Shown: one piece after another, positions 1 to 64,000 of the stretch
Layout: each line of letters starts with the position of its first letter
Position numbering within the stretch: the first letter of the stretch is position 1
Source of the DNA: Thermodesulfobacteriota bacterium
GTDB lineage: Bacteria; Desulfobacterota; Desulfobaccia; Desulfobaccales; 0-14-0-80-60-11
Direction of reading: 5' to 3'
DNA length: 64,000 bases
Assembly: GCA_049322315.1 (NCBI GenBank)
Contig: JBMORF010000037.1
Span: 3,864 to 67,863 of the forward strand
Notes under the pieces: model-generated
What the model saw: only the letters and a program-made list of their open reading frames with translations
Databases searched by the model: none
Told to the model about the DNA's origin: nothing
Program-made: the position numbers and the translations under genes

Positions 1-312
1 TTCTGTGGCCAGGTCAGCCAGGGCGAAAAGTCGCGCCCGGGTGTCAGGCAGGTCTCGAAAAAGCCGATGGAGTTCAGGCTCGAATTCCCGCACCCGTCTC
101 TGCATGTAAGAGCTGATAATGGCCTCCTTCACCGGGAAGTAGCTATAAAGAGTGGCTTTGGCGATATCGGTTTCTGCGGCAATCTGCTCCATGGAAGTGG
201 CGTCAAAGCCTTGCCGGGAAAACAAACCCATGGCCACCTCGATGATTTTTCTGCGGGTCTCTTCTTTGCGCCTCTCCCGCCGGTTCATTTCAGGAAATGA
301 ATTTTGAGCCAT
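1..312 (-). CDS. TetR/AcrR-family transcriptional regulator, N-terminal 104 codons only (gene continues past the left edge)
   Basis: Not in the ORF track. Own translation of the minus strand from ATG at 312: MAQNSFPEMNRRERRKEETRRKIIEVAMGLFSRQGFDATSMEQIAAETDIAKATLYSYFPVKEAIISSYMQRR... This is the classic TetR N-terminal HTH signature. Confidence 0.85.
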   Translation of the reverse strand, partial: MAQNSFPEMNRRERRKEETRRKIIEVAMGLFSRQGFDATSMEQIAAETDIAKATLYSYFPVKEAIISSYMQRRVREFEPELHRLFRDLPDTRARLFALADLATE

Positions 313-616
313 TGTAATCACCCGGAATTTAATTATACTACGTTCAATGTCATACGTAGTATGACTTAATGCAAGAGCTTTGTCAAGGGAAATAGGTGCC
401 GCAAGGCCAGGACTGCGACCTGAGTGCGGCCATTAACTCCTAATTTGCTGAAGATGCAGGAAAAAGTTGGGGGGGGAATATCGACATCTAGCGGCAATAG
501 GCAAACACCTGGTCGTCGAACCAGGAACCGGTTCAAAAGAAGGGCCTTCCCTAAGGAAAAATCGTAATATCCCTTACCAGCAAAGGCGGCTGGCGTTTAT
601 CATAGTCTTCCGGGGT

Positions 617-1699
617 TCAGGAACTTAAGGTGTATGTTTCATAGGCGTTTTCACAAGGGGGGCCGAAGGAGAGGTATAATTTCCCCTCGGCCGGGACCAT
701 AATCAGGGACGAGGTGGATTTGGAGGCCAGCTCCGGGGGCTTGGCGGGATCGACATGGCGGCAGATGGAGTTCGGGTGCCCGTCATGATCAGCCAGCAAT
801 GTCATCATTAGTTCAGGGGTCAAACTGCCATAGTGTTGCTCAATAAGCTGACGAAGCCTCGGGGCACGCTGGAACGAATCCACAATGTAAGTATGGGCGC
901 CGTCTTCCTTGGTGTAAGCTTCAGTCTCATAATGATTGGCATGGACCAACACCCCTCCCCGGGGTTCCAGAACGGCGTAGTCGTCGTAGACGCTTTCCAG
1001 GCCGGCGATATGACCGGCGGCGTCTGCCAGATGGTGATATATCAGGCCCCGGGCCGAATGCTCCAGCACTTCGAAGGCCTGGTCAAAAGACGGCTTCTGC
1101 ATGGCGGCGTAGATGAGCATGGTAACGGGAATATGGCCGGTCACCGGCCCCATAGGGCAGATCGTCAGGTTGGTGCAGTTGCCGAGGCCGGCTGAGGTGA
1201 GGTTTAAACAGGGAGCCCCGAAAAAGGCTAAGGACAGAAATTCCAGCCCGTCGTCATGTTTGATATGCAGCAGATCCAGCGGGGTCTCGGGATGCCAGTC
1301 AACATTTTGCCCCAGGATGGTGAGACCATCTTTGGTGGCCGGGCCCGTCACCGCGAAGGAAGTGCACAGACCCGCCAGGTGGGGATAATTGATGACGAGT
1401 TCGACGTAACAGTTCAGGGCAAAGGCCTCCTCAAAGGTGATCCCGGCCCCGTCCGCCAGCCCTCTGATCCGCTCCAAGCCATCCGGATCGAAGGCCCGCA
1501 CGTTTTCCAAATACTTCCCCGCGGCCGCCAACACGGTGGGGGCGTCTGCCTGGTCCCGAAACGGGCCATGCTGAAGCCCAGCCAGTAGGAGTTCCAAAGA
1601 TTTATGGATATTGTCTCTTGCCGCGTCGCCGTATTGCCGACCGATTTCGTAGGCAGTGCCGCGACATTCAATGAGTCTGAAGCCGGGTGATGACTCCAT
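617..1699 (-). CDS. Peptidase C45 / acyl-CoA:6-aminopenicillanic acid acyltransferase-like Ntn hydrolase
   Basis: ORF 617..1738. Start moved to MESSPGF (ATG 1699), preceded by AAAGGAGGAAGGCG. Family-like stretches: CTSFAVTG, GQNVDW, HANHY. Confidence 0.7.
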   Translation of the reverse strand: MESSPGFRLIECRGTAYEIGRQYGDAARDNIHKSLELLLAGLQHGPFRDQADAPTVLAAAGKYLENVRAFDPDGLERIRGLADGAGITFEEAFALNCYVELVINYPHLAGLCTSFAVTGPATKDGLTILGQNVDWHPETPLDLLHIKHDDGLEFLSLAFFGAPCLNLTSAGLGNCTNLTICPMGPVTGHIPVTMLIYAAMQKPSFDQAFEVLEHSARGLIYHHLADAAGHIAGLESVYDDYAVLEPRGGVLVHANHYETEAYTKEDGAHTYIVDSFQRAPRLRQLIEQHYGSLTPELMMTLLADHDGHPNSICRHVDPAKPPELASKSTSSLIMVPAEGKLYLSFGPPCENAYETYTLSS

Positions 1700-1797
1700 C
1701 GCCTTCCTCCTTTTCTTGTCGCCATCTCTGTCGATCACCAGCTATTCTATCTGGCTCTGGGTCAGGGGGATTGTAAAAAGGCGACAAACGGGGGCGA

Positions 1798-2580
1798 TCA
1801 GAGGCGGCTCGGCAATCTTCCGGTAAGGTCCTTAAATTCCCTGATTAAATGAGACTGATCGGCATAGCCGCAGTCGTAGGCCACATCGGCAAGCGAATTC
1901 TGAAGTCGATTTCTTACCCTGTCGATGGCATGTTGGAAGCGCACCAGCCGCAAGAATTTCTTGGGAGAGATACCCACCTCAGCCAGGAAGGCCCGTTCCA
2001 GGGTGCGGATACTGGTCCCGAGGAGACCGGCAAGCTCTTGCACTTGGATCTGGCCGCCACAGGATTCTGCCAGGGCGGCGCCACGGCTGGATAAATTCGG
2101 GCGTAGGAGAGCTTCCGGCCCCATCTTTCTGAAGATCTCCTCCATGAGGAGCTTTTTGGCCTCCAGACCCGGGGAAGCGCAGAGGCGTTCACCGAGGCAA
2201 TCGGTCTCGATCCCCAGTAAGCCAGGAAGATCTATCATGTTATCGATGAGTTCGGCCGGTTTGATATCGGCGATCCGGGGCATCAGCCCCGGCCGGAAGC
2301 GGACACAGAAATATTCGTGCGAGTTCGATAGTTGAATATAGGTATCTTTAGTGTATGGGCCGAGGAACAGGAGGCGGCAATGGCAATCGGCCAGGGCAAA
2401 CACCAGATCAAAATTTCCATCGGGGAAAATCTCGAAGGTCCTGGGAGCACTGTCCTTGGGTCTCGGGGCATCCCAAAACTTTTCAATCAATTCGCCGAAT
2501 TCCGGCGTCGGTTTCCGCTCCACCACAAAAGGGGCTCGATTTTCCAAAACCAGCGCCGTTGGCCTTTCCGTTTGGGCCAT
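1798..2580 (-). CDS. AraC-family transcriptional regulator
   Basis: 260-aa ORF. The C-terminal double HTH (VQELAGLLGTSIRTLERAF ... LADVAYDCGYADQSHLIREFKDLTG) is typical of AraC/XylS. Confidence 0.85.
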   Translation of the reverse strand: MAQTERPTALVLENRAPFVVERKPTPEFGELIEKFWDAPRPKDSAPRTFEIFPDGNFDLVFALADCHCRLLFLGPYTKDTYIQLSNSHEYFCVRFRPGLMPRIADIKPAELIDNMIDLPGLLGIETDCLGERLCASPGLEAKKLLMEEIFRKMGPEALLRPNLSSRGAALAESCGGQIQVQELAGLLGTSIRTLERAFLAEVGISPKKFLRLVRFQHAIDRVRNRLQNSLADVAYDCGYADQSHLIREFKDLTGRLPSRL

Positions 2581-2813
2581 GTTAGCTTCTCCTCCGGCAG
2601 TGGATGGTTAGCTAACTACGGGTCGGATTTTGGGAAATTCAGTCGATGGTAATCCGGATAAAGATCAATCGCCCTGGTCACTTTCATGTTCCAGCTCCTG
2701 GTTTGAAGGCAACGGGTGGTGCTGATGCGGATAAGCAAAACATATCATAATTCCTAGCAAAAACCCGATAAGGGTCTGGGCTGGCAAGCTGTCAAGTATT
2801 TTTGTTAATCTTC

Positions 2814-2829
2814 TCCCCCAGATGGGGGA
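2814..2829. promoter_or_regulatory. 16-bp palindrome TCCCCCAGATGGGGGA followed by a T-rich tract (copy A of a motif seen three times)
   Basis: Read directly. Related copies lie at 6504-6519 and 10468-10483. It could be a short GC hairpin/terminator or an operator. Confidence 0.5.
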
Positions 2830-2896
2830 TATCCCTCTTTTCTTGCGATGCTATTTCAAACTACAAAAGAACTGCAAAAGAAAGGAGGGCTATACC

Positions 2897-3043
2897 ATGC
2901 CCAGAATCGGAATCCTCACCCAGATCAATTCGTCCGGTTCGAAACCTTCTCAGCTTCCTCTCCATTACCAAAAGGTAAATGGAAAGGTTTTCAATAAGAT
3001 GTGCGATACGATTAGAGCAGTCTGTTCACAAATCAGCGCGTGA
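2897..3043 (+). CDS. Small ORF (48 aa) with a strong RBS, function unknown
   Basis: AAAGGAGGG lies 7 nt upstream of ATG 2897 (MPRIGILTQINSSGSKPSQ...). It is the in-frame inner start of track ORF 2822..3043. No recognisable family. Confidence 0.25.
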   Translation: MPRIGILTQINSSGSKPSQLPLHYQKVNGKVFNKMCDTIRAVCSQISA

Positions 3044-3053
3044 CGTGTCTGCC

Positions 3054-3416
3054 TTACGACTTTCGCCGGATGCACACCAAGCCGCGCCTTTCCATGTTCC
3101 GGTAGATGCATGTGTCAGCCGACGTGCAGCAAAGTTCCATGGGCTTGCCCGATACCTTGCTAAGCACCTTGGGGTTCTTGTTGTAGTATTGAAGGGTGGC
3201 GATTGCCTTCTCTTTACTCACCATCTCAGCCTTTCCAGCTGCAACCATGGCTTCCCCCAATTCGTCCAGGAAAATTGCTTCAGTGAATTGACCTTGGGAG
3301 TGATTTGGACCGCAAGCCCTCTCCCCTACCGCACAATGAGTCGAACCATGAATCAGTTGGGCAGCTTCGTTTGCCGTGAGAAGTACCGGATCTAACACGC
3401 TTGTCATCCTCAACAA
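3054..3416 (-). CDS. Cys-rich hypothetical protein
   Basis: 120-aa ORF co-directional with the DUF3786-like gene. Several Cys/His (HGSTHCAVGERACGPNH, CCTSADTC). No family recognised. Confidence 0.45.
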   Translation of the reverse strand: MLRMTSVLDPVLLTANEAAQLIHGSTHCAVGERACGPNHSQGQFTEAIFLDELGEAMVAAGKAEMVSKEKAIATLQYYNKNPKVLSKVSGKPMELCCTSADTCIYRNMERRGLVCIRRKS

Positions 3417-3486
3417 TTCCTGGTTTTTTGAACGATGGATCGAGAGGAGTTGGGATTTATCAGATGAAATAAGATGACTTTAGCCC

Positions 3487-4098
3487 CTAGAGATTTTTTA
3501 TCAATCGTTGTGTGAAAGTCATACCAGTCATAATAAGCGACTCAGGATCAAGATAATGTTCGGCCTGCTTTTGAAATAACACAGAGCAAGCAGCAGGAAA
3601 TTCATCATTGCGGTCATTAAAAAGCAGCAGTATTTCTATTTTCGGCAATACCTTGAATTCCATGGCAAGATCGTAGTGCAAGCCCATATCGCAGGGTTTG
3701 CCGCCCAATTTTTGAGATGCATCCGACAATTCCTCAATCCGGCCTGAAAATCGTTTGACAATGGGTCTTTCAACATCGTTGGTGAAGACGTTAAGGTTTG
3801 TAAATTGGGACAGTCTACGAAAGTCTTTGAGTGCTGTCCACTCCTTGTTCAACACGGGAGAGTTGGGACATAGTAACAGGTATTTACAGAGTATAACGCA
3901 AACCATGTAATTGGGCCGGTTACCGAATTCATCAGCAACCCCTTTCTTGGAAACAAGATAATCCTCACCTAAAAAGGGAATAATGGCCTCTTGGCTCCGG
4001 AATTCTATACCAAGTGTTTCTTTTATGGATGCAAAATCAAGCTCAGCGATTTGTCGGCAATAATCATGGTAATAGGTTTCGAAAATATTTTCTTCCAT
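3487..4098 (-). CDS. DUF3786-like protein
   Basis: 203-aa ORF. Its length and overall pattern resemble DUF3786 proteins, which typically accompany PF04060-type Fe-S domains (two are encoded nearby). Assigned from memory, not searched. Confidence 0.55.
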   Translation of the reverse strand: MEENIFETYYHDYCRQIAELDFASIKETLGIEFRSQEAIIPFLGEDYLVSKKGVADEFGNRPNYMVCVILCKYLLLCPNSPVLNKEWTALKDFRRLSQFTNLNVFTNDVERPIVKRFSGRIEELSDASQKLGGKPCDMGLHYDLAMEFKVLPKIEILLLFNDRNDEFPAACSVLFQKQAEHYLDPESLIMTGMTFTQRLIKNL

Positions 4099-4231
4099 AT
4101 CTCTTGAATCCTCCTTTTGAACATGAACCTGGGGGCATCTTGGGTATGTAAGGGTCCAGCATTTCTCACTCTCTTTCTGATGGGCGATTTATCTCGCCTC
4201 GGGCTCTTTGATCCCTATCCTCGTGGGCGGT

Positions 4232-4594
4232 TTACCAGAGCCTGATAACCACCTTATCGCCCAGTTTTTCGCCTCTGACTTTTTCCATGTGCCGGAGCGC
4301 CGCGAATTCTCGTTCAAATTCCGGCATGGTCAGCTTTCCTCCGAGTTGCTGGAGAAGTTCCGCCGGTTCCAGGCTTCCCGTCTTTTTGAGGATCTTCAGG
4401 ATTTCGGTCTGGATCGGAGTGAGGATGGTAGGGGCGCCATGGCGCTCCGCCGAGGTGGCGCAATACACCGCCCAGGGATCACAAACCCTGACCCGGGAGA
4501 GATCTTCCAGGTAACAGTCCTCGCACAGTACCCGGCCATTATGGTTCTTTTCTTCTCCCGATTCGATCCTGGTTTGACATTTGTCGCATTGCAT
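4232..4594 (-). CDS. Small zinc-ribbon (CxxC...CxxC) plus winged-helix-like protein
   Basis: ORF 4232..4624. Likely start is MQCDKCQ. Motifs: CDKC...CEDC, then LTPIQTEILKILKKTGSLEPAELLQQLG. Confidence 0.5.
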   Translation of the reverse strand: MQCDKCQTRIESGEEKNHNGRVLCEDCYLEDLSRVRVCDPWAVYCATSAERHGAPTILTPIQTEILKILKKTGSLEPAELLQQLGGKLTMPEFEREFAALRHMEKVRGEKLGDKVVIRLW

Positions 4595-4697
4595 CTGATT
4601 TTCTCCCACTCGCGGTCCAGTCACACACCTGGCTTTGCCGGTGGCGGGCGAGATCGTCTAAAACCACCGGATCAAACAAGCCTACCTGGTTTCCGAC

Positions 4698-5234
4698 TTA
4701 TTGGGCTTTGAGCACCCCATTAACCATCTCGGCCACCTGGCGGAGATCCTCCTCGTTGGGCCTGCCGCTGATGTCCCCCAATCTCCCCATGGCATTGAAC
4801 CGCCGCAGTTTGCCATGGTATTCCCCCACCAGGTACCATTCCGCCAGCACCTGGAATCCCAGATGTTCCAACAATTGCCCCAGATATTTGCCGGTAGGAA
4901 CTGCCTCATTGACTCCGGTATGGCCGCCGCCATAAGTGCAGTAAACTATGGCGATCTTTCCGGGCCGTGGCGGGGCTCCGGCTTTGATCTCCTTGAGAGC
5001 CACATATTTCTGGCGCATTTTGCCAAAGAGAGTCCTCAAAGGTTTCCCGGGGAGCCATTCATAGACTCCCGAACCTACGAAAACCAGATCATAGCCCAGG
5101 AGATCGATATCCGTCCCCGCGGTAGCCCTAATGGTGTCCACCTGATGGCCGCAGGATGCCGCAGTCGCGGTGATCTGCTGGGCCACTTTCTTGGTGTTGC
5201 CGGTGGTGGAAAAATAGAGATTGAGTACTTGCAT
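4698..5234 (-). CDS. Flavodoxin-like protein (paralog 1)
   Basis: Inner start MQVLNLYFSTTGNTKKVAQQI is the flavodoxin FMN-binding signature. Collinear with and clearly similar to ORF 14445..14981. Confidence 0.85.
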   Translation of the reverse strand: MQVLNLYFSTTGNTKKVAQQITATAASCGHQVDTIRATAGTDIDLLGYDLVFVGSGVYEWLPGKPLRTLFGKMRQKYVALKEIKAGAPPRPGKIAIVYCTYGGGHTGVNEAVPTGKYLGQLLEHLGFQVLAEWYLVGEYHGKLRRFNAMGRLGDISGRPNEEDLRQVAEMVNGVLKAQ

Positions 5235-5248
5235 ATGGGCAGGTCTCC

Positions 5249-5428
5249 TTAGGGGTAATATTTTGGCCGCCTTGGCACCTCGGGCCAGGTTAGAGGACAT
5301 TCATTGATCTGTCTTCGCCGTTTATAGACAGCAGCGGCAAATGCCAAGCATGTCTGTTCGTTGCATTTTCTGCAATTAGATCTATCGAGCAACTTGGAAA
5401 TCTCCATTGGGTTTGTCGATTGGGTCAT
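5249..5428 (-). CDS. Small PF04060-type putative Fe-S cluster-binding protein
   Basis: LDRSNCRKCNEQTCLAFAAAVYKRRRQINECP matches the NC..C...C.AFA......CP pattern of the corrinoid-FeS/RACo N-terminal Fe-S domain. Confidence 0.6.
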   Translation of the reverse strand: MTQSTNPMEISKLLDRSNCRKCNEQTCLAFAAAVYKRRRQINECPLTWPEVPRRPKYYP

Positions 5429-5548
5429 GCGGCGCCTCTCCTTCTCTTGGTTCTTCAAAGGTCACCAGCGCAGAACCGATCGGCCCATTAGGACATCGAC
5501 TACAAGTCATGGCGATATCTCCCTTACCCCCGACTTCGGGCCCTGGCT

Positions 5549-6406
5549 CTAGCGCTGCCCGACCACGCAGATCGCCTTGGTAGGGATGTCGATACTGCCG
5601 TCGGTCCTGGCAAATTTTTGTGCCGCCTCCGCCAGCGCCTGCCAGTATGCAGCCTGTAGTGCGGCTGGTTGATCCGCGAGCAGACCGGCCAGAGGCGCAT
5701 TAACCTCCCCGAGAAATTGGGTGAGCGCTCCCACCGAAGCAAACTCCATCGAGCCTTCCAGAACCTTGGTTTGTATATTGCTGAAGCCAGCTTGAGTTAA
5801 GGCCTTCTCCAAAATGCCTTCTGCCAGGCTAAACACGGAAACTGTCCCTGCGGTCTTCGAGGATTGCTGAAACATTCTCTTAGCCAGATCGAATGCCAGA
5901 TTAAATATAGGCACCTTCCAGCTGGCATCCCAGACCGCGGAGGCGAACTTGCCGTTGGACACCAGCATTCTCAGTATCCTGGCTAAGGCGGCGTCAATAT
6001 CCGACAGGAACATGAGTGAGAAGCGGGCCAGGATAGCATCGAAGCAGCTTTCGGGAAAATTAAGGGCCTCTGCCGCCATTTCCCGAAACTCGAGGTTTTG
6101 CAATTCCAGGGCCGCGGCCCGCTTGCCGGCAATCGCCAGCATCTGCGGGGACAGGTCAGTGGCTATGACCTGTCCTTCAGGGCCTACTCTGAGGCTGGCG
6201 GTTAGCGCAGGCTCGCCGACGCCGGTCCCAATATCCAGTACCCGATAACCAGGGCGAATCTCCGCCAGGTCCACCAGGCAATCGCTGACCTGCTGCAGTC
6301 CCCGTTCCTGAATAGGCCACCATTTTTCCCAACCGGCCGCCAGACTGTCCCACAATTGCCGCTGCTTCTCACTATCATGGGAAGGATCGAGGGCTTGTTC
6401 CTGCAT
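5549..6406 (-). CDS. Class I SAM-dependent methyltransferase
   Basis: 285-aa ORF with motif I VLDIGTGVGEPA and a downstream acidic loop. Confidence 0.85.
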   Translation of the reverse strand: MQEQALDPSHDSEKQRQLWDSLAAGWEKWWPIQERGLQQVSDCLVDLAEIRPGYRVLDIGTGVGEPALTASLRVGPEGQVIATDLSPQMLAIAGKRAAALELQNLEFREMAAEALNFPESCFDAILARFSLMFLSDIDAALARILRMLVSNGKFASAVWDASWKVPIFNLAFDLAKRMFQQSSKTAGTVSVFSLAEGILEKALTQAGFSNIQTKVLEGSMEFASVGALTQFLGEVNAPLAGLLADQPAALQAAYWQALAEAAQKFARTDGSIDIPTKAICVVGQR

Positions 6407-6468
6407 GTCTTACTCTCTCCCGGAAGAAATTTTTATGCTTATGGCTAATATTGGACGCCCGGTTGCTG

Positions 6469-6545
6469 GATACTGAGGATAATCCCAACACTTGGGAAAA
6501 GAATCCCCCATATGGGGGAGGAGGCACTTTTTTGAGGGGAAGGGA
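6469..6545 (-). repeat. About 77-bp repeat, copy B (A-tract, CCCCC-ATAT-GGGGG hairpin, T-tract, conserved box GGGATTATCCTCAGTATC)
   Basis: The reverse complement aligns along its whole length with 10441-10518 with few mismatches. It lies between the LuxR stop and the methyltransferase start. Confidence 0.7.
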
Positions 6546-6571
6546 ATATGCCGGGAGGAAAAATTAGCGGA

Positions 6572-7411
6572 TCAAATCAGCTGGTGGCGCAGGGCCTGGA
6601 CCGCAGCTTGGGTGCGGTCATTCACCCCTAATTTATTAAAGATATTGATTACATGACTTTTGACGGTGTGCGGACTGATCTTCAGGGAGCCGGAGATCTC
6701 CACGTTAGTGGCCCCTTGGACCAGCAAGCGCAAGACCTCCAGTTCCCGCGCGGTCAACGGCGCGGCCAGGTAATCATGGCCATCGGTCGCGGCTTTCCCG
6801 GGGCTGGGCGGTTCTGCCGGCCCAGGTTTCCCGCCGGCATGGGCAAGATCGAGATCAAGGGTCACCGTGGACACCAGGTTCCCCTCTTTATCTTGTATCG
6901 GGTAGACCGCCTGGGTCGATATGGGGCGGATAAATCCGGGGCAGCGCTCCGGGAGGGTTTTCTGTCCGCTCAAGGCCGCGGCAAAGGCCAGACAGGAAGG
7001 ATAGCCGCAGCTCCGGCAGTTGGTCTGGGGGAGCAGCCTGAAGATATCGAGCACCGGGACCGGGTTCCACTTCTTATAATTCGGCCTCAGACTACGCCGA
7101 CGTTGGCAGATATCATTGAGAAATTCTAACAACCGGTCCAAGAAATCCAGGGCTTGCTGACTGTCTGTAAATGAGGCCGCGACGCCTTGATCGGGATAGA
7201 GGCCGCAGCAGAACCTGTCCAGGGCAAACCGGATAAAGGGAGGTTTATCCAGAAGACGGGCCGATTTGACCACGGCATTAATATAGGGAAAGATTTGAGA
7301 AATATCGTCTTCCAGCCGGAAACAAGCAAACATCTGGGTATCGAACTCTGAACCGGTTCTAAAGGACGCCCCGTTTTTTTTTAGGGAAAAATCGCAATAT
7401 TTGACCAGCAT
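6572..7411 (-). CDS. LuxR/FixJ-type HTH regulator fused to an N-terminal PF04060-type Fe-S domain
   Basis: [32 protein letters not shown] (Fe-S motif) plus C-terminal [45 protein letters not shown] (LuxR HTH). Start taken at MLVKYCDF. Confidence 0.8.
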
Positions 7412-7513
7412 CAGTTTCACCGAGAGCAAGAGTTACTTGGCTAAATCTCGCCAAAGGTATGCCATCTGATTAAACGGCTAAAGACCCCATGGGTTTTAAT
7501 TTTCTCTTTCATT

Positions 7514-7978
7514 TCAAAGCCAGGGATAGCATTTTTCCCGATGCAAGGTCCAATTTTCCAATCCATATTTCCGAATTTTCCGCAGATTTTCTCGGGGAGC
7601 TTTTCCATGAAATGGTTCGAGAAAATTGAACTTGTGACAATCTGCCGCTTCGTCACATTGCCAACAGCCTGCGATGCCCTTTTTATGAACGCATGTTTTT
7701 ATCTCACAGGGCTTTCCACAGCCATCCCCCCCTTGGCGGCAAGGGGTGCCGCAGTACAACTCGCTCATTGCCTTCAGCCCCGCCGTTATCTTATGATAAT
7801 GAAGAAATTCCGGGACCATGGCGCCTTTCACGTGCGCATAATCTTCAAAATGCGATTTCTCTAATTCCTTAGAAAGTTCAGTGGCTAATTTGCTCACTTT
7901 GCTTTGGAATCGGAGACAATCGCCGCAATATAACCCACAATAAGCCGTCAATTCCTGGTCACTACCATACATAATCAT
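7514..7978 (-). CDS. DUF3795-like Cys-rich protein
   Basis: N-terminal YCGLYCGDC plus further Cys clusters (CGTPCRQGGDGCGKPCEIKTC, CWQC), as in DUF3795. Confidence 0.6.
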   Translation of the reverse strand: MIMYGSDQELTAYCGLYCGDCLRFQSKVSKLATELSKELEKSHFEDYAHVKGAMVPEFLHYHKITAGLKAMSELYCGTPCRQGGDGCGKPCEIKTCVHKKGIAGCWQCDEAADCHKFNFLEPFHGKAPRENLRKIRKYGLENWTLHREKCYPWL

Positions 7979-8579
7979 TTTATCAACTGTCCTTCTTGGA
8001 TATTTTTACAGATGATTGGGTAGAAAGTCAGGACTAGGCGAAGAGAAATGATCCTTTCCAACGCTACTAAGCCCTTAGGAAAATGCCGGCCGGCGCGATT
8101 TTGAAGGGATCTTCAGGATGCCCCAGACCGGATGCCCCAAGAATCCTTCGGCTGATCTAACCCCTGATAACCGTTGGCCATGGCTACTCATATTCTACCT
8201 CGATGCCGATGCGCTGGACCATCGGACCCCGGATGCGCTTGATCACGAAGGTGACGCTCAATCCCAGAAGCCAGACGTTGCCGCCCAAAGCCAGATTGAG
8301 AAAGGCCTGGGTGATATCAATGCACCCTTCCGGAAAAAAAGCCATGAAGTTGCGGTCCTTCCGGGCCGCTGTGCCTTCATGGCTTGGATTTACTTTATTG
8401 GGCTAGTTAGATCTTCAGGGAGTTCAATCTCCCTTAATGGCAAAATTATAGGTCTCCTCTATATCAAATGTCAACCAGAATCAAATTTCCAGCTTCCCTA
8501 TTGAAAACAATGACTTATCTGAAGATCAGTCGGTACACCGTCAACGTCTAGGTAATCAATATCTCCAAACAAATTGGTA

Positions 8580-10356
8580 CCTAAATTGAGCGATTTAAAA
8601 CTGTGTAGTGAAAATTCAGTACTTTGATGTATCCAACAAGATCATTTTTGGGTTGAAAGCCCTCGAAAATGCCCTTTTGAGGTTAAGACACAGTCGTTAG
8701 CGAATCACCAGGGAGACCCCCTGATGAAAATTGCCAAAATTTCCCAATGATCAACGCATACTTCAGCATTGGCTTTTGCCATGAGCACCGGACCCAGGAT
8801 AAAAATGCCCGGCTGGTTTAACTTCCCAAGGCCCTTAGGCCCAAGCAAACTGGGGCGGAGCGTTGCTCCGGGCCCACAAGGCGGCAAACTGCAGCTGCTC
8901 CATGGCAGAGGCGGCCACCTTAAGGATGATTTTGCCGGCATGCCGGACAACCTTGGCCGCCACGTCAATGAGCCGGCGCCGCAGGGTGGTGGCATAGGCC
9001 TCCACGGGAATCACTTCCCTGCAGACATCTTCCTTGAAGCACTCAAAGAGGAAAAAGGCCACCACCATAGTGTAATAGAGGGCCGCATTGGGCGAAAACC
9101 GCAGAAACGGCAGCTCTTCAAAGCCGAAGTCCTTCAAGCCGCGATGCACCAGTTCATCCGCCCCGCGACTATGGTAGCTGGCGATGATGCCCTCCGGTTC
9201 CAGATAATGCTCCCGTCCCGCCGCGTCCAGGCGTTGATCAATGGCCTGTCCCATCCCCAAGTTGGTATAGAAGATGGACAGCGGCCGCACATAATCCAGC
9301 AGCCGTTGCCGGCCTTCGGTCACCGGCCGGCACAGAAAGGCCCGGCGAAACGTCTGCCAAGTTCCCCGGCGGTCACCCAGTTCCAGGTAATCCCAGACCT
9401 GCTGCCGGTTCCGGTAGTGCTGCCACTGGCCGGTCTCCGCCTGCTCCGCCAGGGCCTTGAGTTCTTCATAGATGCGGCCGCCACAGATATAGCCGATCTG
9501 CAACTTTTCAAAGCCCTGAAACAGCTCCTGGTCAAAAAAACCGGCGTCCAGCCGCATGATGATGGGCACTGCCTCGCCGTAGTGTTTGCGGATGAACTTG
9601 ACGATATGCTCGACCATCTTGAGGGCGGTGTCCCCGTCGTTGCTGTGTTTGCTGCCGCCCCGGAAAACGGCGTCGATAATCAGGCCTTCCCAGGTCAACT
9701 GCAGGGGTTGAAAGCCCTTCACCTTTTTATACGTAGGCTCCACCCCATGGCGCTTTCGGGCCTCATCATTATCCATCACCATGGTGTCCATGCCCAGGAC
9801 CACCTCTTTGGGCTGCCGAATTTTGAGCCGCCACAAGAACAGATGCTGCAGCAAGTAACGAAACAACCAGATGCGGACCCAGGAGAAGGCGCCAAAAAAT
9901 CTTTTCACGGCATGAGAAGAGAGCATGTGTTCAGGGGCCGTCTCAATGGCGGCCGCATAGCCCTCGTCTTTTTTCAGGGCATCAAAGTAGACCAGATGAC
10001 GGCTGGTGCCATCCAACAAAAAGCAGAACACCTGCTTGAAGATCTCGGAAACCGGCTGCCCCTTGGCGTTTTTGCGTATGGAGCCGAACAAACGTTCCAA
10101 GACCGGATAAATGGCTATGTTGCGCAGATACCTCACAAAGAGTGTCAGCCCGCCTCTGGAGGTCAAGGTGTCAGAGGTTGCTTCAACCCCATCAATAACG
10201 TGGGCATTTTTATTTCTACCAATCATGGTAACGCTTGTGACAACCTCTCACCTATTGGGTGTGCCTGAGCAAAAAGAGTATGTTAATATACTCTATAATA
10301 TCAATAGGTTATCGTATTATCGTGTAATGTGCAAGTAATAAATCGCTCACTTTAGG
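8580..10356 (-). mobile_element. IS1380-family insertion sequence with 18-bp imperfect terminal inverted repeats and a 5-bp target-site duplication
   Basis: Left end 8580-8597 is CCTAAATTGAGCGATTTA. The reverse complement of 10339-10356 is CCTAAAGTGAGCGATTTA (17/18). Flanking TGGTA at 8575-8579 and 10357-10361. One transposase ORF inside. Confidence 0.85.
8835..10226 (-). CDS. IS1380-family DDE transposase
   Basis: 463-aa ORF. N-terminal TLTSRGGLTLFVRYL and overall layout are typical of IS1380 transposases. The 499-aa antisense ORF is a shadow. Confidence 0.85.
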   Translation of the reverse strand: MIGRNKNAHVIDGVEATSDTLTSRGGLTLFVRYLRNIAIYPVLERLFGSIRKNAKGQPVSEIFKQVFCFLLDGTSRHLVYFDALKKDEGYAAAIETAPEHMLSSHAVKRFFGAFSWVRIWLFRYLLQHLFLWRLKIRQPKEVVLGMDTMVMDNDEARKRHGVEPTYKKVKGFQPLQLTWEGLIIDAVFRGGSKHSNDGDTALKMVEHIVKFIRKHYGEAVPIIMRLDAGFFDQELFQGFEKLQIGYICGGRIYEELKALAEQAETGQWQHYRNRQQVWDYLELGDRRGTWQTFRRAFLCRPVTEGRQRLLDYVRPLSIFYTNLGMGQAIDQRLDAAGREHYLEPEGIIASYHSRGADELVHRGLKDFGFEELPFLRFSPNAALYYTMVVAFFLFECFKEDVCREVIPVEAYATTLRRRLIDVAAKVVRHAGKIILKVAASAMEQLQFAALWARSNAPPQFAWA

Positions 10357-10440
10357 TGGTAGTTAATGACCGCACCCGGGCCGCGGTTCGGGCTCTGCGC
10401 CATAAGATGATCTAATCTCCTGATATGTCCTACTGGCATT

Positions 10441-10518
10441 TCCCTGCGCCCCAAAAAAAAGAGGCCCTCCCCCAAATGGGGGGTTCTTTTTTCAAGTATT
10501 GAGATTATCCTCAGTATC
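10441..10518 (+). repeat. About 77-bp repeat, copy C (A-tract, CCCCC-AAAT-GGGGG hairpin, T-tract, conserved box GAGATTATCCTCAGTATC)
   Basis: Inverted copy of 6469-6545. It has the same orientation relative to its downstream gene (the TonB receptor). Confidence 0.7.
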
Positions 10519-10656
10519 TACTCAGCTAAGGAGGCTATTAAGGATGTAATGCGACAGATGCCAAAAAGTAATCGAATCGGGAGAAGAAAAGACCGTCAAT
10601 AAGGGGATGAACCCCTTACCGCTGCGGTAGGATCGAAATAGCCACTAAGAAATTAA

Positions 10657-10703
10657 GCCACGAAGGCGACCCACCTGCGGTGGGGTCTCTGTGGCTTTTT
10701 TTT
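10657..10703 (+). terminator. Intrinsic terminator/attenuator in the leader of the TonB-receptor operon
   Basis: GCCAC-GAAGGC-GACCCACC-TGCG-GGTGGGGTC-TCT-GTGGC followed by TTTTTTTT. About 175 nt upstream of ATG 10878. Confidence 0.6.
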
Positions 10704-10877
10704 GCGGATCTAAAGCGTAGTTGGCGAGAAGAGAGGCCGACTCCCTCTGCCAGGAAGAAAGCCGCCCTCTCCAGGACCGGATCGTCAGGACAACCACGGC
10801 CCCGCCTCCTTTTCTACCAGAGGTGGGGCTGATTGTCAAAGATTGAGCCTTGCCCCTGACAGGAAAGGAGAAAACAG

Positions 10878-13067
10878 ATGTGTGGAAAAACGTGTTTAAG
10901 GTATCTTGTCCTCTTTGGTTTATGTTTCGCTCTCCAGACCGGGATGGCCTCCGGCGAGAACCTGGTCGCGGAAGGGCTGCCCCCGGAGCAGACGGAAGGT
11001 ACAAAAACGGAAGGCGCCAAAGAAGAAAAAGCGGATAAGAAAGCGGAAAAGGTAGAGCAGATACCGGAGATCGAAGTGAAGGCCTTTGCCGAAAAAGCGG
11101 CCACCAGCACGGTGGTCACCAAAGAGGACATCAGCCTCGGGCCTTATCAGAACATTCCGGGTTATCTGGAAGAGCAGTCTGGTCTGGACATGACGCGCCG
11201 GTCCCTACTAGGAGTGAAGTCCAGTCAGATGCGGTTGCGGGGCTTCGATGAATCCCGCTACCAAATCTATCTCAACGGCCGCACATGGAAGGGCGCCGGC
11301 GTGAAAGGCGGCTATTTCGTGGATTGGACCACCATCACCCCCGACGACCTGGAACGCCTGGAAATCATCCGCGGTCCCTTATCAGCGGAATACGGCAACA
11401 CCTTGGGTGGGGTGATTGTTATTAACACCCAACAGGGAAGCAAGGAGCCTAAGCTTTCTGCTGACACCTATTGGGGCAGTTGGGAGACGCAAAACTACCG
11501 GTTGCTGCACACGGGGGGCTTTGGGCCGGTGCAGTATGCCGTGAGCGGCAATTTCGCCAATAGCGAAGGGTACCTTCGGAATAATTTTGTGCATAATCGC
11601 GGCAATTTTAACGCCACTCTCACTTACACCGCCCCTTGGGGTACCAGCCTCACCGGCGCGTATCGCTATATCACCCAGGACACTGGCATGATTGTCTATA
11701 ACCGCCCGGGCTCCCCCTTTTATAACCCCAGTGAGCCCATCAGTGACGCCGACCCCCTCTATGGCCCGGCCATTAACTTTATCGGCGGCACCACCGGTGG
11801 CGTCAATGGGTTGACCTTCGGCAACAAGAGCCATGTCTTAAACCAGCGTTATGAGCTGGATTTGGAAGCCAAGCAAAAATTCTTATACGGGGAGGCGCAA
11901 GCCCACCTCTTCTACTTCCAGGCGGTTCGGGAGGAATGGTTTTATGCAATGAATAACCCGAACCTGCTGATTGCCAATCGGGGGGTCTGGGACGAGGACA
12001 CCTGGGGCTGGAACTTCAAGGTGCGCCAGAACCCTGGGCCGGTGCGCCTGGGCTTCGGTCTGGAAGGGAATTATTTGGGTTTCGGCCCGATCTCTTATAA
12101 TTATCTCGATCCCAACTATGTGAGAAAGCCTTTCCCTTCCAACATCTACGGGATAAAAAACGCTCAAAAGATCCACGGCGGTTTCGTCGATGCGGCCCTG
12201 CCCTTTGCAAAACACTTCGAACTCTATTTGGGCTTGCGTTATGACAACTATGACGCCGCAAAGCCCATCAACTTCAACCAGGGCCTCAGGGCCGATGCCC
12301 TCAGCCCCAAAAGCACCCTGACCATCCGGCCCACCGAAACCACCACCTTCTATCTCTCGGCCAACTACAACACCCGCTTCCCCACCCTGCCGGAATATTA
12401 CTGGTTCGCCGCCGGTTACCAACCCTCAGGCCGGACTGCCAATTCCGTCCTGCTTCCGGAGTTCGGCATGCAGTACGAGGCTGGAGTCACCCAAAAGCTT
12501 CCCCTGAATTCCCTCCTGCGGGTGCGGGGCTATTATTACGACATTAATGATTATATCCGGAGAGTTACTGGCTTTAGTCGTGGCGGGGTAGTTTACAACA
12601 TTAACCTGGCCACTTTCCGGGGCCTGGAGGTGGAGGGCGAAATCGGTTTGCCCTATAACCTGGCCGCTTTTGCCAATTATACCTGGCAACAGACCAGCAC
12701 CAGTCCGGACCCCTTGAACGGGGATGTCCGTGATCTCCCCGAACTGCCCGAACACAAAGCCAATATTGGCTTGAAATATAAATCGCCCAACGGCGCCGAG
12801 GGTAGGGTTTACGTTCGCCTGGTCTCCCAACGGGCCACTCCCCAGGTCACAGTGACTAATAATCAGGTGACTGGGTTATTGCTCCGGCCTATGAACGGCT
12901 TTTGCACGGTTAATCTGGAAGGCCGCTATCCCGTGGCCAACTTCGATATGATGAAAGGCTATCTCTATTTCGGCGTGGAAAACTTGTTCAGTGAGCAATA
13001 TCAAGAGGACGCTGGCTATCCCATGGCCACCGCTACTTTATACGGCGGGGTGCAACTGCGCTATTAA
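10878..13067 (+). CDS. TonB-dependent outer-membrane receptor
   Basis: 729 aa. Signal peptide. Plug motifs (RGFDESRYQIYLNG, LERLEIIRGPLSAEYGNTLGGVIVINT). Long beta-barrel with terminal aromatic residue (GVQLRY). RBS AAAGGAGAAAACAG precedes the ATG. Confidence 0.9.
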   Translation: MCGKTCLRYLVLFGLCFALQTGMASGENLVAEGLPPEQTEGTKTEGAKEEKADKKAEKVEQIPEIEVKAFAEKAATSTVVTKEDISLGPYQNIPGYLEEQSGLDMTRRSLLGVKSSQMRLRGFDESRYQIYLNGRTWKGAGVKGGYFVDWTTITPDDLERLEIIRGPLSAEYGNTLGGVIVINTQQGSKEPKLSADTYWGSWETQNYRLLHTGGFGPVQYAVSGNFANSEGYLRNNFVHNRGNFNATLTYTAPWGTSLTGAYRYITQDTGMIVYNRPGSPFYNPSEPISDADPLYGPAINFIGGTTGGVNGLTFGNKSHVLNQRYELDLEAKQKFLYGEAQAHLFYFQAVREEWFYAMNNPNLLIANRGVWDEDTWGWNFKVRQNPGPVRLGFGLEGNYLGFGPISYNYLDPNYVRKPFPSNIYGIKNAQKIHGGFVDAALPFAKHFELYLGLRYDNYDAAKPINFNQGLRADALSPKSTLTIRPTETTTFYLSANYNTRFPTLPEYYWFAAGYQPSGRTANSVLLPEFGMQYEAGVTQKLPLNSLLRVRGYYYDINDYIRRVTGFSRGGVVYNINLATFRGLEVEGEIGLPYNLAAFANYTWQQTSTSPDPLNGDVRDLPELPEHKANIGLKYKSPNGAEGRVYVRLVSQRATPQVTVTNNQVTGLLLRPMNGFCTVNLEGRYPVANFDMMKGYLYFGVENLFSEQYQEDAGYPMATATLYGGVQLRY

Positions 13068-13118
13068 ATTCGGTCATCATCTACTAACGTTTAATCCGAA
13101 TTCAAGAAAGGATTGGAA

Positions 13119-14057
13119 ATGATCAAGTCAAGAATGGTATGGCTGGTCCTGGTAATGGGTTTAACCTTCATCTTCGGTATGGCTCCTGGCGTCGACGCAC
13201 AGCCGCATCACGGAAAGTTTTATCTCGTCGGCACCGGTCCGGCAGGGCCGGAATACGCCACCTTAAAGGCCATTAAGACCATCAAGAAAGCTGACCTGGT
13301 TCTTTGCGATAAGCGCATGGAGGAGATGTTCCAGACCTATTTGAAGGGGAAAAAGGTGGAGGACCCCTGGAAGGAACTATGGCACCACCAGGGAAAGATG
13401 TGGATAGAAGTCTTGCCCCGCCTTCAGCCGGAGGAAGGACGTGCCCTGGTGAAGGAAAAGATGCGGCAACGGGATAAGTTTGTCCAGAGGATCAAGGGCC
13501 TTCTGGCCCAGGGGAAGAAGGTGGTCCTCCTGGACGGTGGAGATCCCACCATCTACAGCCGGTCTTACTGGCTCCTGGAAGGACTGGATGATGATCAGGT
13601 GGAGATTGTCCCCGGGGTAGGGGCCTTGTCCGCCTCCATGGCCGCGCTGAAACGGCACAGCACCAGCAGCGGCACCCGCTTCCTGGCCCAGACCTCAGGA
13701 TACTCTTTCTTCGGTAAAACCGATCGAGATGACTTAGCCCGGGATCTTTCCCACCTGCCCGGCACCTTGGTGGTTTACATGGGTCTCAGGGATGCGAAAA
13801 AATTGGTTAAATCATTAAAAAAATTTAATCCTGGGGACCTACCTGTGGCGGTGGTTTATTTTGCCGGCTATCGGGATAAGGAAAAGATAGTCAAGGGAAA
13901 TTTAAACAATATCCTAGAAAAAATCGACCCGGAAAAAGAGAAATTCATGGGTCTGATTATTGTGGGCCGATGTCTGGATGGCCCTCGTTTTCCCATGCAG
14001 GAGCTGAACCAGCTGATTCAGCCAACCCGGGCAGAGCCCGTCAAGGACCGACAATAA
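13119..14057 (+). CDS. Tetrapyrrole (corrin/porphyrin) methylase-fold protein with an N-terminal Sec-type signal peptide
   Basis: MIKSRMVWLVLVMGLTFIFGMAPGVDA-Q, then YLVGTGPAGPEYATLKA, VVLLDGGDPTIYS and IVPGVGALSASMAAL (TP_methylase, PF00590-like motifs). Follows the receptor by about 50 nt. Confidence 0.75.
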   Translation: MIKSRMVWLVLVMGLTFIFGMAPGVDAQPHHGKFYLVGTGPAGPEYATLKAIKTIKKADLVLCDKRMEEMFQTYLKGKKVEDPWKELWHHQGKMWIEVLPRLQPEEGRALVKEKMRQRDKFVQRIKGLLAQGKKVVLLDGGDPTIYSRSYWLLEGLDDDQVEIVPGVGALSASMAALKRHSTSSGTRFLAQTSGYSFFGKTDRDDLARDLSHLPGTLVVYMGLRDAKKLVKSLKKFNPGDLPVAVVYFAGYRDKEKIVKGNLNNILEKIDPEKEKFMGLIIVGRCLDGPRFPMQELNQLIQPTRAEPVKDRQ

Positions 14058-14444
14058 AAAGACACCCTGAAGGTCTGAAAGACTTTTATGGAGAAAAGAA
14101 TGCTGAAGAAATTGTTCTCGTTTTTTGCAGTGGTCATGCCCCTTTTTTGTACCGTTCCCCGGGCTGAGGCCTATGTCCCTTGGTCCCCTTGTGGGCAGGA
14201 GCAACCCCTAGGTGTGAGAGCCCCTCCAGCAGCCGGTCCGGATTTCCACATATTTGCCGGCATATGCGAAGCTGCCGAAAACTGAGCAACCCATAAAAAA
14301 AGGAGCCCCACCGTTTTGAGGAGATCGGCATTGCTGAAGGCGTCGTGGTAAGCCTCCTTCAGATTCACCAAAGGGCAACAGGCCTGGGACCAAAACCATC
14401 TGGCACCGCTCTTTCTTTTCCATGAAGCCTCCTTCGAGCCGCCA

Positions 14445-14981
14445 TTAAACTCGCAGGATACCGGTCACCTTTTCGGCAATCTCCTGCAAATCATGGTCGT
14501 TGGGCCGCCCCTGAATGTTCCCCAGGCGACCAGTGGCGGAAAGATGTTGGAGATTGCCGCCCAGGAATTCACCGGGCACATACCATTCATCGATGATTTC
14601 ATAACCGAGATGGTCAAAGAGTTGTCCCATATACTTAACCGCAGGCACAGCTTCATTGGCGCCCGTATGGCCACCGCCAAAGGTGCAATAGATCACGGCC
14701 TTTTTCCCCGGACGCCGGGGCGCGGCTGGTTTAATTTCACCGTCGCGGGCGTATTTTTCCCGCAGCTTGCTGATGAGCTCCAGCATGGGCTTCCCCGGCA
14801 GCCAGGAATAGACTCCCGAGCCCATAAAAATCAGATCATGCGCGAGGATATCCGGTTCCACCTTTTTGGTAACTTGCACCGTTTCCACTTCATGATCGAG
14901 TTGCAGCAAGGTTTTTTCAATCTGTGCCGCCACCTTCCGGGTGTTCCCCGTAGCCGAAAAATAGAGATGCAGAATTTTCAT
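14445..14981 (-). CDS. Flavodoxin-like protein (paralog 2)
   Basis: MKILHLYFSATGNTRKVAAQI... Collinear with the 4698..5234 product. Confidence 0.85.
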   Translation of the reverse strand: MKILHLYFSATGNTRKVAAQIEKTLLQLDHEVETVQVTKKVEPDILAHDLIFMGSGVYSWLPGKPMLELISKLREKYARDGEIKPAAPRRPGKKAVIYCTFGGGHTGANEAVPAVKYMGQLFDHLGYEIIDEWYVPGEFLGGNLQHLSATGRLGNIQGRPNDHDLQEIAEKVTGILRV

Positions 14982-15075
14982 GAGCCCCTCACACCTTGAA
15001 AAGTTTGTTGAGTAGCCAGGGGCCTCCTCGGCCTCTGAACTGAGATAGAGGGTAGGCTGCCGGCAGAAAAAGGAG

Positions 15076-15091
15076 TATGATTTGCATCATA
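15076..15091. promoter_or_regulatory. Candidate CRP/FNR-type box TATGAT-TTGC-ATCATA
   Basis: Perfect 6+4+6 palindrome containing the TGAT-N4-ATCA core. It lies in the divergent region between flavodoxin 2 and the Crp/Fnr gene. Confidence 0.4.
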
Positions 15092-15125
15092 CGCAGGCAT
15101 TTTTTTTCAAAGGAGAACGAATACT

Positions 15126-15782
15126 TTGGGGGTGGCAGGGATATTGGAGGCAATCTTTGCCCAGCTGGCACCGGAGCATCGCCAGAAACTAACAGAAATC
15201 TCCTTGGAAGTTTCCCTGGAAAAAGGGGCGCAGCTTTTTGCCCCAGGAGATCCTGTCCGGGGATTTTATATTGTCCGTGAAGGGGGCATCCGGATTTACG
15301 GGATGTCTTCCCAGGGCAAAGAGATCACCCAGGGGATCGCCGGTCCGCTAAGTGCCTTCGCCCTGGCCAGTCCCTTTTCCGAGACCTATCAAAACTTCGC
15401 CGCGGCCCTGAAAGATAGTCGGCTCTATCTCGTCAAAAAAAAGGAATTTTTGGACTTGGTAGCTGATGATCCCGGCTTCGCAAGCGCCTGGATATGCCTG
15501 CTTTCCAAGATGGTTATGCATCTGCACCGGCGCTTGGTCGATCTGACTCTCAAAAACCCCAAAGCAAGAATTGCCAGCTACCTCTTGCTCCTGGCCGAAT
15601 TGCAAAATTCTCAATCCTTCCCGCTCCCAGTGCCACGCAAAGAGTTGGCAACCTTCCTGGGCATGACCCACGAGACTTTCTACCGGAGCGCCAAGGAATT
15701 GAAAAATGAAGGTCTGCTCCGGTTTACTGGCCAAAAGGTCGATATCCTTGATCTGGATTTACTGGTGGAAATAACCGAATAA
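15126..15782 (+). CDS. Crp/Fnr-family transcriptional regulator
   Basis: cNMP-binding-like N-terminal half and C-terminal HTH RKELATFLGMTHETFYRSAKELKNEGLL. Non-ATG start (TTG/GTG at 15126-15134). Confidence 0.85.
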   Translation: MGVAGILEAIFAQLAPEHRQKLTEISLEVSLEKGAQLFAPGDPVRGFYIVREGGIRIYGMSSQGKEITQGIAGPLSAFALASPFSETYQNFAAALKDSRLYLVKKKEFLDLVADDPGFASAWICLLSKMVMHLHRRLVDLTLKNPKARIASYLLLLAELQNSQSFPLPVPRKELATFLGMTHETFYRSAKELKNEGLLRFTGQKVDILDLDLLVEITE

Positions 15783-15882
15783 ACTTGTCATAAGGTCGGG
15801 CTGGGGAAATTGCGGCCCTAACCTGCCCTGCAGATGGACAACGAGCAAGCAATTGCTGCTATCTGTGAGTAACAGGTTTTCA

Positions 15883-16130
15883 TCATGGATAAGACCCCAG
15901 CAGCTCATTGGCCTTATCCACTGCCACTTGGCCTTTTTTGATCTCTCCGATCAGTTCTTCCCGGTATTTGGCTTCCTTGGCGGTGTCTTCCAGGGAGAAC
16001 CAAACGCCGGGCTTGCCGGTTTGGGGATGATTCAGGGGCTCGGTCTTTAAGATCGGAGCAGGGGGAATTTCCGGCCGGGGGAGGTTAATCTTTATCCCCT
16101 GGCTGCACCCCGCGGTTAAAATAAGCAGAC
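15883..16130 (-). pseudogene. 5'-truncated, diverged second copy of the phage o-spanin lipoprotein gene
   Basis: Aligns with 20666-20914 (product ...CLLILTAGCSQGIKINLPRPEIPPAPILKTEPLNHPQTGKPGVWFSLED... versus the 93-aa full copy). Homology stops at about 16130, so the native signal-peptide N-terminus and the i-spanin partner are missing. Confidence 0.65.
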
Positions 16131-16502
16131 AAGTCCATGAAAATACCAAATTTCTCTGAAAAATCCTTATAGTCGTGAATAGGCAGAATTTGGCCTCTCA
16201 CCGATGAAAGTCACTCGAATTGTCACGCGAAAAGCATGGGCAGACGCGTTGGAGAAACGAGAATGTGGCTGGATATCTACTATCTGCTCTGCTCCGTAAC
16301 TTATCAGGGTTCTGAAAACTTTCAATAACCAGACGATACCTTCAATTGTCCCCTCTCCGCAGATAAGTTTCCCAGGTGGCAAGAAATGCGCTATCAATTT
16401 ATTTAATGAAAATTATCAAATCTCCCTCAAGCGACCAAAATCTGCTCTTTTAATTTTGAATAACATAGAGAACTAATGGTAAAATTTTCTTAGGGAACCT
16501 TT

Positions 16503-19500
16503 ATGAAAGCTGGTAATGGCATCAACTGCAGCACCATACCCTTAACCGGGGTCAAACTCTCCTCGCGTAGCTTTGATCCGGACTATCCTTATGGCCTTCT
16601 CCTTGTTCAACTCCGGCCTAAATTCGCTGAAGGAGTTAGAGGGTGCCCCATTAGGCAAAAAATTTCCTCCGATTACCATGAAAAGATTTTCGAGATACTA
16701 AGTTTTGCCATTGAGCGTAAGGTGCATTTCTGTGTATTGCCGGAATACGCTATACCGATCGCTTGGGTCAATGAAATACTGAGAATAGTGGCTGCTAATG
16801 CCCCCCCAAACAGTGTTTTCATTCTGCCCCTGGAACATCTTGAGGGTGAGCATCTACCATGGCTCTTAGAGGAGGCTGGAGTAGCACCGGAGTTCCAAAT
16901 ATCCTACCAGAAAGAACTGACCCAAAGCTCAGGGAAGAGGGTGCTAAACTTATGTTGGATTTTGGCCAAAGGTGAGATGGGCGAACTCCACTCTCATTTT
17001 CAAGCGAAGTTTTATCCCGCGGAAATTGAAGAACCTCCCCACTTATATCCTCACCGTTTTCAAGGTGGACGAGCCTTGCGAATATTCAAAACCGACGATG
17101 AATCACCCCGCACTTTTGTAATTTTTATTTGCTTCGACTTTATAGGCCAGGAACCTGGTTCCAGCAATCTTTTAACAGTCCTCCAGAACCACATGATGCG
17201 GGAGCAGCGACAAGTTGACTGGTTGCTGGTCCCTCAGTGTAATCCCAGACCGATTCATTCAAAATTTCTGCAAGCTCTTGACCTCTTTTATCAGAATCAA
17301 TTGTTAGATGACCCTTCACACAAAAAGGGCGCTACCGCAATATTTTGGATCAATACTTCCGGTGGGTTCTCTAACCCTCTTGCAACCGTTGGCTCTTTTG
17401 GGGGATCGGCGCTTGTGGGGCGATTTCGATCTTATGAAACAGAACTTACCACCTCCTTCCCTTGTCCCGCTAAATTAGGAATCTACCGTCGAATGGTCAT
17501 TAAAATCGAAGAAGAAGTGGCCTTTCTGTATGCTGACAAGCCATTGTCTGAAAAAAGCAGAATGGACATCACGGGTCGGAAAGGGTTTTTGCTGGAATTT
17601 TACCATTGGTCCCCTTCTACCAAATGGACTCTAATTAATGATCCCAATAATCCTCCCTGGAACCCTGGTTTTTTCCGGTCACATTTCAAACTTCTTGAGT
17701 CGCTGGCTCGATGGCATGGCAAGGAGCAAGACCGCAAGGTAAGCGGAGATTTACCACAGATTTCTGATTATATTCCCCTAAGAATAGAACTGGAACAACG
17801 GGACTTCCAAACACAGGAACAACGGGACTTCCAAGCATTGTATCCAGAAAAGCTTTTGAGTAAGTGTTTAGAGCCTGGCTGGGCAAAGGGTAGATGGTGG
17901 GGGACTTTTGACACAGATTATTTTCTAAGAAGCCGCGGTAAATTTTTACTTGTTGGAGAGGTAGGAACAGGAAAAACAACCATGCTTCATTGGCTTGCAT
18001 CTAAAATCGCAATTGACATGCAACGTCTCCCTTTTTACCTAAATTTGCGGGACATTAGAGGCATTGTTACTTATGATAAACTCTCCCGTGCCTTTTCCAA
18101 TTATGCCAAACCTCATATACCAAGAATTGCGAAAGGCCACTTCGATCAACTCTTGGACCAAGGTCGTTTAGTTTTTCTTTTTGATGGGTTAGACCAGGTT
18201 TCGATCGAGGATTACGGAACCCTTGTGCGACAATTGCTTCTTCTTGTCAAGGGTAATGAGCTGATCCTTGCCACAAGGCCAACTCCCGCCCGATACCTTG
18301 AGGACATCCGCGACCTGAACGTCCTGAGGCTGAAACCCTTCGACGAGGATGATAGAAAAGCTTACTTCGGCGATAGCCTGTATGAAAGAGCAATTGAATA
18401 CTGTGCTATGGCCCCGGAACTGACCAAAGTTCCCATATTAGCTTATATGGTTAAGCGGCTTCTTATTGCTGGTGATTCTCCAACCCAAGGGAAACGGTCA
18501 GGCCTCTATGCATCTTTTATCAACCATATATTATTCACACAACATAGTTCTTTAATTTCCCAGGCAAACCGTGTGCATCGTACATTGAAAGCACTGGCAT
18601 TTTGGTCCCTGGCTGCCGTTGATCCACAGTTTGGCTTTGCTGACTATGATGTTTTTGACCAGCATAACGAAGGACGCGTGAACGAACGGAAACTCTTAGA
18701 CTTCGGACTAGTTAATTCTCTATTGGAACGGGGACAAGGGTCCAGACCCCAATTGTTCTTTACTCACCAATCATTTCAGGAGTTCCTTGCAGCCCAATAT
18801 GCTTTAGAGAATAAAACTGCGAAAGCTTTGGTATTGAAGGAAATGTGGCGCTACAAGTGGCAGGAAGTCATAAAGTTCATGGTAGGATTGGATGAGAAAG
18901 GAGAAATTTTAAGTACAATATACAAAGGATCGGAAAAAGATAACGTAATCCATGGGTATCTGTTTTTAGCGGCTAAATACTTTCCAGAAGCCGCATTCTA
19001 TGACAAAACCATGGCGGCTTCTATCGAGGATGCTCTTACTTCTTTGAGCTTGACAGAGCCCTTTCAAGGTGAAGCCCTCCAGGCTCTTGCCCTGCTAGGG
19101 ACATCATCATCTCTGGGTCGAATCATCGACCTTATGGAAACCTCGGAGATACTCTCCAAGAAGGCGTTATTTTCCCTTGAAGAAGGTTTGCGGCACTTAC
19201 CTGATCAGTTTATTCTTGATAAGCTTATCACCATTGTAGCTAAATTTCTCACTGATGAGGAAAATTGGATACGTGCAGTCGCCATTAGAGTCTTATCGAA
19301 CCTTGGGAAACATCAGCTTATTGAGCCCATAATCTATATTGGCAAAAATATTTTTGATAAGCACCCACTTGTACACCAGGAAGCCATTAAGGCTTTGCGG
19401 TATCTGGGAAAACATCTTTCGCCTGAGGTTATCCTGGGGGTGGCACAACGTCTCTCCGAGGCAAGGCCAGAGTTACGCTGGGCTACCCTTCACTTGTTAA

Positions 19501-20426
19501 GGGCGCAGGGGGAAGACCCTCCTCCTAAGAAATCCATACGATTCATCAATTGGAATATAGAAGGGCATCGAGTTCTCATTGACGCCCTTGTTAATCCAGA
19601 GAACCTTTACCCTGATCTAATCCCCGAAGTGGCTCAATGGGTTGCCGAGACGGACCAACTTGATCGTAAATTTTTTGTTGACGATCTAATTACGTTGGGG
19701 GAAATACCTTACGAACTAATCCCTCGGGTGGATCAATGGCTTTCTGATTTAGACCCTCAGGAGCATTTCTCTTTGCTTGGGGTTCTTCCATCTAATAAAT
19801 GCGTGGATGGAGATATGGCGGTCCAAAAGGAATATCGTCCTGCCATTTACGCTCTAAAGCCTCTTTTTGAGGAGCCTTCTCCATTGACAGACCTCCCGAA
19901 TGAGCTCATTCCTGAGGTGACTAACTGGTTCTGTGATCCAGACCATGGGGTGCGCTTAGTCGCAGTTTGTGCCCTGAAAGCCTTTCCAGAGATTCTTCCG
20001 CCTGGGCTCATTCCCAAAGTGGCCAAGTGTCTTGCCGATGATTACCCAGATGTGCGTTGGGAGGCCCTCTATAGTATTTGGTGGAGGGAAACACATTTGT
20101 GGCAGGATATGCTTATCGAACTCATTCCCGAAGTAGCTGAGTGTCTTAACGATGAAGTCCCAATGGTGCGTCAACATGCTATTCAAGCTCTAAGTACCTT
20201 TGAGGGGACTTTTCCGCCTGGGCTCATTCCCAAAGTGGCCAAGTGTCTTGCCGATGAAGACGAAGGTGTGCGTCGGGAGGCTTTTAATATCTTGAGAGAG
20301 CTAAGTCGGTCGCATGAAGAAGTTTGGCAACTTAAGCCATCCAAAGAAACCGCTTCAAGGGAAAAAATATTTAGCAAGAATTCTCAGCCATCAGAATCAG
20401 ATAACGGAGATGAACCTCCTTTTTAA
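16503..20426 (+). CDS. CN-hydrolase (nitrilase superfamily)-like + NACHT-type STAND NTPase + HEAT-repeat protein, 1307 aa
   Basis: CN-hydrolase order of motifs: FCVLPEY (E81), FQAKFYPAEIEE (K169), FVIFICFDF (C210). NACHT: LLVGEVGTGKTT, LVFLFDGLDQV, ILATRP, FTHQSFQEFLAAQYA. C-terminal HEAT-like repeats such as LIPKVAKCLADDYPDVRWEAL. Only plus-strand gene in the area. AT-richer by eye. Confidence 0.8.
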   Translation: MKAGNGINCSTIPLTGVKLSSRSFDPDYPYGLLLVQLRPKFAEGVRGCPIRQKISSDYHEKIFEILSFAIERKVHFCVLPEYAIPIAWVNEILRIVAANAPPNSVFILPLEHLEGEHLPWLLEEAGVAPEFQISYQKELTQSSGKRVLNLCWILAKGEMGELHSHFQAKFYPAEIEEPPHLYPHRFQGGRALRIFKTDDESPRTFVIFICFDFIGQEPGSSNLLTVLQNHMMREQRQVDWLLVPQCNPRPIHSKFLQALDLFYQNQLLDDPSHKKGATAIFWINTSGGFSNPLATVGSFGGSALVGRFRSYETELTTSFPCPAKLGIYRRMVIKIEEEVAFLYADKPLSEKSRMDITGRKGFLLEFYHWSPSTKWTLINDPNNPPWNPGFFRSHFKLLESLARWHGKEQDRKVSGDLPQISDYIPLRIELEQRDFQTQEQRDFQALYPEKLLSKCLEPGWAKGRWWGTFDTDYFLRSRGKFLLVGEVGTGKTTMLHWLASKIAIDMQRLPFYLNLRDIRGIVTYDKLSRAFSNYAKPHIPRIAKGHFDQLLDQGRLVFLFDGLDQVSIEDYGTLVRQLLLLVKGNELILATRPTPARYLEDIRDLNVLRLKPFDEDDRKAYFGDSLYERAIEYCAMAPELTKVPILAYMVKRLLIAGDSPTQGKRSGLYASFINHILFTQHSSLISQANRVHRTLKALAFWSLAAVDPQFGFADYDVFDQHNEGRVNERKLLDFGLVNSLLERGQGSRPQLFFTHQSFQEFLAAQYALENKTAKALVLKEMWRYKWQEVIKFMVGLDEKGEILSTIYKGSEKDNVIHGYLFLAAKYFPEAAFYDKTMAASIEDALTSLSLTEPFQGEALQALALLGTSSSLGRIIDLMETSEILSKKALFSLEEGLRHLPDQFILDKLITIVAKFLTDEENWIRAVAIRVLSNLGKHQLIEPIIYIGKNIFDKHPLVHQEAIKALRYLGKHLSPEVILGVAQRLSEARPELRWATLHLLRAQGEDPPPKKSIRFINWNIEGHRVLIDALVNPENLYPDLIPEVAQWVAETDQLDRKFFVDDLITLGEIPYELIPRVDQWLSDLDPQEHFSLLGVLPSNKCVDGDMAVQKEYRPAIYALKPLFEEPSPLTDLPNELIPEVTNWFCDPDHGVRLVAVCALKAFPEILPPGLIPKVAKCLADDYPDVRWEALYSIWWRETHLWQDMLIELIPEVAECLNDEVPMVRQHAIQALSTFEGTFPPGLIPKVAKCLADEDEGVRREAFNILRELSRSHEEVWQLKPSKETASREKIFSKNSQPSESDNGDEPPF

Positions 20427-20665
20427 TTTTACAATTTGACCCAGAAATCCAAATCTTTCAGAATGCACTTATGAACTATCTAATGTGAAAGCCCATTGGT
20501 GTCTCTATATGGTAAATAGATAGGTTATTCTCACGATTCTCACTTTTTCTGCATTTCTAATGCTCAATGTAATGCAAAAAGGTCAGTTCATGTATACGTA
20601 TAGCTGCTCTTTATCTGCATTAGAAATAGGAAGAACGCTTAGTTAACATGAGGATCATATAATCC

Positions 20666-20947
20666 TCATGGATGTGACCAAAGAAAATCATTTGCTTTGC
20701 TCACTGCCACCTGACCTTTTTTAATCTCGCCAATTAAGTCCTCCCGGTATTTGGCTTCCTTGGCAGCGTCTTCCAGAGAGAACCACACGCCGGGCTTGCC
20801 GGTCTGAGGGTGATTCAGGGGCTCGGTCTTTAGGATCGGGGCTGGAGGAATCTCCGGCCGGGGGAGGCTAATCTTTATCCCCTGACTGCACCCCGCGGTT
20901 AAAATAAGCAGACATGCCAGCAGCATCGCCGTTTTGAACCATTTCAT
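20666..20947 (-). CDS. o-spanin (outer-membrane lipoprotein, Rz1-like)
   Basis: 93 aa. Signal peptide plus lipobox LILTAGC. Pro-rich. The gene start is embedded in the 3' end of the upstream TM-anchored ORF (overlapped spanin architecture). Confidence 0.75.
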   Translation of the reverse strand: MKWFKTAMLLACLLILTAGCSQGIKISLPRPEIPPAPILKTEPLNHPQTGKPGVWFSLEDAAKEAKYREDLIGEIKKGQVAVSKANDFLWSHP

Positions 20948-21161
20948 CTATCTTCTCCTTTTTGGCTTGGGTTTCGGCTTGGATTGATTGCTGGGCTCGC
21001 GAGATTTCTGCCTGGGCCAGGAGACCGTCCCGCTCCCGCCGAGCGGTGTCGGCCTGGCGCTTGTACCACCAGCCCCGGGCCCAGAAGCCGCCCAGGAGCG
21101 CAAGTACTCCACCCAGGGCGCCAAGTTTTGAGAAAATTAAGGACAGAATCAAGTCCATCAT
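20868..21161 (-). CDS. i-spanin (Rz-like, N-terminal TM plus coiled coil)
   Basis: 97 aa. MMDLILSLIFSKLGALGGVLALLGGFW is a TM segment, followed by a charged helical region. Overlaps the o-spanin gene by 80 nt. Confidence 0.7.
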   Translation of the reverse strand: MMDLILSLIFSKLGALGGVLALLGGFWARGWWYKRQADTARRERDGLLAQAEISRAQQSIQAETQAKKEKIDEMVQNGDAAGMSAYFNRGVQSGDKD

Positions 21162-21203
21162 GGTCTCCTCTTTTATAGTTGAGGGGGGCAGGTTCGAACC
21201 GGC

Positions 21204-21656
21204 TCAAGGCCCTCGCTTAATCTTAGTGATTTCAGTGGCCGCGAAGCCGCCGAAGCCAGCGGCCAGGATGGTTTGGGCCAAGGCGGTGAGGTTGTCCCCC
21301 AGGTCCTTTTTCAGGTAAAAGGCATAGTAGCCGTAGACCACCATGACCAGGATGGTGGCCACCACCGCCAGGACCGCTCCCGTGCTCACCCGTTCCTGGT
21401 TCCCTGACAGGAACTCCCCCCACCAAACGCTTGCTCCCGCGGTCAAGTCGCTTGCCCGGCGCATGGTCCGTCGCATCCATCCCTGGCGCTCTAGCATGTC
21501 TGAATCCGGTGCCTGCGGCTGCGCTGGGCAAGGGTCAGGGGCAGTTTCCGGGGAAGGTGCGGAAGCAGTCATCTCGGGTGAAGCTTCGGGAGCATCCACC
21601 TGCCTGCTTTCAACGGCCCTGGGTCTGAAACTGATGGGTAGTTTTTCCTTTTCCAT
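21204..21656 (-). CDS. Membrane protein of the lysis cassette (holin/antiholin candidate)
   Basis: 150 aa. Pro/Ala-rich N-terminus, then two hydrophobic helices (GAVLAVVATILVMVVYGYYAFY, ILAAGFGGFAA). Confidence 0.5.
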   Translation of the reverse strand: MEKEKLPISFRPRAVESRQVDAPEASPEMTASAPSPETAPDPCPAQPQAPDSDMLERQGWMRRTMRRASDLTAGASVWWGEFLSGNQERVSTGAVLAVVATILVMVVYGYYAFYLKKDLGDNLTALAQTILAAGFGGFAATEITKIKRGP

Positions 21657-21659
21657 GGC

Positions 21660-22238
21660 CTATTCCGGAAACTGTTCCAAGAGCCAGAGATAATGCCGGA
21701 AGACCTCGGTGGCATAATCGTGGCCGGTGGTGCGGGAGTCGCAAATCTCCCAGAACCTGGGGTCCCAGATATCCAGGCCGGCCAGTTCGCCCTGGTAGGC
21801 GGACCAGACCTTAGACATATTTCCCTCCCCGCAGTTGTAGGCGGCGGAAGCGAACCAGAAGAGAGCGGGCCCGGCCAAGTCGGTATTGGTCCCCAGGTAG
21901 TTGAACTTGTCCTGCCAGCACTGCGCGCCGCAGGGAATATTGATGGTGGGCTCCTTCCAGAACCAGACGGGCATGCCAGGCTGAAACAGCCCCCGGAAGC
22001 TGCCGGTGTCCAATTGCATGATCCCGTGGCCCCGGCCGCCGTCTCCCAGGATGTTTTGGATCCGTGTCTCCCGGTAGCCGATGGCCGCGAGCACGTGTGG
22101 CTGCATATCTACTGCCTGGGCAGCCAGGGTAAAGATAGGCCAATACAGTTTGGCCCGCTCAAAGGCCCCGGATTTAGGGTCAAAGGGTAAGGGCTCCAGA
22201 CCCTCGGGAAACTCCATCTTTTCAGCAAGCAAGCCCAT
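21660..22238 (-). CDS. Endolysin, SLT/lytic-transglycosylase-like
   Basis: GYRETRIQN...GHGIMQLD resembles the SLT catalytic Glu and GLMQ motifs. Start moved to MGLLAEK (TGATG overlap with the upstream stop, GGAGGA RBS). Confidence 0.7.
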   Translation of the reverse strand: MGLLAEKMEFPEGLEPLPFDPKSGAFERAKLYWPIFTLAAQAVDMQPHVLAAIGYRETRIQNILGDGGRGHGIMQLDTGSFRGLFQPGMPVWFWKEPTINIPCGAQCWQDKFNYLGTNTDLAGPALFWFASAAYNCGEGNMSKVWSAYQGELAGLDIWDPRFWEICDSRTTGHDYATEVFRHYLWLLEQFPE

Positions 22239-22603
22239 CAGGATTCCTCCTTCGTTTTGTGGTGATGGTTTTTGATAAACAGGGCCATGGCACATTCGCC
22301 CTTCCGACAGGCCGACATGAAGTCCTCCACCCGCTCCACGAAGGCCATGCCTACCTTCTCCAGGGTCTCCACCACGGCCTTAAGGTCATCCTTGGTGACC
22401 AGCTGGGGGAGCACGTTGCCCCGCAGGTCTTCCTGCCGCTTCTCCAGCTTTTCCAGCCGGTTCCAGACGATGTTGCCCAGGGCCCCGGCGAACACGCCGA
22501 CCAGAGCGCCCATGGTCCCCACCAGGACAATCAGGGTGCCGGTGTGGTTCTGCAACTCTGTGATCAATGAAGGCTCGGACACAGTCACCTCCTTTCTATT
22601 CAA
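22238..22603 (-). CDS. Small TM protein, holin candidate
   Basis: 121 aa. One clear TM (GTLIVLVGTMGALVGVFAGALGNIVW), then a charged tail. Sits directly upstream of the endolysin. Confidence 0.5.
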   Translation of the reverse strand: MNRKEVTVSEPSLITELQNHTGTLIVLVGTMGALVGVFAGALGNIVWNRLEKLEKRQEDLRGNVLPQLVTKDDLKAVVETLEKVGMAFVERVEDFMSACRKGECAMALFIKNHHHKTKEES

Positions 22604-22609
22604 GCTTTC

Positions 22610-23581
22610 TTACTCCCAGTATGAGACCGGGAAGGTTCTCTTCCCCCACTGTGTCTGATAGCGCAGCATCCGGTTGGGCACGGGGAAGACCCTGCGGGTG
22701 ACTATGGACGGGTTAACGCCATATGCGACCATGAGGCCGCCAGCGTTCACCTGCACTTCCCCGATTTCGGCGAAAAGCCCGTAAGCCGCCATAAGGCCGG
22801 CCGCGTCCACCCTGACAAAGCCGTCCTGGTCCGTAAACCCAACCTGTGCCCCTGCAGCCTCGACCCGCACTTCGGTCATGGGGTAGGAGTAGGACACGGT
22901 ACGGATGGCATCGATCTCCTTGGCCGTCAACAGCTCATTGAAGACCACCACCTCGTCCAACAGGCCGTCGTGGCAGTAGGAGGAGTTGCCGTCGTGCCGG
23001 GCGCCGATGGTGAAGTCGGCATCCTCGACATGCAACTGGTTGGCGAAGGTCTTGAAGTACTCTGTCACCACGGAGTTGGAAGCCCGTAAGACCCTGATAT
23101 AGGCCGTCCGATTCACCCCATCGACGCTGACGCCGACGTGGTACCACTCCCCGTTGTTGATCAGGTAGCCGGTATCGATGGTCTCCGCACTGTCGCCGTT
23201 GTTGTAGCCGCAGTAGAGCTTCAGCCAGGCGTAGTCCCGCACGATGGCAAAGGAGCGGCGGCCGTTGGTATCGAATTTCGCCACGAGGTAACCAGGGCTG
23301 ATGTTGCTCTCGGGCTTGATCCAGAAACACACCGCAATTTTCTTAATGACATCCCCGCTCTTCAGCGGGAAGCCGGCATCCAATTGGCTGTCCGGCCGGC
23401 TGCCCCATTCGGCATTGTCCTTCTCGAAGTCGGCGGCACAGGAGCCCTCCTTCATATCAGCTGACGTGAAGCCGACCGTGTTGTGTTCGGTAAGGTGGTT
23501 CCCTCCCTTGCTGTCGTTCAGGTTGTTTTCGAACCGGTACAAGGCCTTGACCCTGGGGTCGGCGGAGAAGTCGTTGGCCAT
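22610..23581 (-). CDS. LamG/concanavalin-A-like lectin-domain tail fibre/receptor-binding candidate
   Basis: 323 aa. FWIKPES...WYHVGVSVDG...AYIRV and the LDEVVVFN pattern are typical of Laminin_G_3 domains. Last structural gene before lysis. Confidence 0.55.
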   Translation of the reverse strand: MANDFSADPRVKALYRFENNLNDSKGGNHLTEHNTVGFTSADMKEGSCAADFEKDNAEWGSRPDSQLDAGFPLKSGDVIKKIAVCFWIKPESNISPGYLVAKFDTNGRRSFAIVRDYAWLKLYCGYNNGDSAETIDTGYLINNGEWYHVGVSVDGVNRTAYIRVLRASNSVVTEYFKTFANQLHVEDADFTIGARHDGNSSYCHDGLLDEVVVFNELLTAKEIDAIRTVSYSYPMTEVRVEAAGAQVGFTDQDGFVRVDAAGLMAAYGLFAEIGEVQVNAGGLMVAYGVNPSIVTRRVFPVPNRMLRYQTQWGKRTFPVSYWE

Positions 23582-23582
23582 G

Positions 23583-24584
23583 TCAATTCACCGCCTGGAG
23601 GGCCAGCCTAGCGTTGTTGACGGCATCCACCGTCCAGCTGCCCCCCGCCGGATTCTGGTCCAGGCTGTACTTACGGATCAGGGAAGACACCGGCAGATCT
23701 ATGGGGTCCGAAAGATAATCCGTGTTGTCGATCCGCACCCCCAGCTTCAGACGGTCCGGGTCCAGAAAAGCCCCTTTGAGGCAAAACGCCTGTACCTGGA
23801 CCGCCTTCACCGTCAGGGCCTCGGCGGGCAGGTTTTCCACGTCAAAGTGCTCTTTTTCGTCAGCCGTGCTGGTCTTGATGTAGTCCGCGCCGCTGGGAGG
23901 CACCTCGTCAATGGCCGCATAGTGCGAGCCTGAGGGTGTGACGTCCCATTCGTTGGTGGGTCCGTCGGCGGTGGGCTTCAGGAGTTTGACCTTGAGCCCG
24001 TTGGGCCAGAAGTTGTTGACCGAGTCGGAAATATCATTGACAATGACGTCATCGACGTAACACTGCATCCCTACCCCCGGGTCCAGATACCATTGCACCC
24101 GGTCGATGGCGGAAGCCGTGCCGGGTTTGGTGTCACCGCTATAAATCCCTTCCGGAACCCCGTCCACCCGCAATTCCACCACGCCGCCGGAGTCGGCCAC
24201 CTTGATATGCAGCTCCACCACGTACCAGGCTCCCAGCTGGAAGATGGTGCTGCTGGTGATGATCTTGGTGGCCCGGTTCCCCATCCAGACGCAAAGGTGC
24301 CTTTCGCCGTCAAAATCGGTGCAAATGATTATCTCCGAAGCCCCATTCCTCATGACCCGGAAGTGCTTGTTATTGGGGGTGTAATAGTTGCTCACGTAAA
24401 GGGCATATTGGATATACAACTCGTCCTTGTCCGGTATGGCGAACCAGAACCCCTGGCCGTTATAAGTCTGCCAGGAATAATCCCCGCCCCGTTTATAGGT
24501 GCCGGAGATCACCACGGAACCGTCGGTACCGTCCGGCTCCTTGGCACTGTTCCACTCCGCCCCGAAAAGAACCTGCATACTCAT
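23583..24584 (-). CDS. Phage tail-fibre-region protein (jelly-roll/LamG-like)
   Basis: 333 aa. WYVVELHIKVADSGGVVELRVDG. Coupled to its neighbours. Confidence 0.5.
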   Translation of the reverse strand: MSMQVLFGAEWNSAKEPDGTDGSVVISGTYKRGGDYSWQTYNGQGFWFAIPDKDELYIQYALYVSNYYTPNNKHFRVMRNGASEIIICTDFDGERHLCVWMGNRATKIITSSTIFQLGAWYVVELHIKVADSGGVVELRVDGVPEGIYSGDTKPGTASAIDRVQWYLDPGVGMQCYVDDVIVNDISDSVNNFWPNGLKVKLLKPTADGPTNEWDVTPSGSHYAAIDEVPPSGADYIKTSTADEKEHFDVENLPAEALTVKAVQVQAFCLKGAFLDPDRLKLGVRIDNTDYLSDPIDLPVSSLIRKYSLDQNPAGGSWTVDAVNNARLALQAVN

Positions 24585-24595
24585 GGCGTTACTCC

Positions 24596-26461
24596 TCAGG
24601 CAAACTGCTCGGCCTTGATGGTTATCGCGAACGTCCCGGATTGTGAGAGATCATGATTGACGATCCGCACCCGTAGCTTTCGCTCTGTCCCGGAGTCGTA
24701 AACCCAGAAAGGCAGCCAGTCCTCGAAGGGGCCGCTGCCGGGGATCACGCCCACGACCTTATAGAGCAGGATGGAGAATGGGTCGTCGGCATACAGATGC
24801 ACGTCATAGACGTTGGTAGGAATGCCGGAAGTCTCCTCAATCTTGAAGTAGTGCACCAGGCCCCGGTTGCAGAAGGCGTCGATGGTTAAATCCAGCGTAG
24901 TGGCTGCGCTCACCTGAATATTCGACTGGCTGATGGTCTTCTCCTGGGTGCCGACGCCCATCACCTCTTCAAAGAACCCCAACAGGTAAACGGCCAGGCT
25001 GGCGGTGTTGGCGCCGGAAGCGAAGAGGAAGAACTCAATGGTCTTCGCATCCCCCAGGGGCACAATGATGTCGGCTGCTTTCTGCTCCCCGTCCGATTCA
25101 TCGGACCAGACGGTGAACGCCGTGGCCGGGCTGGCCGCGCCCCCACCCTTCTTGAACATGACCTTGGTGCCGACCCCGGGAACTGCGTCCCGGAAGAAGA
25201 CCCGCAGAACCACGGCGTTTATTCCGAACTGCGGGTCCCCGAGATGGCTGCTCAGGTCGATGCCTTCATAATCCAGGCCCGGAGTGGAGCCCCGCTCCGC
25301 CTCGGAGTACACCAGGGGCGGGTCGTCCTGGGGAACGTACCGGGTAAACTGCTGGGCGGCGAGCGACAGATCCACTTCGCCCAGGGCCCACCAGGAGTCA
25401 CCGCCGTCATTGGAATACTCCCAGCGTTGCGAGTCCCGGTTGTATTTCAGGTAGCCGGGGGGATCATCGCCGTTGTTCACCTTGAGACCGGCCCGACCGG
25501 TGGGCGTGCCCGCAGCATCCCGGTCGATCTCGTACTCGTCCGCGGTGGTGCCCCCGTCCGTGTTCTGGGTGTGGCCACCACCACCCCCACCCCCGGTTCC
25601 CGCCACCGCCCAGGTGCGTACGTCGGTGATCACGGTGATGGCCCCGCTCGTAGTAGCCACCTGGAAGAGGGGGATCCAGCCGGACGTGAAGCCGGTGGTG
25701 GTCCGGGCCAAGCTCCCGGTAGCGGGATCCACCTCCATGTAGTTCGTGGCGTTGTCCGCCAAGGCTACGTGGCCATCCGGGGTGACGGTGATCACCGAGT
25801 CGTTTCGGACCTTGCCGCCCCGGTAATAGAAGTTGAGGCCGTCTGCATGGTCATAAGCATAAAACCCGGACATGGCCCCCAGGAGCTGCTCGATCTCTTC
25901 CAGGCGGTCGGCCAGCCGGGTAAAGGTCTTGTCCCGGGCGGCGCTGTCCAGGCAGTCGGCAAAGTCATCGCCGTCAAATAAAACGGAGATTCCCTGGTAG
26001 AGGGCCTTGTTCGACACCACGTGGCTGCCGCTGTCCCAGTGAAACTGCCGGACGGTGTCTTCCTTGACCACGTCACTCAGGGCCGGGGCGCCAGAGCCGT
26101 CCAGGTAGACGTACCAGGTCCCGGTGGCCCTGCCGGCCAGGGACAGGGTGGTGGCAGTCGACTTGTGCAGGAAGTTGGCGCCGGACCAGTAGGCCCCGGC
26201 GCTGACGCCTAGGTTGTAACTGGGCCCGGATAAGGCACCTTCGGCGAAATCGTAGGAGCCGATGCCGATGATCCCGGCACGGTCGAAGATCTCCTGCAGG
26301 CCCACAGGGACCGACAGATCGCCGCCTGCCTGCCCGGTGAGCATGGAGAGGATGTAGTTCAGCTTGTCTTCGATGGTGGCATAATTGGCGTTGTGCTTGG
26401 CCATGTAATCGGTCATGCCAGCCACGAAGTTCTTAAATAACGTCACGAAACTGGCGGTCAT
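24596..26461 (-). CDS. Tail fibre/host-specificity protein candidate
   Basis: 621 aa with a Gly run (GTGGGGGGGHT). Position in the distal tail module. Confidence 0.5.
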   Translation of the reverse strand: MTASFVTLFKNFVAGMTDYMAKHNANYATIEDKLNYILSMLTGQAGGDLSVPVGLQEIFDRAGIIGIGSYDFAEGALSGPSYNLGVSAGAYWSGANFLHKSTATTLSLAGRATGTWYVYLDGSGAPALSDVVKEDTVRQFHWDSGSHVVSNKALYQGISVLFDGDDFADCLDSAARDKTFTRLADRLEEIEQLLGAMSGFYAYDHADGLNFYYRGGKVRNDSVITVTPDGHVALADNATNYMEVDPATGSLARTTTGFTSGWIPLFQVATTSGAITVITDVRTWAVAGTGGGGGGGHTQNTDGGTTADEYEIDRDAAGTPTGRAGLKVNNGDDPPGYLKYNRDSQRWEYSNDGGDSWWALGEVDLSLAAQQFTRYVPQDDPPLVYSEAERGSTPGLDYEGIDLSSHLGDPQFGINAVVLRVFFRDAVPGVGTKVMFKKGGGAASPATAFTVWSDESDGEQKAADIIVPLGDAKTIEFFLFASGANTASLAVYLLGFFEEVMGVGTQEKTISQSNIQVSAATTLDLTIDAFCNRGLVHYFKIEETSGIPTNVYDVHLYADDPFSILLYKVVGVIPGSGPFEDWLPFWVYDSGTERKLRVRIVNHDLSQSGTFAITIKAEQFA

Positions 26462-26940
26462 CAGTGCTGCTCCACGATCTCGACGAAGGCGCCGTCTGCT
26501 CTAAATTTTCCCTGTACGCCGTAAGGCAGGGTCCCGTACCCGGGGGGAGGCACTAACGTTCCCAGCTCCCCGTAGGTCAGGGGCCGGATCACGAATCCCC
26601 GCAGGCTTTTGCCCAGGATCGTATAATTGTCATCCGTGAAGGACATATAGATATAGTGCACCGTGGAATTGAGTGACTTGGCCAGGCCGGTGATCACCCA
26701 CTTGCCGTTGTTGAGCCGGGACAACGTCACCGCCCGGCCCTGCTCGGCGTAGATCAGTTCCCGGTTGTTGGCGGCCACCGGCACGCAGCGGATGACCTGC
26801 TCATCCCCCAGGTCCACGTCGCAGGCCCAGACCCAGTGCCCCTCGTAGTCGAAATACTGGTAGAAGGGACTGGCGATGTTGCCGCTTTGCTGGCCCCGGG
26901 CATCTTGAATAGCCCAGTCGATGATTTTCCTGATGCTCAT
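26461..26940 (-). CDS. Phage tail-module hypothetical protein
   Basis: 159-aa ORF, start/stop coupled on both sides. Confidence 0.6.
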   Translation of the reverse strand: MSIRKIIDWAIQDARGQQSGNIASPFYQYFDYEGHWVWACDVDLGDEQVIRCVPVAANNRELIYAEQGRAVTLSRLNNGKWVITGLAKSLNSTVHYIYMSFTDDNYTILGKSLRGFVIRPLTYGELGTLVPPPGYGTLPYGVQGKFRADGAFVEIVEQH

Positions 26941-28586
26941 GCGGTGAACACCTTCCCCCCGTCCAAGACCAGGGTGGAGACCTCCCCCCGCTTGATGGTC
27001 TTGGACATGCCGGTGATGACCACCTTGCGGCCATCAGGCAGCCCGATGATGTCACCGATCTCCAGGCGGGGATCGTCGGCCACCGCAATCTTCCGGGGAG
27101 CCCCCAGGCACTTCTGCCAGATAAGCTCGGTCATGGCGATGATGTCCGCCTGGTCGTGGGTACCGATGAAATCGTTCTTGATGTCCAGGTTGTTCTCCAG
27201 CCAGTAGTCCAGGCCGTCTTCAATGGCGATGGACTTCTTTTCGAGATAGGCGTAATCGTAAGGGGTGCCCCAGATCTCGTACTGGGCGCTCCCCAGGGAC
27301 ATCATGATCAACAGTATGCCGATGAGAGCCTGGGCCTGGAGCACCCGGCCGACAGAGATGGTCCATTGCCCCATGGTGGTGGGATTTACCGTGATCACCC
27401 CTTCCACCGGGCCACCCATGGGAGGGGCAATTAAGGTGCTTCCCATCCCCGGAACTGTAACCACCGTTTGGCTTGTCCTGTCCGGCGCCTTGGCAGCCAA
27501 CAAGTACTCGGCCAGCATGACTGTGGCCAAAATCGGCACCCAGACGCTGATGTCCACGTCGATCTGGCCGTGGAACTCGTCCACCTGGGTGTAGCGCTCG
27601 CTCCCCACCGGCAGGAGCCCGGAATTCACCGACTTGATCACTTTCATACTGGTGCCATCGGCCCGCTGCATGTGATCCTCGGACCACCAGCATTCGAGCC
27701 TTTCATGCATGGAGAAAAACCCGGTAGTCACCTGGGCCTGGCCCAGCTTCTGGTAAGGGCCGTCCACCCGCTCCAGTTGGGAATCGAGAAAGGTCACGGT
27801 CACCTTGTTGACGGCGTCCTGGCTTCTCTCCGGTACGTTCAGCTCCACGATGCGGTCGCCGTTCTCGTACAGCCGCGCCGGCGGCCGGTGCAGGCTCTTG
27901 TTGATATAGGAGAGTTTCCCCTCGCCGTCGAAATAGGGCTGGTAACATACCACTTCCAATAGCGAAGTGATCCCGTCCCAGGGCGTTACCTGGGATAGCT
28001 GGTTTACCTTGTGCTTGAACTGACGCCCCAGGGTGAAGGGAATCCGCATCTCGTTTTTGGTGAGACCCAGGAAAGTTTCGCACATGTCATAAAGGGCAAT
28101 CCCCAGGTCGGTGCCCACGGTGTATTCTTTGCTCGTCACCTTGCGGCGCTTGAAGGCCTGGGTCTCGCCCCGGCCGAAGACGGTTACCTTGGAGGTCATC
28201 TTGGCGCTGTTTCGTGACTTGCTCCAGCCGATCTGGCCGTGAACCTGGCCGGTGAAGGTGACGGTCCAGTCGGCTTCGACTACAGTTTCATCTCCCTCCA
28301 TTAAACGGATGATGGCCGCATCTTTGAGATAATTCCGGTACTCCCCGAAGTCCGGATGGAAAAGCCCGCTGGGGTCCACCAAGGTGAAGGCAAACTGCCG
28401 GTCCGACCAGGAGAGGTCGGAGGCATAAGGGGTTAAGTCCACCGGGGCCGGGTCACTCAAAATCCCTACGGCGCTCACCACCGCCGAAATGGTCACGGCT
28501 GTCGGGTCCCAGGCATAAATCTTATAGGCGGGACGCCGGAGTCCGCCTTCGATCACCTGCTGCATGGCCGCGGAAATATTTCTCAT
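26937..28586 (-). CDS. Phage baseplate/tail-tip protein candidate
   Basis: 549-aa ORF in the distal tail module. 4-nt overlaps with both neighbours. Confidence 0.55.
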   Translation of the reverse strand: MRNISAAMQQVIEGGLRRPAYKIYAWDPTAVTISAVVSAVGILSDPAPVDLTPYASDLSWSDRQFAFTLVDPSGLFHPDFGEYRNYLKDAAIIRLMEGDETVVEADWTVTFTGQVHGQIGWSKSRNSAKMTSKVTVFGRGETQAFKRRKVTSKEYTVGTDLGIALYDMCETFLGLTKNEMRIPFTLGRQFKHKVNQLSQVTPWDGITSLLEVVCYQPYFDGEGKLSYINKSLHRPPARLYENGDRIVELNVPERSQDAVNKVTVTFLDSQLERVDGPYQKLGQAQVTTGFFSMHERLECWWSEDHMQRADGTSMKVIKSVNSGLLPVGSERYTQVDEFHGQIDVDISVWVPILATVMLAEYLLAAKAPDRTSQTVVTVPGMGSTLIAPPMGGPVEGVITVNPTTMGQWTISVGRVLQAQALIGILLIMMSLGSAQYEIWGTPYDYAYLEKKSIAIEDGLDYWLENNLDIKNDFIGTHDQADIIAMTELIWQKCLGAPRKIAVADDPRLEIGDIIGLPDGRKVVITGMSKTIKRGEVSTLVLDGGKVFTA

Positions 28587-29137
28587 GCCATCAGCCCCAC
28601 GATCCGGAATTGCAGGACCACTTCCAGGGAAATCAGGCCAGCCTTGAGAGCCAGGAGATCAAAGGTCAGGATGTCCTGGCCGCCGACGCTGATCCCCTCT
28701 ATCTGGATCTTGTAGCCCTGTTCGGTCCTATCTTTGGGCCACCAGGTGATGTAGGCGCCGTCCGGTGGATTCGTGAAATATTCATAGAGCCGTCGCAGCA
28801 TGTAAGCCGTCATCCTGGAGGCATTATCCGATCCTTTCCAGTATTCCTTAACCGGCTTATCCGGGAGATAACCGGTCCATTGCACCACCTGGGCCCAGGA
28901 TAGCGTGGGCTCCACCTTCACCTGGGGCCGGTCCGTCATGGGCGCGGAATCGAAGTTCTCCCAGCGGTCCGGGTTTTCTTCGTAGATCAAAGGCGGCAGG
29001 AGGTCGCCGGGATAGCGCAGTTCCCGCAGAGCTCCGGTACCTTCGTTCTCAGGAAAGAGATAAAGGTCCACCGACTCCTCGAAGCTCTCCGGGGCGGCCA
29101 GGATATTGAAGGTAGTCTCCGAGGTCAGGGTGGTCAC
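28583..29137 (-). CDS. Phage tail-module hypothetical protein
   Basis: 184-aa ORF with 4-nt overlaps on both sides. Confidence 0.6.
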   Translation of the reverse strand: MTTLTSETTFNILAAPESFEESVDLYLFPENEGTGALRELRYPGDLLPPLIYEENPDRWENFDSAPMTDRPQVKVEPTLSWAQVVQWTGYLPDKPVKEYWKGSDNASRMTAYMLRRLYEYFTNPPDGAYITWWPKDRTEQGYKIQIEGISVGGQDILTFDLLALKAGLISLEVVLQFRIVGLMA

Positions 29138-30261
29138 AGGGTTTCTTCCACTTCTGTTTCCAGGGCCAGGGTTTCCTCACAGGCCTCATTGGGGGCCTGG
29201 TACTGGAAACAGACCCGGCCGCTCATCTCGGTGCCCGAAAAGGGAGTAACCAGGCGGCCTTCCACCGGCTCCGCCAGCTCGCCGTTGACGGTGTATGGGG
29301 TCACCCCTTCCCCTGCTTCCCCGATCAAGTGGGCCACCAGGACCACGCGTTTCCCCGCCCGTAGGGAAGTCACCGGCACCGGCTGGGTCAGTTGCGCCGG
29401 GTTGACCATGGGGTAGTAAAACTCCAGTTGGTGCTGGCAGGTCCCGTCGTCAGAATCAGGCCTGGACCGGAAGACCACGATCTGCTTGCGCTTGGTATCG
29501 AAAGCAATGGCGAAATCCGTGGCCGGGAGCCCGGGATTTTGCACCTTGGAGATCATCTCCCACCGGGGAATCTTGTAGTCCGCCTTGCAAATCACCCCGT
29601 CCCTGGTGATGATCCAGCAGTAGTTCCGGGATTCGTAAGCCAGGTAACCCAGCGTGTTGGGCAGCCGCAGCTGTCCGAAGCGTTCAGGCACCGTGCCGAT
29701 GTTCTTCCAACAGTCCAGGGTCCAGGAAGAGACCCCGGCCAGGTAGTTGTCGATGCGGTTGACCACCGCGGCCGAAAAGATGGACTTCGGGTTCCACTGA
29801 TAAGGGTCCACTGTCCAGCCACCGGGCACGGGATTGAGAGTGAACGGGTCCACCTCATTCACCTGGGTTCCGGTGTTCATGCAGGCATAGAGCTTGTTGA
29901 AGCTCCCCATGGTGGACTTCCCCGTCCAGGCCGATCCCCAGATCCCCACGAACACCTTCCGGGCCAACACATCTTCCCGGTTGACCCATTCCCCGGTCTC
30001 CGGGCTGAAATCGAGGCGCTGCACGTCCCAGCCGGGCCAATAGGTGTTGCTGTAGATAATGATGGCCCGGAGCAGGTCGGCCCCGGGATCATAGTAAAAG
30101 TGGCTGAGCCTGCCCTCCCCCTGCTGAAAATGCTTCGGGCACGCGACCAGTTTCGGGTTATAGAACCAGACCTGTGGCGGCGGGCCCGGTGGCGGATAGC
30201 ACTTGCCGTTGTCGATATACTCCATGCATGGGGCCACCGTCCGGAGACACCAGAGGCTCAT
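29134..30261 (-). CDS. Phage tail-module hypothetical protein
   Basis: ORF 29134..30276. Start moved to MSLWCL (ATGA overlap with the upstream stop). Confidence 0.6.
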   Translation of the reverse strand: MSLWCLRTVAPCMEYIDNGKCYPPPGPPPQVWFYNPKLVACPKHFQQGEGRLSHFYYDPGADLLRAIIIYSNTYWPGWDVQRLDFSPETGEWVNREDVLARKVFVGIWGSAWTGKSTMGSFNKLYACMNTGTQVNEVDPFTLNPVPGGWTVDPYQWNPKSIFSAAVVNRIDNYLAGVSSWTLDCWKNIGTVPERFGQLRLPNTLGYLAYESRNYCWIITRDGVICKADYKIPRWEMISKVQNPGLPATDFAIAFDTKRKQIVVFRSRPDSDDGTCQHQLEFYYPMVNPAQLTQPVPVTSLRAGKRVVLVAHLIGEAGEGVTPYTVNGELAEPVEGRLVTPFSGTEMSGRVCFQYQAPNEACEETLALETEVEETL

Positions 30262-31202
30262 GCCAGCACCGCCCACGCCCTGATCTTGGTCTGGCCGAGA
30301 GCGTTGTCATCGGGGCCAAAATAAAGGTTCCAGGCCCAGCCGTCCTTATCCGTCTGGCTGACGTACTTGTCGAGATAGCCCAGGGGCGCGCCGCCCACGC
30401 CCTCCAGTTCCCAATGAACCCACCACCCCGGGCAGGGCCCCCCTTCCTGGCCGGTGAGGCGTACCTTGACGATGTTGCCCTTCAAGCCGTAAACCGCGGC
30501 CGGCTCGAAGACCGGGTTCGACAGGGTGTAAGGCCAGGCTTCCCGGCAATAGACCCTGGTCTTGTTATCCACGCCGATGGCGACCAGCACGTGAAAGGCG
30601 CTGTCATAAGCCGCCACCCGGTGGGGCTCGATCCTTCCGGCCTCCACCACTTTCATCCCCGACAGGTAATCCATGATCTTAACCTTGCCGCTGCCGCTAC
30701 AGATTCCGGCCACCTGGCCATGCTGCACCCAATTGAGGCTCTTGAAGTATTCCCCCGTATTGTGGGCGATGGCGCCCAGCACGGCGCCGCTCCCCAGGTC
30801 ATATACCTTCACCGAGTTGGCGTTGGGCTGGTGTAGATACCGCTGATTCCGGTCATCAATAAAAGCCCCCACCAGACTGGAAGAAGCATGGCTGTAATCA
30901 ATGAGCCAATCCGGGTTCAGAACCTCGTTGGGGTTCGGCAGCTGGTCGATCTCGTAGGCCCCATAGATGCGGCCGTTGCCGCTGTAAAAGGCGGTATATC
31001 CGCCCACCCGGGGAAGCGGGGTGTAGCCTCCGGAGGGCACACCGTAAGCGACCTTGGTTCCGTCCCGGAAGACCCGGGCCCACTCCCACATATTGGCGCA
31101 AAAGAAGGCATCCCACGGAGTCACGAAGATCATCTGGGTCCAGGGGGCCCCTGAGTCTTTAGGCATTGCCAGCTTCGTGCTCTCGAAGGTCTTCTCGTAC
31201 AC
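30258..31202 (-). CDS. Phage tail-module hypothetical protein
   Basis: 314-aa ORF. Confidence 0.6.
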   Translation of the reverse strand: MYEKTFESTKLAMPKDSGAPWTQMIFVTPWDAFFCANMWEWARVFRDGTKVAYGVPSGGYTPLPRVGGYTAFYSGNGRIYGAYEIDQLPNPNEVLNPDWLIDYSHASSSLVGAFIDDRNQRYLHQPNANSVKVYDLGSGAVLGAIAHNTGEYFKSLNWVQHGQVAGICSGSGKVKIMDYLSGMKVVEAGRIEPHRVAAYDSAFHVLVAIGVDNKTRVYCREAWPYTLSNPVFEPAAVYGLKGNIVKVRLTGQEGGPCPGWWVHWELEGVGGAPLGYLDKYVSQTDKDGWAWNLYFGPDDNALGQTKIRAWAVLA

Positions 31203-31205
31203 GGT

Positions 31206-31634
31206 TTACTCTTCAGGCCAGCGGAAATTGGTAATGTTATCCCAGGAATAGCGCCGGATGCAGACCTTGTCATCCTGGTTCCCGCCCAGGCCGTAGACGC
31301 CGTTATCATCCTCATCCATATAGAGGCAGACGTGATTTCCTCCAGGACGAGTCATGATGACCACGCATCCCAGGCATTGCTCGCCTTCTCCCAGCTCTTT
31401 GCCCCACCGCCGCCAGTCTGCTGCCGCGGCGCTTCGGGGGCTGCGGATTCCCGCCCGCTCCATCCAGGCGCACATGGTGGAGGAACACCAGGGAGTGGCG
31501 TCATCTTTGGCCTTGAGGCTGGTATATTGATGGTAGGCCACGACGTCCGGATTGTTTCCGGCGCCCGGCACCTCTTCCACCCCAACCCCCAGGTCTTGTA
31601 GGGCTTCCAACAGCCACGGCGGATAGCTTTGCAT
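31206..31634 (-). CDS. TIGR02594-type (CHAP/NlpC-P60-like) virion-associated peptidoglycan hydrolase
   Basis: DDATPWCSSTMCAWMERAG ... GCVVIMTRPGGNHVCLYM ... GLGGNQDDKV matches the TIGR02594 pattern. Start moved to MQSYPPW; the track N-terminal extension is Pro/Arg-rich junk. Confidence 0.7.
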   Translation of the reverse strand: MQSYPPWLLEALQDLGVGVEEVPGAGNNPDVVAYHQYTSLKAKDDATPWCSSTMCAWMERAGIRSPRSAAAADWRRWGKELGEGEQCLGCVVIMTRPGGNHVCLYMDEDDNGVYGLGGNQDDKVCIRRYSWDNITNFRWPEE

Positions 31635-31648
31635 GGTTTCTCTTCTCT

Positions 31649-31972
31649 TTACCCTGTGGTTTTTACCGTCACCCGGTCCCAGAGGCCGGAGGGCTGCCCC
31701 ACCTTGCACTCGCCCACCTTGTAGTGCATCCCCACCCGGATTTTCGGGGTGTGCTCCGGCCCCAGGTAGATGTTGGTGGAGCGCCTGGATTTGTCGGTCT
31801 TCAGCCGCTGCCACCTAAGTGTTCCCACCGGGGGCCAGGGGCCCATCCCTGGCCGGGAGTCGATGGCCGAGAGCATCCAGTAAACCGTCTGGCCCACCGC
31901 GGCGCCGATGTAGGTCAGGACGCCGCCGCCTTTGACCCTGGCAACGAACGGGGCTTTCAGCCTATCCCCCAT
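31649..31972 (-). CDS. Phage tail-module hypothetical protein
   Basis: 107-aa ORF. Confidence 0.5.
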   Translation of the reverse strand: MGDRLKAPFVARVKGGGVLTYIGAAVGQTVYWMLSAIDSRPGMGPWPPVGTLRWQRLKTDKSRRSTNIYLGPEHTPKIRVGMHYKVGECKVGQPSGLWDRVTVKTTG

Positions 31973-32174
31973 GAGTCATCTCCTGCAGCTCGGCCTCGGC
32001 CGCCGCTTTCAGGCCTTCCAGGTAGACGATCTGGAACTTGGTGCGCCAGATTCGCTCCTGGAGGAAATCCTTCCGGAGTTGGGTAACCAGATTCTGGAGG
32101 CTCTTGTTCGCCTGGCGGAGGTCCCCGTTTTCCTCCAGGAGGTCTTCAAGCAGCCGATCAAACTGTTCTTCCAT
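31962..32174 (-). CDS. Small coiled-coil phage protein
   Basis: 70 aa, heptad-like (LLEDLLEENGDLRQANKSLQNLVTQLRKDFLQE). Confidence 0.5.
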   Translation of the reverse strand: MEEQFDRLLEDLLEENGDLRQANKSLQNLVTQLRKDFLQERIWRTKFQIVYLEGLKAAAEAELQEMTHGG

Positions 32175-32184
32175 GGCGATTTTC

Positions 32185-33234
32185 CTATGACAGGAGCCCG
32201 AGGCCCTGCTGCCTGGTTTCCAGCTGGCCCAGACGGGTCTGGAGGTTGGCGATCACCGACATCACCGTCTTGAACTCATCCGCGGTGGCGAAACCCCATC
32301 CAGTGTTCTGAATAGGGGCGACGATGTCGTAGTCCGGGACTCCCGGATCGACAAAGGTCAAGATGGTCAGTTGCGCGGTGAGGGCCGCTGGTTTGACCAC
32401 AGGAGTCGCCCCGAAAAAGCCCATTTTGTTGCCCAAGACCTTGAGCATCAGGGCCAGGGGGTTATCGTTCACCCCAGGGGCTCCGGCAGGGCAGCCGTAG
32501 ATCTCTACGCCGCTTTCGCCTGCGCCGGTGGAAACACCGGGCTGTAGCTTCAAGGCGCCCCCGGCCTTGTCTGCGGCTCCCATGGTAGCGCTTCCGGCTG
32601 AAAGCGTAAGATTCCGGCCGGCAGAATCCCCAGTGGTGCGCCGTCCCTGCTGGATAGCCCGGTCTGCCGGTTCTCCCTCGAAGCCCAGGTCGCCGGTCAT
32701 GGTGTCGCCGGTTCTTGCCACCTTGCCATTGATGGCCGTGTCATGGGTGGCATCCGCTACGGCCCGGGCATCGGCTTCAGCGGCAATCGCCGCAGTCCTG
32801 GCGTTGGCTTCGGCGGCAACGGCTGCATCCCGAGAGCTCGCCTCCGCCGCAATGCCAGCGTCGACATAAGCTTTCCTGGTCAGTTGGTTGCTGGTCGATG
32901 GATCAGCCCCGACCTCGGGGATGGTGGAGAAGGTCTTCTTGCCCTCAATCGTCTGATCCCCATCCTTGGCCACCAGGCCTGCCGCATCCGGAGTCATGGC
33001 AGCCCAGGCATCCTCGGTCCGGGAAAAGACATCGCCCACACTGCCGCCGTTGAAGGCCGCGGCGGTATGCTTATGCCCCGGGTCCTCCTGGGCCGGATTG
33101 GTCAGCTTGTAAGTGAGGGACGCAGGGTCGCCGGAGCCCACTTCCCCGACGTAGTCCTCCATGGCGTTAAACCACCAGGCATCGAGTTCGGTTACTCCAT
33201 CCACCCAATGGGTTTTTTCATGCGGCCAGGGCAT
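32185..33234 (-). CDS. Tail-fibre-like protein with three tandem 11-aa Ala-rich repeats
   Basis: 349 aa. IAAEASSRDAAVAAEANARTAAIAAEADARAVADA, then a Gly-rich beta-like region. Confidence 0.55.
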   Translation of the reverse strand: MPWPHEKTHWVDGVTELDAWWFNAMEDYVGEVGSGDPASLTYKLTNPAQEDPGHKHTAAAFNGGSVGDVFSRTEDAWAAMTPDAAGLVAKDGDQTIEGKKTFSTIPEVGADPSTSNQLTRKAYVDAGIAAEASSRDAAVAAEANARTAAIAAEADARAVADATHDTAINGKVARTGDTMTGDLGFEGEPADRAIQQGRRTTGDSAGRNLTLSAGSATMGAADKAGGALKLQPGVSTGAGESGVEIYGCPAGAPGVNDNPLALMLKVLGNKMGFFGATPVVKPAALTAQLTILTFVDPGVPDYDIVAPIQNTGWGFATADEFKTVMSVIANLQTRLGQLETRQQGLGLLS

Positions 33235-33237
33235 GGT

Positions 33238-33600
33238 TTACCTCGCCTCCAAGTCTGCACAGGGCCCGTATTTTTTCACCAGTTCCTCGATCTCTTCCGG
33301 GGCATTAACAGGCACCACCTCGACCACGTGGCCGGTGAGGGCATCGGTCACTTCTGCCTGACCGCCCTGCACCCGTACCACATACCCCCAGGTGCTAAGC
33401 TCGTGGAGTTTCTCCAGGAGCCTGTCTATGGCTTCTTTGGGCCGACGCATCAATTCTTGAAAGTTCTGGGGAATCGCAACCGGGAGAGTGGCAGGTTTCG
33501 CTTTCTCGGGATCTGCCAAGTGGTCCGCGGCCTTGGTCAGCCAGCAATCCAGCTTTTCTGGCCCTCCGAACAAGACCGCGATCAGGCTTTCACGCTCCAT
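33238..33600 (-). CDS. Phage hypothetical protein downstream of the tape measure
   Basis: 120-aa ORF. Its ATG abuts the tape-measure stop (33600), overlapping by 1 nt. Confidence 0.6.
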   Translation of the reverse strand: MERESLIAVLFGGPEKLDCWLTKAADHLADPEKAKPATLPVAIPQNFQELMRRPKEAIDRLLEKLHELSTWGYVVRVQGGQAEVTDALTGHVVEVVPVNAPEEIEELVKKYGPCADLEAR

Positions 33601-36314
33601 TAGCCCGTTGCCCCCAGCATCAGGTAGTCCCGGAAATACCGCTCGATGGCGGCGTTGATCTGTTCTTCGATCCCTTTCACGGTCACGCTGATATCGAGAG
33701 CCCCGCCCCCGCCTCTCCCGCCCCGGGTGTTGGCTTCGATCTGGCGCAGCACCGACAGATGCGGCGACATCACCTCTGCCAGCGAATCGCTGATCTGGGC
33801 TATGGGGATGGAGGTCTCCCCGGCAATGATCCCCCGCACCGCCTCATGCCCCGTGACCGAGCTCTGCACCCCTGAAGGAGACCAGGAGGAAGAGCCGCCA
33901 CTGGTGAGAAACATGCCGATGAGGCCGATGGCCCCCATGATGGCGCTGGCCGCGGCGGACCCCGCGGTAGAAAACATCTCCTTGAGGCCGTTGACCAAAA
34001 GTTGCTCCAACTGTTTCATGCCCTGCTTCAGGGTCTCGTTGAAGATAGACTTGAAAAAACCGTTCAGGCTCTGAAGCAGGTCATGGCCACCGCTGGTAAT
34101 GGCGTCCACTAATGAAGAGAGCCCCTGGGCTATGCTGGAGGCCATGCCGCTGATCTGCTCACCATGGTGGGCATAGTCGATCTTGGTCTGAAAATACAGG
34201 TCCTGGGTCCGGGCAAATTCCGGGGTGTAAGCCCCGGCCTTGATGGCCTCCTCCTTGGCCCGCTGCCAGTCCAGATAAAGCTTCTGAATCTTGGCTTCCT
34301 GCTCGGCCACCGGGCCCCAGGTGCCGGCAATTTCCACCCGCATGTCTTCAGCTTTTTGCTTATATTGTTGCTGCACCTCCACCTGGCGCTTAAGTTCGTT
34401 GGTGACCTTGACCTCGCCCTCCAGTTTCACCCGGGCGGCCTCCGCCGCCAACTGGGCCAGGACCATGCGGTTTTGGGCCTCAAGCTGCTGGCTGCGGTAG
34501 CCCCGGGCCTCGGGGCTTAAGTCTTGCCGTTCGAGATCCGCCAAGGCGTCCTGGTAGGCCTGCGCCTGGGCCTGTCTCTTCTTCTCGATCAGGGCAAGAG
34601 CAACGGCGGTTTCGTTGCCCTCCAACTCCTGGAGCCTGGCGTAATAAGTTTCACCACTAATCAACCCCTCGGCCAGCTGCTTTTCCAGCTCGGCCCTTTT
34701 CTTCTCATTGGTGGCCTTAAGCAAGTCCAGGGAATTCTGGGCGTCCTGGAGTTCGGCCTGGCGCTTTTGCTCCAGCATCTTCAGGTAGTCGCCGAAGAGG
34801 TCTTCTTCCGCTCCACCCTTCCCGCCCTTGTCCTTGGGTTTGCCGATATATTGTTCTTTCTCCGCCCTTTCTTTGGCCTCTCTGGCTTCCCGGTCCGCCC
34901 GTTCTTGCGGCGTTTCATACTCGGGTAGTACGGGCGGCATCCGGGAAGGTGCGGTGAATTTTCGGTATTGGCCTTGAACGGCCCATTTCTGATCCTCTTT
35001 GAGGAGTTCCTGGTACTTCTCAACCGTCAGGCCCCGGCGGCGGGCTTCATCCGCCAGGTTCAGATTGGCGGTGTCCATCTCCCCGGACAAGCGGTCTCGG
35101 TCCCTGGCCCGGCTGTCTTGGATATTTCGGGCCAGGCCCTTGTCCGCCCGCCAATCGGGTGCCTGCTTGCGCAATTCTTGAATCTTTTTCCAGGCTTCGT
35201 AAAAGCCGAGCAGGGTAATGGTGATGGCCAAGCGCCAAGGGCCACCCACCAAGGCCTTTAGTCTCCCCAAAAGAGCGGCAATAATCCCCGCCTCAGCCGC
35301 GGTTTTCTTAAGGGACCCCCCAAGCTCCATGAACCAGCAGGCCGCCTTGGAGGCGATATATAGTTCCGCCAGCCTTTTCAGAAGCTCCTTGTTTTCGGCA
35401 ATGAAGCTGCCGATATCCCGGATACCGATGGCCAGCCACTTCACCCATTCGGCCCCGGTCCTCCCCCACTCCGCCAGCCGGTCCTTGTTGGCCTTGGCCC
35501 AGGTTTCGAGATCCTTGTAGCCTTTGGTCATTTCCTGGACCCAGGCCAGGAAGGCTGGCTGGAAGATAGGCCAGAGAGCATTCTTGGCTTCCTCCGCATA
35601 CCGAGCCAGGCTGGCTAATTTTTTGCCCACGGTTTCATCCGCCGCGGCTGCGGCCCCAGCGAATCGGGTGGTTTTTTCCAGGACCTCGTTTAAGAGCAGG
35701 TTGGCCTTGGTCACCGCGCCGATCTGGTCTTTATCCACCCCCATGGTGTCGGCCCATTTCTTCATCAGGTCATCGATGTTGCCGACGTTGATCAGGAGCC
35801 TTTTCAGCGTCTCCTGTTCGCCGCTGATCACCCCCTGGATGATGCGGCTGAAAGCCTCGGAAGTGTTGACGTTGGCGACTACGGCGATATCTCTAGCCCG
35901 GGTGGCCAGCTCGGCCAGCTTCGATAAATCAAGCCCCGCGGACATGAACTTGGTGGCCCCCAGCATGGCCTCTTGGGTAGTGATCCCGGCCCTTTTCAGC
36001 TGGTCCACGTAGAAATCCAGTGTCTGGGCCGACACCCCGGCGTTTTTGCCCACCTGGTACATGGCCACTGACAGGGATTCCGTTCGGGCCCCGATCATGG
36101 CCGCTTCCCGGGAGAATTCCTTCAGCCGCCCCAGGATCTCATAGAGCCCCACGGCCACGCCGGCAAAGGTGAGGGCGCGCTTCACCTGGGTCCCCACCTC
36201 CTGGGCCATGCCCTGGAAGGACTTAAGGTCGTTGCGGCCGTCCTGCAGACCCTTTTTCAGATCCGCAACGTCCGCCTGCAGCTTGGCGACCAGAATTCCC
36301 AGTTCTTCGCTCAT
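33600..36314 (-). CDS. Tail tape measure protein
   Basis: 904 aa. Long helical/coiled-coil protein with internal TM-like Gly/Ala stretches. Immediately downstream of the chaperone pair. Confidence 0.85.
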   Translation of the reverse strand: MSEELGILVAKLQADVADLKKGLQDGRNDLKSFQGMAQEVGTQVKRALTFAGVAVGLYEILGRLKEFSREAAMIGARTESLSVAMYQVGKNAGVSAQTLDFYVDQLKRAGITTQEAMLGATKFMSAGLDLSKLAELATRARDIAVVANVNTSEAFSRIIQGVISGEQETLKRLLINVGNIDDLMKKWADTMGVDKDQIGAVTKANLLLNEVLEKTTRFAGAAAAADETVGKKLASLARYAEEAKNALWPIFQPAFLAWVQEMTKGYKDLETWAKANKDRLAEWGRTGAEWVKWLAIGIRDIGSFIAENKELLKRLAELYIASKAACWFMELGGSLKKTAAEAGIIAALLGRLKALVGGPWRLAITITLLGFYEAWKKIQELRKQAPDWRADKGLARNIQDSRARDRDRLSGEMDTANLNLADEARRRGLTVEKYQELLKEDQKWAVQGQYRKFTAPSRMPPVLPEYETPQERADREAREAKERAEKEQYIGKPKDKGGKGGAEEDLFGDYLKMLEQKRQAELQDAQNSLDLLKATNEKKRAELEKQLAEGLISGETYYARLQELEGNETAVALALIEKKRQAQAQAYQDALADLERQDLSPEARGYRSQQLEAQNRMVLAQLAAEAARVKLEGEVKVTNELKRQVEVQQQYKQKAEDMRVEIAGTWGPVAEQEAKIQKLYLDWQRAKEEAIKAGAYTPEFARTQDLYFQTKIDYAHHGEQISGMASSIAQGLSSLVDAITSGGHDLLQSLNGFFKSIFNETLKQGMKQLEQLLVNGLKEMFSTAGSAAASAIMGAIGLIGMFLTSGGSSSWSPSGVQSSVTGHEAVRGIIAGETSIPIAQISDSLAEVMSPHLSVLRQIEANTRGGRGGGGALDISVTVKGIEEQINAAIERYFRDYLMLGATG

Positions 36315-36628
36315 TAAGCTTGGTCTCTTTTACTCACCGGCAAATTCTTAAACCACTGCATAGCCCGGGAACTCATGAGGCGTTTTCCGGGCCGGGAAGA
36401 TTCCTTCTTCTCCACTTCTTCCATGCCTTTGAGCCAGGTCTCCAGGACTCGGCCTTTGCCACCGGCCAGAGCCAGGTCCAGGGCGTTACACACGGCCACG
36501 GAGAACCCAAGGGTAGCTTCGATCATCGTTCTCCGCTTGTTCTCCCGGGCTGCCCGGTACAGATTCTTGAGCAGCTCCACCGGGTAACCGTCCAGAAGAT
36601 CGTTTAAGGAATGGCCCCGGCTGATCAA
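36314..36628 (-). CDS. Tail assembly chaperone, T part (expressed as a G-T fusion by -1 frameshift)
   Basis: This reading frame is the -1 frame relative to ORF 36652..37074 and stays open upstream through the slippery site at 36706-36712. Confidence 0.6.
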   Translation of the reverse strand: MISRGHSLNDLLDGYPVELLKNLYRAARENKRRTMIEATLGFSVAVCNALDLALAGGKGRVLETWLKGMEEVEKKESSRPGKRLMSSRAMQWFKNLPVSKRDQA

Positions 36629-36651
36629 CTCTTCCAGGGCCAGGGTTAAAG

Positions 36652-37074
36652 CTAAGGGGTGGCGGTCCCGGTAACGGCAATCTTCCCCGCCACCAGGCTT
36701 GATAAGTTTTTTAGGGGACCGGTATTCTGGAGCAGAATTTTCATGCCCACCACCGCGGCCAGGCCCCAGTCCATCTCTTCCGCTTCCTTAAGGTCGAGCC
36801 TTAAGGTGGCGGCAATCAACTGGGGCAATTCCGGCAATACCGCTTCCATGGCCTCCAGACCTCTTTCCAGGAAGAAGGTATCCAGGTTCTCCACCGTCAG
36901 GCCCTGCTCCATCAGTTTGGCGACGATGACCTTGAGGGCCGGGTAGACCGCCTGGAACTGCTTCAGGGTCCAGGGTTTGATGGTATAGTCGCCGATCTTG
37001 TCTTCGGCGAAGAGCGCGGCCACCTCGTTTTCCTCAACGATGGGCATTTTCGTTTCCTGACCATTTCCGGCCAT
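36652..37074 (-). CDS. Tail assembly chaperone, G part
   Basis: 140-aa acidic ORF between the major tail gene and the tape measure, the canonical position. Confidence 0.65.
   Translation of the reverse strand: MAGNGQETKMPIVEENEVAALFAEDKIGDYTIKPWTLKQFQAVYPALKVIVAKLMEQGLTVENLDTFFLERGLEAMEAVLPELPQLIAATLRLDLKEAEEMDWGLAAVVGMKILLQNTGPLKNLSSLVAGKIAVTGTATP
36706..36712 (-). other. Programmed -1 ribosomal frameshift heptamer A_AAA_AAC
   Basis: Minus strand reads ggt ccc ctA AAA AAC tta in the G frame. The -1 frame from here runs ...KKLIKPGGGEDCRYRDRHPLALTLALEELISRGHSL... into the T ORF without a stop. Confidence 0.6.
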
Positions 37075-37090
37075 ACAACCTCCTTCAAGA

Positions 37091-38248
37091 TTAAACTTCG
37101 TTCAGCATCACCACCCGGCCGTAGGGGTAATCCGGGGTAGCATTGAAGTTGTCCAGGACCTCCAGGGTCATGGGGACCTCCAGGGTCTTTTTGTCGTCCA
37201 GGGTCAGGGCCCCGTTGGGCTTGAGCTGGCAGCGGGGGATCTCGATATCGAAACGCAGGCCCCGGCCTTCCGCAGGGTGGCACTCCAGCCGGGCCGCGCC
37301 CTCGACAAAGCTTCCCGTAGCAATGGGAAAGCGAAGGGCGCTCCAGGTGGTATACGTGAAGCTGACCTTCACCTCTTCCCCGTCGGCGATCTTGCCGGTG
37401 GCCACCCTGCCGATTCTCCCCACCAGTCGGCCGTCCTCTCCGGCCCGCCCGGGGTCCAGGATGTAGTCGGCGTTCTGGGCCAGGTTTTGCCGGAAGCAGT
37501 TCACCGTGGCCGCGGTGGTGACCGCGGTGGCCTTGACCCGGATGAAATAGCCGCTGAAGCCGTTCACCGTGGTCCTGGCCCAGTCTTCAGGTGGGGTGAA
37601 GGTAATGGGACCGTCGGCGTCCAGATTGGCTCCGGCGCCGGAGACGGCCAGGGCCTGCCAGGCGCTCCCGTTCCAGTATTCCCAGGCCAAGCCGGTGTAA
37701 GCGCCGTTCACCGCCAGGTCCGCTTGGACTTCCCTAAAGAGGGTGTTCTTGCCCAGGTAGAGGACATCGTCTGCATCCTGGAGTGCGTCGAAGGGCGTGC
37801 CAGCCTCGGTGTCCGCCTCCACCGAGTGATCCACGAAGGCGACGCCGTCAAAACGGCAGCACTTGTCCAAGAACTGGCGAATAGTAACCGCGGAGATGCC
37901 GTACTTGCCCAGGGAAGATAGGATCAGGGCGTTAAGGGTCACCTTTTGGTCCACCACTTGGCCGGTCCCGGTCCCCACCAGCTCCGCGGGCCCACCCTTG
38001 AAATAAGCTCCCAGGTTCTCCGCCACCGGTTCGTCCAGCTTGAACTTCATGGTCAGCTCTTCCTCAATAGGGAAGACCTTGTCCACCCGGCGTTTTCCCG
38101 AGCGGTTAGTGTAGTGCTTCAACTCCTCGGTCTTGGGGTCGAGATCCAGGTCCACGATATTTCCCAAGTCCCGTTCCCCGGTGCCGGCATCGAAAAAGAG
38201 CTTGATGCCCCCGGGGATGGTGAGGTTTTCCGTGCTGGGAGGCAGCAT
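37091..38248 (-). CDS. Major tail protein candidate
   Basis: 385-aa ORF directly upstream of the chaperones. Assigned by position only. Confidence 0.5.
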   Translation of the reverse strand: MLPPSTENLTIPGGIKLFFDAGTGERDLGNIVDLDLDPKTEELKHYTNRSGKRRVDKVFPIEEELTMKFKLDEPVAENLGAYFKGGPAELVGTGTGQVVDQKVTLNALILSSLGKYGISAVTIRQFLDKCCRFDGVAFVDHSVEADTEAGTPFDALQDADDVLYLGKNTLFREVQADLAVNGAYTGLAWEYWNGSAWQALAVSGAGANLDADGPITFTPPEDWARTTVNGFSGYFIRVKATAVTTAATVNCFRQNLAQNADYILDPGRAGEDGRLVGRIGRVATGKIADGEEVKVSFTYTTWSALRFPIATGSFVEGAARLECHPAEGRGLRFDIEIPRCQLKPNGALTLDDKKTLEVPMTLEVLDNFNATPDYPYGRVVMLNEV

Positions 38249-38263
38249 TTTTTGTCACCCTCC

Positions 38264-38713
38264 TTAATAACTGGTGCTGAAGGCATTCCCGGAGGAATGC
38301 GCGTAAGTCATTTGATAGATCAAGACCAACTCGCCGAAAAGCTCGTTGGCCAGGGCCTTCCTGGTGGTCAGTTCCTGGATATTCACCACTTTGCCCGCTA
38401 ATGGTGCCGGGCAGGCCATAACCTCGTGGACCTTTCCGGCAACGGTGTCTGCCAGGTCCGAAAAGGCCGTGAAGCCATGGTCATTTCCCGGGGTCAGGCG
38501 GATAAAAACCGCCATGGTCAGCCGCATCACCCCCAGCATCAGCCGGTTTCGGGGTTTTCTCTCCTCTTCGTCCCAGAAAAACAGCGCCGGGGTCTTCACC
38601 TTCTCCAGGTCCACGTTCAAAGGCGACCGGCGGTGTACCGAGCCCAACTCCGGGATAGTCCGGAGCATGTTTTCCAGGGTGCGCAGAACCTGGGTCTTGA
38701 TGGTCTCTGCCAT
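38264..38713 (-). CDS. Tail terminator/tail completion protein candidate
   Basis: 149 aa, between the head-tail adaptor genes and the major tail gene. Confidence 0.45.
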   Translation of the reverse strand: MAETIKTQVLRTLENMLRTIPELGSVHRRSPLNVDLEKVKTPALFFWDEEERKPRNRLMLGVMRLTMAVFIRLTPGNDHGFTAFSDLADTVAGKVHEVMACPAPLAGKVVNIQELTTRKALANELFGELVLIYQMTYAHSSGNAFSTSY

Positions 38714-39348
38714 TAACCAACCTTTAAAACCTCTTTCTTCAAGTCCGCCAGGAACTTCGGCCTGGCCCAGAGGACCAGGTCGATATGCGGGTCGATGCGG
38801 CGTTTCACCACCACCGATTTCTTCAGGATGAACAGGGGGATGATCTCGCCCTTCTTCACCCTCTGCCCCGCCGCGGCCCGCTGGCGCACGCCTTCGGTGG
38901 TTCCTTTTTGGCCACCCTGGTAGCCGAAAATCACGCCCTTATTGATGAAGGTCGGGCCCCAGATAGGGTCCAGAGGCCCACCCTTGGCCACTCCCGCCGG
39001 GGTCTTGGCGAAGTCCGTGGGAATGGCCAGAAACTGCTTATTCTTGGGCGTAATCGTCACCGTCGTGCCCCGGGGCCCGAAATGCACCCCGGCGTACTTC
39101 ACTCCGGCATGTACTGCCGCAGTAATCAAGGTGGGCGTGGATGCCTCCACCTGGGCCGGAGTGGGGATGATTTCCCGGCTCAAAGTTCCCGAGCGCTTGG
39201 CCAGGGAGTTATCCGTGGTGCCACCGGTTAAATGCTGGGTCTGGAGTTTACGCACCACGTTCGCCAGGGTTTTGTTCAACACGCCCGCCACCTGCTTAAC
39301 CAGGTTCTTCTCCAGGACTTCCAGACTCTTAATGGGGTCTTTGGCCAT
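38713..39348 (-). CDS. Head-tail joining protein (HK97 gp10-like) candidate
   Basis: Start moved to MAKDPIKS (TGATG overlap with the upstream stop). Assigned by position and size. Confidence 0.45.
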   Translation of the reverse strand: MAKDPIKSLEVLEKNLVKQVAGVLNKTLANVVRKLQTQHLTGGTTDNSLAKRSGTLSREIIPTPAQVEASTPTLITAAVHAGVKYAGVHFGPRGTTVTITPKNKQFLAIPTDFAKTPAGVAKGGPLDPIWGPTFINKGVIFGYQGGQKGTTEGVRQRAAAGQRVKKGEIIPLFILKKSVVVKRRIDPHIDLVLWARPKFLADLKKEVLKVG

Positions 39349-39950
39349 CAGCCGGGCCTCCGCCGATAACGCAGTAAGGTGTTTCTCACTGAGCTCAAAA
39401 ACTCGCCCACATACATTTTCTGGACGGAGCCGTCCGGGAAGGCTACGGCCTGGAGCCCCGGATCGTTCCGGCGGCGATATTCGTAGGCCACCTGGGTGCA
39501 CACCGCCTGCTGCAGGTCCTCTGGAAGCGAGGTGTATCCATCGGGCGGTTCGACTCCTTCCTCCAAGAAAGGATCAAAGCCCCCGGTATAAATCACCCGG
39601 ACGGCCCCTTCCCCGTAGGGCCAATCCCCGCCCCGGTAGAGCACCATGCCCGTGGCTCCATCGAAAGCGTAGCTGCTGACGCTTAAAGGCGACGCCCCTG
39701 CCCAATCCCAGGTGTCGGAACAGATAATAGAGGCGATCTCCGCCACCGGCAGGGCCCGGAGATAGAGATACCGTCCCCCGCCATCGTGGAACTCCACCCG
39801 CTCCTTCTTCTCGAACTCCCGGTTGCACAAGGCCTCGGCCCGTTTGGAGACAGCGGTGATCAGCCAGGAAAGCAAGGTATCAGCCTCCGGGGACAGTGCA
39901 GTGTCGCCCTGGAGCAATTCCTTGACTCTGGTCAGCGTGGTCAAATCCAT
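39348..39950 (-). CDS. Head-tail connector (gp6-like) protein candidate
   Basis: 200 aa. The N-terminus MDLTTLTRVKELLQGDT...DTLLSWLITAVSKRAEALCNREF resembles phage gp6-like connector proteins. Confidence 0.55.
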   Translation of the reverse strand: MDLTTLTRVKELLQGDTALSPEADTLLSWLITAVSKRAEALCNREFEKKERVEFHDGGGRYLYLRALPVAEIASIICSDTWDWAGASPLSVSSYAFDGATGMVLYRGGDWPYGEGAVRVIYTGGFDPFLEEGVEPPDGYTSLPEDLQQAVCTQVAYEYRRRNDPGLQAVAFPDGSVQKMYVGEFLSSVRNTLLRYRRRPG

Positions 39951-39957
39951 GGTTAAC

Positions 39958-40212
39958 TCACTTGGTCTGGGCTTCGTCCTTCTTCATGGCCCGGTCCTTC
40001 GGGGGCTCCGGTACTTCTTTGGTTTCGGGGGCAGGGGCCGGATCAGGCCCTTTGGTTTTCCCCGGCTGCGGCTCCCCGTTGACCGGCTCGATCTTCCAGC
40101 CCTGCTCCTCCAGGACCTTGGGAGTGGGCTCGAACACCTCCCCTGCCTTAAGCACGTTCCCCTTCCCCAGATGCACCACATATTCGTCTCTAACCCGGTA
40201 TTGCATGGTCAA
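39958..40212 (-). CDS. Small phage head-module protein
   Basis: 84-aa ORF downstream of the capsid gene, with a Pro/Lys-rich tail. Confidence 0.5.
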   Translation of the reverse strand: MTMQYRVRDEYVVHLGKGNVLKAGEVFEPTPKVLEEQGWKIEPVNGEPQPGKTKGPDPAPAPETKEVPEPPKDRAMKKDEAQTK

Positions 40213-40256
40213 CTCCTATTGGTAAAAGGGAGCCGGTACCGCAGGCTCCCCCACAG

Positions 40257-41489
40257 TTAGGCGATTTTGGCGTCGCTGCACAAACAGAAACTCTCGGTGT
40301 GCCGCAGCCCGATGTCCACGTCGGCGATGATCCGGATCCAGGTCTGGTTGGAGGCAAAGGCCGTCCCCGCCTGGTCCGAGGCCAGGATCTGGAAACCCGC
40401 CCACTGGCCGATCAACAGCTCCGCCCAGTTGGCGAAGAAGAGTTCGGTGCAGTTCGTGGCGGTCCCCTTCACCAAGTTCACCGGGACCTGGGTAGTCATG
40501 CCGAAGCGGTAACCGAGATACGCTTCCAGCTGGGCGTCGCTGAAGGGCGCCAGGATGTATTCGCCGGAAAGGTCACCGCTGAACTGGGCGATCTTGAGCT
40601 TCTTCAGGCGCCGCCTAATGGCCGGGTGGAAGACAAACCCCAGTTTGCCCCGGAGCGCATTGTCCACGCTGAGTTCGTATTCCATGTCGGTGAAGGTGTC
40701 GAAGTCCGCGAGGCCGCCGTTCGGCCCCAGGATCATGTTATTGATGCCCGGGGTGTTGGCGATCCCCAGTGGCTGGTTGTCCGTGCCGGTACCCCTGAGA
40801 GCCGCGAGATCAATGGCCAGGCCCAGGGCGATGGCCACGTCCTGCCTGACCATCTGTTCAGCCGAGGGGTTGGACATGCGGATCAGGCGGTTCGAGAGTT
40901 GCACCAGGGCGCTCACCGACTTGGGAGTCATCTGCAACTGCCCCAGGGCCGCGTCGCTGGGAGTGATGGCGGCGTTTTCCCCCACCCAGTAAGCGATGGC
41001 CCCGCCGGTCTGCTTGGGGAACTCCACGGGCGAGCCTACCAGGTTGTCGATGACCCGGGCCCCCATGCGGATGCACACCGCCTCGGCCCGGAGGAGCTCG
41101 ATGAGTTCGGGCACAGCCTGGGCCGGCACCAGGTAACCGCCCGCGGCGTCATCCCCTGCGGACATGGCCCGGGTCTGCCGGAAGACTTCTTCTTCCAGCT
41201 CCGCCCCTTTCCAGTTCTTGTTCATGATGGCGTTCACCGCCTTGAAGAGCGAAAATTTCTTGTTCTCGTCCTCCAAACCCGGGAGGTTGGCCCACTTGCG
41301 GGAGCGGTATTTCTCGTCCAGCTCCGCAAACCGCTTCTCCAGGTCGGCGTATTTTTCAGACAGCCCCTGGATGGTCTTGAAGGCCTCGGCGATGGTGATC
41401 ACCCGGCCCTCGCCGTCCGTGGTCTTGAGGTTTTTATTGATGTCCTCCAGCAACTCCTTGATCTGCAGGTTGATGGCAGGCTCGCCCAT
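40257..41489 (-). CDS. HK97-family major capsid protein
   Basis: 410 aa. N-terminal coiled delta-like region, then AAGGYLVPAQ and typical HK97-fold length. Follows the protease. Confidence 0.85.
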   Translation of the reverse strand: MGEPAINLQIKELLEDINKNLKTTDGEGRVITIAEAFKTIQGLSEKYADLEKRFAELDEKYRSRKWANLPGLEDENKKFSLFKAVNAIMNKNWKGAELEEEVFRQTRAMSAGDDAAGGYLVPAQAVPELIELLRAEAVCIRMGARVIDNLVGSPVEFPKQTGGAIAYWVGENAAITPSDAALGQLQMTPKSVSALVQLSNRLIRMSNPSAEQMVRQDVAIALGLAIDLAALRGTGTDNQPLGIANTPGINNMILGPNGGLADFDTFTDMEYELSVDNALRGKLGFVFHPAIRRRLKKLKIAQFSGDLSGEYILAPFSDAQLEAYLGYRFGMTTQVPVNLVKGTATNCTELFFANWAELLIGQWAGFQILASDQAGTAFASNQTWIRIIADVDIGLRHTESFCLCSDAKIA

Positions 41490-41501
41490 ATCCCTCCTCC
41501 T

Positions 41502-42629
41502 TTAGCCCGCAGCGACGGGCAGTTTGAAGATTTTGGCCACTTCTTGGGTCAGCTCGAAGATTCTGTTCAGTTCCGGGTCACCCCTGGTAGAGCTTCCGGG
41601 AGCCTCGCTCTCCGGGTCCATGGCCAGGGAGTAGTAATCGGTGATCTTGCTTTTGCCCCCTTCTTCTGAGCCCGAACCCTCGGCCGCATCCAGCACCGCC
41701 TGGATGCGGTCCCGGGCTTCCGCCAGGGCCGTTTTGTTCTTGGCGCTCAGCACCGCCCCGGCCTTGACCTGGAGAATGGGGATATCGGCTTTAAAGCCTT
41801 GGAATAGGGCTTCCCATTGACCCCTGATCTCCGCCAGTTGCTCTTCCGACAGGGCCACATTCAACTTGAGGGTGGCCTTGGACCGCAGTTCTTGGATTTC
41901 CCGGCGCTGGCCCTCCGCCAGGTCGCACAAGGCCAACAGGGTCCCGGAAGAGTCTGTGTTCGGCTCGGTGGGCGGCAGACCCAGGGCGATGAGCCGCTGG
42001 TTCAGGTCGTCATGCTGCTTGTTTTGCTGGGCATCGGTGCCCTGTTTCTCCTGACCTTCCTCAGCCGTCTCCTTCATCTTGGCCTGGAAAGCTTCGGCTT
42101 CTTGCTGCGTCAGGAGGCCCTTCTGCACCGGCACAATCAGCGCCCCGGGGTTGGCGGGCACGGCCACGAGAGAAACCTCAAGCAACTCCGCCCGCTTGAA
42201 GCGCCAGCCCGTGCGGTTGCCCTCGTTGTCCAGGATGGGCTCCCTCTCCAGGTCCATGAATCCCACCGAGACCGCCCGGATATAGCCCCCCAGTGCCAGG
42301 CGATAAGCGATGTCGGCCTCCGGATTCTCCTGGGCTGTGGCAAACTTGGCCTGGATCACCAAACCCCTGAGCGGGTCTTTGATGGCGCTGATACCCTGGC
42401 CGATGGGAAACCCGCCGTAATCATGGCCGTAGAGGATCACCGGCACCTTAAGCCAGTTGTCTAGCTCCCAACCTTCCACCTCGATGATGTCGCCGTAGCG
42501 GTCCACCTGGGCGGTGGAGGCAATGAACTCCAGAACCCGCTCGGCCGGGTCTCCCACCTGGCGGACTTTGATATCGAGGGCCTTGTGGAAAGTTGGACTC
42601 TTTTCTCGGTTAATGGCGGCTTCAGCCAT
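41502..42629 (-). CDS. HK97-family prohead protease (S78-like) with a C-terminal scaffold-like coiled coil
   Basis: Start moved to MAEAAINREK (ATG 42629, RBS GGAGGAAG). FIASTAQVDRYGDIIEVEGW ... VPVILYGHDYGGFPIGQ. The track N-terminal extension overlaps the portal. Confidence 0.8.
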   Translation of the reverse strand: MAEAAINREKSPTFHKALDIKVRQVGDPAERVLEFIASTAQVDRYGDIIEVEGWELDNWLKVPVILYGHDYGGFPIGQGISAIKDPLRGLVIQAKFATAQENPEADIAYRLALGGYIRAVSVGFMDLEREPILDNEGNRTGWRFKRAELLEVSLVAVPANPGALIVPVQKGLLTQQEAEAFQAKMKETAEEGQEKQGTDAQQNKQHDDLNQRLIALGLPPTEPNTDSSGTLLALCDLAEGQRREIQELRSKATLKLNVALSEEQLAEIRGQWEALFQGFKADIPILQVKAGAVLSAKNKTALAEARDRIQAVLDAAEGSGSEEGGKSKITDYYSLAMDPESEAPGSSTRGDPELNRIFELTQEVAKIFKLPVAAG

Positions 42630-42639
42630 ATTCTTCCTC

Positions 42640-44757
42640 CTAGTCGATGACAGGCACTGCCACACAGCGGCAGTTGATGATCTGCTCCGCCGGGCCGCCG
42701 GGATCACAAGGATAGAGGCAACCGTTGGGAAAGGGCATCCCCCGGGGCACCACCATGCCTTCCATGAACTGGTGGGTCTCCCGCACCTCCGTGTCCCCTG
42801 CGGTCCACCACTGGATCTTCTCGACCCCCAGTTCCGCCATGGCCGCATCCCGGGCCGGGGCCGCGGCCTGGCCCGTCTCCGTGCGGGCGATGTTGAGACT
42901 CCGGGCTTCCGAGAAGCCGAAGAGGTCCCGGACCCGCTGCTGCAGCTCGTTCACCGTCTCCGTCTTGGTCAGTCCTTCCAGCAAGGTTTCCCGGAGTTTC
43001 TCACGGGTGTAGTCGTTGATCCGGGTGACTTTGATGAGCTTGTCTTTCAAGACTTGCATGGCCGCGGTGTCCGCCAGGACGAAGTTGGCGGGATCGGCCC
43101 CCAGCTCCACAAACAAGGCTTTGCCGGCCTCATTACCGATGGTGAGATACAGGGGCCAGGCGAGCTTCTTCAAAATTTCGTTGGCTTCTTCCAGGTCGAA
43201 AAGCAGGTCTTCCGCCATATATTCCCGGAGCCGGGCTTTGGCCAGTTTCTCTGCCAGGAGCTTGATCTGGAACGCCTCCTGCCATGAGAAAAACTTCTCC
43301 ATCTTCCCTTTGAATTTCCCCATCAGGGCGGCCCACAGGTGGTGGTACTGCTGCCAGGAGACCCTGGGGTCCAAACTCCGGCGCACGATGACCGTAGGCC
43401 CGGCAAGGTGGAGATAGGCGGCCGGCAAGGGGGGTAAACCGGCCGCCTTCTCCGGCTGCGAGGGAGGAACAGTAGCGGAAGGAGTGTTGGGAAATCCCTG
43501 GCTGCCCACGGGCATCAGGTTGAACGGCAGATACCCTACATCCCCGCCTTCAACCTTGGGAAAGCCCAGGTTCAGGGTCTCGTTCACCACGTTGAAAGGC
43601 ACCCCCATCTGCCAGACCTTCTGGCCCGCCTCCAGCATTTCCTTCAGGTCTTCCTTGAGGGCGTCCACCGCGGTGCGGTCGAACTCGGCCCAGGTATCCG
43701 GGCCGGAAAGTTTGGCGCAGAGCTGGTGCCAGATGACAAACTCGAAGAGCGCCATCTTGGGAAGAAGCGTCTTGGTCCAGAAGACCCGGTCCTGGCTCTT
43801 GGCTGTGGCGAAGTTGAGGTCCTCGTAGATGCCCAGTTCGCTCTTGGGCACCTTGAACGCGGCCATGATCTCTTCCCGGTTGAACTTGCGCTGCTCCAGG
43901 AAGTCCATGTCCTTCTGGGAGAGGCCCGTCTGCTTATAAGTGACCCCGCCTTCCAATAGGGCGATGGCGTGGGCCTTGCTTACCCCCTGGTGGCGGTCGT
44001 TCCACTGGGCCAAGAGGCGTTTGAACTCTTCGTCCCCCAGGTTGGCCGAGGTCTCCAGGATTCCACCGGGCTGAGCGTTGTTCTTGAAAAACGCAGCATT
44101 ATAGCGGCTGGCCCAGAAATCCTGGTCGATCCCCGCCTGGGCCGCCTGCAGAGGAGCCAGACCCCGGTAATCGTGGTAGGGATTGAAGTAACGGAAGAAG
44201 ATGATCTCGTGGGCCTCGAAAGGAATCTTCTTGCCCCCCTTCTCGTAAGTCCACCCGGCGATGAGGCCGGTATCCTTGTCCACCACTTCCTTAAAGCGAT
44301 TGGGATGGAAGGCCCAGATTTCTTTGGGCACCTCCCGGGGATTCTTTCGCTCGGCGATATAGAAAGCTTCACCGCACAGCCCCAGGTAGATGAAGGTGGC
44401 CTCGATGAGCTGGGCCCCGGACATCATGGGGTTAGGGGTCTCGAAGAGCTGCACCAGGGGGCCTGCTTCCACCAACTTCTTGTCTTTGCGACTTCCAGTG
44501 AAGAAAAGCAGAGGGATGCCCATGAGGTTCTGGGCGATGGCGTTGACGCAAGAATAGACCCAGACGTGATCTTTGTAGGGGTGGGTCAACCCACCCCCAC
44601 GTAGCTGGGCCATGAGCAGGTGGGGAGAAAGGAAGAAGAGGCGGTCCGTCTCGGGAAAGGTGGGCAGAGCAGGCAAGGAGGCGTCAGGAGCCTGGCGCTT
44701 GGCCCCAAGGCCGCCTAATCGAAATGCGTAATTGATCCCCCTGCTAATGAGTCCCAA
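42640..44757 (-). CDS. Portal protein fused to a MuF/SPP1 gp7-like head-morphogenesis domain
   Basis: 705 aa. Portal-like N-terminal ~420 aa. The C-terminal region (NIARTETGQAA...WWTAGDTEVRETH...INCRCV) is the Phage_Mu_F signature. Only TTG/ATT start candidates (stop at 44767-44769 just upstream). Confidence 0.8.
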   Translation of the reverse strand: MGLISRGINYAFRLGGLGAKRQAPDASLPALPTFPETDRLFFLSPHLLMAQLRGGGLTHPYKDHVWVYSCVNAIAQNLMGIPLLFFTGSRKDKKLVEAGPLVQLFETPNPMMSGAQLIEATFIYLGLCGEAFYIAERKNPREVPKEIWAFHPNRFKEVVDKDTGLIAGWTYEKGGKKIPFEAHEIIFFRYFNPYHDYRGLAPLQAAQAGIDQDFWASRYNAAFFKNNAQPGGILETSANLGDEEFKRLLAQWNDRHQGVSKAHAIALLEGGVTYKQTGLSQKDMDFLEQRKFNREEIMAAFKVPKSELGIYEDLNFATAKSQDRVFWTKTLLPKMALFEFVIWHQLCAKLSGPDTWAEFDRTAVDALKEDLKEMLEAGQKVWQMGVPFNVVNETLNLGFPKVEGGDVGYLPFNLMPVGSQGFPNTPSATVPPSQPEKAAGLPPLPAAYLHLAGPTVIVRRSLDPRVSWQQYHHLWAALMGKFKGKMEKFFSWQEAFQIKLLAEKLAKARLREYMAEDLLFDLEEANEILKKLAWPLYLTIGNEAGKALFVELGADPANFVLADTAAMQVLKDKLIKVTRINDYTREKLRETLLEGLTKTETVNELQQRVRDLFGFSEARSLNIARTETGQAAAPARDAAMAELGVEKIQWWTAGDTEVRETHQFMEGMVVPRGMPFPNGCLYPCDPGGPAEQIINCRCVAVPVID

Positions 44758-44826
44758 AATACCATCCTATTATGGAGGTTTAAGGCATCTGGGCCAATTA
44801 TCCAGGGAGCTGAAAATTCCGACAAG

Positions 44827-44858
44827 GGGGCAAAATAGGGGCAAAATAGGGGCATTTT
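44827..44858 (+). repeat. Tandem 11-bp repeat GGGGCAAAATA x2 plus a partial third unit
   Basis: Read directly: GGGGCAAAATA GGGGCAAAATA GGGGCATTTT. Confidence 0.7.
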
Positions 44859-44994
44859 GGATTAGGACGATTTTTTAGGGGGTTTCAGGGCAGGGGATAG
44901 ACGAGGCCGGGGAACTTTGGGTTGATGGCTAATGAGAAAATTTGATCGGGATCCAGTTGAGAGAGGAGAAAATCTTTTTTCATCTGTTTAATGG

Positions 44995-45014
44995 TTTTCA
45001 CCAAATGGTGAAAA
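44995..45014. promoter_or_regulatory. Candidate operator TTTTCACCA-AA-TGGTGAAAA upstream of the AbiE-like pair
   Basis: Perfect 9-bp arms. Extra half-sites TTTTTCAC (45051) and GGTGAAAAG (45082) overlap or flank the putative promoter. Confidence 0.5.
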
Positions 45015-45037
45015 TATTAGATTAAGCGAAAAAGGTA

Positions 45038-45066
45038 TTGACAGGAGCGATTTTTCACTATAAATA
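45038..45066 (+). promoter_or_regulatory. Sigma70-like promoter (TTGACA, 17 nt spacer, TAAATA)
   Basis: TTGACA at 45038-45043. 17-nt spacer. TAAATA at 45061-45066. 35 nt upstream of ATG 45101. Confidence 0.45.
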
Positions 45067-45100
45067 TAGTTTTCAGCAACCGGTGAAAAGGTATTTATAA

Positions 45101-46162
45101 ATGAAAATATCTGAAGGAGAACTCGCCAGACGGGTAAAAGAGGCCCTTTCTTCCTGTTTAACAAAGGTCCCTTTTCTCAAAATAAATGCTATTGACCAGG
45201 AGTCCATTCAAGAAACTGCTATGCCGGATTTTCTGATCACCCTGGAAGTCCCGGCAGGAATTCGGACCTTTGTGGTTGAAGTTAAGAGCACCGGCCAGCC
45301 CCGAGTGGCTCGGGAAGCGGTAAACCAACTTTTGAGATATTCCAAGGCATTTCCTCAGGCTTTTCCCGTATTCATTGCTCCCTACATCTCCCCGGCGGCT
45401 GCTGAAATCTGCGAACAAGCAGGAGTCGGATACATAGACTTCTCCGGCAACTGCCGCCTTTGCTTTCAAGAGGTCTATATTGAGAAAACGGGCAACCCCA
45501 ATGTTTTTTCCGAGAAGAGAGACCTGCGTTCGCTCTATTCCCCAAAAGCGGAAAATGTCCTCAGGGTGCTTCTCTCAAATCCCAGAAGGAGATGGAAAAT
45601 CCAGGAACTTGCCAATGAGGCCGGTGTTAGTGTTGGACAGGTTGCTAAAGTAAAAAACCTCTTAAGCAACCGCGAGTGGCTCAGCGAAGCCGATGGCATG
45701 AAATTATCTGAACCAGAAAAACTACTGTCTGAGTGGGCTGATAATTATAACTTTCGCAAAAATCGGGTTAGAGACTTTTATTCTCTGAAAAGTGTCTCGG
45801 AAATTGAATTTAGTTTGGCTAAATTGTGCAAGGCAAAGAAGCTGACTTATGCCTTGACGTCCTTCTCCGGAGCCGCCAGGCTGGCTCTTGCCGTGCGTTA
45901 TCAGCGAGTTTTTGTTTATGTGCAAGAAACGGAGGAGGATATTGCCGGTTTGCTCAATTTGAAGGAAGTGCCCAGCGGTGCTAACATCAGTCTGTTGATT
46001 CCCTATGATGAGGGGATTTTTTATGGCAGTCAGGATATTAACGATATCCGCATTGCTTCCCCCATCCAGATTTATCTTGACTTGAAAACTTACCGCGGCA
46101 GGGGCGAGGAAGCAGCCGATATGCTCCTTGAACAGGTGATCAGGAAAAAATGGCAACAATAA
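45101..46162 (+). CDS. AbiEi-like antitoxin/regulator with an extra N-terminal PD-(D/E)XK-like module
   Basis: 353 aa. DFLITLEV...FVVEVKSTG (D...ExK). wHTH WKIQELANEAGVSVGQVAKVKNLL. C-terminal region resembles the AbiEi C-domain. Overlaps the downstream gene by 13 nt. Confidence 0.55.
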   Translation: MKISEGELARRVKEALSSCLTKVPFLKINAIDQESIQETAMPDFLITLEVPAGIRTFVVEVKSTGQPRVAREAVNQLLRYSKAFPQAFPVFIAPYISPAAAEICEQAGVGYIDFSGNCRLCFQEVYIEKTGNPNVFSEKRDLRSLYSPKAENVLRVLLSNPRRRWKIQELANEAGVSVGQVAKVKNLLSNREWLSEADGMKLSEPEKLLSEWADNYNFRKNRVRDFYSLKSVSEIEFSLAKLCKAKKLTYALTSFSGAARLALAVRYQRVFVYVQETEEDIAGLLNLKEVPSGANISLLIPYDEGIFYGSQDINDIRIASPIQIYLDLKTYRGRGEEAADMLLEQVIRKKWQQ

Positions 46163-46974
46163 GAGATTACAACGAAATTGCTGTAAAAGCAGCACGGTCG
46201 GTGCTACTTGAACTTGCCCACCTCTTGGGGGAATACCGTGAAGATATGGTGCTCGTGGGAGGTTGGGTCCCAGAATTTATCTTTGCTGACAAGATCAAAC
46301 CACACTGTGGCAGCATAGACGTGGATCTCGCCCTGGATCACCGCAAGCTCCAGGAGCAGGGATACAAATCTATTCAGGAACTTCTTCTTAGCAGGGGATA
46401 CGAGCAAGGAAAGCAACCTTTTATTTTTTTAAGACGTGTTCTCGTGGGAGACCAGGAGATTACAGTTGAGGTTGATCTGTTAGCCGGAGAATATGAAGGA
46501 ACCGGGAGAAGTCACCGCACACAAAAGATGCAAGATATCCGGGCCCGCAAAGCCAGGGGATGTGATCTAGCCTTTGATATGTTTGTTGAAGTGCCGATTG
46601 AAGGAGAACTGCCCGGTGGTGGTAGAGACGTTATAACTATTCGTGTGGCCTCGATAGTGCCTTTCCTGATCATGAAAGGCATGGCTTTAGATAATCGATT
46701 AAAAGAAAAGGATGCGTGGGATATTTATTACTGTATATTGAACTATCCTGGCGGACTGGATGCTTTGGTCGAAAAATTTAGGCCTTACTTGAAGCACCGA
46801 TTGGTTCGTGAGGGATTGCAAAAAATTGCCCAACACTTCGCTTCTGAAAACCAGGTAGGTCCAAAATTTGTAGCTGATTTCGATGAAATAACTGACCCTG
46901 AACAACGCGACATTTTGCAGCGGGACGTTTATGAGCGAGTCAATTACATTCTAACAAAATTAGGTATCGTATGA
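46150..46974 (+). CDS. Nucleotidyltransferase, AbiEii/AbiGii-like toxin
   Basis: 274 aa. LVGGWVPEF ... GSIDVDLAL fits the minimal NTase G-x and DxD pattern of AbiEii. Confidence 0.55.
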   Translation: MATIRDYNEIAVKAARSVLLELAHLLGEYREDMVLVGGWVPEFIFADKIKPHCGSIDVDLALDHRKLQEQGYKSIQELLLSRGYEQGKQPFIFLRRVLVGDQEITVEVDLLAGEYEGTGRSHRTQKMQDIRARKARGCDLAFDMFVEVPIEGELPGGGRDVITIRVASIVPFLIMKGMALDNRLKEKDAWDIYYCILNYPGGLDALVEKFRPYLKHRLVREGLQKIAQHFASENQVGPKFVADFDEITDPEQRDILQRDVYERVNYILTKLGIV

Positions 46975-47061
46975 ATGTAAAAACTGAAATAGGTATTTAG
47001 GTGGTGAAGTGGGGTAGTTAACGACCCAACCCATCAATGCCGGCGTGGACGTGCTTCCCCG

Positions 47062-47814
47062 CTATGCGACCGTAAGGCCTGCGACCTGATTTGCCAATAA
47101 CGCTGAGGCGTGGTTACAGTACTTGAAAACAGGGCATTCTACACAGCCTGGCTTTTTCTTGACGCATATCTGATTCGCAAGGTCAAGGAGGGCATAACTA
47201 AACTCGCGTGGTCGCTCTGGATCTACCAATGCATGAATTATCTCCCGAAACCGGTGGTTACGCCTGGATGAGTCCTTTACTTCCAGCCCGCATAACCGCC
47301 CTGCAATCCTTACAGTGTTCGTATCAATAAGGGCTTCCGGCAGGTTCCAGGCAAAGCAGCGAACCGCGCTGGCGATATAATCACTGACCCCTGGCAATGA
47401 ATGCAATTCTTTCGTCTTCCTCGGCACCTCTCCAGCAAACCGTGTCACAAGGTGTGCGGCCATCTCCTGGAGCAGATTGATGCGCCAGCGCAAGCCAATC
47501 GAAGAGAGGATTTCGTGGAGCTCTTTCCTTGTTGCCCCGGATAAGGTCAGAATATCTGGATAACTCTCAATGAAACGCTTATACACAGGCACCACCTGAA
47601 TGGCCTGTGTTCGGTGTAGCATCACCTCGGCTATTAAAATACGATATGGATCTTCAGTGAATCTCCAGGGAAATGGGCGGAAATGCTCCTTACCCCATGC
47701 AATCAGGATGTTACGAAAGGCAACTATATTTATTGAGCAATCTTCAACTTTAATATTTTCAGTCACCAGCAGAAAATCCTGCTTGTCCAAATCGGTCCAG
47801 GAATCACTATCCAT
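47062..47814 (-). CDS. HhH-GPD (EndoIII/MutY/Mig-type) DNA glycosylase with a 4Fe-4S loop
   Basis: LHSLPGVSDYIASAV (HhH), IDTNTVRI (catalytic Asp region), CVKKKPGCVECPVFKYC (C-x6-C-x2-C-x5-C). Confidence 0.8.
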   Translation of the reverse strand: MDSDSWTDLDKQDFLLVTENIKVEDCSINIVAFRNILIAWGKEHFRPFPWRFTEDPYRILIAEVMLHRTQAIQVVPVYKRFIESYPDILTLSGATRKELHEILSSIGLRWRINLLQEMAAHLVTRFAGEVPRKTKELHSLPGVSDYIASAVRCFAWNLPEALIDTNTVRIAGRLCGLEVKDSSRRNHRFREIIHALVDPERPREFSYALLDLANQICVKKKPGCVECPVFKYCNHASALLANQVAGLTVA

Positions 47815-47819
47815 AAAGA

Positions 47820-49142
47820 CTAGTGAAGTAAAGCCATTCCGGGACGAGCAGCATGGCGAGCAAACCAGGCCTGCAAATCAACAAGCGCTTGGCCGCGAAG
47901 CCTTGCAAAAGGGCTCATCCTTCTCGCCAATTCTAGTTTAATTGATATCAGGTGGCGAGAACTAAAATAAATATTATATTCCCCCTTTATCCCTCTCTTC
48001 CCTTTAAGGAAAAGTGGACCAAACTCCCAAATGAATCCTGCCTTCGGGTTTATCTTGCTCCGCTCATTTGTTGGAAGAACTAACCCGAAGAGGAAACGGG
48101 ATACACGGATATTCTTCTGGGCATGATCACAATTTGCGTTTATTTCTATGAGGATTGGAATATTGATATCCGCCAAGTGATTTATCTTAGTGACTGTTCC
48201 CGGTAGTCCACTCTTGCCCTGAACGAAATCTTCAATGAGTTGCCGGCTTTCCGGCAGCCACTTTGGCCTCTTTTTATTCGGGAACATGTATATGTTGCCA
48301 CCTGTAAAACGATCCAAGCCTTCAAAGGCCAGATGAAGCATGGCATTAATTTTGGCCTTTTTCTCGGTCCCACAGTCATCTGAAGCCCCAAGAATCTCTT
48401 GAGGATTTAATTCAGAGGACAGGGCAACAGCATGGCTTTCCATACGATCAGCATAGAGTGGTCCTAGAGAACTATAGACGGCATCCAGACAGGTACTGGG
48501 GTCAAGATGCTGGTCTGCCTGTGCCTTAGCCATTGCATGTAAAAGCTGCAGGAACTGTTCTTTCCAATCTTGACGGTATCTTGTGCGGTTCCTAGTTTGA
48601 GGCGCCACCAGGGTTGAGAGCCCATTGGTCACCTCAGTAGCAGCCTGAAAACACTTTCCTTCCCAGCGTTGTAAAAAGAAAAGAGGGCTAAACTCGCTCA
48701 GCGCCTCTCTAAGCTTATGAGATATTACCGAAAGACTGAAATCACCATTTACATCCTTGCATTCCGCTTTTGTAAGCATGAGTGAAAGGATCGGTTTCGG
48801 CAGATCTTTTTCTGAAAATATGGTCCGCTCAAAGAGGTTAAAAAGTTCCGAGTGGTAGGTCCAGGCAATGACCGTAAACGGTCCATTATCATTTTTCAGA
48901 ATTCTTTTGAGGCAGGCTATTAGTGCGGAAACTTTAGACCTGTCGGGAACGCCACCGCCGATCAGATCCATATCAAGAATTGCAAGCCGAACTCCAGTAA
49001 GAAGTTCCGTGGGCAGTCCCGCAGGATTACCATCAAAATATGCAATGGGGACGCCTTCCTTCGCGAAAGCTCCAAGAATCGGCAAGGCTTCACTTTCCTG
49101 ATCATCAATCACAACTACTCTGGCACCAGCAAGGCCAGTCAT
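47820..49142 (-). CDS. Receiver (REC) domain protein with an uncharacterised ~300-aa C-terminal domain
   Basis: VVVIDDQ (D13 D14), LAILDMDL (D57), TVIAWT (T95) are the receiver-domain landmarks. The rest has no motif I recognise. ATGA overlap with the upstream gene. Confidence 0.65.
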   Translation of the reverse strand: MTGLAGARVVVIDDQESEALPILGAFAKEGVPIAYFDGNPAGLPTELLTGVRLAILDMDLIGGGVPDRSKVSALIACLKRILKNDNGPFTVIAWTYHSELFNLFERTIFSEKDLPKPILSLMLTKAECKDVNGDFSLSVISHKLREALSEFSPLFFLQRWEGKCFQAATEVTNGLSTLVAPQTRNRTRYRQDWKEQFLQLLHAMAKAQADQHLDPSTCLDAVYSSLGPLYADRMESHAVALSSELNPQEILGASDDCGTEKKAKINAMLHLAFEGLDRFTGGNIYMFPNKKRPKWLPESRQLIEDFVQGKSGLPGTVTKINHLADINIPILIEINANCDHAQKNIRVSRFLFGLVLPTNERSKINPKAGFIWEFGPLFLKGKRGIKGEYNIYFSSRHLISIKLELARRMSPFARLRGQALVDLQAWFARHAARPGMALLH

Positions 49143-51208
49143 TTGTGATTACCTCCAAAAACCAGGGCAACAACGGCACCATCAAATTCTTTTGGCAATG
49201 CAAGATCTCCAGATTGAGGGAATTCCAGCCTTCCACCCTGAGCTATCATGACCTGATCTGCCAGGTGAAGTCCCAACCCCATACCATCAGGCTTTCTGCT
49301 AATGAATGGTTCAATCAAGTATTCGGGAGGATCGAGAAAACCTGGGCCGTTGTCAGCAACGACGATAGCTGGACCACCAAGAAGTTCCTTCGATATGCCG
49401 ATATATATCCGTTTCTTATTTTTTAACTCTCCCCATCTGGTATCGAGCCACCAAATGGCATTATCTATAAGGTTCATGATGGTTGAGATTATGAGGCGAC
49501 GGCTGCATTTGACTTCGAAATCACCCTGTTGCTGATTAACGTTAATTTGGATACCATGGTTCTTGAGTCTTAGTTCCGTATTGAATGCAGCCCTGGAGAT
49601 TAAATTGCTCGCTCTTTCACGACTTGTTCCCGACCTTCGTATCAAGGCCGCATAGCCTTCTATAAGGTCAGCAAGGTGCTTAGCCAAGGCGGTGATACGC
49701 TTACCTGGCTGTTCTCGCTTAACTGCTATAACGAGCTCCTTTACCCCTTTCTCCACTTCATGAATGACGACCGAAAGACTCAACCCAGCACTTGCGCTGG
49801 TCAGAAAGCGGTCCCGTATCAAGAGAAAATCAGACTCTATTCTGTCGAGATATGGCCCCAAGTCCTTCGTTAGATTCTTTTTTTCTATAAGTTCACGAAC
49901 TTCGGAGAGATCCTGAAGAACTGGCTCTCTTACACGCTTGCTGTATGCGTTTCGTATCCTGGTCTTATCTTTGTTCCGTTCAGTCACTATGTGGTTAACG
50001 GCTGCTGTGACGGCTTCTCTGAATGCACGGAAGGCCTTATTATCGACAAATCCCTCACGATTTGTCTTTTCTACCAGACCTGGGCTATCAGCCAGATGAA
50101 GTGATACTGCTCCTATAACAAGATTGTTACTGATGCGGCGAGTGGGAACATTTACTCTACGCCCTCCGAGATCCAGCCAGTCATTGCCTGCTTCACCATA
50201 ATCATAAACTCGTATTCCATCGCGATAGACCCTTATTCCTCCATTTTCTGCGAGGAAGCTCTTTAATCCCTTTTTGTCTGTGACTCCAAGGGTGAGGATT
50301 TTGGGATCAAGGTCAAAAATATATAGGTCAAGATCCACTGGCCCCACAGCGTTCTTAAGGTTATCAATAGCCTCGGCAGAGATTTTGATGGGTACAGTCT
50401 TGTTTTCCTGTCTGGAGGTAACCCTGTTCATGGCCGGGAGAGGAACGAATTCATAATCATAACTAACTTGGTTTCCCTGGATATTACACTTTGCCCTAAA
50501 GAGAGAATACTCCAGAACTTCCTCCACCGTCATAAGATCTTTCAGCCATTCAGAATTCTCGGAAAGAATAAGGTCAGCTTTGAATTCACCTTCGTCGTCA
50601 AAAGGTGAACAGATTGAGGTTACAGACCGGTACAACTCCCGAACCATTCCCCGGTTCCAGGGATTCCTAAGATTAGTTATTTCTATTATGGTGCCGGTGC
50701 GGCGACCCCCGAAAACCTCAGGCATGCGTTCCCTGACCTGCACGGGTACCTGTTCGAGATAGTCATGCTTATCGAACTCTGCCCAGTTAATATCAACGAC
50801 AATTTCAGGGTTATTGATTTTACGGGTAACTAGGGTTACATGGTTACCAAGCTTGTGAGCTGCAAAACGTCCGACTCCTTTCTCACCCAGAGGCAGTCTC
50901 CTGTACTTTTCGGTACGGTGTCCTGATCTTCTTTGCTTATCCCGAAAGTCTGTACCGGGTTCGAGCCAGACGGTTGCAACAGTCAGATAGTCCATTCCAG
51001 TACCAGAATCTTCAACTATTATGCTTCCATGATGTGAATCTGTCAGGTTAGACATGGTAACCGTGGCATCAGGAGAATCAGCATCATAGGCGTTTTTCAC
51101 CAATTCAAATACAGCAATACCCGGATCACGGATGAGCTGGTCACCTAACAGAAGAAGCATCCGTGCTCTGGGTCTGAACGGCAATTTCTCTGATCGGTAC
51201 TTTGTCAC
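49139..51208 (-). CDS. Double GHKL protein: N-terminal MORC/Hsp90-like ATPase plus C-terminal histidine-kinase-like module
   Basis: N-terminal: ELVKNAYDA, VEDSGTGM, GEKGVGRFA. C-terminal: H-box-like VIHEVEKG, NLIDNAIWW, VADNGPGF, GMGLGLHLA. Confidence 0.7.
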   Translation of the reverse strand: MTKYRSEKLPFRPRARMLLLLGDQLIRDPGIAVFELVKNAYDADSPDATVTMSNLTDSHHGSIIVEDSGTGMDYLTVATVWLEPGTDFRDKQRRSGHRTEKYRRLPLGEKGVGRFAAHKLGNHVTLVTRKINNPEIVVDINWAEFDKHDYLEQVPVQVRERMPEVFGGRRTGTIIEITNLRNPWNRGMVRELYRSVTSICSPFDDEGEFKADLILSENSEWLKDLMTVEEVLEYSLFRAKCNIQGNQVSYDYEFVPLPAMNRVTSRQENKTVPIKISAEAIDNLKNAVGPVDLDLYIFDLDPKILTLGVTDKKGLKSFLAENGGIRVYRDGIRVYDYGEAGNDWLDLGGRRVNVPTRRISNNLVIGAVSLHLADSPGLVEKTNREGFVDNKAFRAFREAVTAAVNHIVTERNKDKTRIRNAYSKRVREPVLQDLSEVRELIEKKNLTKDLGPYLDRIESDFLLIRDRFLTSASAGLSLSVVIHEVEKGVKELVIAVKREQPGKRITALAKHLADLIEGYAALIRRSGTSRERASNLISRAAFNTELRLKNHGIQINVNQQQGDFEVKCSRRLIISTIMNLIDNAIWWLDTRWGELKNKKRIYIGISKELLGGPAIVVADNGPGFLDPPEYLIEPFISRKPDGMGLGLHLADQVMIAQGGRLEFPQSGDLALPKEFDGAVVALVFGGNHK

Positions 51209-51210
51209 TC

Positions 51211-52167
51211 TTATTGATCCTGTGAGATGAGAGACTTAACAATGTATTCCATCACTGGAGGACATACTGCATTTCCCATCAGTTTGACTTTATCACGTCT
51301 TACACCGGATTCAAGTATGTAGCTCTTTTTAAAACCCATTGCGAGTTTCAGTTCCTCTGGCTGCAACATGCGCATCTTATGGCCATTTGGAGAAGGTTTT
51401 ACATAAGCGAAGCGATCAAGCGTCGTAATAGTCCTTAAGGGGCGATCAAGTGACTGCCATCCGCCACTTTGATCAGTTCCATAATATACAATAAGGAAAT
51501 GCTCTTTCACCCCGAGTTCAGCCATTGCTCGCTGTGCGCGTTCTATCGTAGGCTTTGCTCGTCCGGGTGAAAATAATGGAGAAAAAGAATAGTTGCCATT
51601 AAAATCAATAACTGAACTGGCTGGTTTTATTTCGGTGTCAGGTTTCCCTACCTCTTCCGGTGACTCCAGAAGTGAACAAACAATGAAGAGCCGCCTCCTG
51701 GATTGAGGTACGCCGAAATCCATGGCATTGAGTTTCTCCACCTTAATCTTATACCCGAGTTTCTCCAAATTATGTATGAGCCTGGGGTAAGCATCCCAGG
51801 ATCCCATATGTACGACATTCTCAATCACAATCCATTTAGGCAGGAATTCCTTAGCAAATCTGACAACTTCAAAAGCTGTGAGCCTGCTCTCTTCACATCG
51901 AGCGGCTGCGCCTTTGGCACATGTGTGGTTGGTACATTCAGGAGAAGCGATGATAAGATCAATATCCCCGATCAGCCTGTGGAGTCGCTTTGGAGAGACC
52001 CTCCTTATATCCTTATTGATAACGCGTGCGTCGGGGAAATTCCTGAGGTAGCAGTCCGATGCCATGTTCCAGAAGTCAATACCTGCAACGATCTCGGCAC
52101 CCCCCTCCAAGGCTCCAAGACTGCTGCCACCGGCTCCATGAAATAGATCAAGTGTCCGTATTCTCAT
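51211..52167 (-). CDS. DNA (cytosine-5)-methyltransferase
   Basis: DLFHGAGG (motif I), ASPECTNH (motif IV variant), ENVVHM (VI), QSRRRLFIV (VIII), GNAVCPPV (X). Start taken at MRIRTLD. Confidence 0.8.
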   Translation of the reverse strand: MRIRTLDLFHGAGGSSLGALEGGAEIVAGIDFWNMASDCYLRNFPDARVINKDIRRVSPKRLHRLIGDIDLIIASPECTNHTCAKGAAARCEESRLTAFEVVRFAKEFLPKWIVIENVVHMGSWDAYPRLIHNLEKLGYKIKVEKLNAMDFGVPQSRRRLFIVCSLLESPEEVGKPDTEIKPASSVIDFNGNYSFSPLFSPGRAKPTIERAQRAMAELGVKEHFLIVYYGTDQSGGWQSLDRPLRTITTLDRFAYVKPSPNGHKMRMLQPEELKLAMGFKKSYILESGVRRDKVKLMGNAVCPPVMEYIVKSLISQDQ

Positions 52168-52395
52168 AAGTTCCGATAAAAACAAAAATTGCAAATTAGC
52201 ACGAATTCTCTTTGTGCACCACCCCCATTACCATGGGGATTTATCCATCCTGAGATTAACACAACGTATAATCCCATACAAGATAAATAATTAAAATTAT
52301 ACAATCTTTTCGGAATGTTCTGGGACGAGGTTGGGGTAGAATTTAACCTATATTTTTAAGGCTGACTTACAGCGCTTGGTTCTTTTGCTCAATAT

Positions 52396-52424
52396 AAAAA
52401 CCGGGGTCCCCGAAGGGCCCCCGG
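52396..52424 (-). terminator. Intrinsic terminator closing the prophage early operon
   Basis: Minus strand: CCGGGGGCCC-TTCG-GGGACCCCGG followed by TTTTTAT, starting 1 nt after the stop of ORF 52426..52635. Confidence 0.65.
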
Positions 52425-52425
52425 A

Positions 52426-52635
52426 TTATTTGTGGCTCTTTAGATCTAACCCCCCTATAGGGGCCGTGGATGCCTCGATTTCTTCATCAGCTTCAAGCCA
52501 GCCATCATTCCAATGGCAGCGAGTATCCGCTGCTTTGTAGGGATTCATTACTTGAAGAACCCCGGCCATTCGATCTTCATATCCCCGCCTTCTGGCCCTT
52601 TTAAGCCTGGCATTTTCGTCAGATAGCCGGGGCAT
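52426..52635 (-). CDS. Rmf/CrpP-fold small protein
   Basis: RRGYEDRMAGV...NPY.....RCHWNDGWLEA parallels the ribosome modulation factor pattern (RGY..G..G....CPY......W..GW.EA). Confidence 0.5.
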   Translation of the reverse strand: MPRLSDENARLKRARRRGYEDRMAGVLQVMNPYKAADTRCHWNDGWLEADEEIEASTAPIGGLDLKSHK

Positions 52636-52636
52636 A

Positions 52637-53041
52637 TCAAGCCGCCTCCTTCACCATCACCTGGATGATTCTTCCCTCTTCAAGCCACCAGACCTGGATC
52701 TCTGGTGCTGGGGAGGGGGCGGCGTAGTCCGAAGTGGCGAAAACCAGGATGGTGTCGAAGTCCTGGCGCACGGCCAGCAGGAAGTCGATCAGTTGGGCTC
52801 TGTTCACGGAATCGAGTATGTCCGCTTCGTCGATCAACAGGAGGCGGACGCCGGCAAGGGTAGCCAGCACGTATTGGATGCAAATTCCTGCCCGGTATTT
52901 GGCGGACTTACGCAGGCAGGCATAAGATGACCTGCGATAGACCTCCAGGTCGACCCCAAGGTTCAGGTTAAAATCGAGGTAGGTTACATGCCCATCTTCG
53001 GCTAAACGAACCCAGACATACTCATTCAGGTTGGCTTCCAT
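52637..53041 (-). CDS. ABC/SMC-type ATPase C-terminal-half-like protein (Walker B only)
   Basis: 134 aa with VRLLLIDEADILD and ILVFATSD but no P-loop. The start is 1 nt after the upstream stop. Confidence 0.4.
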   Translation of the reverse strand: MEANLNEYVWVRLAEDGHVTYLDFNLNLGVDLEVYRRSSYACLRKSAKYRAGICIQYVLATLAGVRLLLIDEADILDSVNRAQLIDFLLAVRQDFDTILVFATSDYAAPSPAPEIQVWWLEEGRIIQVMVKEAA

Positions 53042-53042
53042 A

Positions 53043-54146
53043 TTACTTCACCTTGTTAAAGCCGAATTTTTCGGTCGGCTTGCTCGGAGCCAGCTCCAGG
53101 ACCTTTGGGATGAGGTCTTTGCGCCTTAGCTTTCTCAGACCACTTTCCAGGTTGGTTTTGGTGAGATTGAGGAGACCCCAAACGTGGTCACGCTCAAGGC
53201 CGGCCTCCAGGAGATAATCGATGATCTCCTTCGGGTTCAACTCATAGGCGGTAGATATCTTGGGGCCGTAGACGACGTCTCCCACCGGCACCGGCCCGCT
53301 CTCCTTGACGTAGCGTTTCAGGTTGTTCTTCAGCTCCGTATCCATCGTCTGGATGGCCAGGAGCAGGGTAGCCGTCTTAACTGCGTCCTCCCGGGTAGTG
53401 GGATAGAGGATGTTCACCGGGACGATGGCCTGGGCCATCACCGGGCAATGGGCCATGACCCCGCACCAGCCGCAGAATGACCCGGGGGTCGGTTCAAAGT
53501 CTTTCCGGGTTTCGATCTCAGTGATCCGTTTCTCCAGCTCGTCCGGAACCGTTGCCAGGTCATCGGGGAGAAGAATAACTTCCCGCTCGGCGCCGTACCT
53601 GAGGAAGTGGAGGCGCAGGAGAATCTCTTTCGCATCGGAGTAGCGAGTCTCTCGCACCCCCCAGCCATAGATCCGCAGTTGCAGATTTTTCTCCACCGTC
53701 TCGGGGACCACCCGGTTAGATTTCCAATCCTGCACCACAGCCAGCTCTCCCTGCCGGTAGGTCCAATCCACCACCATCCGAAAAAAGGCGTCATCTCCAA
53801 AATAATCGGTAGGCTTCCAGTTCCGGTCAAAGGCCAGCCTCAGCTCCACCCCAGGGGATTCCATGGGGGGCAAAATGAAGGAGTTGAAGAACCGGGGCCA
53901 GATGTCGAACACATCAGCCGGGGCTTCTTTAGGCGTGAGCCCCTCGGCATAGGACCAGTCGGTCTGGAGATTGGCCCCGATCAGCCGATCCAGATATTGA
54001 GCCGTCAAGTCATGGAGCATCTTTCCGATAACCAGAGCCTCCGTTTCTGCCCGTGGGATCCGCTCGATGTAGATCTTCTGATAGGCGAAGGGGCATTTCT
54101 CGTCCGTCTCCAGCTTACTGAAGGAATAGCTTGGTTTTTTGGCCAT
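53043..54146 (-). CDS. PD-(D/E)XK nuclease, Cas4/RecB-like with a C-terminal Cys cluster
   Basis: N-terminal Cys (EKCPFAY), VVDWTY...VVQDWKS core, CGWCGVMAHC at the C-terminus. Start at MAKKPSYSF (RBS GGAGG). Confidence 0.65.
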   Translation of the reverse strand: MAKKPSYSFSKLETDEKCPFAYQKIYIERIPRAETEALVIGKMLHDLTAQYLDRLIGANLQTDWSYAEGLTPKEAPADVFDIWPRFFNSFILPPMESPGVELRLAFDRNWKPTDYFGDDAFFRMVVDWTYRQGELAVVQDWKSNRVVPETVEKNLQLRIYGWGVRETRYSDAKEILLRLHFLRYGAEREVILLPDDLATVPDELEKRITEIETRKDFEPTPGSFCGWCGVMAHCPVMAQAIVPVNILYPTTREDAVKTATLLLAIQTMDTELKNNLKRYVKESGPVPVGDVVYGPKISTAYELNPKEIIDYLLEAGLERDHVWGLLNLTKTNLESGLRKLRRKDLIPKVLELAPSKPTEKFGFNKVK

Positions 54147-54212
54147 CCCTGCCTCCATGAAAAAGGTAGGGGGCCCGGGAAAGGCCCCCTTTAATTAAAG
54201 GATAGTAAGGGG

Positions 54213-55790
54213 TTAAAACAGCGACTTGCGCTCGCCCTGGGGCCTGGTGTTGCCCCTACCTTGAGGCGGTGGGGTGGTGATGGCAGGACCCGGTTTTCCT
54301 TCCCACCCCGGGGGCACTTCCTCATGGGTTGGGCTCGTGCCGGGGCAATTGGTGCACCGATTCATCCCCTGGTCATCCCGCCAGGTGGCCGCCAGGTCCG
54401 GGTGATAAGCGCACGGGCCGGTGACCGGGGCTGGGGGTGAAGGGGGAGAAGTATCGCGGTCTTCGGCCCCCAGCACCTGGAGGTTTACTACCTTAACCGT
54501 GATTTTAGCCTCTCCAAAGGACTTGACGATCATCTCCGGCGTCAAGCCGTCGGCAATCTCCTTGAGATTCGGGGCCAGGTCCATCACCAGGGAATATTTA
54601 CCGGTACCGGTGTCCCGCTCCCAGCTCCTGAGGGTCCCCAGGTTTTCCGCTCCGGGCTTGTGCGACCGGATAGCGATGGGCACCTTCAAATCCTGGTTTT
54701 TATGACACATCTCCATCAGCTCAGGCAGGGTGACGGCCTGGGGTTCATTCCGCTTGGATTCCCGGGGGATGGTGACGACCTTCTCTCTCACGGGTTTGGC
54801 CGGGGCAGTCTTCGGCTTCTTGGGAGAACCGTCACCGGCCGGAGCAGCATTCAGCCCGGGCGGGACGTAAGGCCCCGGGGGCTGATGGTCCAGGTCAAGC
54901 CCTGTGCCCTCCGGGTAATACTCCTCCGCAGTGGCTTTTTGCTCTTCCACCGGCTCCTGGTGCGGGGCTACCAGCAGTTTGCGGGCCTCCGCCTCCATGA
55001 ACTCCATTTTGATCCGGTGTTCGATCCTACGTTTGGCGATGTCGTAGCCCAACTCAGCCAACTTTTCTTCCTGGCCCCGGTATTCCAGGGACATGATGTA
55101 AACCACCTGGTTCTGGCCGGAGTTGGGCACGGTGACCGTCTTGGGGCTCAAGACCAGATGTAAGGGAATGCCGGAAAGGATCCCGCCGGTGATGGTCTTG
55201 ATCAGGACCAAAGAAGACAGGATGGCGTTGACCGTGTTCCAGGAGGTGGTGCGGAATCGCCAGACACCTCCCACCCGGTCCACTCCTTCCAGGAGCACCT
55301 GCAGGGTGCCCATGGGCTTACACTTGTCCTTCTGGGAATAGGTGGCCTCAAGCCGTTCACAGGGACAAGCCACTTCGCCGTACTCATTGGCGCCGGCTTG
55401 CCTGAAGCCAGAGGAAACGGATTTGTCTTCGATTCTGCCCTCCCCCAACCTCTGAGCCTTCTCCCCGTCCCCGGTGCACCAGCACCGATTCCCCTTATAG
55501 CAGGAGTAACGGGTCGGGAAGTTGAGGTCAATATCATCGTAAAGCAGCCGCACCGGGATTTCGGTGAGCTTCTGAACTTCCTGGACCTGCAGAATGCGGT
55601 CCATCAGTTCCGTATCCGGCATCAGGCGCCCTGCCTGGTCCCGCTGCATGGTGGTGATGAGAATGTAGTCATACTTCACCGGCAGCTTATAGGTCTCTTG
55701 GCTGCCCTGCTTTTTCCGTTCATCCCCCAAGCCGCCGATCTTGATCTTGCCGCGCTCGGCCAGTTGAGGGGTCAAACCTTTGATGGCCAT
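54213..55790 (-). CDS. Phage replication/recombination-module protein, unknown family (annealing protein by position?)
   Basis: 525 aa. Conserved-looking N-terminal ~300 aa (KIKIGGLG..., CWCTGDG, ACPCE), a Pro-rich linker and a C-terminal Cys motif. Adjacent to the nuclease. Confidence 0.35.
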   Translation of the reverse strand: MAIKGLTPQLAERGKIKIGGLGDERKKQGSQETYKLPVKYDYILITTMQRDQAGRLMPDTELMDRILQVQEVQKLTEIPVRLLYDDIDLNFPTRYSCYKGNRCWCTGDGEKAQRLGEGRIEDKSVSSGFRQAGANEYGEVACPCERLEATYSQKDKCKPMGTLQVLLEGVDRVGGVWRFRTTSWNTVNAILSSLVLIKTITGGILSGIPLHLVLSPKTVTVPNSGQNQVVYIMSLEYRGQEEKLAELGYDIAKRRIEHRIKMEFMEAEARKLLVAPHQEPVEEQKATAEEYYPEGTGLDLDHQPPGPYVPPGLNAAPAGDGSPKKPKTAPAKPVREKVVTIPRESKRNEPQAVTLPELMEMCHKNQDLKVPIAIRSHKPGAENLGTLRSWERDTGTGKYSLVMDLAPNLKEIADGLTPEMIVKSFGEAKITVKVVNLQVLGAEDRDTSPPSPPAPVTGPCAYHPDLAATWRDDQGMNRCTNCPGTSPTHEEVPPGWEGKPGPAITTPPPQGRGNTRPQGERKSLF

Positions 55791-55823
55791 AAAAGATTTC
55801 CTCCTTACCCTTGGTAAGAAAAG

Positions 55824-55949
55824 CTATTTGCCTCCGATTAACCGGGCCCCGATGCAGATCGAGGCCCAGCCGCCGATTAAGAGCAAAAAGAGAGCGGCTG
55901 CCTTGAGCCGCTCTCGCCAGGTCCCGCCCCTCAGGGGCCAGAGATTCAT
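55824..55949 (-). CDS. Small membrane peptide (41 aa)
   Basis: Own translation: MNLWPLRGGTWRERLKAAALFLLLIGGWASICIGARLIGGK, preceded by GAGGTGA. Below the ORF-track length cut-off. Confidence 0.3.
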   Translation of the reverse strand: MNLWPLRGGTWRERLKAAALFLLLIGGWASICIGARLIGGK

Positions 55950-55961
55950 GAGGGATTCACC

Positions 55962-57098
55962 TCAAGTCGACATGGGCATGATCATGCTGAAGTAATGGGG
56001 GTCACCCTGCTCAGAGAGCCTGGCCGGTCGATCCGTCTCGTTGATCTCCAAAACCACCTTGTCACCGGTCATCATCGCCAGAGGCTCAAGGAGGTAGCGG
56101 GCATTGAAGCCCATTTCCAGGGGGAATTTGCCGGGGTCGGCGTTCTCTACCGTGAATTGCTGGAGGGCCTCCAACCCTTCACCCACGTCCGGGCTTTGAT
56201 GGAAAACTTCTGCGGTCTCCGAAGAAATCTTAAAGAGCACTCCCTTGAACCGGTCAGAGGTGAGAAGGGAGAGCCTCTTGATGGTGGCAAACAGCTCCTC
56301 CCGGTTAAACGTCAACCTATGCACCGAGGACTCCGGGATGATCCGCTGATATTCGGGGAATTTCTTATCAAGCAGCCGAATGGAGAGGAGCTTCTCCCCG
56401 GCCAGTACTGTCAGCGTATTCCCCTCGATATTCAGAGAAACCTTCTCTTCCTCACCCAGGAACCGGATGATCTCCAGGGCGCCTTTGCGCGAGACCAGGA
56501 TTCCCTTATCTATGCCAATGAGCAAGCCGACAAACTGGTTTTCCCGTTGAATGAGGGTAAGCCGATGCCCGTCCGTGGTGACCAGTCGGAGAAAGGGGCG
56601 CCCATCCTCCTCAGCCGCCACCATAAGAACAGAAGAGAGATGGTATTGAAGGTCGTCGCCGCAGCAGGAGAAGATGACCTTCCGCAGCATCTCCTTGAGC
56701 ACCTTGCTCTCCATCTCCACATAGCCCCCTTCCGGTCTCAAAGGCAGCGGGGGGAATTGGTCGGGATTAATGCCGGAGAGTTTGTAAAGGGATTCGCCCC
56801 GCTTGATCTTCAGGGTGTGGTTCTTGGTACCCTTGAGTTCCAGTTCTCCCACCGGCAGTTCCTTAACCAGGCTGCTGAGCTGGTGGGCCGGGACCGTGAC
56901 GGCCCCCTCCCCGATGATCTGAGCCGGGCAGTACCCCTTAAAGCTGATTTCCAGGTCCGTGGCTCCGATTTCCAGACCGTTGCCGTTGGTCTTGATAAGC
57001 ACGTTGCTCAAAATGGGCATGGTGCCCTTCTTATCCACCACTCCCAGGACCGCGGAGATTGCCTTCACAAAAGTATCCTGATCCGCTCTGATTTCCAT
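55962..57098 (-). CDS. dnaN: DNA polymerase III beta sliding clamp, prophage-encoded
   Basis: MEIRADQDTFVKAISAVLGVVDKKGTMPILSNVLIK... with typical DnaN length and motifs. Start at ATG 57098 with AAGGAGG. Confidence 0.85.
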   Translation of the reverse strand: MEIRADQDTFVKAISAVLGVVDKKGTMPILSNVLIKTNGNGLEIGATDLEISFKGYCPAQIIGEGAVTVPAHQLSSLVKELPVGELELKGTKNHTLKIKRGESLYKLSGINPDQFPPLPLRPEGGYVEMESKVLKEMLRKVIFSCCGDDLQYHLSSVLMVAAEEDGRPFLRLVTTDGHRLTLIQRENQFVGLLIGIDKGILVSRKGALEIIRFLGEEEKVSLNIEGNTLTVLAGEKLLSIRLLDKKFPEYQRIIPESSVHRLTFNREELFATIKRLSLLTSDRFKGVLFKISSETAEVFHQSPDVGEGLEALQQFTVENADPGKFPLEMGFNARYLLEPLAMMTGDKVVLEINETDRPARLSEQGDPHYFSMIMPMST

Positions 57099-57247
57099 GA
57101 GTCTATGCCTCCTTGAAATTTGGGACTTTAAAATAAGCGGTGAGAAGGTCCTCATCCAGGCGCAGCATCAAGCCGCCGCACCTGGCACAGATGGCCGTGG
57201 CGTCGTCCAGGCCGGCGATCACCGGCTCCTTTAGGCCGCAATTTTCA

Positions 57248-58375
57248 TCAGTGCATTGATATTGGTAAACCGGCATTGGTTCCCCCTTCCTGGGTCAGGC
57301 TGGCAACCTCCTGCCGGCTGACATTATCCAGTAGCGCCTTCTTGATAAGGTTGAGGTGATTTATAATCATGTCGATTTTCTGGATGTTGACGGCGGAATT
57401 GCCGTTCAACACCCGGGCCAGTACCCGGCAATCATCCGGGGAGAAGGATTTGACCACCAGCCCGGTTATGGCATCCAACGCCTTTTCCCAATGGGAGACC
57501 TTTTCCAAGTCCTCCTTCTTGGGGGTGGCAAAAAGGAGCGGCTCCTTTTTGGCGTCCACCAGGGCGTTAACAAACCGTCGCAGATGGTTATAAGTTGGGA
57601 GCTGCCCGGCCTTGATTTTCTGGAAAACGATCCCTTGCTCTTCGTGATCCTGCAGACGGCTGATCTCAAAAGCCTGAGAAGGGGAGATGGCCCCATAAAT
57701 CAGGGCATCCTGGAACCTGGGAGATAGGTTCAGCAGCGACAGGCGCTCGTCCACTCGCCACACTTGCTTGAACCCCAACTTTTTAGCCAGGTCCTCTTTG
57801 GTGTAGCCCTTATCCAGCATCTCTTTGAAGGCCCCAGCCTCTTCCAACGGAGTGAGGTCCTGGCGCTGGATGTTCTCGACCAGGGCCATTTCGGCAATCT
57901 GCCTGTCATCCGCTGAAAGTACGCGCACCGGCGCGACAGTTAAACCAGCCATCTGACAGGCCCGCCAGCGTCGCTCCCCGGCAATAAGCATGAACTTTTC
58001 ACCCTTGGCTACCACCACCAGAGGTTCAATCAACCCCTGCTCTTTGATGGATAGGGCCAATTCTTCCAGGGACTCCCGTGGAAAAAACTTGCGGGGCTGG
58101 TCGGGGTTTGGGTATATTGAACTGAGCGTTACTGTTCCCGTTCCAGATTTTTGATTTGAGGGGGCCTGTTTGGGCAGGCTCCCTTCCTTTTTTGCTTTCC
58201 CCTCCTTTCCGGGTTGGGGGTCCTTGGGTTTGGGGCTGTCGCATAGCCCCTCTTTCCGGGTGCATTTCCCGGTCCCACCCGGGATGAGCTTGCCCTTTAT
58301 CGGGCTGGCCTTCTGTTTCCAGAAGTCGCAGGTTGCACAGTCGCCCGTGGCGATGGGCTTTTTCTTCCTGGTCAT
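57248..58375 (-). CDS. ParB/Srx-like N-terminal domain protein with an N-terminal Cys-rich segment
   Basis: GLIEPLVVV...FMLIAGERRWRACQMAGL (ParB box). N-terminal CATCDFW...C...C. Confidence 0.8.
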   Translation of the reverse strand: MTRKKKPIATGDCATCDFWKQKASPIKGKLIPGGTGKCTRKEGLCDSPKPKDPQPGKEGKAKKEGSLPKQAPSNQKSGTGTVTLSSIYPNPDQPRKFFPRESLEELALSIKEQGLIEPLVVVAKGEKFMLIAGERRWRACQMAGLTVAPVRVLSADDRQIAEMALVENIQRQDLTPLEEAGAFKEMLDKGYTKEDLAKKLGFKQVWRVDERLSLLNLSPRFQDALIYGAISPSQAFEISRLQDHEEQGIVFQKIKAGQLPTYNHLRRFVNALVDAKKEPLLFATPKKEDLEKVSHWEKALDAITGLVVKSFSPDDCRVLARVLNGNSAVNIQKIDMIINHLNLIKKALLDNVSRQEVASLTQEGGTNAGLPISMH

Positions 58376-58752
58376 GCTGTCCTCCTTTCATGGAATTTGT
58401 TTCCTCGCCGTTCCACAATGGCGCCCTCCGGAAATTGAGCGGCCACTTGCTGGATCATCCTAATTTCATTGAGAGCCCTATCTTCGGCTTCCTCTAAGGG
58501 ATAGCTCCAGCCCTTGATCAGGTGATCGACCAGCTTGTTGATAAATTCTCCTGCCGGAATATTTGCCACCCTCATGGTGGTGGTGGCTTTCTTGCTATCC
58601 AAGCCAGCTAAGGACCGCCTGCAACCGCAGGGGCCATTGATCTTTTCCCCATCACACTCGAAGGGGAAACCCAGGATCTCGCCCTCATTGCAGAAGTTGA
58701 AGTCGTTTTTCCTTTGCCCCTGAGTCTCGCTCGTTGCCACAAACAGTTTCAT
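58372..58752 (-). CDS. Phage hypothetical protein
   Basis: 126-aa ORF with ATGA coupling to the ParB gene. Confidence 0.55.
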   Translation of the reverse strand: MKLFVATSETQGQRKNDFNFCNEGEILGFPFECDGEKINGPCGCRRSLAGLDSKKATTTMRVANIPAGEFINKLVDHLIKGWSYPLEEAEDRALNEIRMIQQVAAQFPEGAIVERRGNKFHERRTA

Positions 58753-58795
58753 CGCCGCATCTCCCCGAATAAATTGGTTTTTTACTTAAAGAGCT

Positions 58796-59071
58796 TCAGC
58801 TCAGATCAATGGCCCGGCGGTAGGTGAAAAGATCCCTGTCGAAGTTTTCCACCTTGGGGGCGGGGGTATTTTGGAAAGCCGAGAGCATCCCTTTAAGGAA
58901 CCAGTTTATCGCTCCGCCGTGGATGCTCTTGGCCAGAACAGTATCGTTGCCCAGGATCTCGATGGTGGTTCCTGAGCCGGAGCTGCTTGGCCGAGAGCTT
59001 AACTCGATGGCCGGCTGCCCCACCTTTTGCCGATAGCCGTTGATCCGCTGGATCATTTCAGCCAGGCTCAT
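58796..59071 (-). CDS. Phage hypothetical protein
   Basis: 91-aa ORF. Confidence 0.5.
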   Translation of the reverse strand: MSLAEMIQRINGYRQKVGQPAIELSSRPSSSGSGTTIEILGNDTVLAKSIHGGAINWFLKGMLSAFQNTPAPKVENFDRDLFTYRRAIDLS

Positions 59072-59080
59072 GGCATTCTC

Positions 59081-59257
59081 CTAATCTTCCGGGTCTGCCA
59101 GGTCAGCAATACCGCCAAGCAGATTTAAAAGCCCTTCCCTCTCATCACATACGGGTCTGGTAGAAAGCCAGTTGACCTGTTCCTTTAAAAGATCGAGATC
59201 AACGGTAATCACGCCATATTCGGGACGGTCTACATTAGTTAAGGTTGCGGTTCTCAT
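59081..59257 (-). CDS. Phage hypothetical protein
   Basis: Start moved to MRTATLTNV (GGAGGAG RBS). Confidence 0.45.
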   Translation of the reverse strand: MRTATLTNVDRPEYGVITVDLDLLKEQVNWLSTRPVCDEREGLLNLLGGIADLADPED

Positions 59258-59261
59258 GACG

Positions 59262-59573
59262 TTACTCCTCCTGTTCCATCGGCTCCAGAACACTCGACCC
59301 CGTCAGGTTAAAGGCTGCCCAGGCCGGGGTCCGGGCCAGGATGTCGTAACCCTCGTTGTCCACCTCCAGGCAGTCTGGGACCGAATCCTCCTCGATTTCG
59401 AGATAGGCGACGGCCTTCAGCAACTCTTCCCTGGAGAGGTTCTCCCACCGCTCTTTGGCCCACTTGATTTGCTCTTCCCTGGACAAGGAGAAGAACCCTG
59501 CTGGCAAATCGTCTGGTGACAGCTTGACCATCCCCTGGGCCAGGAACCGGATATTTAAACCGTGCGGGTTCAT
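59262..59573 (-). CDS. Phage hypothetical protein
   Basis: 103-aa ORF. Confidence 0.5.
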   Translation of the reverse strand: MNPHGLNIRFLAQGMVKLSPDDLPAGFFSLSREEQIKWAKERWENLSREELLKAVAYLEIEEDSVPDCLEVDNEGYDILARTPAWAAFNLTGSSVLEPMEQEE

Positions 59574-59773
59574 GTTATCGCCCTCACTTTTTCCAACAGG
59601 TCCAGCAGCAGGGCCTCAACTTCGGCCTTGGGGCCAGAAAAGAAGATCGGCGGAACATTGCGGAAATTTTGGCGGGAGACCAAGCCAACTTGGGCAATAT
59701 GCCCACCACCGCTCTCATAAACCTGGGCCCCCTTCAGATTGAACCAGCCGTTGCGGCCTCGACATTCGATCAT
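59570..59773 (-). CDS. Phage hypothetical protein
   Basis: Start moved to MIECRGRNG (ATGA overlap with the upstream stop). Confidence 0.45.
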   Translation of the reverse strand: MIECRGRNGWFNLKGAQVYESGGGHIAQVGLVSRQNFRNVPPIFFSGPKAEVEALLLDLLEKVRAIT

Positions 59774-60288
59774 GGTTTGTTCTCCTCTTTCACCCAATCC
59801 GTCAAAGGTGGATAAGCCGGGAAATCTTCATCCAAGTATCGCCTGATGGCGCTGGCGGATTCTTCTCCCGCATCGTCCAGGGCCAGTAATTCTCGCAGTT
59901 TCATCACGCTAACCACCGGCTCGTAGGCCTCGTGATCAAGGGGGAAATAGTGATCAAAAGTCGGCTCCCCTGGCCGGTAAACCCGAAGCTCCGGGGGGCG
60001 GTTCCAGTCCATAGAACTTGTCCGCTCGAAGGGGATTCCCTTCCGAACCAGCAGTTCCTCCAGGTCGTAAAATTCCCCGTACCGGGCCTCGCTATCGTGA
60101 AAATGAAAGATCCCCTTTTCGATCTCCACGTCTCCATCTCTGTCTGAGCCGTCTATCTCCAAGGGGCCGGGGCCAAACATCCGGGGCTTAAACCGGATGC
60201 CTTGCTCATTTTCCAGGTGCTTCCGCACCTCCTCGTCAATCATGGCCGCGGGAAATTCGATGGTTGCCGATGATGTTGGCGCACTCAT
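59770..60288 (-). CDS. Phage hypothetical protein
   Basis: 172-aa ORF. Confidence 0.55.
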   Translation of the reverse strand: MSAPTSSATIEFPAAMIDEEVRKHLENEQGIRFKPRMFGPGPLEIDGSDRDGDVEIEKGIFHFHDSEARYGEFYDLEELLVRKGIPFERTSSMDWNRPPELRVYRPGEPTFDHYFPLDHEAYEPVVSVMKLRELLALDDAGEESASAIRRYLDEDFPAYPPLTDWVKEENKP

Positions 60289-60338
60289 GGTCTTGCCTCC
60301 TAAAAAATTTGGGGCACCGGGTTATCCCGGCTGCCCCA

Positions 60339-60476
60339 TTAGCTCAAGATGTATTCGATTTGGGCATCTTTACCGTGGTTATTAATCTCAGCGGCCTCCT
60401 CAGCCTTGAGGTCATGGACGATTTCGTCCAACTCTTCCTCAGTCATTGCCTCCAGTTGCTCCCGGGTATAATCCAT
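60339..60476 (-). CDS. Small acidic phage protein (45 aa)
   Basis: Own translation: MDYTREQLEAMTEEELDEIVHDLKAEEAAEINNHGKDAQIEYILS, with RBS GAGGAG. Below the track cut-off. Confidence 0.35.
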   Translation of the reverse strand: MDYTREQLEAMTEEELDEIVHDLKAEEAAEINNHGKDAQIEYILS

Positions 60477-60486
60477 GGCGGTCTCC

Positions 60487-61395
60487 TCAGCTCAGGTCGA
60501 TCATCCGCTTGTAATTCCCGGAGATGCTACTCACATCATCCAGCTTGCCCGCCACCGCGGCTACCTGGTCCGCCAGGCCCGCTATCTGTTGTTTCAAGGT
60601 TTCGTTGTCCTTCAGGGTCTCATAGTCGGTGCCGTTGATAACGGAGCGCAGTCCGGTCAGGGCTTTCTCAACTTCCTTGTCACCGAAGATGTTGAGGTCG
60701 TTAAACCACCCCTCCACCCGGCGGACACTTTCCAGGGTGTCGTTGCGCACGATGCGGCCGTCCTTCAGGCGGCTGGAAAGGTTGGTCACCACCTCCAGGA
60801 CCTTCTTGCGGAGGTAGACCACGGCTTCCTCAACCATTTCCTCGTATCTCGCCTGGAGTTCCGCCCTGGCCCGGTCGTAAGCCTCGATAACCTCCGGGGC
60901 GCTCCCTTCCTTGATCTCCGCGCCCTTGATGTCAAAGACGCTCCAATAGAAGTCGAATTTCCGGCGAAGCTGGCTTTTGGTGGGGTAGTGAGGCTGGAGC
61001 CGGGGCCAGATGTCCGGGTATTTCTCCCTCCACTGCTCCTGAATGGCGTCGTAATGGGCCACGAACTCTTCGGCCTGGGCCAGGTACTCAACCTTCAGTT
61101 CTTCCAGCCGCTCCACCACCCGGGCCAGGTTTCGCTTGGGAATAGCGCGCACGTACTCCACCACGAAGGGATACGAGGTATCGTTCAGGTAGGTCCGAGC
61201 CCGGTTGGAAAGCTGGGAGAACAGTTGCCGCCACTCCTGGGGGTACAACTTTTTATTTCCCAGGTAGAAAATTTCCGGGACCTCGCCATCTTTGAGTCCC
61301 AGATCCTCGGCGCTCAACTTGGCCTGCCCCGGCCAGGACCGCACGGCCAACTGAATGGCCACCATTTCTTCAAACCCATTACCGTTGTTTTTCAT
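60487..61395 (-). CDS. Phage/ICE-type hypothetical protein (302 aa)
   Basis: Long ORF with a helical C-terminal half. No family assigned with confidence. Confidence 0.55.
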   Translation of the reverse strand: MKNNGNGFEEMVAIQLAVRSWPGQAKLSAEDLGLKDGEVPEIFYLGNKKLYPQEWRQLFSQLSNRARTYLNDTSYPFVVEYVRAIPKRNLARVVERLEELKVEYLAQAEEFVAHYDAIQEQWREKYPDIWPRLQPHYPTKSQLRRKFDFYWSVFDIKGAEIKEGSAPEVIEAYDRARAELQARYEEMVEEAVVYLRKKVLEVVTNLSSRLKDGRIVRNDTLESVRRVEGWFNDLNIFGDKEVEKALTGLRSVINGTDYETLKDNETLKQQIAGLADQVAAVAGKLDDVSSISGNYKRMIDLS

Positions 61396-61525
61396 TGCCT
61401 TTCCTCCTCTGGAAAAAATTAAGGCCGGTCAATACCGGCCATCTTGGGGAACCATCGCTCCCTTATCCCAAACCGGGATGCCACCGCCCCGGGCTGGGTA
61501 AAAGAGTGAGCGACTGTCTTTTTTG

Positions 61526-62509
<984 letters not shown>

Positions 62510-62618
62510 TCAGGCCCATGCGACTGTTCGGGTTAACTCAAGAGGACGTGGCGGCCAAGCTCACATCACGGTCTTGAAGGACCAAGGGTTGGGACGACCT
62601 GCCACGCCCGAAACCACG

Positions 62619-62664
62619 ACCACCCCCTGGGGCAGGCCCCCGGGGGCCTGCCCCAGGGGGTGGT
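62619..62664. repeat. Perfect 46-bp palindrome ACCACCCCCTGGGGCAGGCCCCC|GGGGGCCTGCCCCAGGGGGTGGT
   Basis: Read directly. It lies about 145 nt upstream of the IS110 transposase start, in the non-coding end of the element. Confidence 0.9.
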
Positions 62665-62761
62665 CTCGAACCACAATGTCCATTTGCTCAACGTTGACCA
62701 TAACCAGAACTTCAATAAAGCGTATCTTCACCTAAGATACAAGGGTTTTACTTATAGGAGA

Positions 62762-62911
62762 TTAACCGCACCAGGGATTTCGATTCAGATCCTCGAATCC
62801 CGGGGCTGGCGGGCCCAGGGAGGAGAGGATTTCGGCCGTCTCTTCCGTCCACCAAGGGGTGGAGGCGGCCCCGTCTTCCGTGAAGTCGATTTCAAGCTCG
62901 CTGGCTGGCAT
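62762..62911 (-). CDS. Small ORF (49 aa)
   Basis: Own translation: MPASELEIDFTEDGAASTPWWTEETAEILSSLGPPAPGFEDLNRNPWCG, with RBS AAGGAG. Overlaps the end of the DUF2997-like ORF by 20 nt. Confidence 0.3.
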   Translation of the reverse strand: MPASELEIDFTEDGAASTPWWTEETAEILSSLGPPAPGFEDLNRNPWCG

Positions 62912-63092
62912 TGGTCTTTACTCCTTGAGAATATTCCGGTTTGTTCTTGCGGTCGGACACCACGCCCAGGGCTTTCTCGAAATGCCCCATGGCCTCGTCG
63001 CAACTCTTGCCCTGGAAACCTTTACCTTCCAGGTGGACCTCACCGGCCATATCGAAGTCGATGATGATCTCTTGCATCACTACCTCCTGCAA
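62892..63092 (-). CDS. DUF2997-like protein
   Basis: IIIDFDMAGEVHLEGKGFQGKSCDEAMGHFEKALGVV fits the DUF2997 pattern. Follows a DUF1257-like gene, as is usual. Confidence 0.55.
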   Translation of the reverse strand: MQEVVMQEIIIDFDMAGEVHLEGKGFQGKSCDEAMGHFEKALGVVSDRKNKPEYSQGVKTNASQRA

Positions 63093-63487
63093 ACGAGCCG
63101 GATACGGCCGTCGTCTTGTTTCTCCTCGGTGACCCGGTAGCCTTTTTTCTTGGCTTCTGCCTTGGCCTTTTCTACCCCGTAGACTTGCTTGAGCCGCCCG
63201 AGCCAGAAGTCGTTATAGCCGTTGTGGTTCCGGTCGAATTCGGAGATCCAGGCCCGGTAAGTGCCATCAGATTGGCGCTGAAAACCGAGGTCGTTGGCCG
63301 CCTGGCCGACATGCAGGCGCCGGATGATGATGTGGGCCTGCTGTTCTCTCCGGTCACCTTGATAGCCATAAAGTGCCTTGGCTTCCTGGTGGGCCTCGAC
63401 CTTTCCTTTAAACCCCAACCGCTCAAGGGCGGCCACCAGAGCCACCCTGTCCCGAAACTCGATCTTAACTTCGCTGTAATGGCTCAT
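63080..63487 (-). CDS. DUF1257 (Ycf35-like) protein
   Basis: Start moved to MSHYSEVKIEFRDRVALVAALERLGF... (ATGA overlap). Confidence 0.55.
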   Translation of the reverse strand: MSHYSEVKIEFRDRVALVAALERLGFKGKVEAHQEAKALYGYQGDRREQQAHIIIRRLHVGQAANDLGFQRQSDGTYRAWISEFDRNHNGYNDFWLGRLKQVYGVEKAKAEAKKKGYRVTEEKQDDGRIRLVCRR

Positions 63488-63699
63488 CAGTTCCTCTCTC
63501 CGGGGCCAACCGCGCCCATAACTTTGATCTCGGTTTGTATCCCTGCCTGTAAGAGTTGGTTCACGCAGCATTCCAGGTCGCCACCGTGCAACGCCTTGGC
63601 CCGGGCATAAAGAATCGTCCAGAGCCACTTTGGGAGCCTGATCGGGACCGGCACTTCCACCATTACAGTGGTTTCCGGACTAATCTCCACGGCCATCAT
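63487..63699 (-). CDS. Phage hypothetical protein
   Basis: 70-aa ORF coupled on both sides. Confidence 0.45.
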   Translation of the reverse strand: MMAVEISPETTVMVEVPVPIRLPKWLWTILYARAKALHGGDLECCVNQLLQAGIQTEIKVMGAVGPGERN

Positions 63700-64000
63700 A
63701 ATGACACTCTCCTTTTGGCCTTTTGCTCAGAGAGTAGTCCTTCGATTTCCTTAAACCGGCTGGCCGGGATAGTCCGAGGTTTGGCCCATTCTCTCAAAGC
63801 GTCCATCTGGTTTTTTTGGCTTTTACTAATAGGAATGACAAACCGGGTAGCCGCCATCACGTCCCCGCCGTTGTAAGCGGCTTCGATGGCCACCTGCCGA
63901 ATTTCTGCACCGCTGTAGCCCTCCAGGTCCTCGGGGGCCGGGAGGTTTTGGGGAGCGGTCTTTACCTTAAAGGCTTCACAGTAGATCCCCAAAATATGCA
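63696..64000 (-). CDS. AAA+ ATPase, C-terminal part only (gene continues beyond the right edge)
   Basis: The frame stays open to base 64000. ...LEGYSGAEIRQVAIEAAYNG... is the AAA+ lid-domain motif. Confidence 0.7.
   Translation of the reverse strand, partial: HILGIYCEAFKVKTAPQNLPAPEDLEGYSGAEIRQVAIEAAYNGGDVMAATRFVIPISKSQKNQMDALREWAKPRTIPASRFKEIEGLLSEQKAKRRVSL

Follow-up and report, generated by a model that had tools for sequence, protein, structure and literature searches.

A predicted exported methylase-fold protein paired with TonB-dependent receptors in a putative nickel/cobalt uptake module of Thermodesulfobacteriota

In the current study, we characterized a gene pair of a Thermodesulfobacteriota bacterium in which an outer-membrane TonB-dependent receptor (TBDR) is followed by a protein with the fold of vitamin-B12 methylating enzymes and a Sec-type signal peptide (TPM). 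The pair recurs among sulfate-reducer relatives within what looks like a nickel/cobalt uptake regulon, behind a conserved leader RNA that ends in a terminator and has not been catalogued previously. The locus was examined within a stretch of 64,000 nucleotides, hereafter the window, and its features are collected in Table 1. The original prediction described a TBDR gene co-transcribed with an exported tetrapyrrole-methylase-fold protein behind a long, structured, terminator-bearing leader, and this observation was confirmed, with co-transcription remaining plausible and export predicted from sequence. Its interpretation, namely that the protein is a methylase fold repurposed for periplasmic corrinoid or porphyrin binding or shuttling under riboswitch- or attenuation-type control, was only partly supported. 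Predicted export as a family trait, the partnership with TBDRs rather than a role as a cob/cbi biosynthetic enzyme, and a leader consistent with attenuation-type control all found support, whereas the corrinoid/porphyrin shuttle did not.

Table 1. Positions of the features of the TBDR-TPM locus and its surroundings in the window.
Positions	Strand	Feature	Details
10332-10518		Repeat element	Inverted copy at 6469-6655; together with the DDE transposase gene at 8835-10226 (-) it marks the rearranged DNA that replaced the leader's promoter
10543-10592	+	Fragment of the 5' end of a CxxC zinc-ribbon gene	Has an in-frame stop; intact paralog at 4232-4624 (-); occupies the place where orthologous leaders have their TTGACA/-10 promoter
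10597-10706	+	Conserved leader RNA motif (model R1)	P1 hairpin at 10600-10618, variable A-rich linker, long terminator hairpin at 10655-10697 with invariant 5' arm GCCACGAAGGC, U-run to 10703
10743-10877	+	Second conserved leader module	A hairpin; CCUCCUUUUCU stretch (10805-10815) complementary to the Shine-Dalgarno region GGAAAGGAGAAAA (10862-10874); predicted SD-sequestering helix
10878-13067	+	TBDR, 729 aa	Cys/Sec-free sister group of the PCPU-type selenocysteine receptors; reads RFPTLPEYYWF where those read RLPCPUDYYWW
13119-14057	+	TPM, predicted exported TP_methylase-fold protein, 312 aa	Signal peptide encoded by 13119-13199; closest to CbiF/CobM; family-specific helical insertion (DPWKELW...GK.W)
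14100-14285	+	Remnant of the DUF4198 gene that follows TPM in orthologs	About 36 homologous codons (signal peptide plus first residues); N-terminal His of the mature protein replaced by Tyr; sequence after that unrelated
8330-8437	-	Second copy of the R1 motif in the window	Intact TTGACA promoter; upstream of DUF3795, a LuxR/Fe-S regulator, a SAM methyltransferase, a zinc-ribbon gene and flavodoxin (7978 down to 4698)

The receptor has a plug domain (PF07715, 2.6e-16), a barrel domain (PF00593, 3e-28) and the signal-peptide N-terminus MCGKTCLRYLVLFGLCFALQTGMA. TPM starts at an ATG preceded by the RBS AAGAAAGGA and matches PF00590 (TP_methylase, the class III SAM-methyltransferase fold) over residues 35-266 with 132.7 bits (2.3e-38) against a gathering score of 27.8. 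The motifs GTGPAGPEY, LDGGDPTIYS and VPGVGA predicted for it are all present, as is AGYRD, and the G, P and D residues of the SAM-pocket motifs are invariant across 21-33 members and align to CbiF, although this is motif-level evidence only. The N-terminus MIKSRMVWLVLVMGLTFIFGMAPGVDA|Q has n-, h- and c-regions with an AXA site. Of 121 homologs, 114 have a 12-residue window with a mean Kyte-Doolittle hydropathy of at least 1.8 within their first ~40 residues (the window starting within the first 30), and 115 have at least one Lys/Arg before it, with the methylase domain starting at a median residue of 33. The exceptions look like truncated gene calls. The gap between the TBDR and TPM is 51 nt and contains no terminator-like site, so that co-transcription is plausible but not shown.

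TPM is distinct from the biosynthetic methylases whose fold it shares. The best sequence matches to solved structures were CbiF/CobM (4e16, 1.6e-23; 1cbf, 1.5e-21), yet TPM scored far below every NCBIfam equivalog cut-off for the B12 and siroheme methylases (CbiF/CobM, CobA/CysG, CobI/CbiL), with best scores of 92 against 198 (PRK06136) and 84.9 against 259.65 (TIGR01465). In contrast to CbiF/CobM and the SUMT domain of CysG/CobA/NirE, it has a cleavable-looking signal peptide and an extra helical insertion with conserved Trp residues, and it is encoded next to outer-membrane receptors rather than in cob/cbi/siroheme operons; a separate cbi methylase cluster lies on another contig of this genome. 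An AF2 model of TPM was mediocre (pLDDT 73.5), with poor domain packing against PDB chains.

The pairing with TBDRs is conserved. All four TPM paralogs in this genome, and 30 of 34 loci in named genomes, lie beside TBDRs, many of which contain selenocysteine, and the named-genome loci often carry divergent nikM-L-Q-O-DUF4198 or ExbBD-TonB genes. The usual order is TBDR-TPM-DUF4198-APC permease, and in 25 loci the recurrent order was TBDR-TPM-(nucleoside hydrolase/FmdE)-DUF4198-APC. Fusion proteins also exist, one type being DUF4198-TPM and another signal peptide-Oxidored_molyb-TPM followed by an APC permease. DUF4198 is a family that binds Ni or Zn in the periplasm (PMC12537917, PMC12663993), and the members in these clusters keep the N-terminal His and the GWGH His.

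The terminator reported upstream of the receptor gene is real (fold z-score -3.05) and is conserved across genera far beyond chance. It belongs to a ~108-nt leader motif consisting of a covarying 5' hairpin (P1), a variable linker and a terminator whose invariant 5' arm reads GCCAYGAAGGC, for which we built a covariance model (R1) from a 12-sequence alignment. All four P1 pairs covary, and one P2 pair switches from C-G to U-A in 11 sequences. The model gave 9 hits in this genome and hits in 58 of 61 genomes of the order, and 38 of 47 copies have TTGACA at a fixed distance upstream. A search of Rfam 15 gave no match at E<=1. The second leader module downstream of R1 is shared with three other loci: the closest-ortholog locus (L038), a locus of another related genome (L040), and a paralogous operon of this genome (C33).

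The genes behind R1 form a coherent set. In this genome, R1 lies upstream of CbiM/NikM, NikL (NF058648, 171.6 bits against 100), CbiQ and an ABC ATPase, that is, a nikMLQO-type operon, and in Desulfobacca acetoxidans it lies upstream of CooT. The regulon also includes an outer-membrane barrel, DUF4198, a TBDR with a NikA-like binding protein, ExbBD-TonB and further TBDR-TPM modules. No NikR_C was found in this 99.99%-complete genome, and its single CbiM/NikM gene is under R1 rather than a cobalamin riboswitch.

Taken together, we favor, with moderate confidence, the view that the window holds an eroded copy of a conserved extracytoplasmic uptake module of Thermodesulfobacteriota, the core of which is the receptor plus the Sec-exported TP_methylase-fold protein, followed in intact copies by DUF4198 and an APC-family inner-membrane permease. 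In this view, transcription normally starts at a sigma-70-type promoter and first makes the leader, and read-through of its terminator under the control of some effector would decide whether the operon is expressed. Since the same leader heads the nikMLQO-type ECF transporter, TonB-ExbBD, other receptor modules and a CooT gene, the module most likely serves nickel (possibly cobalt) acquisition in sulfidic habitats. TPM is inferred to bind or process an organic ligand in the periplasm, such as the receptor's cargo chelate or a SAM-like molecule, with DUF4198 taking the metal and the APC permease the small organic part. Our analysis establishes the fold, the conserved signal peptide, the gene linkage and fusions, the conservation and covariation of the leader, and the composition of the regulon, whereas the periplasmic location of TPM, its ligand and any binding or catalysis, the identity of the metal and nickel-dependent expression or transport, attenuation, and every hand-off step are inferences from sequence alone. 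The metal in particular is inferred from the neighbors; flavodoxin, flavin reductase and TonB systems would also fit iron limitation, and NikKMLQO-type systems serve cobalt in some bacteria (PMC2667541). The linker and P1 showed no excess complementarity to the terminator arms compared with shuffles, and no conserved alternative (antiterminator) pairing was found, so that an RNA-only switch is not shown.

Corrinoid or metallo-tetrapyrrole salvage, in which the receptor would import a corrinoid, F430-like or porphyrinoid molecule and TPM would be its periplasmic binding or shuttle protein, appears unlikely. It draws on the similarity of TPM to cobalt-precorrin-4 methylases and the SUMT domain of CysG, which bind metallated tetrapyrroles, on the signal-peptide-bearing CbiK that the same genome encodes behind a cobalamin riboswitch, right next to one R1-controlled module, and on the presence in some operons of a flavin reductase of the CobR/ferric reductase family (PF01613). 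However, the riboswitch check that had been proposed beforehand gave no RF00174 hit at E<=1 in 9800-15200, and neither RF00174 nor any other Rfam riboswitch was found upstream of about 25 related cassettes, although this genome has six cobalamin riboswitches elsewhere. The receptor's BtuB equivalog score was 61 against a cut-off of 836, no BtuFCD-like genes were recognized among the ORFs surveyed around the loci, and the inner-membrane partner is an APC permease, which is unsuited to molecules of about 1 kDa. In addition to the genome having its own cbi methylases, the helical insertion of TPM, with three conserved Trp, remodels the substrate side of the cleft. The recurrent partners point instead to uptake of nickel/cobalt ions or small chelates. 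A genuine periplasmic SAM-using enzyme, such as a methyltransferase modifying the imported cargo or a metal(loid), is likewise improbable but cannot be excluded, since TPM has no invariant His or Cys and the family keeps the SAM-pocket motifs GxGP(G/A)(D/G)P, GGDP, PGVGA and AGYPD (the ATWPD equivalent), with some members retaining the canonical GPGDP. Some loci add an exported nucleoside hydrolase-FmdE fusion that could remove an adenosyl product, and an amino-acid-type permease is a constant neighbor. On the other hand, no source of SAM is known in the periplasm, no methyl acceptor is evident, and the nucleoside hydrolase occurred in only 4 of 25 loci in our first survey.

It is also possible, although doubtful, that the leader is a free-standing small RNA gene of ~105 nt or only a protein-bound operator region rather than a cis-acting attenuator, with the operons having their own promoters. 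The element's own strong promoter and terminator, the lack of a conserved antiterminator pairing, and the about 175 conserved nt between terminator and start codon in the window, L038 and C33 would fit this idea. Against it, the element is always co-oriented with, and directly upstream of, a coherent set of uptake operons, and in several loci only about 15-65 nt separate the U-run from the start codon, which leaves no room for another promoter. Finally, the window copy itself could tentatively be regarded as a non-functional relic of rearrangement next to an IS element, whatever the family does elsewhere. Its leader promoter has been replaced by a gene fragment and a repeat beside a transposase gene, the truncated DUF4198 has lost its metal-binding His, and the APC gene is absent, whereas same-genus genomes carry the intact R1-TBDR-TPM-DUF4198-APC operon; the copy may therefore be poorly expressed or decaying. 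Nevertheless, both the TBDR and TPM reading frames are intact and full length, 63-75% and 77% identical to orthologs, the leader, the second leader module and the RBS are conserved, and paralogous DUF4198 and APC genes exist in trans.

How anaerobes obtain nickel and cobalt across the outer membrane in sulfidic environments, and how they regulate this uptake when they lack NikR, is poorly understood. The locus leads to a widespread, unannotated gene module, to a coherent regulon marked by a leader RNA that is absent from Rfam and is a testable candidate for a new riboregulator of metal uptake, and to a first functional context for the recently predicted selenocysteine TonB receptors. An exported class III methyltransferase fold would also be a clear case of an enzyme fold recruited to transport. 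Desulfobacca acetoxidans, a cultured organism in which these predictions are open to bench testing, has seven leader copies and at least four TPM genes. More speculatively, and on present evidence improbably, R1 could be a new class of Ni2+/Co2+-responsive OFF-switch whose sensing nucleotides lie inside the terminator hairpin and which would replace NikR across a whole order of sulfate-reducer relatives. Within the same reading, TPM could be the first extracytoplasmic member of its fold, using its SAM-type pocket to bind or process an amino-acid/nucleoside-like nickel chelate delivered by (seleno)cysteine-bearing TonB receptors and passing the metal to DUF4198 and the organic part to an APC permease.

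Several known systems resemble parts of the module. The best NCBIfam hits of the window receptor are the selenocysteine-containing TBDRs (NF049944-NF049947; PMC12013277), and the paralogous partners of TPM include true PCPU-type members, one scoring 1128 bits. The window receptor itself, however, scored 207.5 against 700 and 172.8 against 800 (NF049946/NF049947), with TLPE and no Cys or Sec at the motif, and a link of these receptors to TPM, DUF4198 and APC is not mentioned in the papers we consulted. DUF4198 proteins such as Zcp of Neisseria gonorrhoeae (PMC12663993) and the Ni-binding IsDUF4198 (PMC12537917), and NikKMLQO nickel transporters (PMC2667541), share TonB receptors and nik-type ECF transporters as genomic partners, but are described with NikR or Zur control and without any TP_methylase-fold or APC partner, whereas an RNA leader is shared here. 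As in transcription-terminating riboswitches and attenuators, in particular terminator-embedded aptamers such as the HMP-PP (thiS) riboswitch, and the NiCo (czcD) riboswitch, R1 is a short 5' leader with conserved nucleotides inside an intrinsic terminator, placed before transporter operons, and its genes are metal-related; NiCo switches, however, turn on efflux genes, whereas R1 precedes uptake genes. The original prediction also cited the periplasmic CbiK(P) of Desulfovibrio as a loose precedent. That of D. vulgaris is a B12-pathway enzyme fold exported to the periplasm of a sulfate reducer, although the fold is that of a chelatase rather than a methylase. The analogy proved apt in one respect, since this genome also encodes a signal-peptide-bearing CbiK (P0124), whose gene sits behind a cobalamin riboswitch, unlike the TPM genes under R1, and lies right next to one R1-controlled module.

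In the current study, we characterized the cassette formed by the TonB-dependent receptor (TBDR) gene and the adjacent gene for a TP_methylase-fold protein, here called TPM. The receptor matches the Plug model at 2.6e-16 and the barrel model at 3e-28 and carries an N-terminal signal sequence. It is followed, after a gap of 51 nt in which no terminator-like site was found, by TPM, whose ATG is preceded by the RBS AAGAAAGGA. TPM matches PF00590 TP_methylase at 2.3e-38, but falls far below every NCBIfam equivalog cut-off for CobA/CysG, CbiF/CobM, CbiL, CbiH and CbiE. The closest solved sequences are precorrin-4 methylases (4e16, 1cbf), followed by CysG and NirE. The three methylase motifs named in the original prediction (GTGPAGPEY, LDGGDPTIYS and VPGVGA) are present, and the observation on which that prediction rested was confirmed. 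The cassette is flanked upstream by a transposase gene and downstream by a flavodoxin gene and a Crp/Fnr gene. An AF2 model of TPM built from a 21-row alignment reached a pLDDT of only 73.5, and Foldseek confirmed the fold family, although with poor superposition (TM 0.3-0.5).

Coordinates of the cassette, its leader and related features in the window and in other loci
Sequence	Coordinates	Strand	Feature
Window	10878-13067	+	TBDR, 729 aa
Window	13119-14057	+	TPM, 312 aa
Window	10655-10703		Terminator hairpin plus U-run of the leader
Window	10543-10592		Stop-containing fragment of a zinc-ribbon gene
Window	10332-10518		Repeat, one member of a 187-nt inverted repeat pair
Window	6469-6655		Other member of the inverted repeat pair
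Window	8835-10226	-	DDE transposase gene (DDE_Tnp_1_4)
Window	14100-14207		First ~36 codons of a DUF4198 gene
Window	14445-14981	-	Flavodoxin gene downstream of the cassette
Window	8330-8437	-	Second, better-preserved copy of the R1 leader motif, with a perfect TTGACA promoter
Window	7514-7978	-	DUF3795, downstream of the second leader copy
Window	6572-7429	-	LuxR/Fe-S protein, downstream of the second leader copy
Window	5549-6406	-	SAM methyltransferase, downstream of the second leader copy
Window	4698-5300	-	Flavodoxin, downstream of the second leader copy
Window	4232-4624		Zinc-ribbon ORF, downstream of the second leader copy
Window	16503-20426	+	1307-aa ORF with NACHT NTPase and HEAT repeats (STAND-type protein), unrelated to the cassette
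L006 (same genome, contig C33)	9745-11853	-	Selenocysteine TBDR with an in-frame TGA in RLPCPUDYFWWARC
L069 (same genome, contig C63)	9034-10208	+	Cobalamin riboswitch followed by a CbiK cobaltochelatase homolog (P0124)
L032	475-2247		Signal peptide-Oxidored_molyb-TPM fusion
L053	8053-9876		Tandem TPM protein
L054	3492-5171		Tandem TPM protein
L106 (Desulfobacca acetoxidans)	1040-1402	+	CooT (nickel chaperone of CO dehydrogenase) gene
L046 (a related genome)	11901-11966	+	Type II hammerhead ribozyme (74.7 bits), a few kb from the TPM gene of that genome

The predicted signal peptide of TPM is a family trait. The N-terminus has a basic n-region, a hydrophobic core and an AXA site, with predicted cleavage between MIKSRMVWLVLVMGLTFIFGMAPGVDA and QPHH, and it lacks a twin-arginine motif. 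All 21 aligned homologs show the same layout, with the methylase domain beginning about 33 residues in. Among 121 homologs, 114 have a 12-residue window of mean hydropathy of at least 1.8 near the N-terminus and 115 have at least one Lys/Arg before it, whereas the rest look like truncated gene calls. The genome has ten PF00590 genes, of which four are of this predicted exported type, four form a cbi cluster on contig C68, one encodes a 504-aa protein on contig C37, and one lies on contig C60. TPM is therefore not part of the biosynthetic set.

The pairing of TPM with receptors is conserved and extends to a larger module. All four predicted exported paralogs in this genome lie beside TBDR genes. 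On contig C33, two of them flank a receptor with an in-frame TGA in the motif RLPCPUDYFWW, which is a true PCPU-type selenocysteine receptor (NF049947, 1128 bits) and is followed by a predicted exported nucleoside hydrolase-FmdE fusion, DUF4198 and an APC permease. The receptor of the window is a Cys/Sec-free relative that reads RFPTLPEYYWF at that position. When 25 loci from this genome, 20 genomes of the phylum and D. acetoxidans were surveyed, the recurrent neighbors were TBDR, DUF4198 (PF10670), an APC-family permease, a small CarboxypepD_reg-like protein and, in a few loci, a predicted exported nucleoside hydrolase-FmdE fusion. The usual order is TBDR-TPM-(hydrolase)-DUF4198-APC. In named genomes, including Desulfobacca, Desulfosarcina variabilis, Desulfotignum, Desulfobacula, Desulfohalobiaceae and others, 30 of 34 loci repeat this pattern, and many also have divergent nikM-L-Q-O-DUF4198 or exbBD-tonB genes. 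Several fusion proteins were also found, namely DUF4198-TPM (protein P0132), signal peptide-Oxidored_molyb-TPM followed directly by an APC permease (locus L032), and tandem double and triple TPM proteins (proteins P0128 and P0219, loci L053 and L054). DUF4198 proteins are periplasmic metal binders, with Zn bound by Zcp (PMC12663993) and Ni bound at a Kd of 18 nM by IsDUF4198 (PMC12537917), and the cluster members keep the N-terminal His of the mature protein and the GWGH histidine. A complex prediction for TPM with its cognate DUF4198, run on the pair from the closest-ortholog locus (L038), returned a score of 0.00, which is not evidence either way.

Another feature of the cassette is its leader, which ends in a strong terminator and is one copy of a conserved element. 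The window's 10600-10890 aligns at 75% identity with the upstream region of the paralogous C33 operon, although the two receptors share only about 25% of their residues, and the first 108 nt recur upstream of cassettes in other genera. The element consists of a P1 hairpin (GGGG-AUUGAA-CCCC), an A-rich variable linker, typically of about 31-40 nt, a long hairpin whose 5' arm GCCAYGAAGGC is invariant, and a U-run. A covariance model of the element (R1) found nine copies in this genome, copies in 58 of 61 genomes of the order (1-7 per genome), and weaker copies in 13 of about 146 other genomes of the phylum, where the three loci that were checked (one from this family and two from other families) again preceded regulon genes. 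In 57 distinct copies, all four P1 pairs covary and one P2 pair switches from C-G to U-A eleven times. Of 47 copies, 38 have TTGACA (at most one mismatch) about 40 nt upstream of P1, followed by a TAnAAT-like -10, and on this sequence evidence the RNA therefore starts just before P1. In several loci only about 15-65 nt separate the U-run from the start codon, so that expression then has to pass through the terminator. No Rfam family matches the element. The window, L038, L040 (a locus of another related genome) and C33 share a second module of about 135 nt, in which CCUCCUUUUCU can pair with the Shine-Dalgarno region.

In this genome, the R1 element precedes nikM-nikL-nikQ-nikO (NikL NF058648, 171.6 bits); an outer-membrane barrel followed by DUF4198; exbB-exbD-tonB-FmdE; tonB-TBDR-TPM-DUF4198-TBDR-TBDR-DUF4198; a methyltransferase, a TBDR, a NikA-like binding protein and DUF3842; the C33 module; the window cassette; and, on the minus strand of the window, the operon of DUF3795, a LuxR/Fe-S regulator, a methyltransferase and flavodoxin. 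D. acetoxidans has seven copies, four of which precede TBDR-TPM modules, while the others precede tonB-cooT-methyltransferase-?-TBDR (locus L106), the nik operon and exbBD-tonB. Twenty further copies from other genera mostly precede barrel-nikM(L)QO-DUF4198. No NikR_C domain was found in the genome, and its only CbiM/NikM gene is under R1, while six cobalamin riboswitches serve other genes. One cobalamin riboswitch on contig C63 is followed by a CbiK homolog with a clear signal peptide and lies directly upstream of an R1 leader, an outer-membrane barrel and DUF4198. The genome thus appears to export a second B12-pathway fold.

The interpretation first offered for the cassette was that TPM is a periplasmic corrinoid or porphyrin binding or shuttle protein under riboswitch- or attenuation-type control, and our data support it in part. 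It is right about export, insofar as this can be inferred from sequence, about the linkage to receptors, and about a leader consistent with attenuation-type control, but it is probably wrong about corrinoids. A permissive Rfam scan of 9800-15200 and scans of 24 related loci at the gathering thresholds found no riboswitch for the cassettes, and two cobalamin riboswitches nearby belong to other genes on the other strand. How termination might be relieved could involve a terminator-embedded aptamer, an RNA-binding protein or something else. When the duplex energies of the linker or P1 against the terminator arms were compared with those of shuffled sequences in 57 leaders, no signal was found, and no conserved alternative pairing was detected. 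We also considered that the P1 hairpin might be a NikR-type DNA operator, but this was rejected because the genome has no NikR_C and because the stem covaries. NikK/NikL-type components are classed as nickel-related, with some cobalt exceptions (PMC2667541), and nickel is therefore the best guess for the metal, although cobalt or iron remain possible, given the flavodoxin and flavin reductase in the regulon. Literature searches for an exported or periplasmic tetrapyrrole methylase and for the motif names of the selenocysteine receptors gave nothing relevant. A search on nickel, riboswitches and TonB led to papers on nickel transporters but to none describing a riboswitch for nickel uptake, and no description of the predicted exported TPM family, its module or the R1 leader turned up in the literature searched or in Rfam.

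With regard to what TPM may do, the protein keeps the SAM-pocket motifs, and across 33 diverse members it has no invariant His or Cys. It has invariant or near-invariant Trp, Lys, Glu and Asp residues, and a helical insertion (DPWKELW...GK.W) on the substrate side of the cleft. Together, these features suggest an organic ligand rather than direct metal binding. The constant APC permease partner suggests that a small amino-acid-like molecule crosses the inner membrane. In our working model, the receptor would bring in a metal chelate, TPM would bind or process the organic part, DUF4198 would take the metal for NikMLQO, and the APC permease would import the organic part. While the gene linkage, the fusions, the conserved signal-peptide-like N-terminus and the conservation of the leader are direct observations, export itself and every step of this model are inferences.

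The copy of the module in the window is eroded. Its homology to orthologous leaders starts at about 10600, and upstream of that point lie the zinc-ribbon gene fragment, a repeat and the transposase gene, with the usual promoter missing. The two members of the inverted repeat pair are 72-79% identical and bracket the transposase gene and the second leader copy, while the operon that this copy precedes lies mostly outside the pair. This probably reflects a rearrangement that removed the promoter of the TBDR-TPM leader. Downstream, the DUF4198 remnant has the N-terminal His changed to Tyr, and there is no APC gene. In contrast, two same-genus genomes carry the intact R1-TBDR-TPM-DUF4198-APC operon. 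The TBDR and TPM frames are nevertheless intact in the window.

Follow-up and report, generated by a model that had tools for sequence, protein, structure and literature searches.

Gene pairs called HEF_HK / Response_reg_2, 'two-component-like' and tied to restriction-modification, have been found computationally (Bellieny-Rabelo, Pretorius and Moleleki 2021, PMC8011034). The two genes were adjacent in 91.6% of cases, the link of the pair to C5-methylases and Vsr was already published in that study, and the HEF_HK protein was linked there to paraMORC ATPases (PMC8011034). According to Iyer, Abhiman and Aravind (2008, PMC2292703), paraMORCs belong to operons for restriction-modification that also encode cytosine methylases and Vsr. 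The Ambrosia system (AbrR-AbrA-AbrB-AbrC-AbrD) defends Pseudomonas against phages and has so far been reported from Gammaproteobacteria only (2025 preprint, bioRxiv 10.1101/2025.09.30.679545). Mutations N40A in its GHKL head and D60A in its receiver AbrC each abolish phage defence; a separate HNH nuclease serves as effector, and phage is not protected by methylation (bioRxiv 10.1101/2025.09.30.679545).

We analysed a stretch of 64,000 nucleotides (the window) that contains an operon with a similar set of genes. The original prediction had described a three-gene module of a C5-methylase, a double-GHKL protein and a receiver protein. These three genes are present as listed, but a fourth (47062-47814, encoding a Mig-type glycosylase) had been overlooked; it continues the operon 5 nt 3' of the 440-aa receiver gene. 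The features are:

52195 to 52413, reverse strand: upstream intergenic region (pattern matches only)
51211 to 52194, reverse strand: C5 cytosine DNA methyltransferase, 327-aa ORF (Pfam, NCBIfam-type and PADLOC matches)
49139 to 51208, reverse strand: double-GHKL protein, 689-aa ORF (HATPase_c_3 and HATPase_c, PDB profile matches)
47820 to 49142, reverse strand: receiver-like protein, 440-aa ORF (AlphaFold2 model and Foldseek)
47062 to 47814, reverse strand: Mig-type HhH-GPD DNA glycosylase, 250 aa (HhH-GPD, PADLOC and 1kea matches)

Rechecking of the ORFs reproduced the predicted boundaries, with a 2-nt gap between the methylase and GHKL ORFs and a 4-nt overlap between the GHKL and receiver ORFs. 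By pattern matching, a putative terminator-like hairpin (52401-52413) would close the preceding phage gene and is followed by an AT-rich segment, some 200 nt long, that contains promoter-like hexamers 5' of the methylase. The operon lies in an island with a GC content of 0.45-0.48, compared with ~0.6 around it. Portal, protease and capsid genes flank this low-GC island on one side and a module of PD-(D/E)XK, DnaN and ParB genes on the other, which bears out the predicted prophage setting. The PD-(D/E)XK gene (53043-54158) is part of the high-GC phage module and lies outside the island. AbiEi/AbiEii genes adjoin the operon in the window and likewise in the related locus L001.

No nuclease domain was recognisable in the island by Pfam, PADLOC, PDB profile or Foldseek searches, in agreement with the prediction that a recognisable restriction nuclease is missing; the family scans took in the six island ORFs of at least 250 aa. 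A Type II restriction-modification system was rejected because the methylase is present but an endonuclease with a nuclease fold was not found in the island. DISARM class 2 was rejected as well, since only the methylase matched (DrmMII) and drmA, drmB and drmC had no PADLOC match among the six island proteins. Nor did these six ORFs match an HNH nuclease or an XRE regulator.

The 327-aa protein matched Pfam DNA_methylase (PF00145, E 1e-41) and TIGR00675 (E 1e-36), and its best PADLOC model was DrmMII-type (E 1.6e-95). The closest solved structure is M.HhaI, over the catalytic half only. Translation of the methylase likely begins at ATG 52167, for a protein of 318 aa. The 250-aa glycosylase matched 1kea ('G-T mismatch repair enzyme', Mig) over the whole 1kea length (E 3e-34), as well as the PADLOC model 'Type II nicking endonuclease' (E 6e-35); the C-terminal domain of MutY was absent in the PDB sequence comparison. 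It is predicted to repair T:G mismatches and would thus be a functional analogue of Vsr. A Mig-type gene also adjoins the cassette in L018, L024 and L027.

The 689-aa protein contained every motif originally quoted for two Bergerat folds and an H-box (ELVKNAYDA, VEDSGTGM, GEKGVGRFA, VIHEVEKG, NLIDNAIWW, VADNGPGF and GMGLGLHLA), and Pfam placed two ATPase domains in it:

50750 to 51118, reverse strand: N-terminal Bergerat fold of the MORC/Hsp90/MutL type, aa 31-153 (PF13589, HATPase_c_3, E 6.8e-14)
49760 to 49765, reverse strand: codons of I482-H483, start of the H-box-like VIHEVEKG (codon position checked)
49220 to 49492, reverse strand: C-terminal histidine-kinase-type CA domain with N, G1 and G2 boxes, aa 573-663 (PF02518, HATPase_c, E 4.8e-13)

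In profile searches of PDB sequences, the N-terminal module, with its residues N39, D67xGxG and G108xxGxG, gave weak matches to Hsp90 (Endoplasmin) and MutL, and the C-terminal module matched histidine kinases only (best E 2.6e-8). The ATP-binding motifs of both modules were invariant (alignments A2 and A4, down to 42% identity). His483 (codon 49760-49762) and the following Glu484 did not vary among 32 close relatives or in relatives from Rhizobium and Burkholderia with 42% identity, so the conserved histidine looked for in the kinase-like module is there, and His483 is the candidate phospho-acceptor. The residue four positions past the histidine is Lys and not Thr/Asn, a replacement that a 2026 survey likewise reported for PF19191. 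Pfam detected the CA domain (PF02518) only and no HisKA-type DHp domain. A conserved segment at aa 320-390 probably corresponds to an S5-type transducer. The putatively soluble protein would then consist of a MORC/MutL-like ATPase head, an S5-type transducer, a helical H-box region and a kinase-type CA domain. Its sole PADLOC match was the REase_II model. We rejected its identity as a BbrUII/HgiDII restriction enzyme; the match to NF050001 covered the N-terminal head only and reached 60.9 bits, far under the cutoff of 550 bits.

The 440-aa protein had no match in Pfam, NCBIfam, PADLOC or PHROG. Its family comprises 2018 cluster representatives. Its AlphaFold2 model (pLDDT 88.5) divides into a divergent REC fold (aa 1-150), a three-helix bundle (aa 152-245) and a conserved C-terminal alpha/beta domain (aa 259-440). 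Nearly all of the best 50 Foldseek PDB matches were receiver domains, and the modelled N-terminus takes up a receiver fold in which D13/D14, D57, T95 and K125 are placed at the ends of beta1, beta3, beta4 and beta5. D57 and K125 were invariant in alignments A1 and A5 (identity 19-46%); D13 was invariant in A1 and almost invariant in A5, and D14 and T95 were nearly invariant in A1. The predicted D13-D14, D57 and T95 are thus present, but the receiver is not canonical as had been claimed: Pfam Response_reg missed the protein even at E<=10, and the fold was seen only via AlphaFold2 and Foldseek. Profile comparison with CheY, AbrC and MazF revealed no sequence signal. With both the HisKA-type DHp and the Response_reg models of Pfam silent, a classical two-component system was rejected. 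Two features of the protein are used below:

48972 to 48974, reverse strand: codon of Asp57, predicted phospho-acceptor at the end of beta3 (codon checked, conservation)
47823 to 48311, reverse strand: C-terminal beta-rich domain, aa ~278-440, MazF/PemK/CcdB-like, candidate effector (model, Foldseek)

For the C-terminal ~300 aa, a nuclease, PLD or Sir2 fold had been envisaged. Foldseek found none of these, and the only consistent match was a weak one to MazF/PemK. The best 35 PDB matches to the C-terminal model (pLDDT 91.9) were MazF/PemK toxins, as were the top matches in the viral library BFVD, with E-values between 9e-3 and 0.4 and target-normalised TM scores of 0.52-0.64 (PDB, BFVD). By eye, the order of strands and helices in the model of aa 278-440 parallels that of MazF. 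The model suggests a weak but consistent resemblance. The 440-aa protein was matched neither by Pfam PemK_toxin nor by E. coli MazF in hhalign (with an approximate query sequence). Unlike MazF, the window domain has a helical insertion of ~40 residues and conserves a Cys-Asp pair and an Arg; the invariant residues are G282, C338-D339 (codons 48126-48131, positions checked) and R433. MazF catalysis works without a Cys-Asp pair. A further difference from MazF toxins is the fusion to a receiver domain in place of pairing with an antitoxin. Because the conserved cassette has no other gene, the domain is the only candidate effector.

The pairing of the GHKL and receiver genes is obligate: in 34 of the 34 related loci examined, from many phyla, the GHKL gene lies immediately 5' of the receiver gene, and its stop codon often overlaps the receiver start codon. 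A methylase and a repair gene are linked to the pair: of the 25 bacterial loci whose upstream flank was usable, 24 have a C5-methylase, and most loci have a Vsr or Mig gene. The recurrence of the pair in 34 loci, usually with a C5-methylase, indicates an association beyond chance; the original prediction had named co-occurrence elsewhere as a check. Mrr, GmrSD and Qat genes adjoin the cassette in other loci.

We lean slightly towards reading the operon as a prophage-borne, restriction-modification-associated two-component-like system that works from kinase to receiver to MazF-like effector. The methylase would mark host DNA with 5-methylcytosine, and T:G mismatches resulting from deamination of 5mC would be mended by the Mig glycosylase. 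The 689-aa protein would be a homodimer whose MORC/MutL-like heads engage DNA or a phage cue, using ATP. Engagement of the heads would control the C-terminal kinase core, leading to phosphorylation of His483, from which the phosphoryl group would pass to Asp57 in the 440-aa partner, a His-to-Asp transfer predicted from sequence. Phosphorylation would then turn on the partner's MazF/PemK-like domain (Cys338-Asp339, Arg433). We infer the defence function of the window operon, and equally the identity of the sensed cue and the role of the C-terminal domain in this scheme. Counting against the scheme are the weak E-values of the MazF matches and the different MazF catalysis, the missing PF19191 and PF19192 matches (see below), and Ambrosia, with its short receiver, its HNH effector and phage left unprotected by methylation. 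A more specific idea, which we consider doubtful, is that the restriction arm is a phosphorylation-gated MazF/PemK-like toxin that cuts no DNA and that an encounter of the MORC-like clamp-kinase with unmethylated DNA would set free. If true, the gated toxin domain could, for instance, act as an RNase or inhibit a GHKL enzyme, and a His-Asp phosphorelay would couple epigenetic self-marking to an abortive-infection output.

The GHKL protein may instead sense infection or stress in a regulatory two-component system, whose phosphorylated receiver would not be the effector but would control how the methylase, or an unlinked restriction or defence gene, is expressed or how active it is. This was put forward by Bellieny-Rabelo et al. 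(PMC8011034), and transcriptional control is also favoured by the Ambrosia authors, who found reporter genes in the cluster induced by infection (bioRxiv 10.1101/2025.09.30.679545). Consistent with it, the pair lies beside a complete EcoRII-type restriction-modification system in alphaproteobacterial relatives. However, neither an HTH nor any other DNA-binding output domain was recognisable in the 440-aa protein by Pfam or Foldseek, so the ordinary DNA-binding response regulator that the original prediction had allowed for was not found. Moreover, the minimal cassette leaves only the methylase and the repair gene to regulate, and the big C-terminal domain with its invariant residues looks enzymatic. 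We regard this regulatory reading as unlikely.

It is rather improbable that the operon performs ATP-dependent restriction without a phosphorelay, with the GHKL protein as a MutL/MORC-like clamp and the 440-aa protein as a cryptic nuclease or DNA reader that docks through its receiver. GHKL heads are known in real restriction enzymes, to which the weak BbrUII/HgiDII and REase_II matches point, and paraMORCs are encoded alongside cytosine methylases and Vsr in operons for restriction-modification (PMC2292703). The order of methylase, pair and V gene is the usual restriction-modification layout, and one metagenomic contig carries an in-frame methylase-GHKL fusion. On the other hand, neither protein shows a nuclease fold, and mere docking would not need a full phospho-acceptor set and a CA domain with an invariant His-Glu. 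The methylase family, furthermore, is exchanged between loci, whereas the GHKL protein remains 52-71% identical and the pair does not change to match, which is hard to reconcile with sequence-specific reading by the pair and counts against our favoured scheme too. A dedicated mismatch-repair helper, in which the MutL-like GHKL protein together with the 440-aa protein would aid Vsr or Mig at 5mC deamination damage caused by the linked methylase and have no defence role, would account for the frequency of Vsr or Mig in the cassette; E. coli MutL functionally interacts with Vsr (cited in PMC2292703). Such a helper is highly improbable, since the cassettes of L001/L012 and L021 have neither Vsr nor Mig, the cassettes are located in defence islands and mobile elements, and the homologous Ambrosia module is needed for phage defence (bioRxiv 10.1101/2025.09.30.679545).

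Returning to the two-component-like system with a receiver-fused effector, the 689-aa protein has, like HEF_HK, an HATPase_c_3 domain, a central His-Glu H-box and a C-terminal HATPase_c domain. Its neighbour resembles Response_reg_2 in being a receiver-like (beta-alpha)5 protein with phospho-residues and no other known domain. HEF_HK clusters likewise contain a C5-methylase, often upstream, and a deamination-repair gene, in most cases downstream; the operon here differs in its Mig-type HhH-GPD glycosylase instead of Vsr and in its location in a prophage island. PF19191 and PF19192 matched neither the window proteins at E<=10 nor 30 relatives, including those from Rhizobium and Burkholderia, in a Pfam copy in which the presence of these models is unconfirmed. 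As in Ambrosia, a methylase, a double-HATPase protein and a receiver protein are encoded in one operon. The 689-aa protein is homologous to the validated defence protein AbrB (28% identity, E 2e-39, aa 10-389, compared with the first 399 aa of AbrB). AbrB N40 corresponds to window N39, and the AbrC D60 motif ILDEQL resembles ILDMDL at window D57, but hhalign of AbrC with the 440-aa protein gave no significant match. Ambrosia has an N6-adenine methylase and the operon here a C5-type, and Ambrosia also includes an XRE regulator; AbrC has 209 aa, whereas the receiver protein here is 440 aa long and has a further conserved domain.

With paraMORC and MORC proteins the 689-aa protein shares the N-terminal HATPase_c_3 head and, behind it, a strongly conserved stretch (GIRVYRDGIRV ... 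EKTNREG) compatible with an S5-type transducer; with paraMORC it also shares the operon context of a cytosine methylase and a Vsr-type repair gene. In contrast to paraMORC, its C-terminal extension is a kinase core (H-box and CA domain), and its partner is a receiver-like protein and not a helicase or classical nuclease. In Detocs the sensor kinase is of the TPR type, one receiver serves as a buffer and the effector is a nucleosidase; a methylase is not known to be part of it. The concept is nevertheless alike in that an infection-sensing kinase acts through an effector-fused receiver that executes defence (bioRxiv 10.1101/2023.01.24.525353). In a PADLOC release whose Detocs models are unconfirmed, DtcA, DtcB and DtcC did not match the GHKL or receiver protein. 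The novelty implied by the original prediction did not hold, because the same pairing and its C5-methylase/Vsr link are in PMC8011034 and a homologous module is part of the validated Ambrosia system. The MazF-like C-terminal domain is a lead absent from Bellieny-Rabelo et al. 2021 and the Ambrosia preprint. Taken together, the system is real, but of a kind already described and with one tested anti-phage relative.

Three minus-strand ORFs had been predicted from the sequence, with a 2 nt gap between the methylase and GHKL genes and an ATGA overlap between the GHKL and receiver genes. We found them exactly as described, and every motif that had been quoted was present in the translated ORFs. 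A fourth gene, encoding an HhH-GPD glycosylase, follows the receiver gene. The features used below are:

52401-52413, terminator-like hairpin preceding the four genes, with an AT-rich spacer (pattern scan)
51211-52194, minus strand, C5 cytosine methylase ORF, 327 aa (PF00145, E 1e-41)
49139-51208, minus strand, double-GHKL protein, 689 aa (HATPase_c_3 at aa 31-153, HATPase_c at aa 573-663)
49760-49762, minus strand, His483 codon of the GHKL protein (direct translation)
47820-49142, minus strand, receiver-like protein, 440 aa (receiver fold from AlphaFold2 model and Foldseek)
48972-48974, minus strand, Asp57 codon of the receiver protein (direct translation)
48126-48131, minus strand, Cys338-Asp339 codons of the receiver protein (direct translation)
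47062-47814, minus strand, HhH-GPD glycosylase, 250 aa, 5 nt downstream of the 440-aa gene (1kea, E 3e-34)

The assignment to a prophage accessory island also held, with a GC content of 0.45-0.48 vs about 0.6 and phage genes on either side. The low-GC island comprises the four operon genes and a convergent plus-strand pair at 45101-46974, AbiEi-like (353 aa; PF09952, E 2e-19) and AbiEii-like (274 aa; weak PF08843). An AbiEi/AbiEii pair was also seen directly downstream of the related Anaerolineae cassette L001. One flank of the island carries portal, protease and capsid genes, the other PD-(D/E)XK, Gp3-like, DnaN-like and ParB genes. A 705-aa ORF (42640-44757, minus strand) combines the portal protein with a Mu F-like domain, and the stretch from there to the island showed no terminase gene. 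When the island flanks were searched for att-like repeats, only short chance repeats emerged. In a promoter and terminator scan, counts were not above those of shuffled sequence, and the only well-placed element was the terminator at 52401-52413. The PD-(D/E)XK gene (53043-54158) was rejected as the missing nuclease on account of its phage-type GC, its match to DUF2800, its position beyond the terminator and its lack of co-conservation with the cassette. A 134-aa ORF (52637-53041, minus strand) has only a Walker-B-like segment, LLLIDEAD, and no family match; it may be what is left of a phage ATPase gene that was cut short by insertion of the island. Elsewhere in the window, GC is low again (0.44-0.49) at about 15-21 kb; a plus-strand gene there (16503-20426) encodes a 1307-aa NACHT and HEAT-repeat protein and may be an NLR/Avs-like defence gene. 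An IS110-family transposase (DEDD_Tnp_IS110 and Transposase_20; 61526-62476, minus strand) lies close to the window end.

We compared the operon with 31 bacterial or plasmid loci and three IMG/VR viral loci. The GHKL gene lay directly upstream of the receiver gene in 34 of 34, and this synteny excludes chance adjacency. Of the 25 bacterial loci with an uncut upstream flank, 24 carry a C5-methylase, the exception having an IS66 flank. Vsr occurred in about 15 loci, and a Mig-type glycosylase in the window and in related loci L018, L024 and L027. The positions of methylase and Vsr or Mig genes vary relative to the pair, which was never split. Conservation is much stronger in the GHKL protein than in its receiver partner (67% vs 46%, 53% vs 28% and about 40% vs 25%). 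Between loci the methylase family is swapped while the pair stays similar, which speaks against sequence-specific reading by the pair itself; recognition may be supplied by the methylase. On one metagenomic contig (L031, 32-2770) a C5-methylase and the double-GHKL protein are fused in one reading frame (912 aa, cut off where the contig ends); this single case may reflect either a genuine fusion or a sequencing error. In relatives from Rhizobium and Brucella (L007, 8771-11708; L029, 578-3543), the pair adjoins a full system of Dcm, Vsr and an EcoRII-type endonuclease and may form a second arm acting on the same methylation mark.

The 250-aa glycosylase aligns over its full length with 1kea (E 3e-34), a structure whose deposition names a possible G-T mismatch repair enzyme. 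1kea is the Mig enzyme of Methanobacterium. Because of this match, the absence of a MutY C-terminal domain and a PADLOC hit (E 6e-35) with a "nicking endonuclease" model for restriction-modification, the glycosylase is a predicted functional counterpart of Vsr. Its presence in the operon would imply that the linked methylase really methylates the host genome.

With a profile built from 32 relatives, the C-terminal module of the GHKL protein matched histidine kinases only (best E 2.6e-8), and the N-terminal module matched Hsp90 and MutL weakly. In 32 close relatives neither His483-Glu484 nor the N, G1 and G2 boxes of the two ATP-binding sites show any variation, and all of them remain invariant at 42% identity in Rhizobium and Burkholderia plasmid relatives. 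A distant blastn search of E. coli genomes with the GHKL gene gave no match. The most conserved stretch of the protein, GGIRVYRDGIRVYDYGE...EKTNREGFV (aa 320-390), is common to AbrB of the Ambrosia system and, we infer, fits the S5-type transducer of MutL/MORC ATPases. An ATP-driven head would be followed by a transducer and then by a dimeric helical core at the C-terminus. This layout would parallel that of MutL and Hsp90, except that a kinase core replaces their dimerisation domain, and it is because of this putative parallel that we propose a clamp-gated kinase.

The 440-aa partner had been described as carrying a canonical receiver domain. This overstates the sequence, which had no match in Pfam, NCBIfam, PADLOC or PHROGs; a PDB sequence search gave chance matches only. 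Forty-three family members align end to end, with D13, D57, P88, P117 and K125 invariant and D14 and T95 nearly so. In the AlphaFold2 model (pLDDT 88.5) the conserved residues end beta1, beta3, beta4 and beta5, the positions typical of receiver domains, and nearly all of the top 50 Foldseek PDB matches were receiver domains, PorX, FixJ and Spo0F among them (E from 3e-4). Across 23 relatives at 19-46% identity, D57, K125, N266, G282, C338, D339 and R433 are invariant. The family profile gave no significant alignment to CheY or AbrC, single-sequence targets being insensitive. A profile search yielded 2018 cluster representatives at 50% identity, essentially all full-length with the same architecture, which span many phyla, plasmids and prophages and, in the public annotations inspected, are named only 'hypothetical protein'. 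Domain swapping at the C-terminus was rejected, since longer matches had the same architecture with linker insertions. By tblastn, 50,697 phage genomes contained no match to the receiver protein.

For the unassigned C-terminal 300 aa or so, the original prediction had proposed looking for nuclease, PLD or Sir2 folds; the structure matches included none of these and no HNH fold. In a separate model of aa 150-440 (pLDDT 91.9), a three-helix bundle leads into a beta-rich domain. The 35 best PDB matches were all MazF/PemK/YdcE toxins (E 9e-3 to 0.4; TM 0.52-0.64 normalised to target), and MazF/PemK toxins were also top in a viral structure library. With the family profile there was no sequence-level likeness to E. 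coli MazF, a single-sequence target and insensitive as such, and the conserved Cys-Asp pair is not MazF chemistry. From the model, the domain probably has a MazF/PemK-like fold, which narrows the candidate effector to this domain with its invariant Cys-Asp pair.

Taken together, we lean towards a methylation-linked defence operon. [quoted passage not shown] A purely regulatory two-component system is an unlikely alternative. An ATP-dependent restriction complex, in which the receiver fold serves for docking only, is an improbable reading of a pair in which both His483 and Asp57 are invariant. That the GHKL protein is a MutL-like helper of T:G repair seems highly improbable.

Phosphotransfer in the preferred defence operon, if genuine, would reveal how a MORC/MutL-type DNA clamp powered by ATP can be coupled to a kinase output, and would define a restriction-modification-like immunity without a classical nuclease. 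His483, Asp57 and Cys338-Asp339, all invariant, are direct mutational targets, and the effector is worth testing. Cytosine methylases adjoining such pairs should not be labelled orphans.

Among known systems, DISARM was rejected, as its methylase model alone matched. The operon's system is not described in the papers on DefensePredictor, CoCoNuT and BREX diversity, and among the papers found there was no biochemically characterised member with the minimal layout (methylase, double-GHKL protein, long receiver, repair gene). The arrangement corresponds to one described by Bellieny-Rabelo et al. (2021; PMC8011034), in which a soluble protein combines HATPase_c_3 and HATPase_c with a central H-box of His-Glu/Asp type (HEF_HK, PF19191) and is adjacent to a receiver-like protein (Response_reg_2, PF19192; 91.6% linkage), with C5-methylases often upstream and Vsr most often downstream. 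Descent from paraMORCs was proposed and no experiments were reported. PF19191 and PF19192, models that are narrow or missing from the Pfam copy searched, were unmatched in the window proteins, in 30 relatives (hmmscan) and in the Pfam column of three homology searches. According to a 2026 survey, PF19191 has no Thr/Asn four residues past the His, a feature shared by HEVEK of the window protein. Ambrosia (bioRxiv 10.1101/2025.09.30.679545), validated in Pseudomonas aeruginosa, is built from an XRE regulator, an N6-adenine methylase, a HATPase protein (AbrB), a receiver protein (AbrC) and an HNH nuclease. Its defence is abolished by AbrB N40A and by AbrC D60A; pre-methylation does not protect the phage, and its authors favour transcriptional control. 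AbrB is homologous to the window GHKL protein (28% identity, E 2e-39); AbrC (209 aa) has no detectable similarity to the 440-aa protein. We conclude that the window operon is a divergent, prophage-borne member of the kind described in 2021, one branch of which was experimentally validated in 2025.
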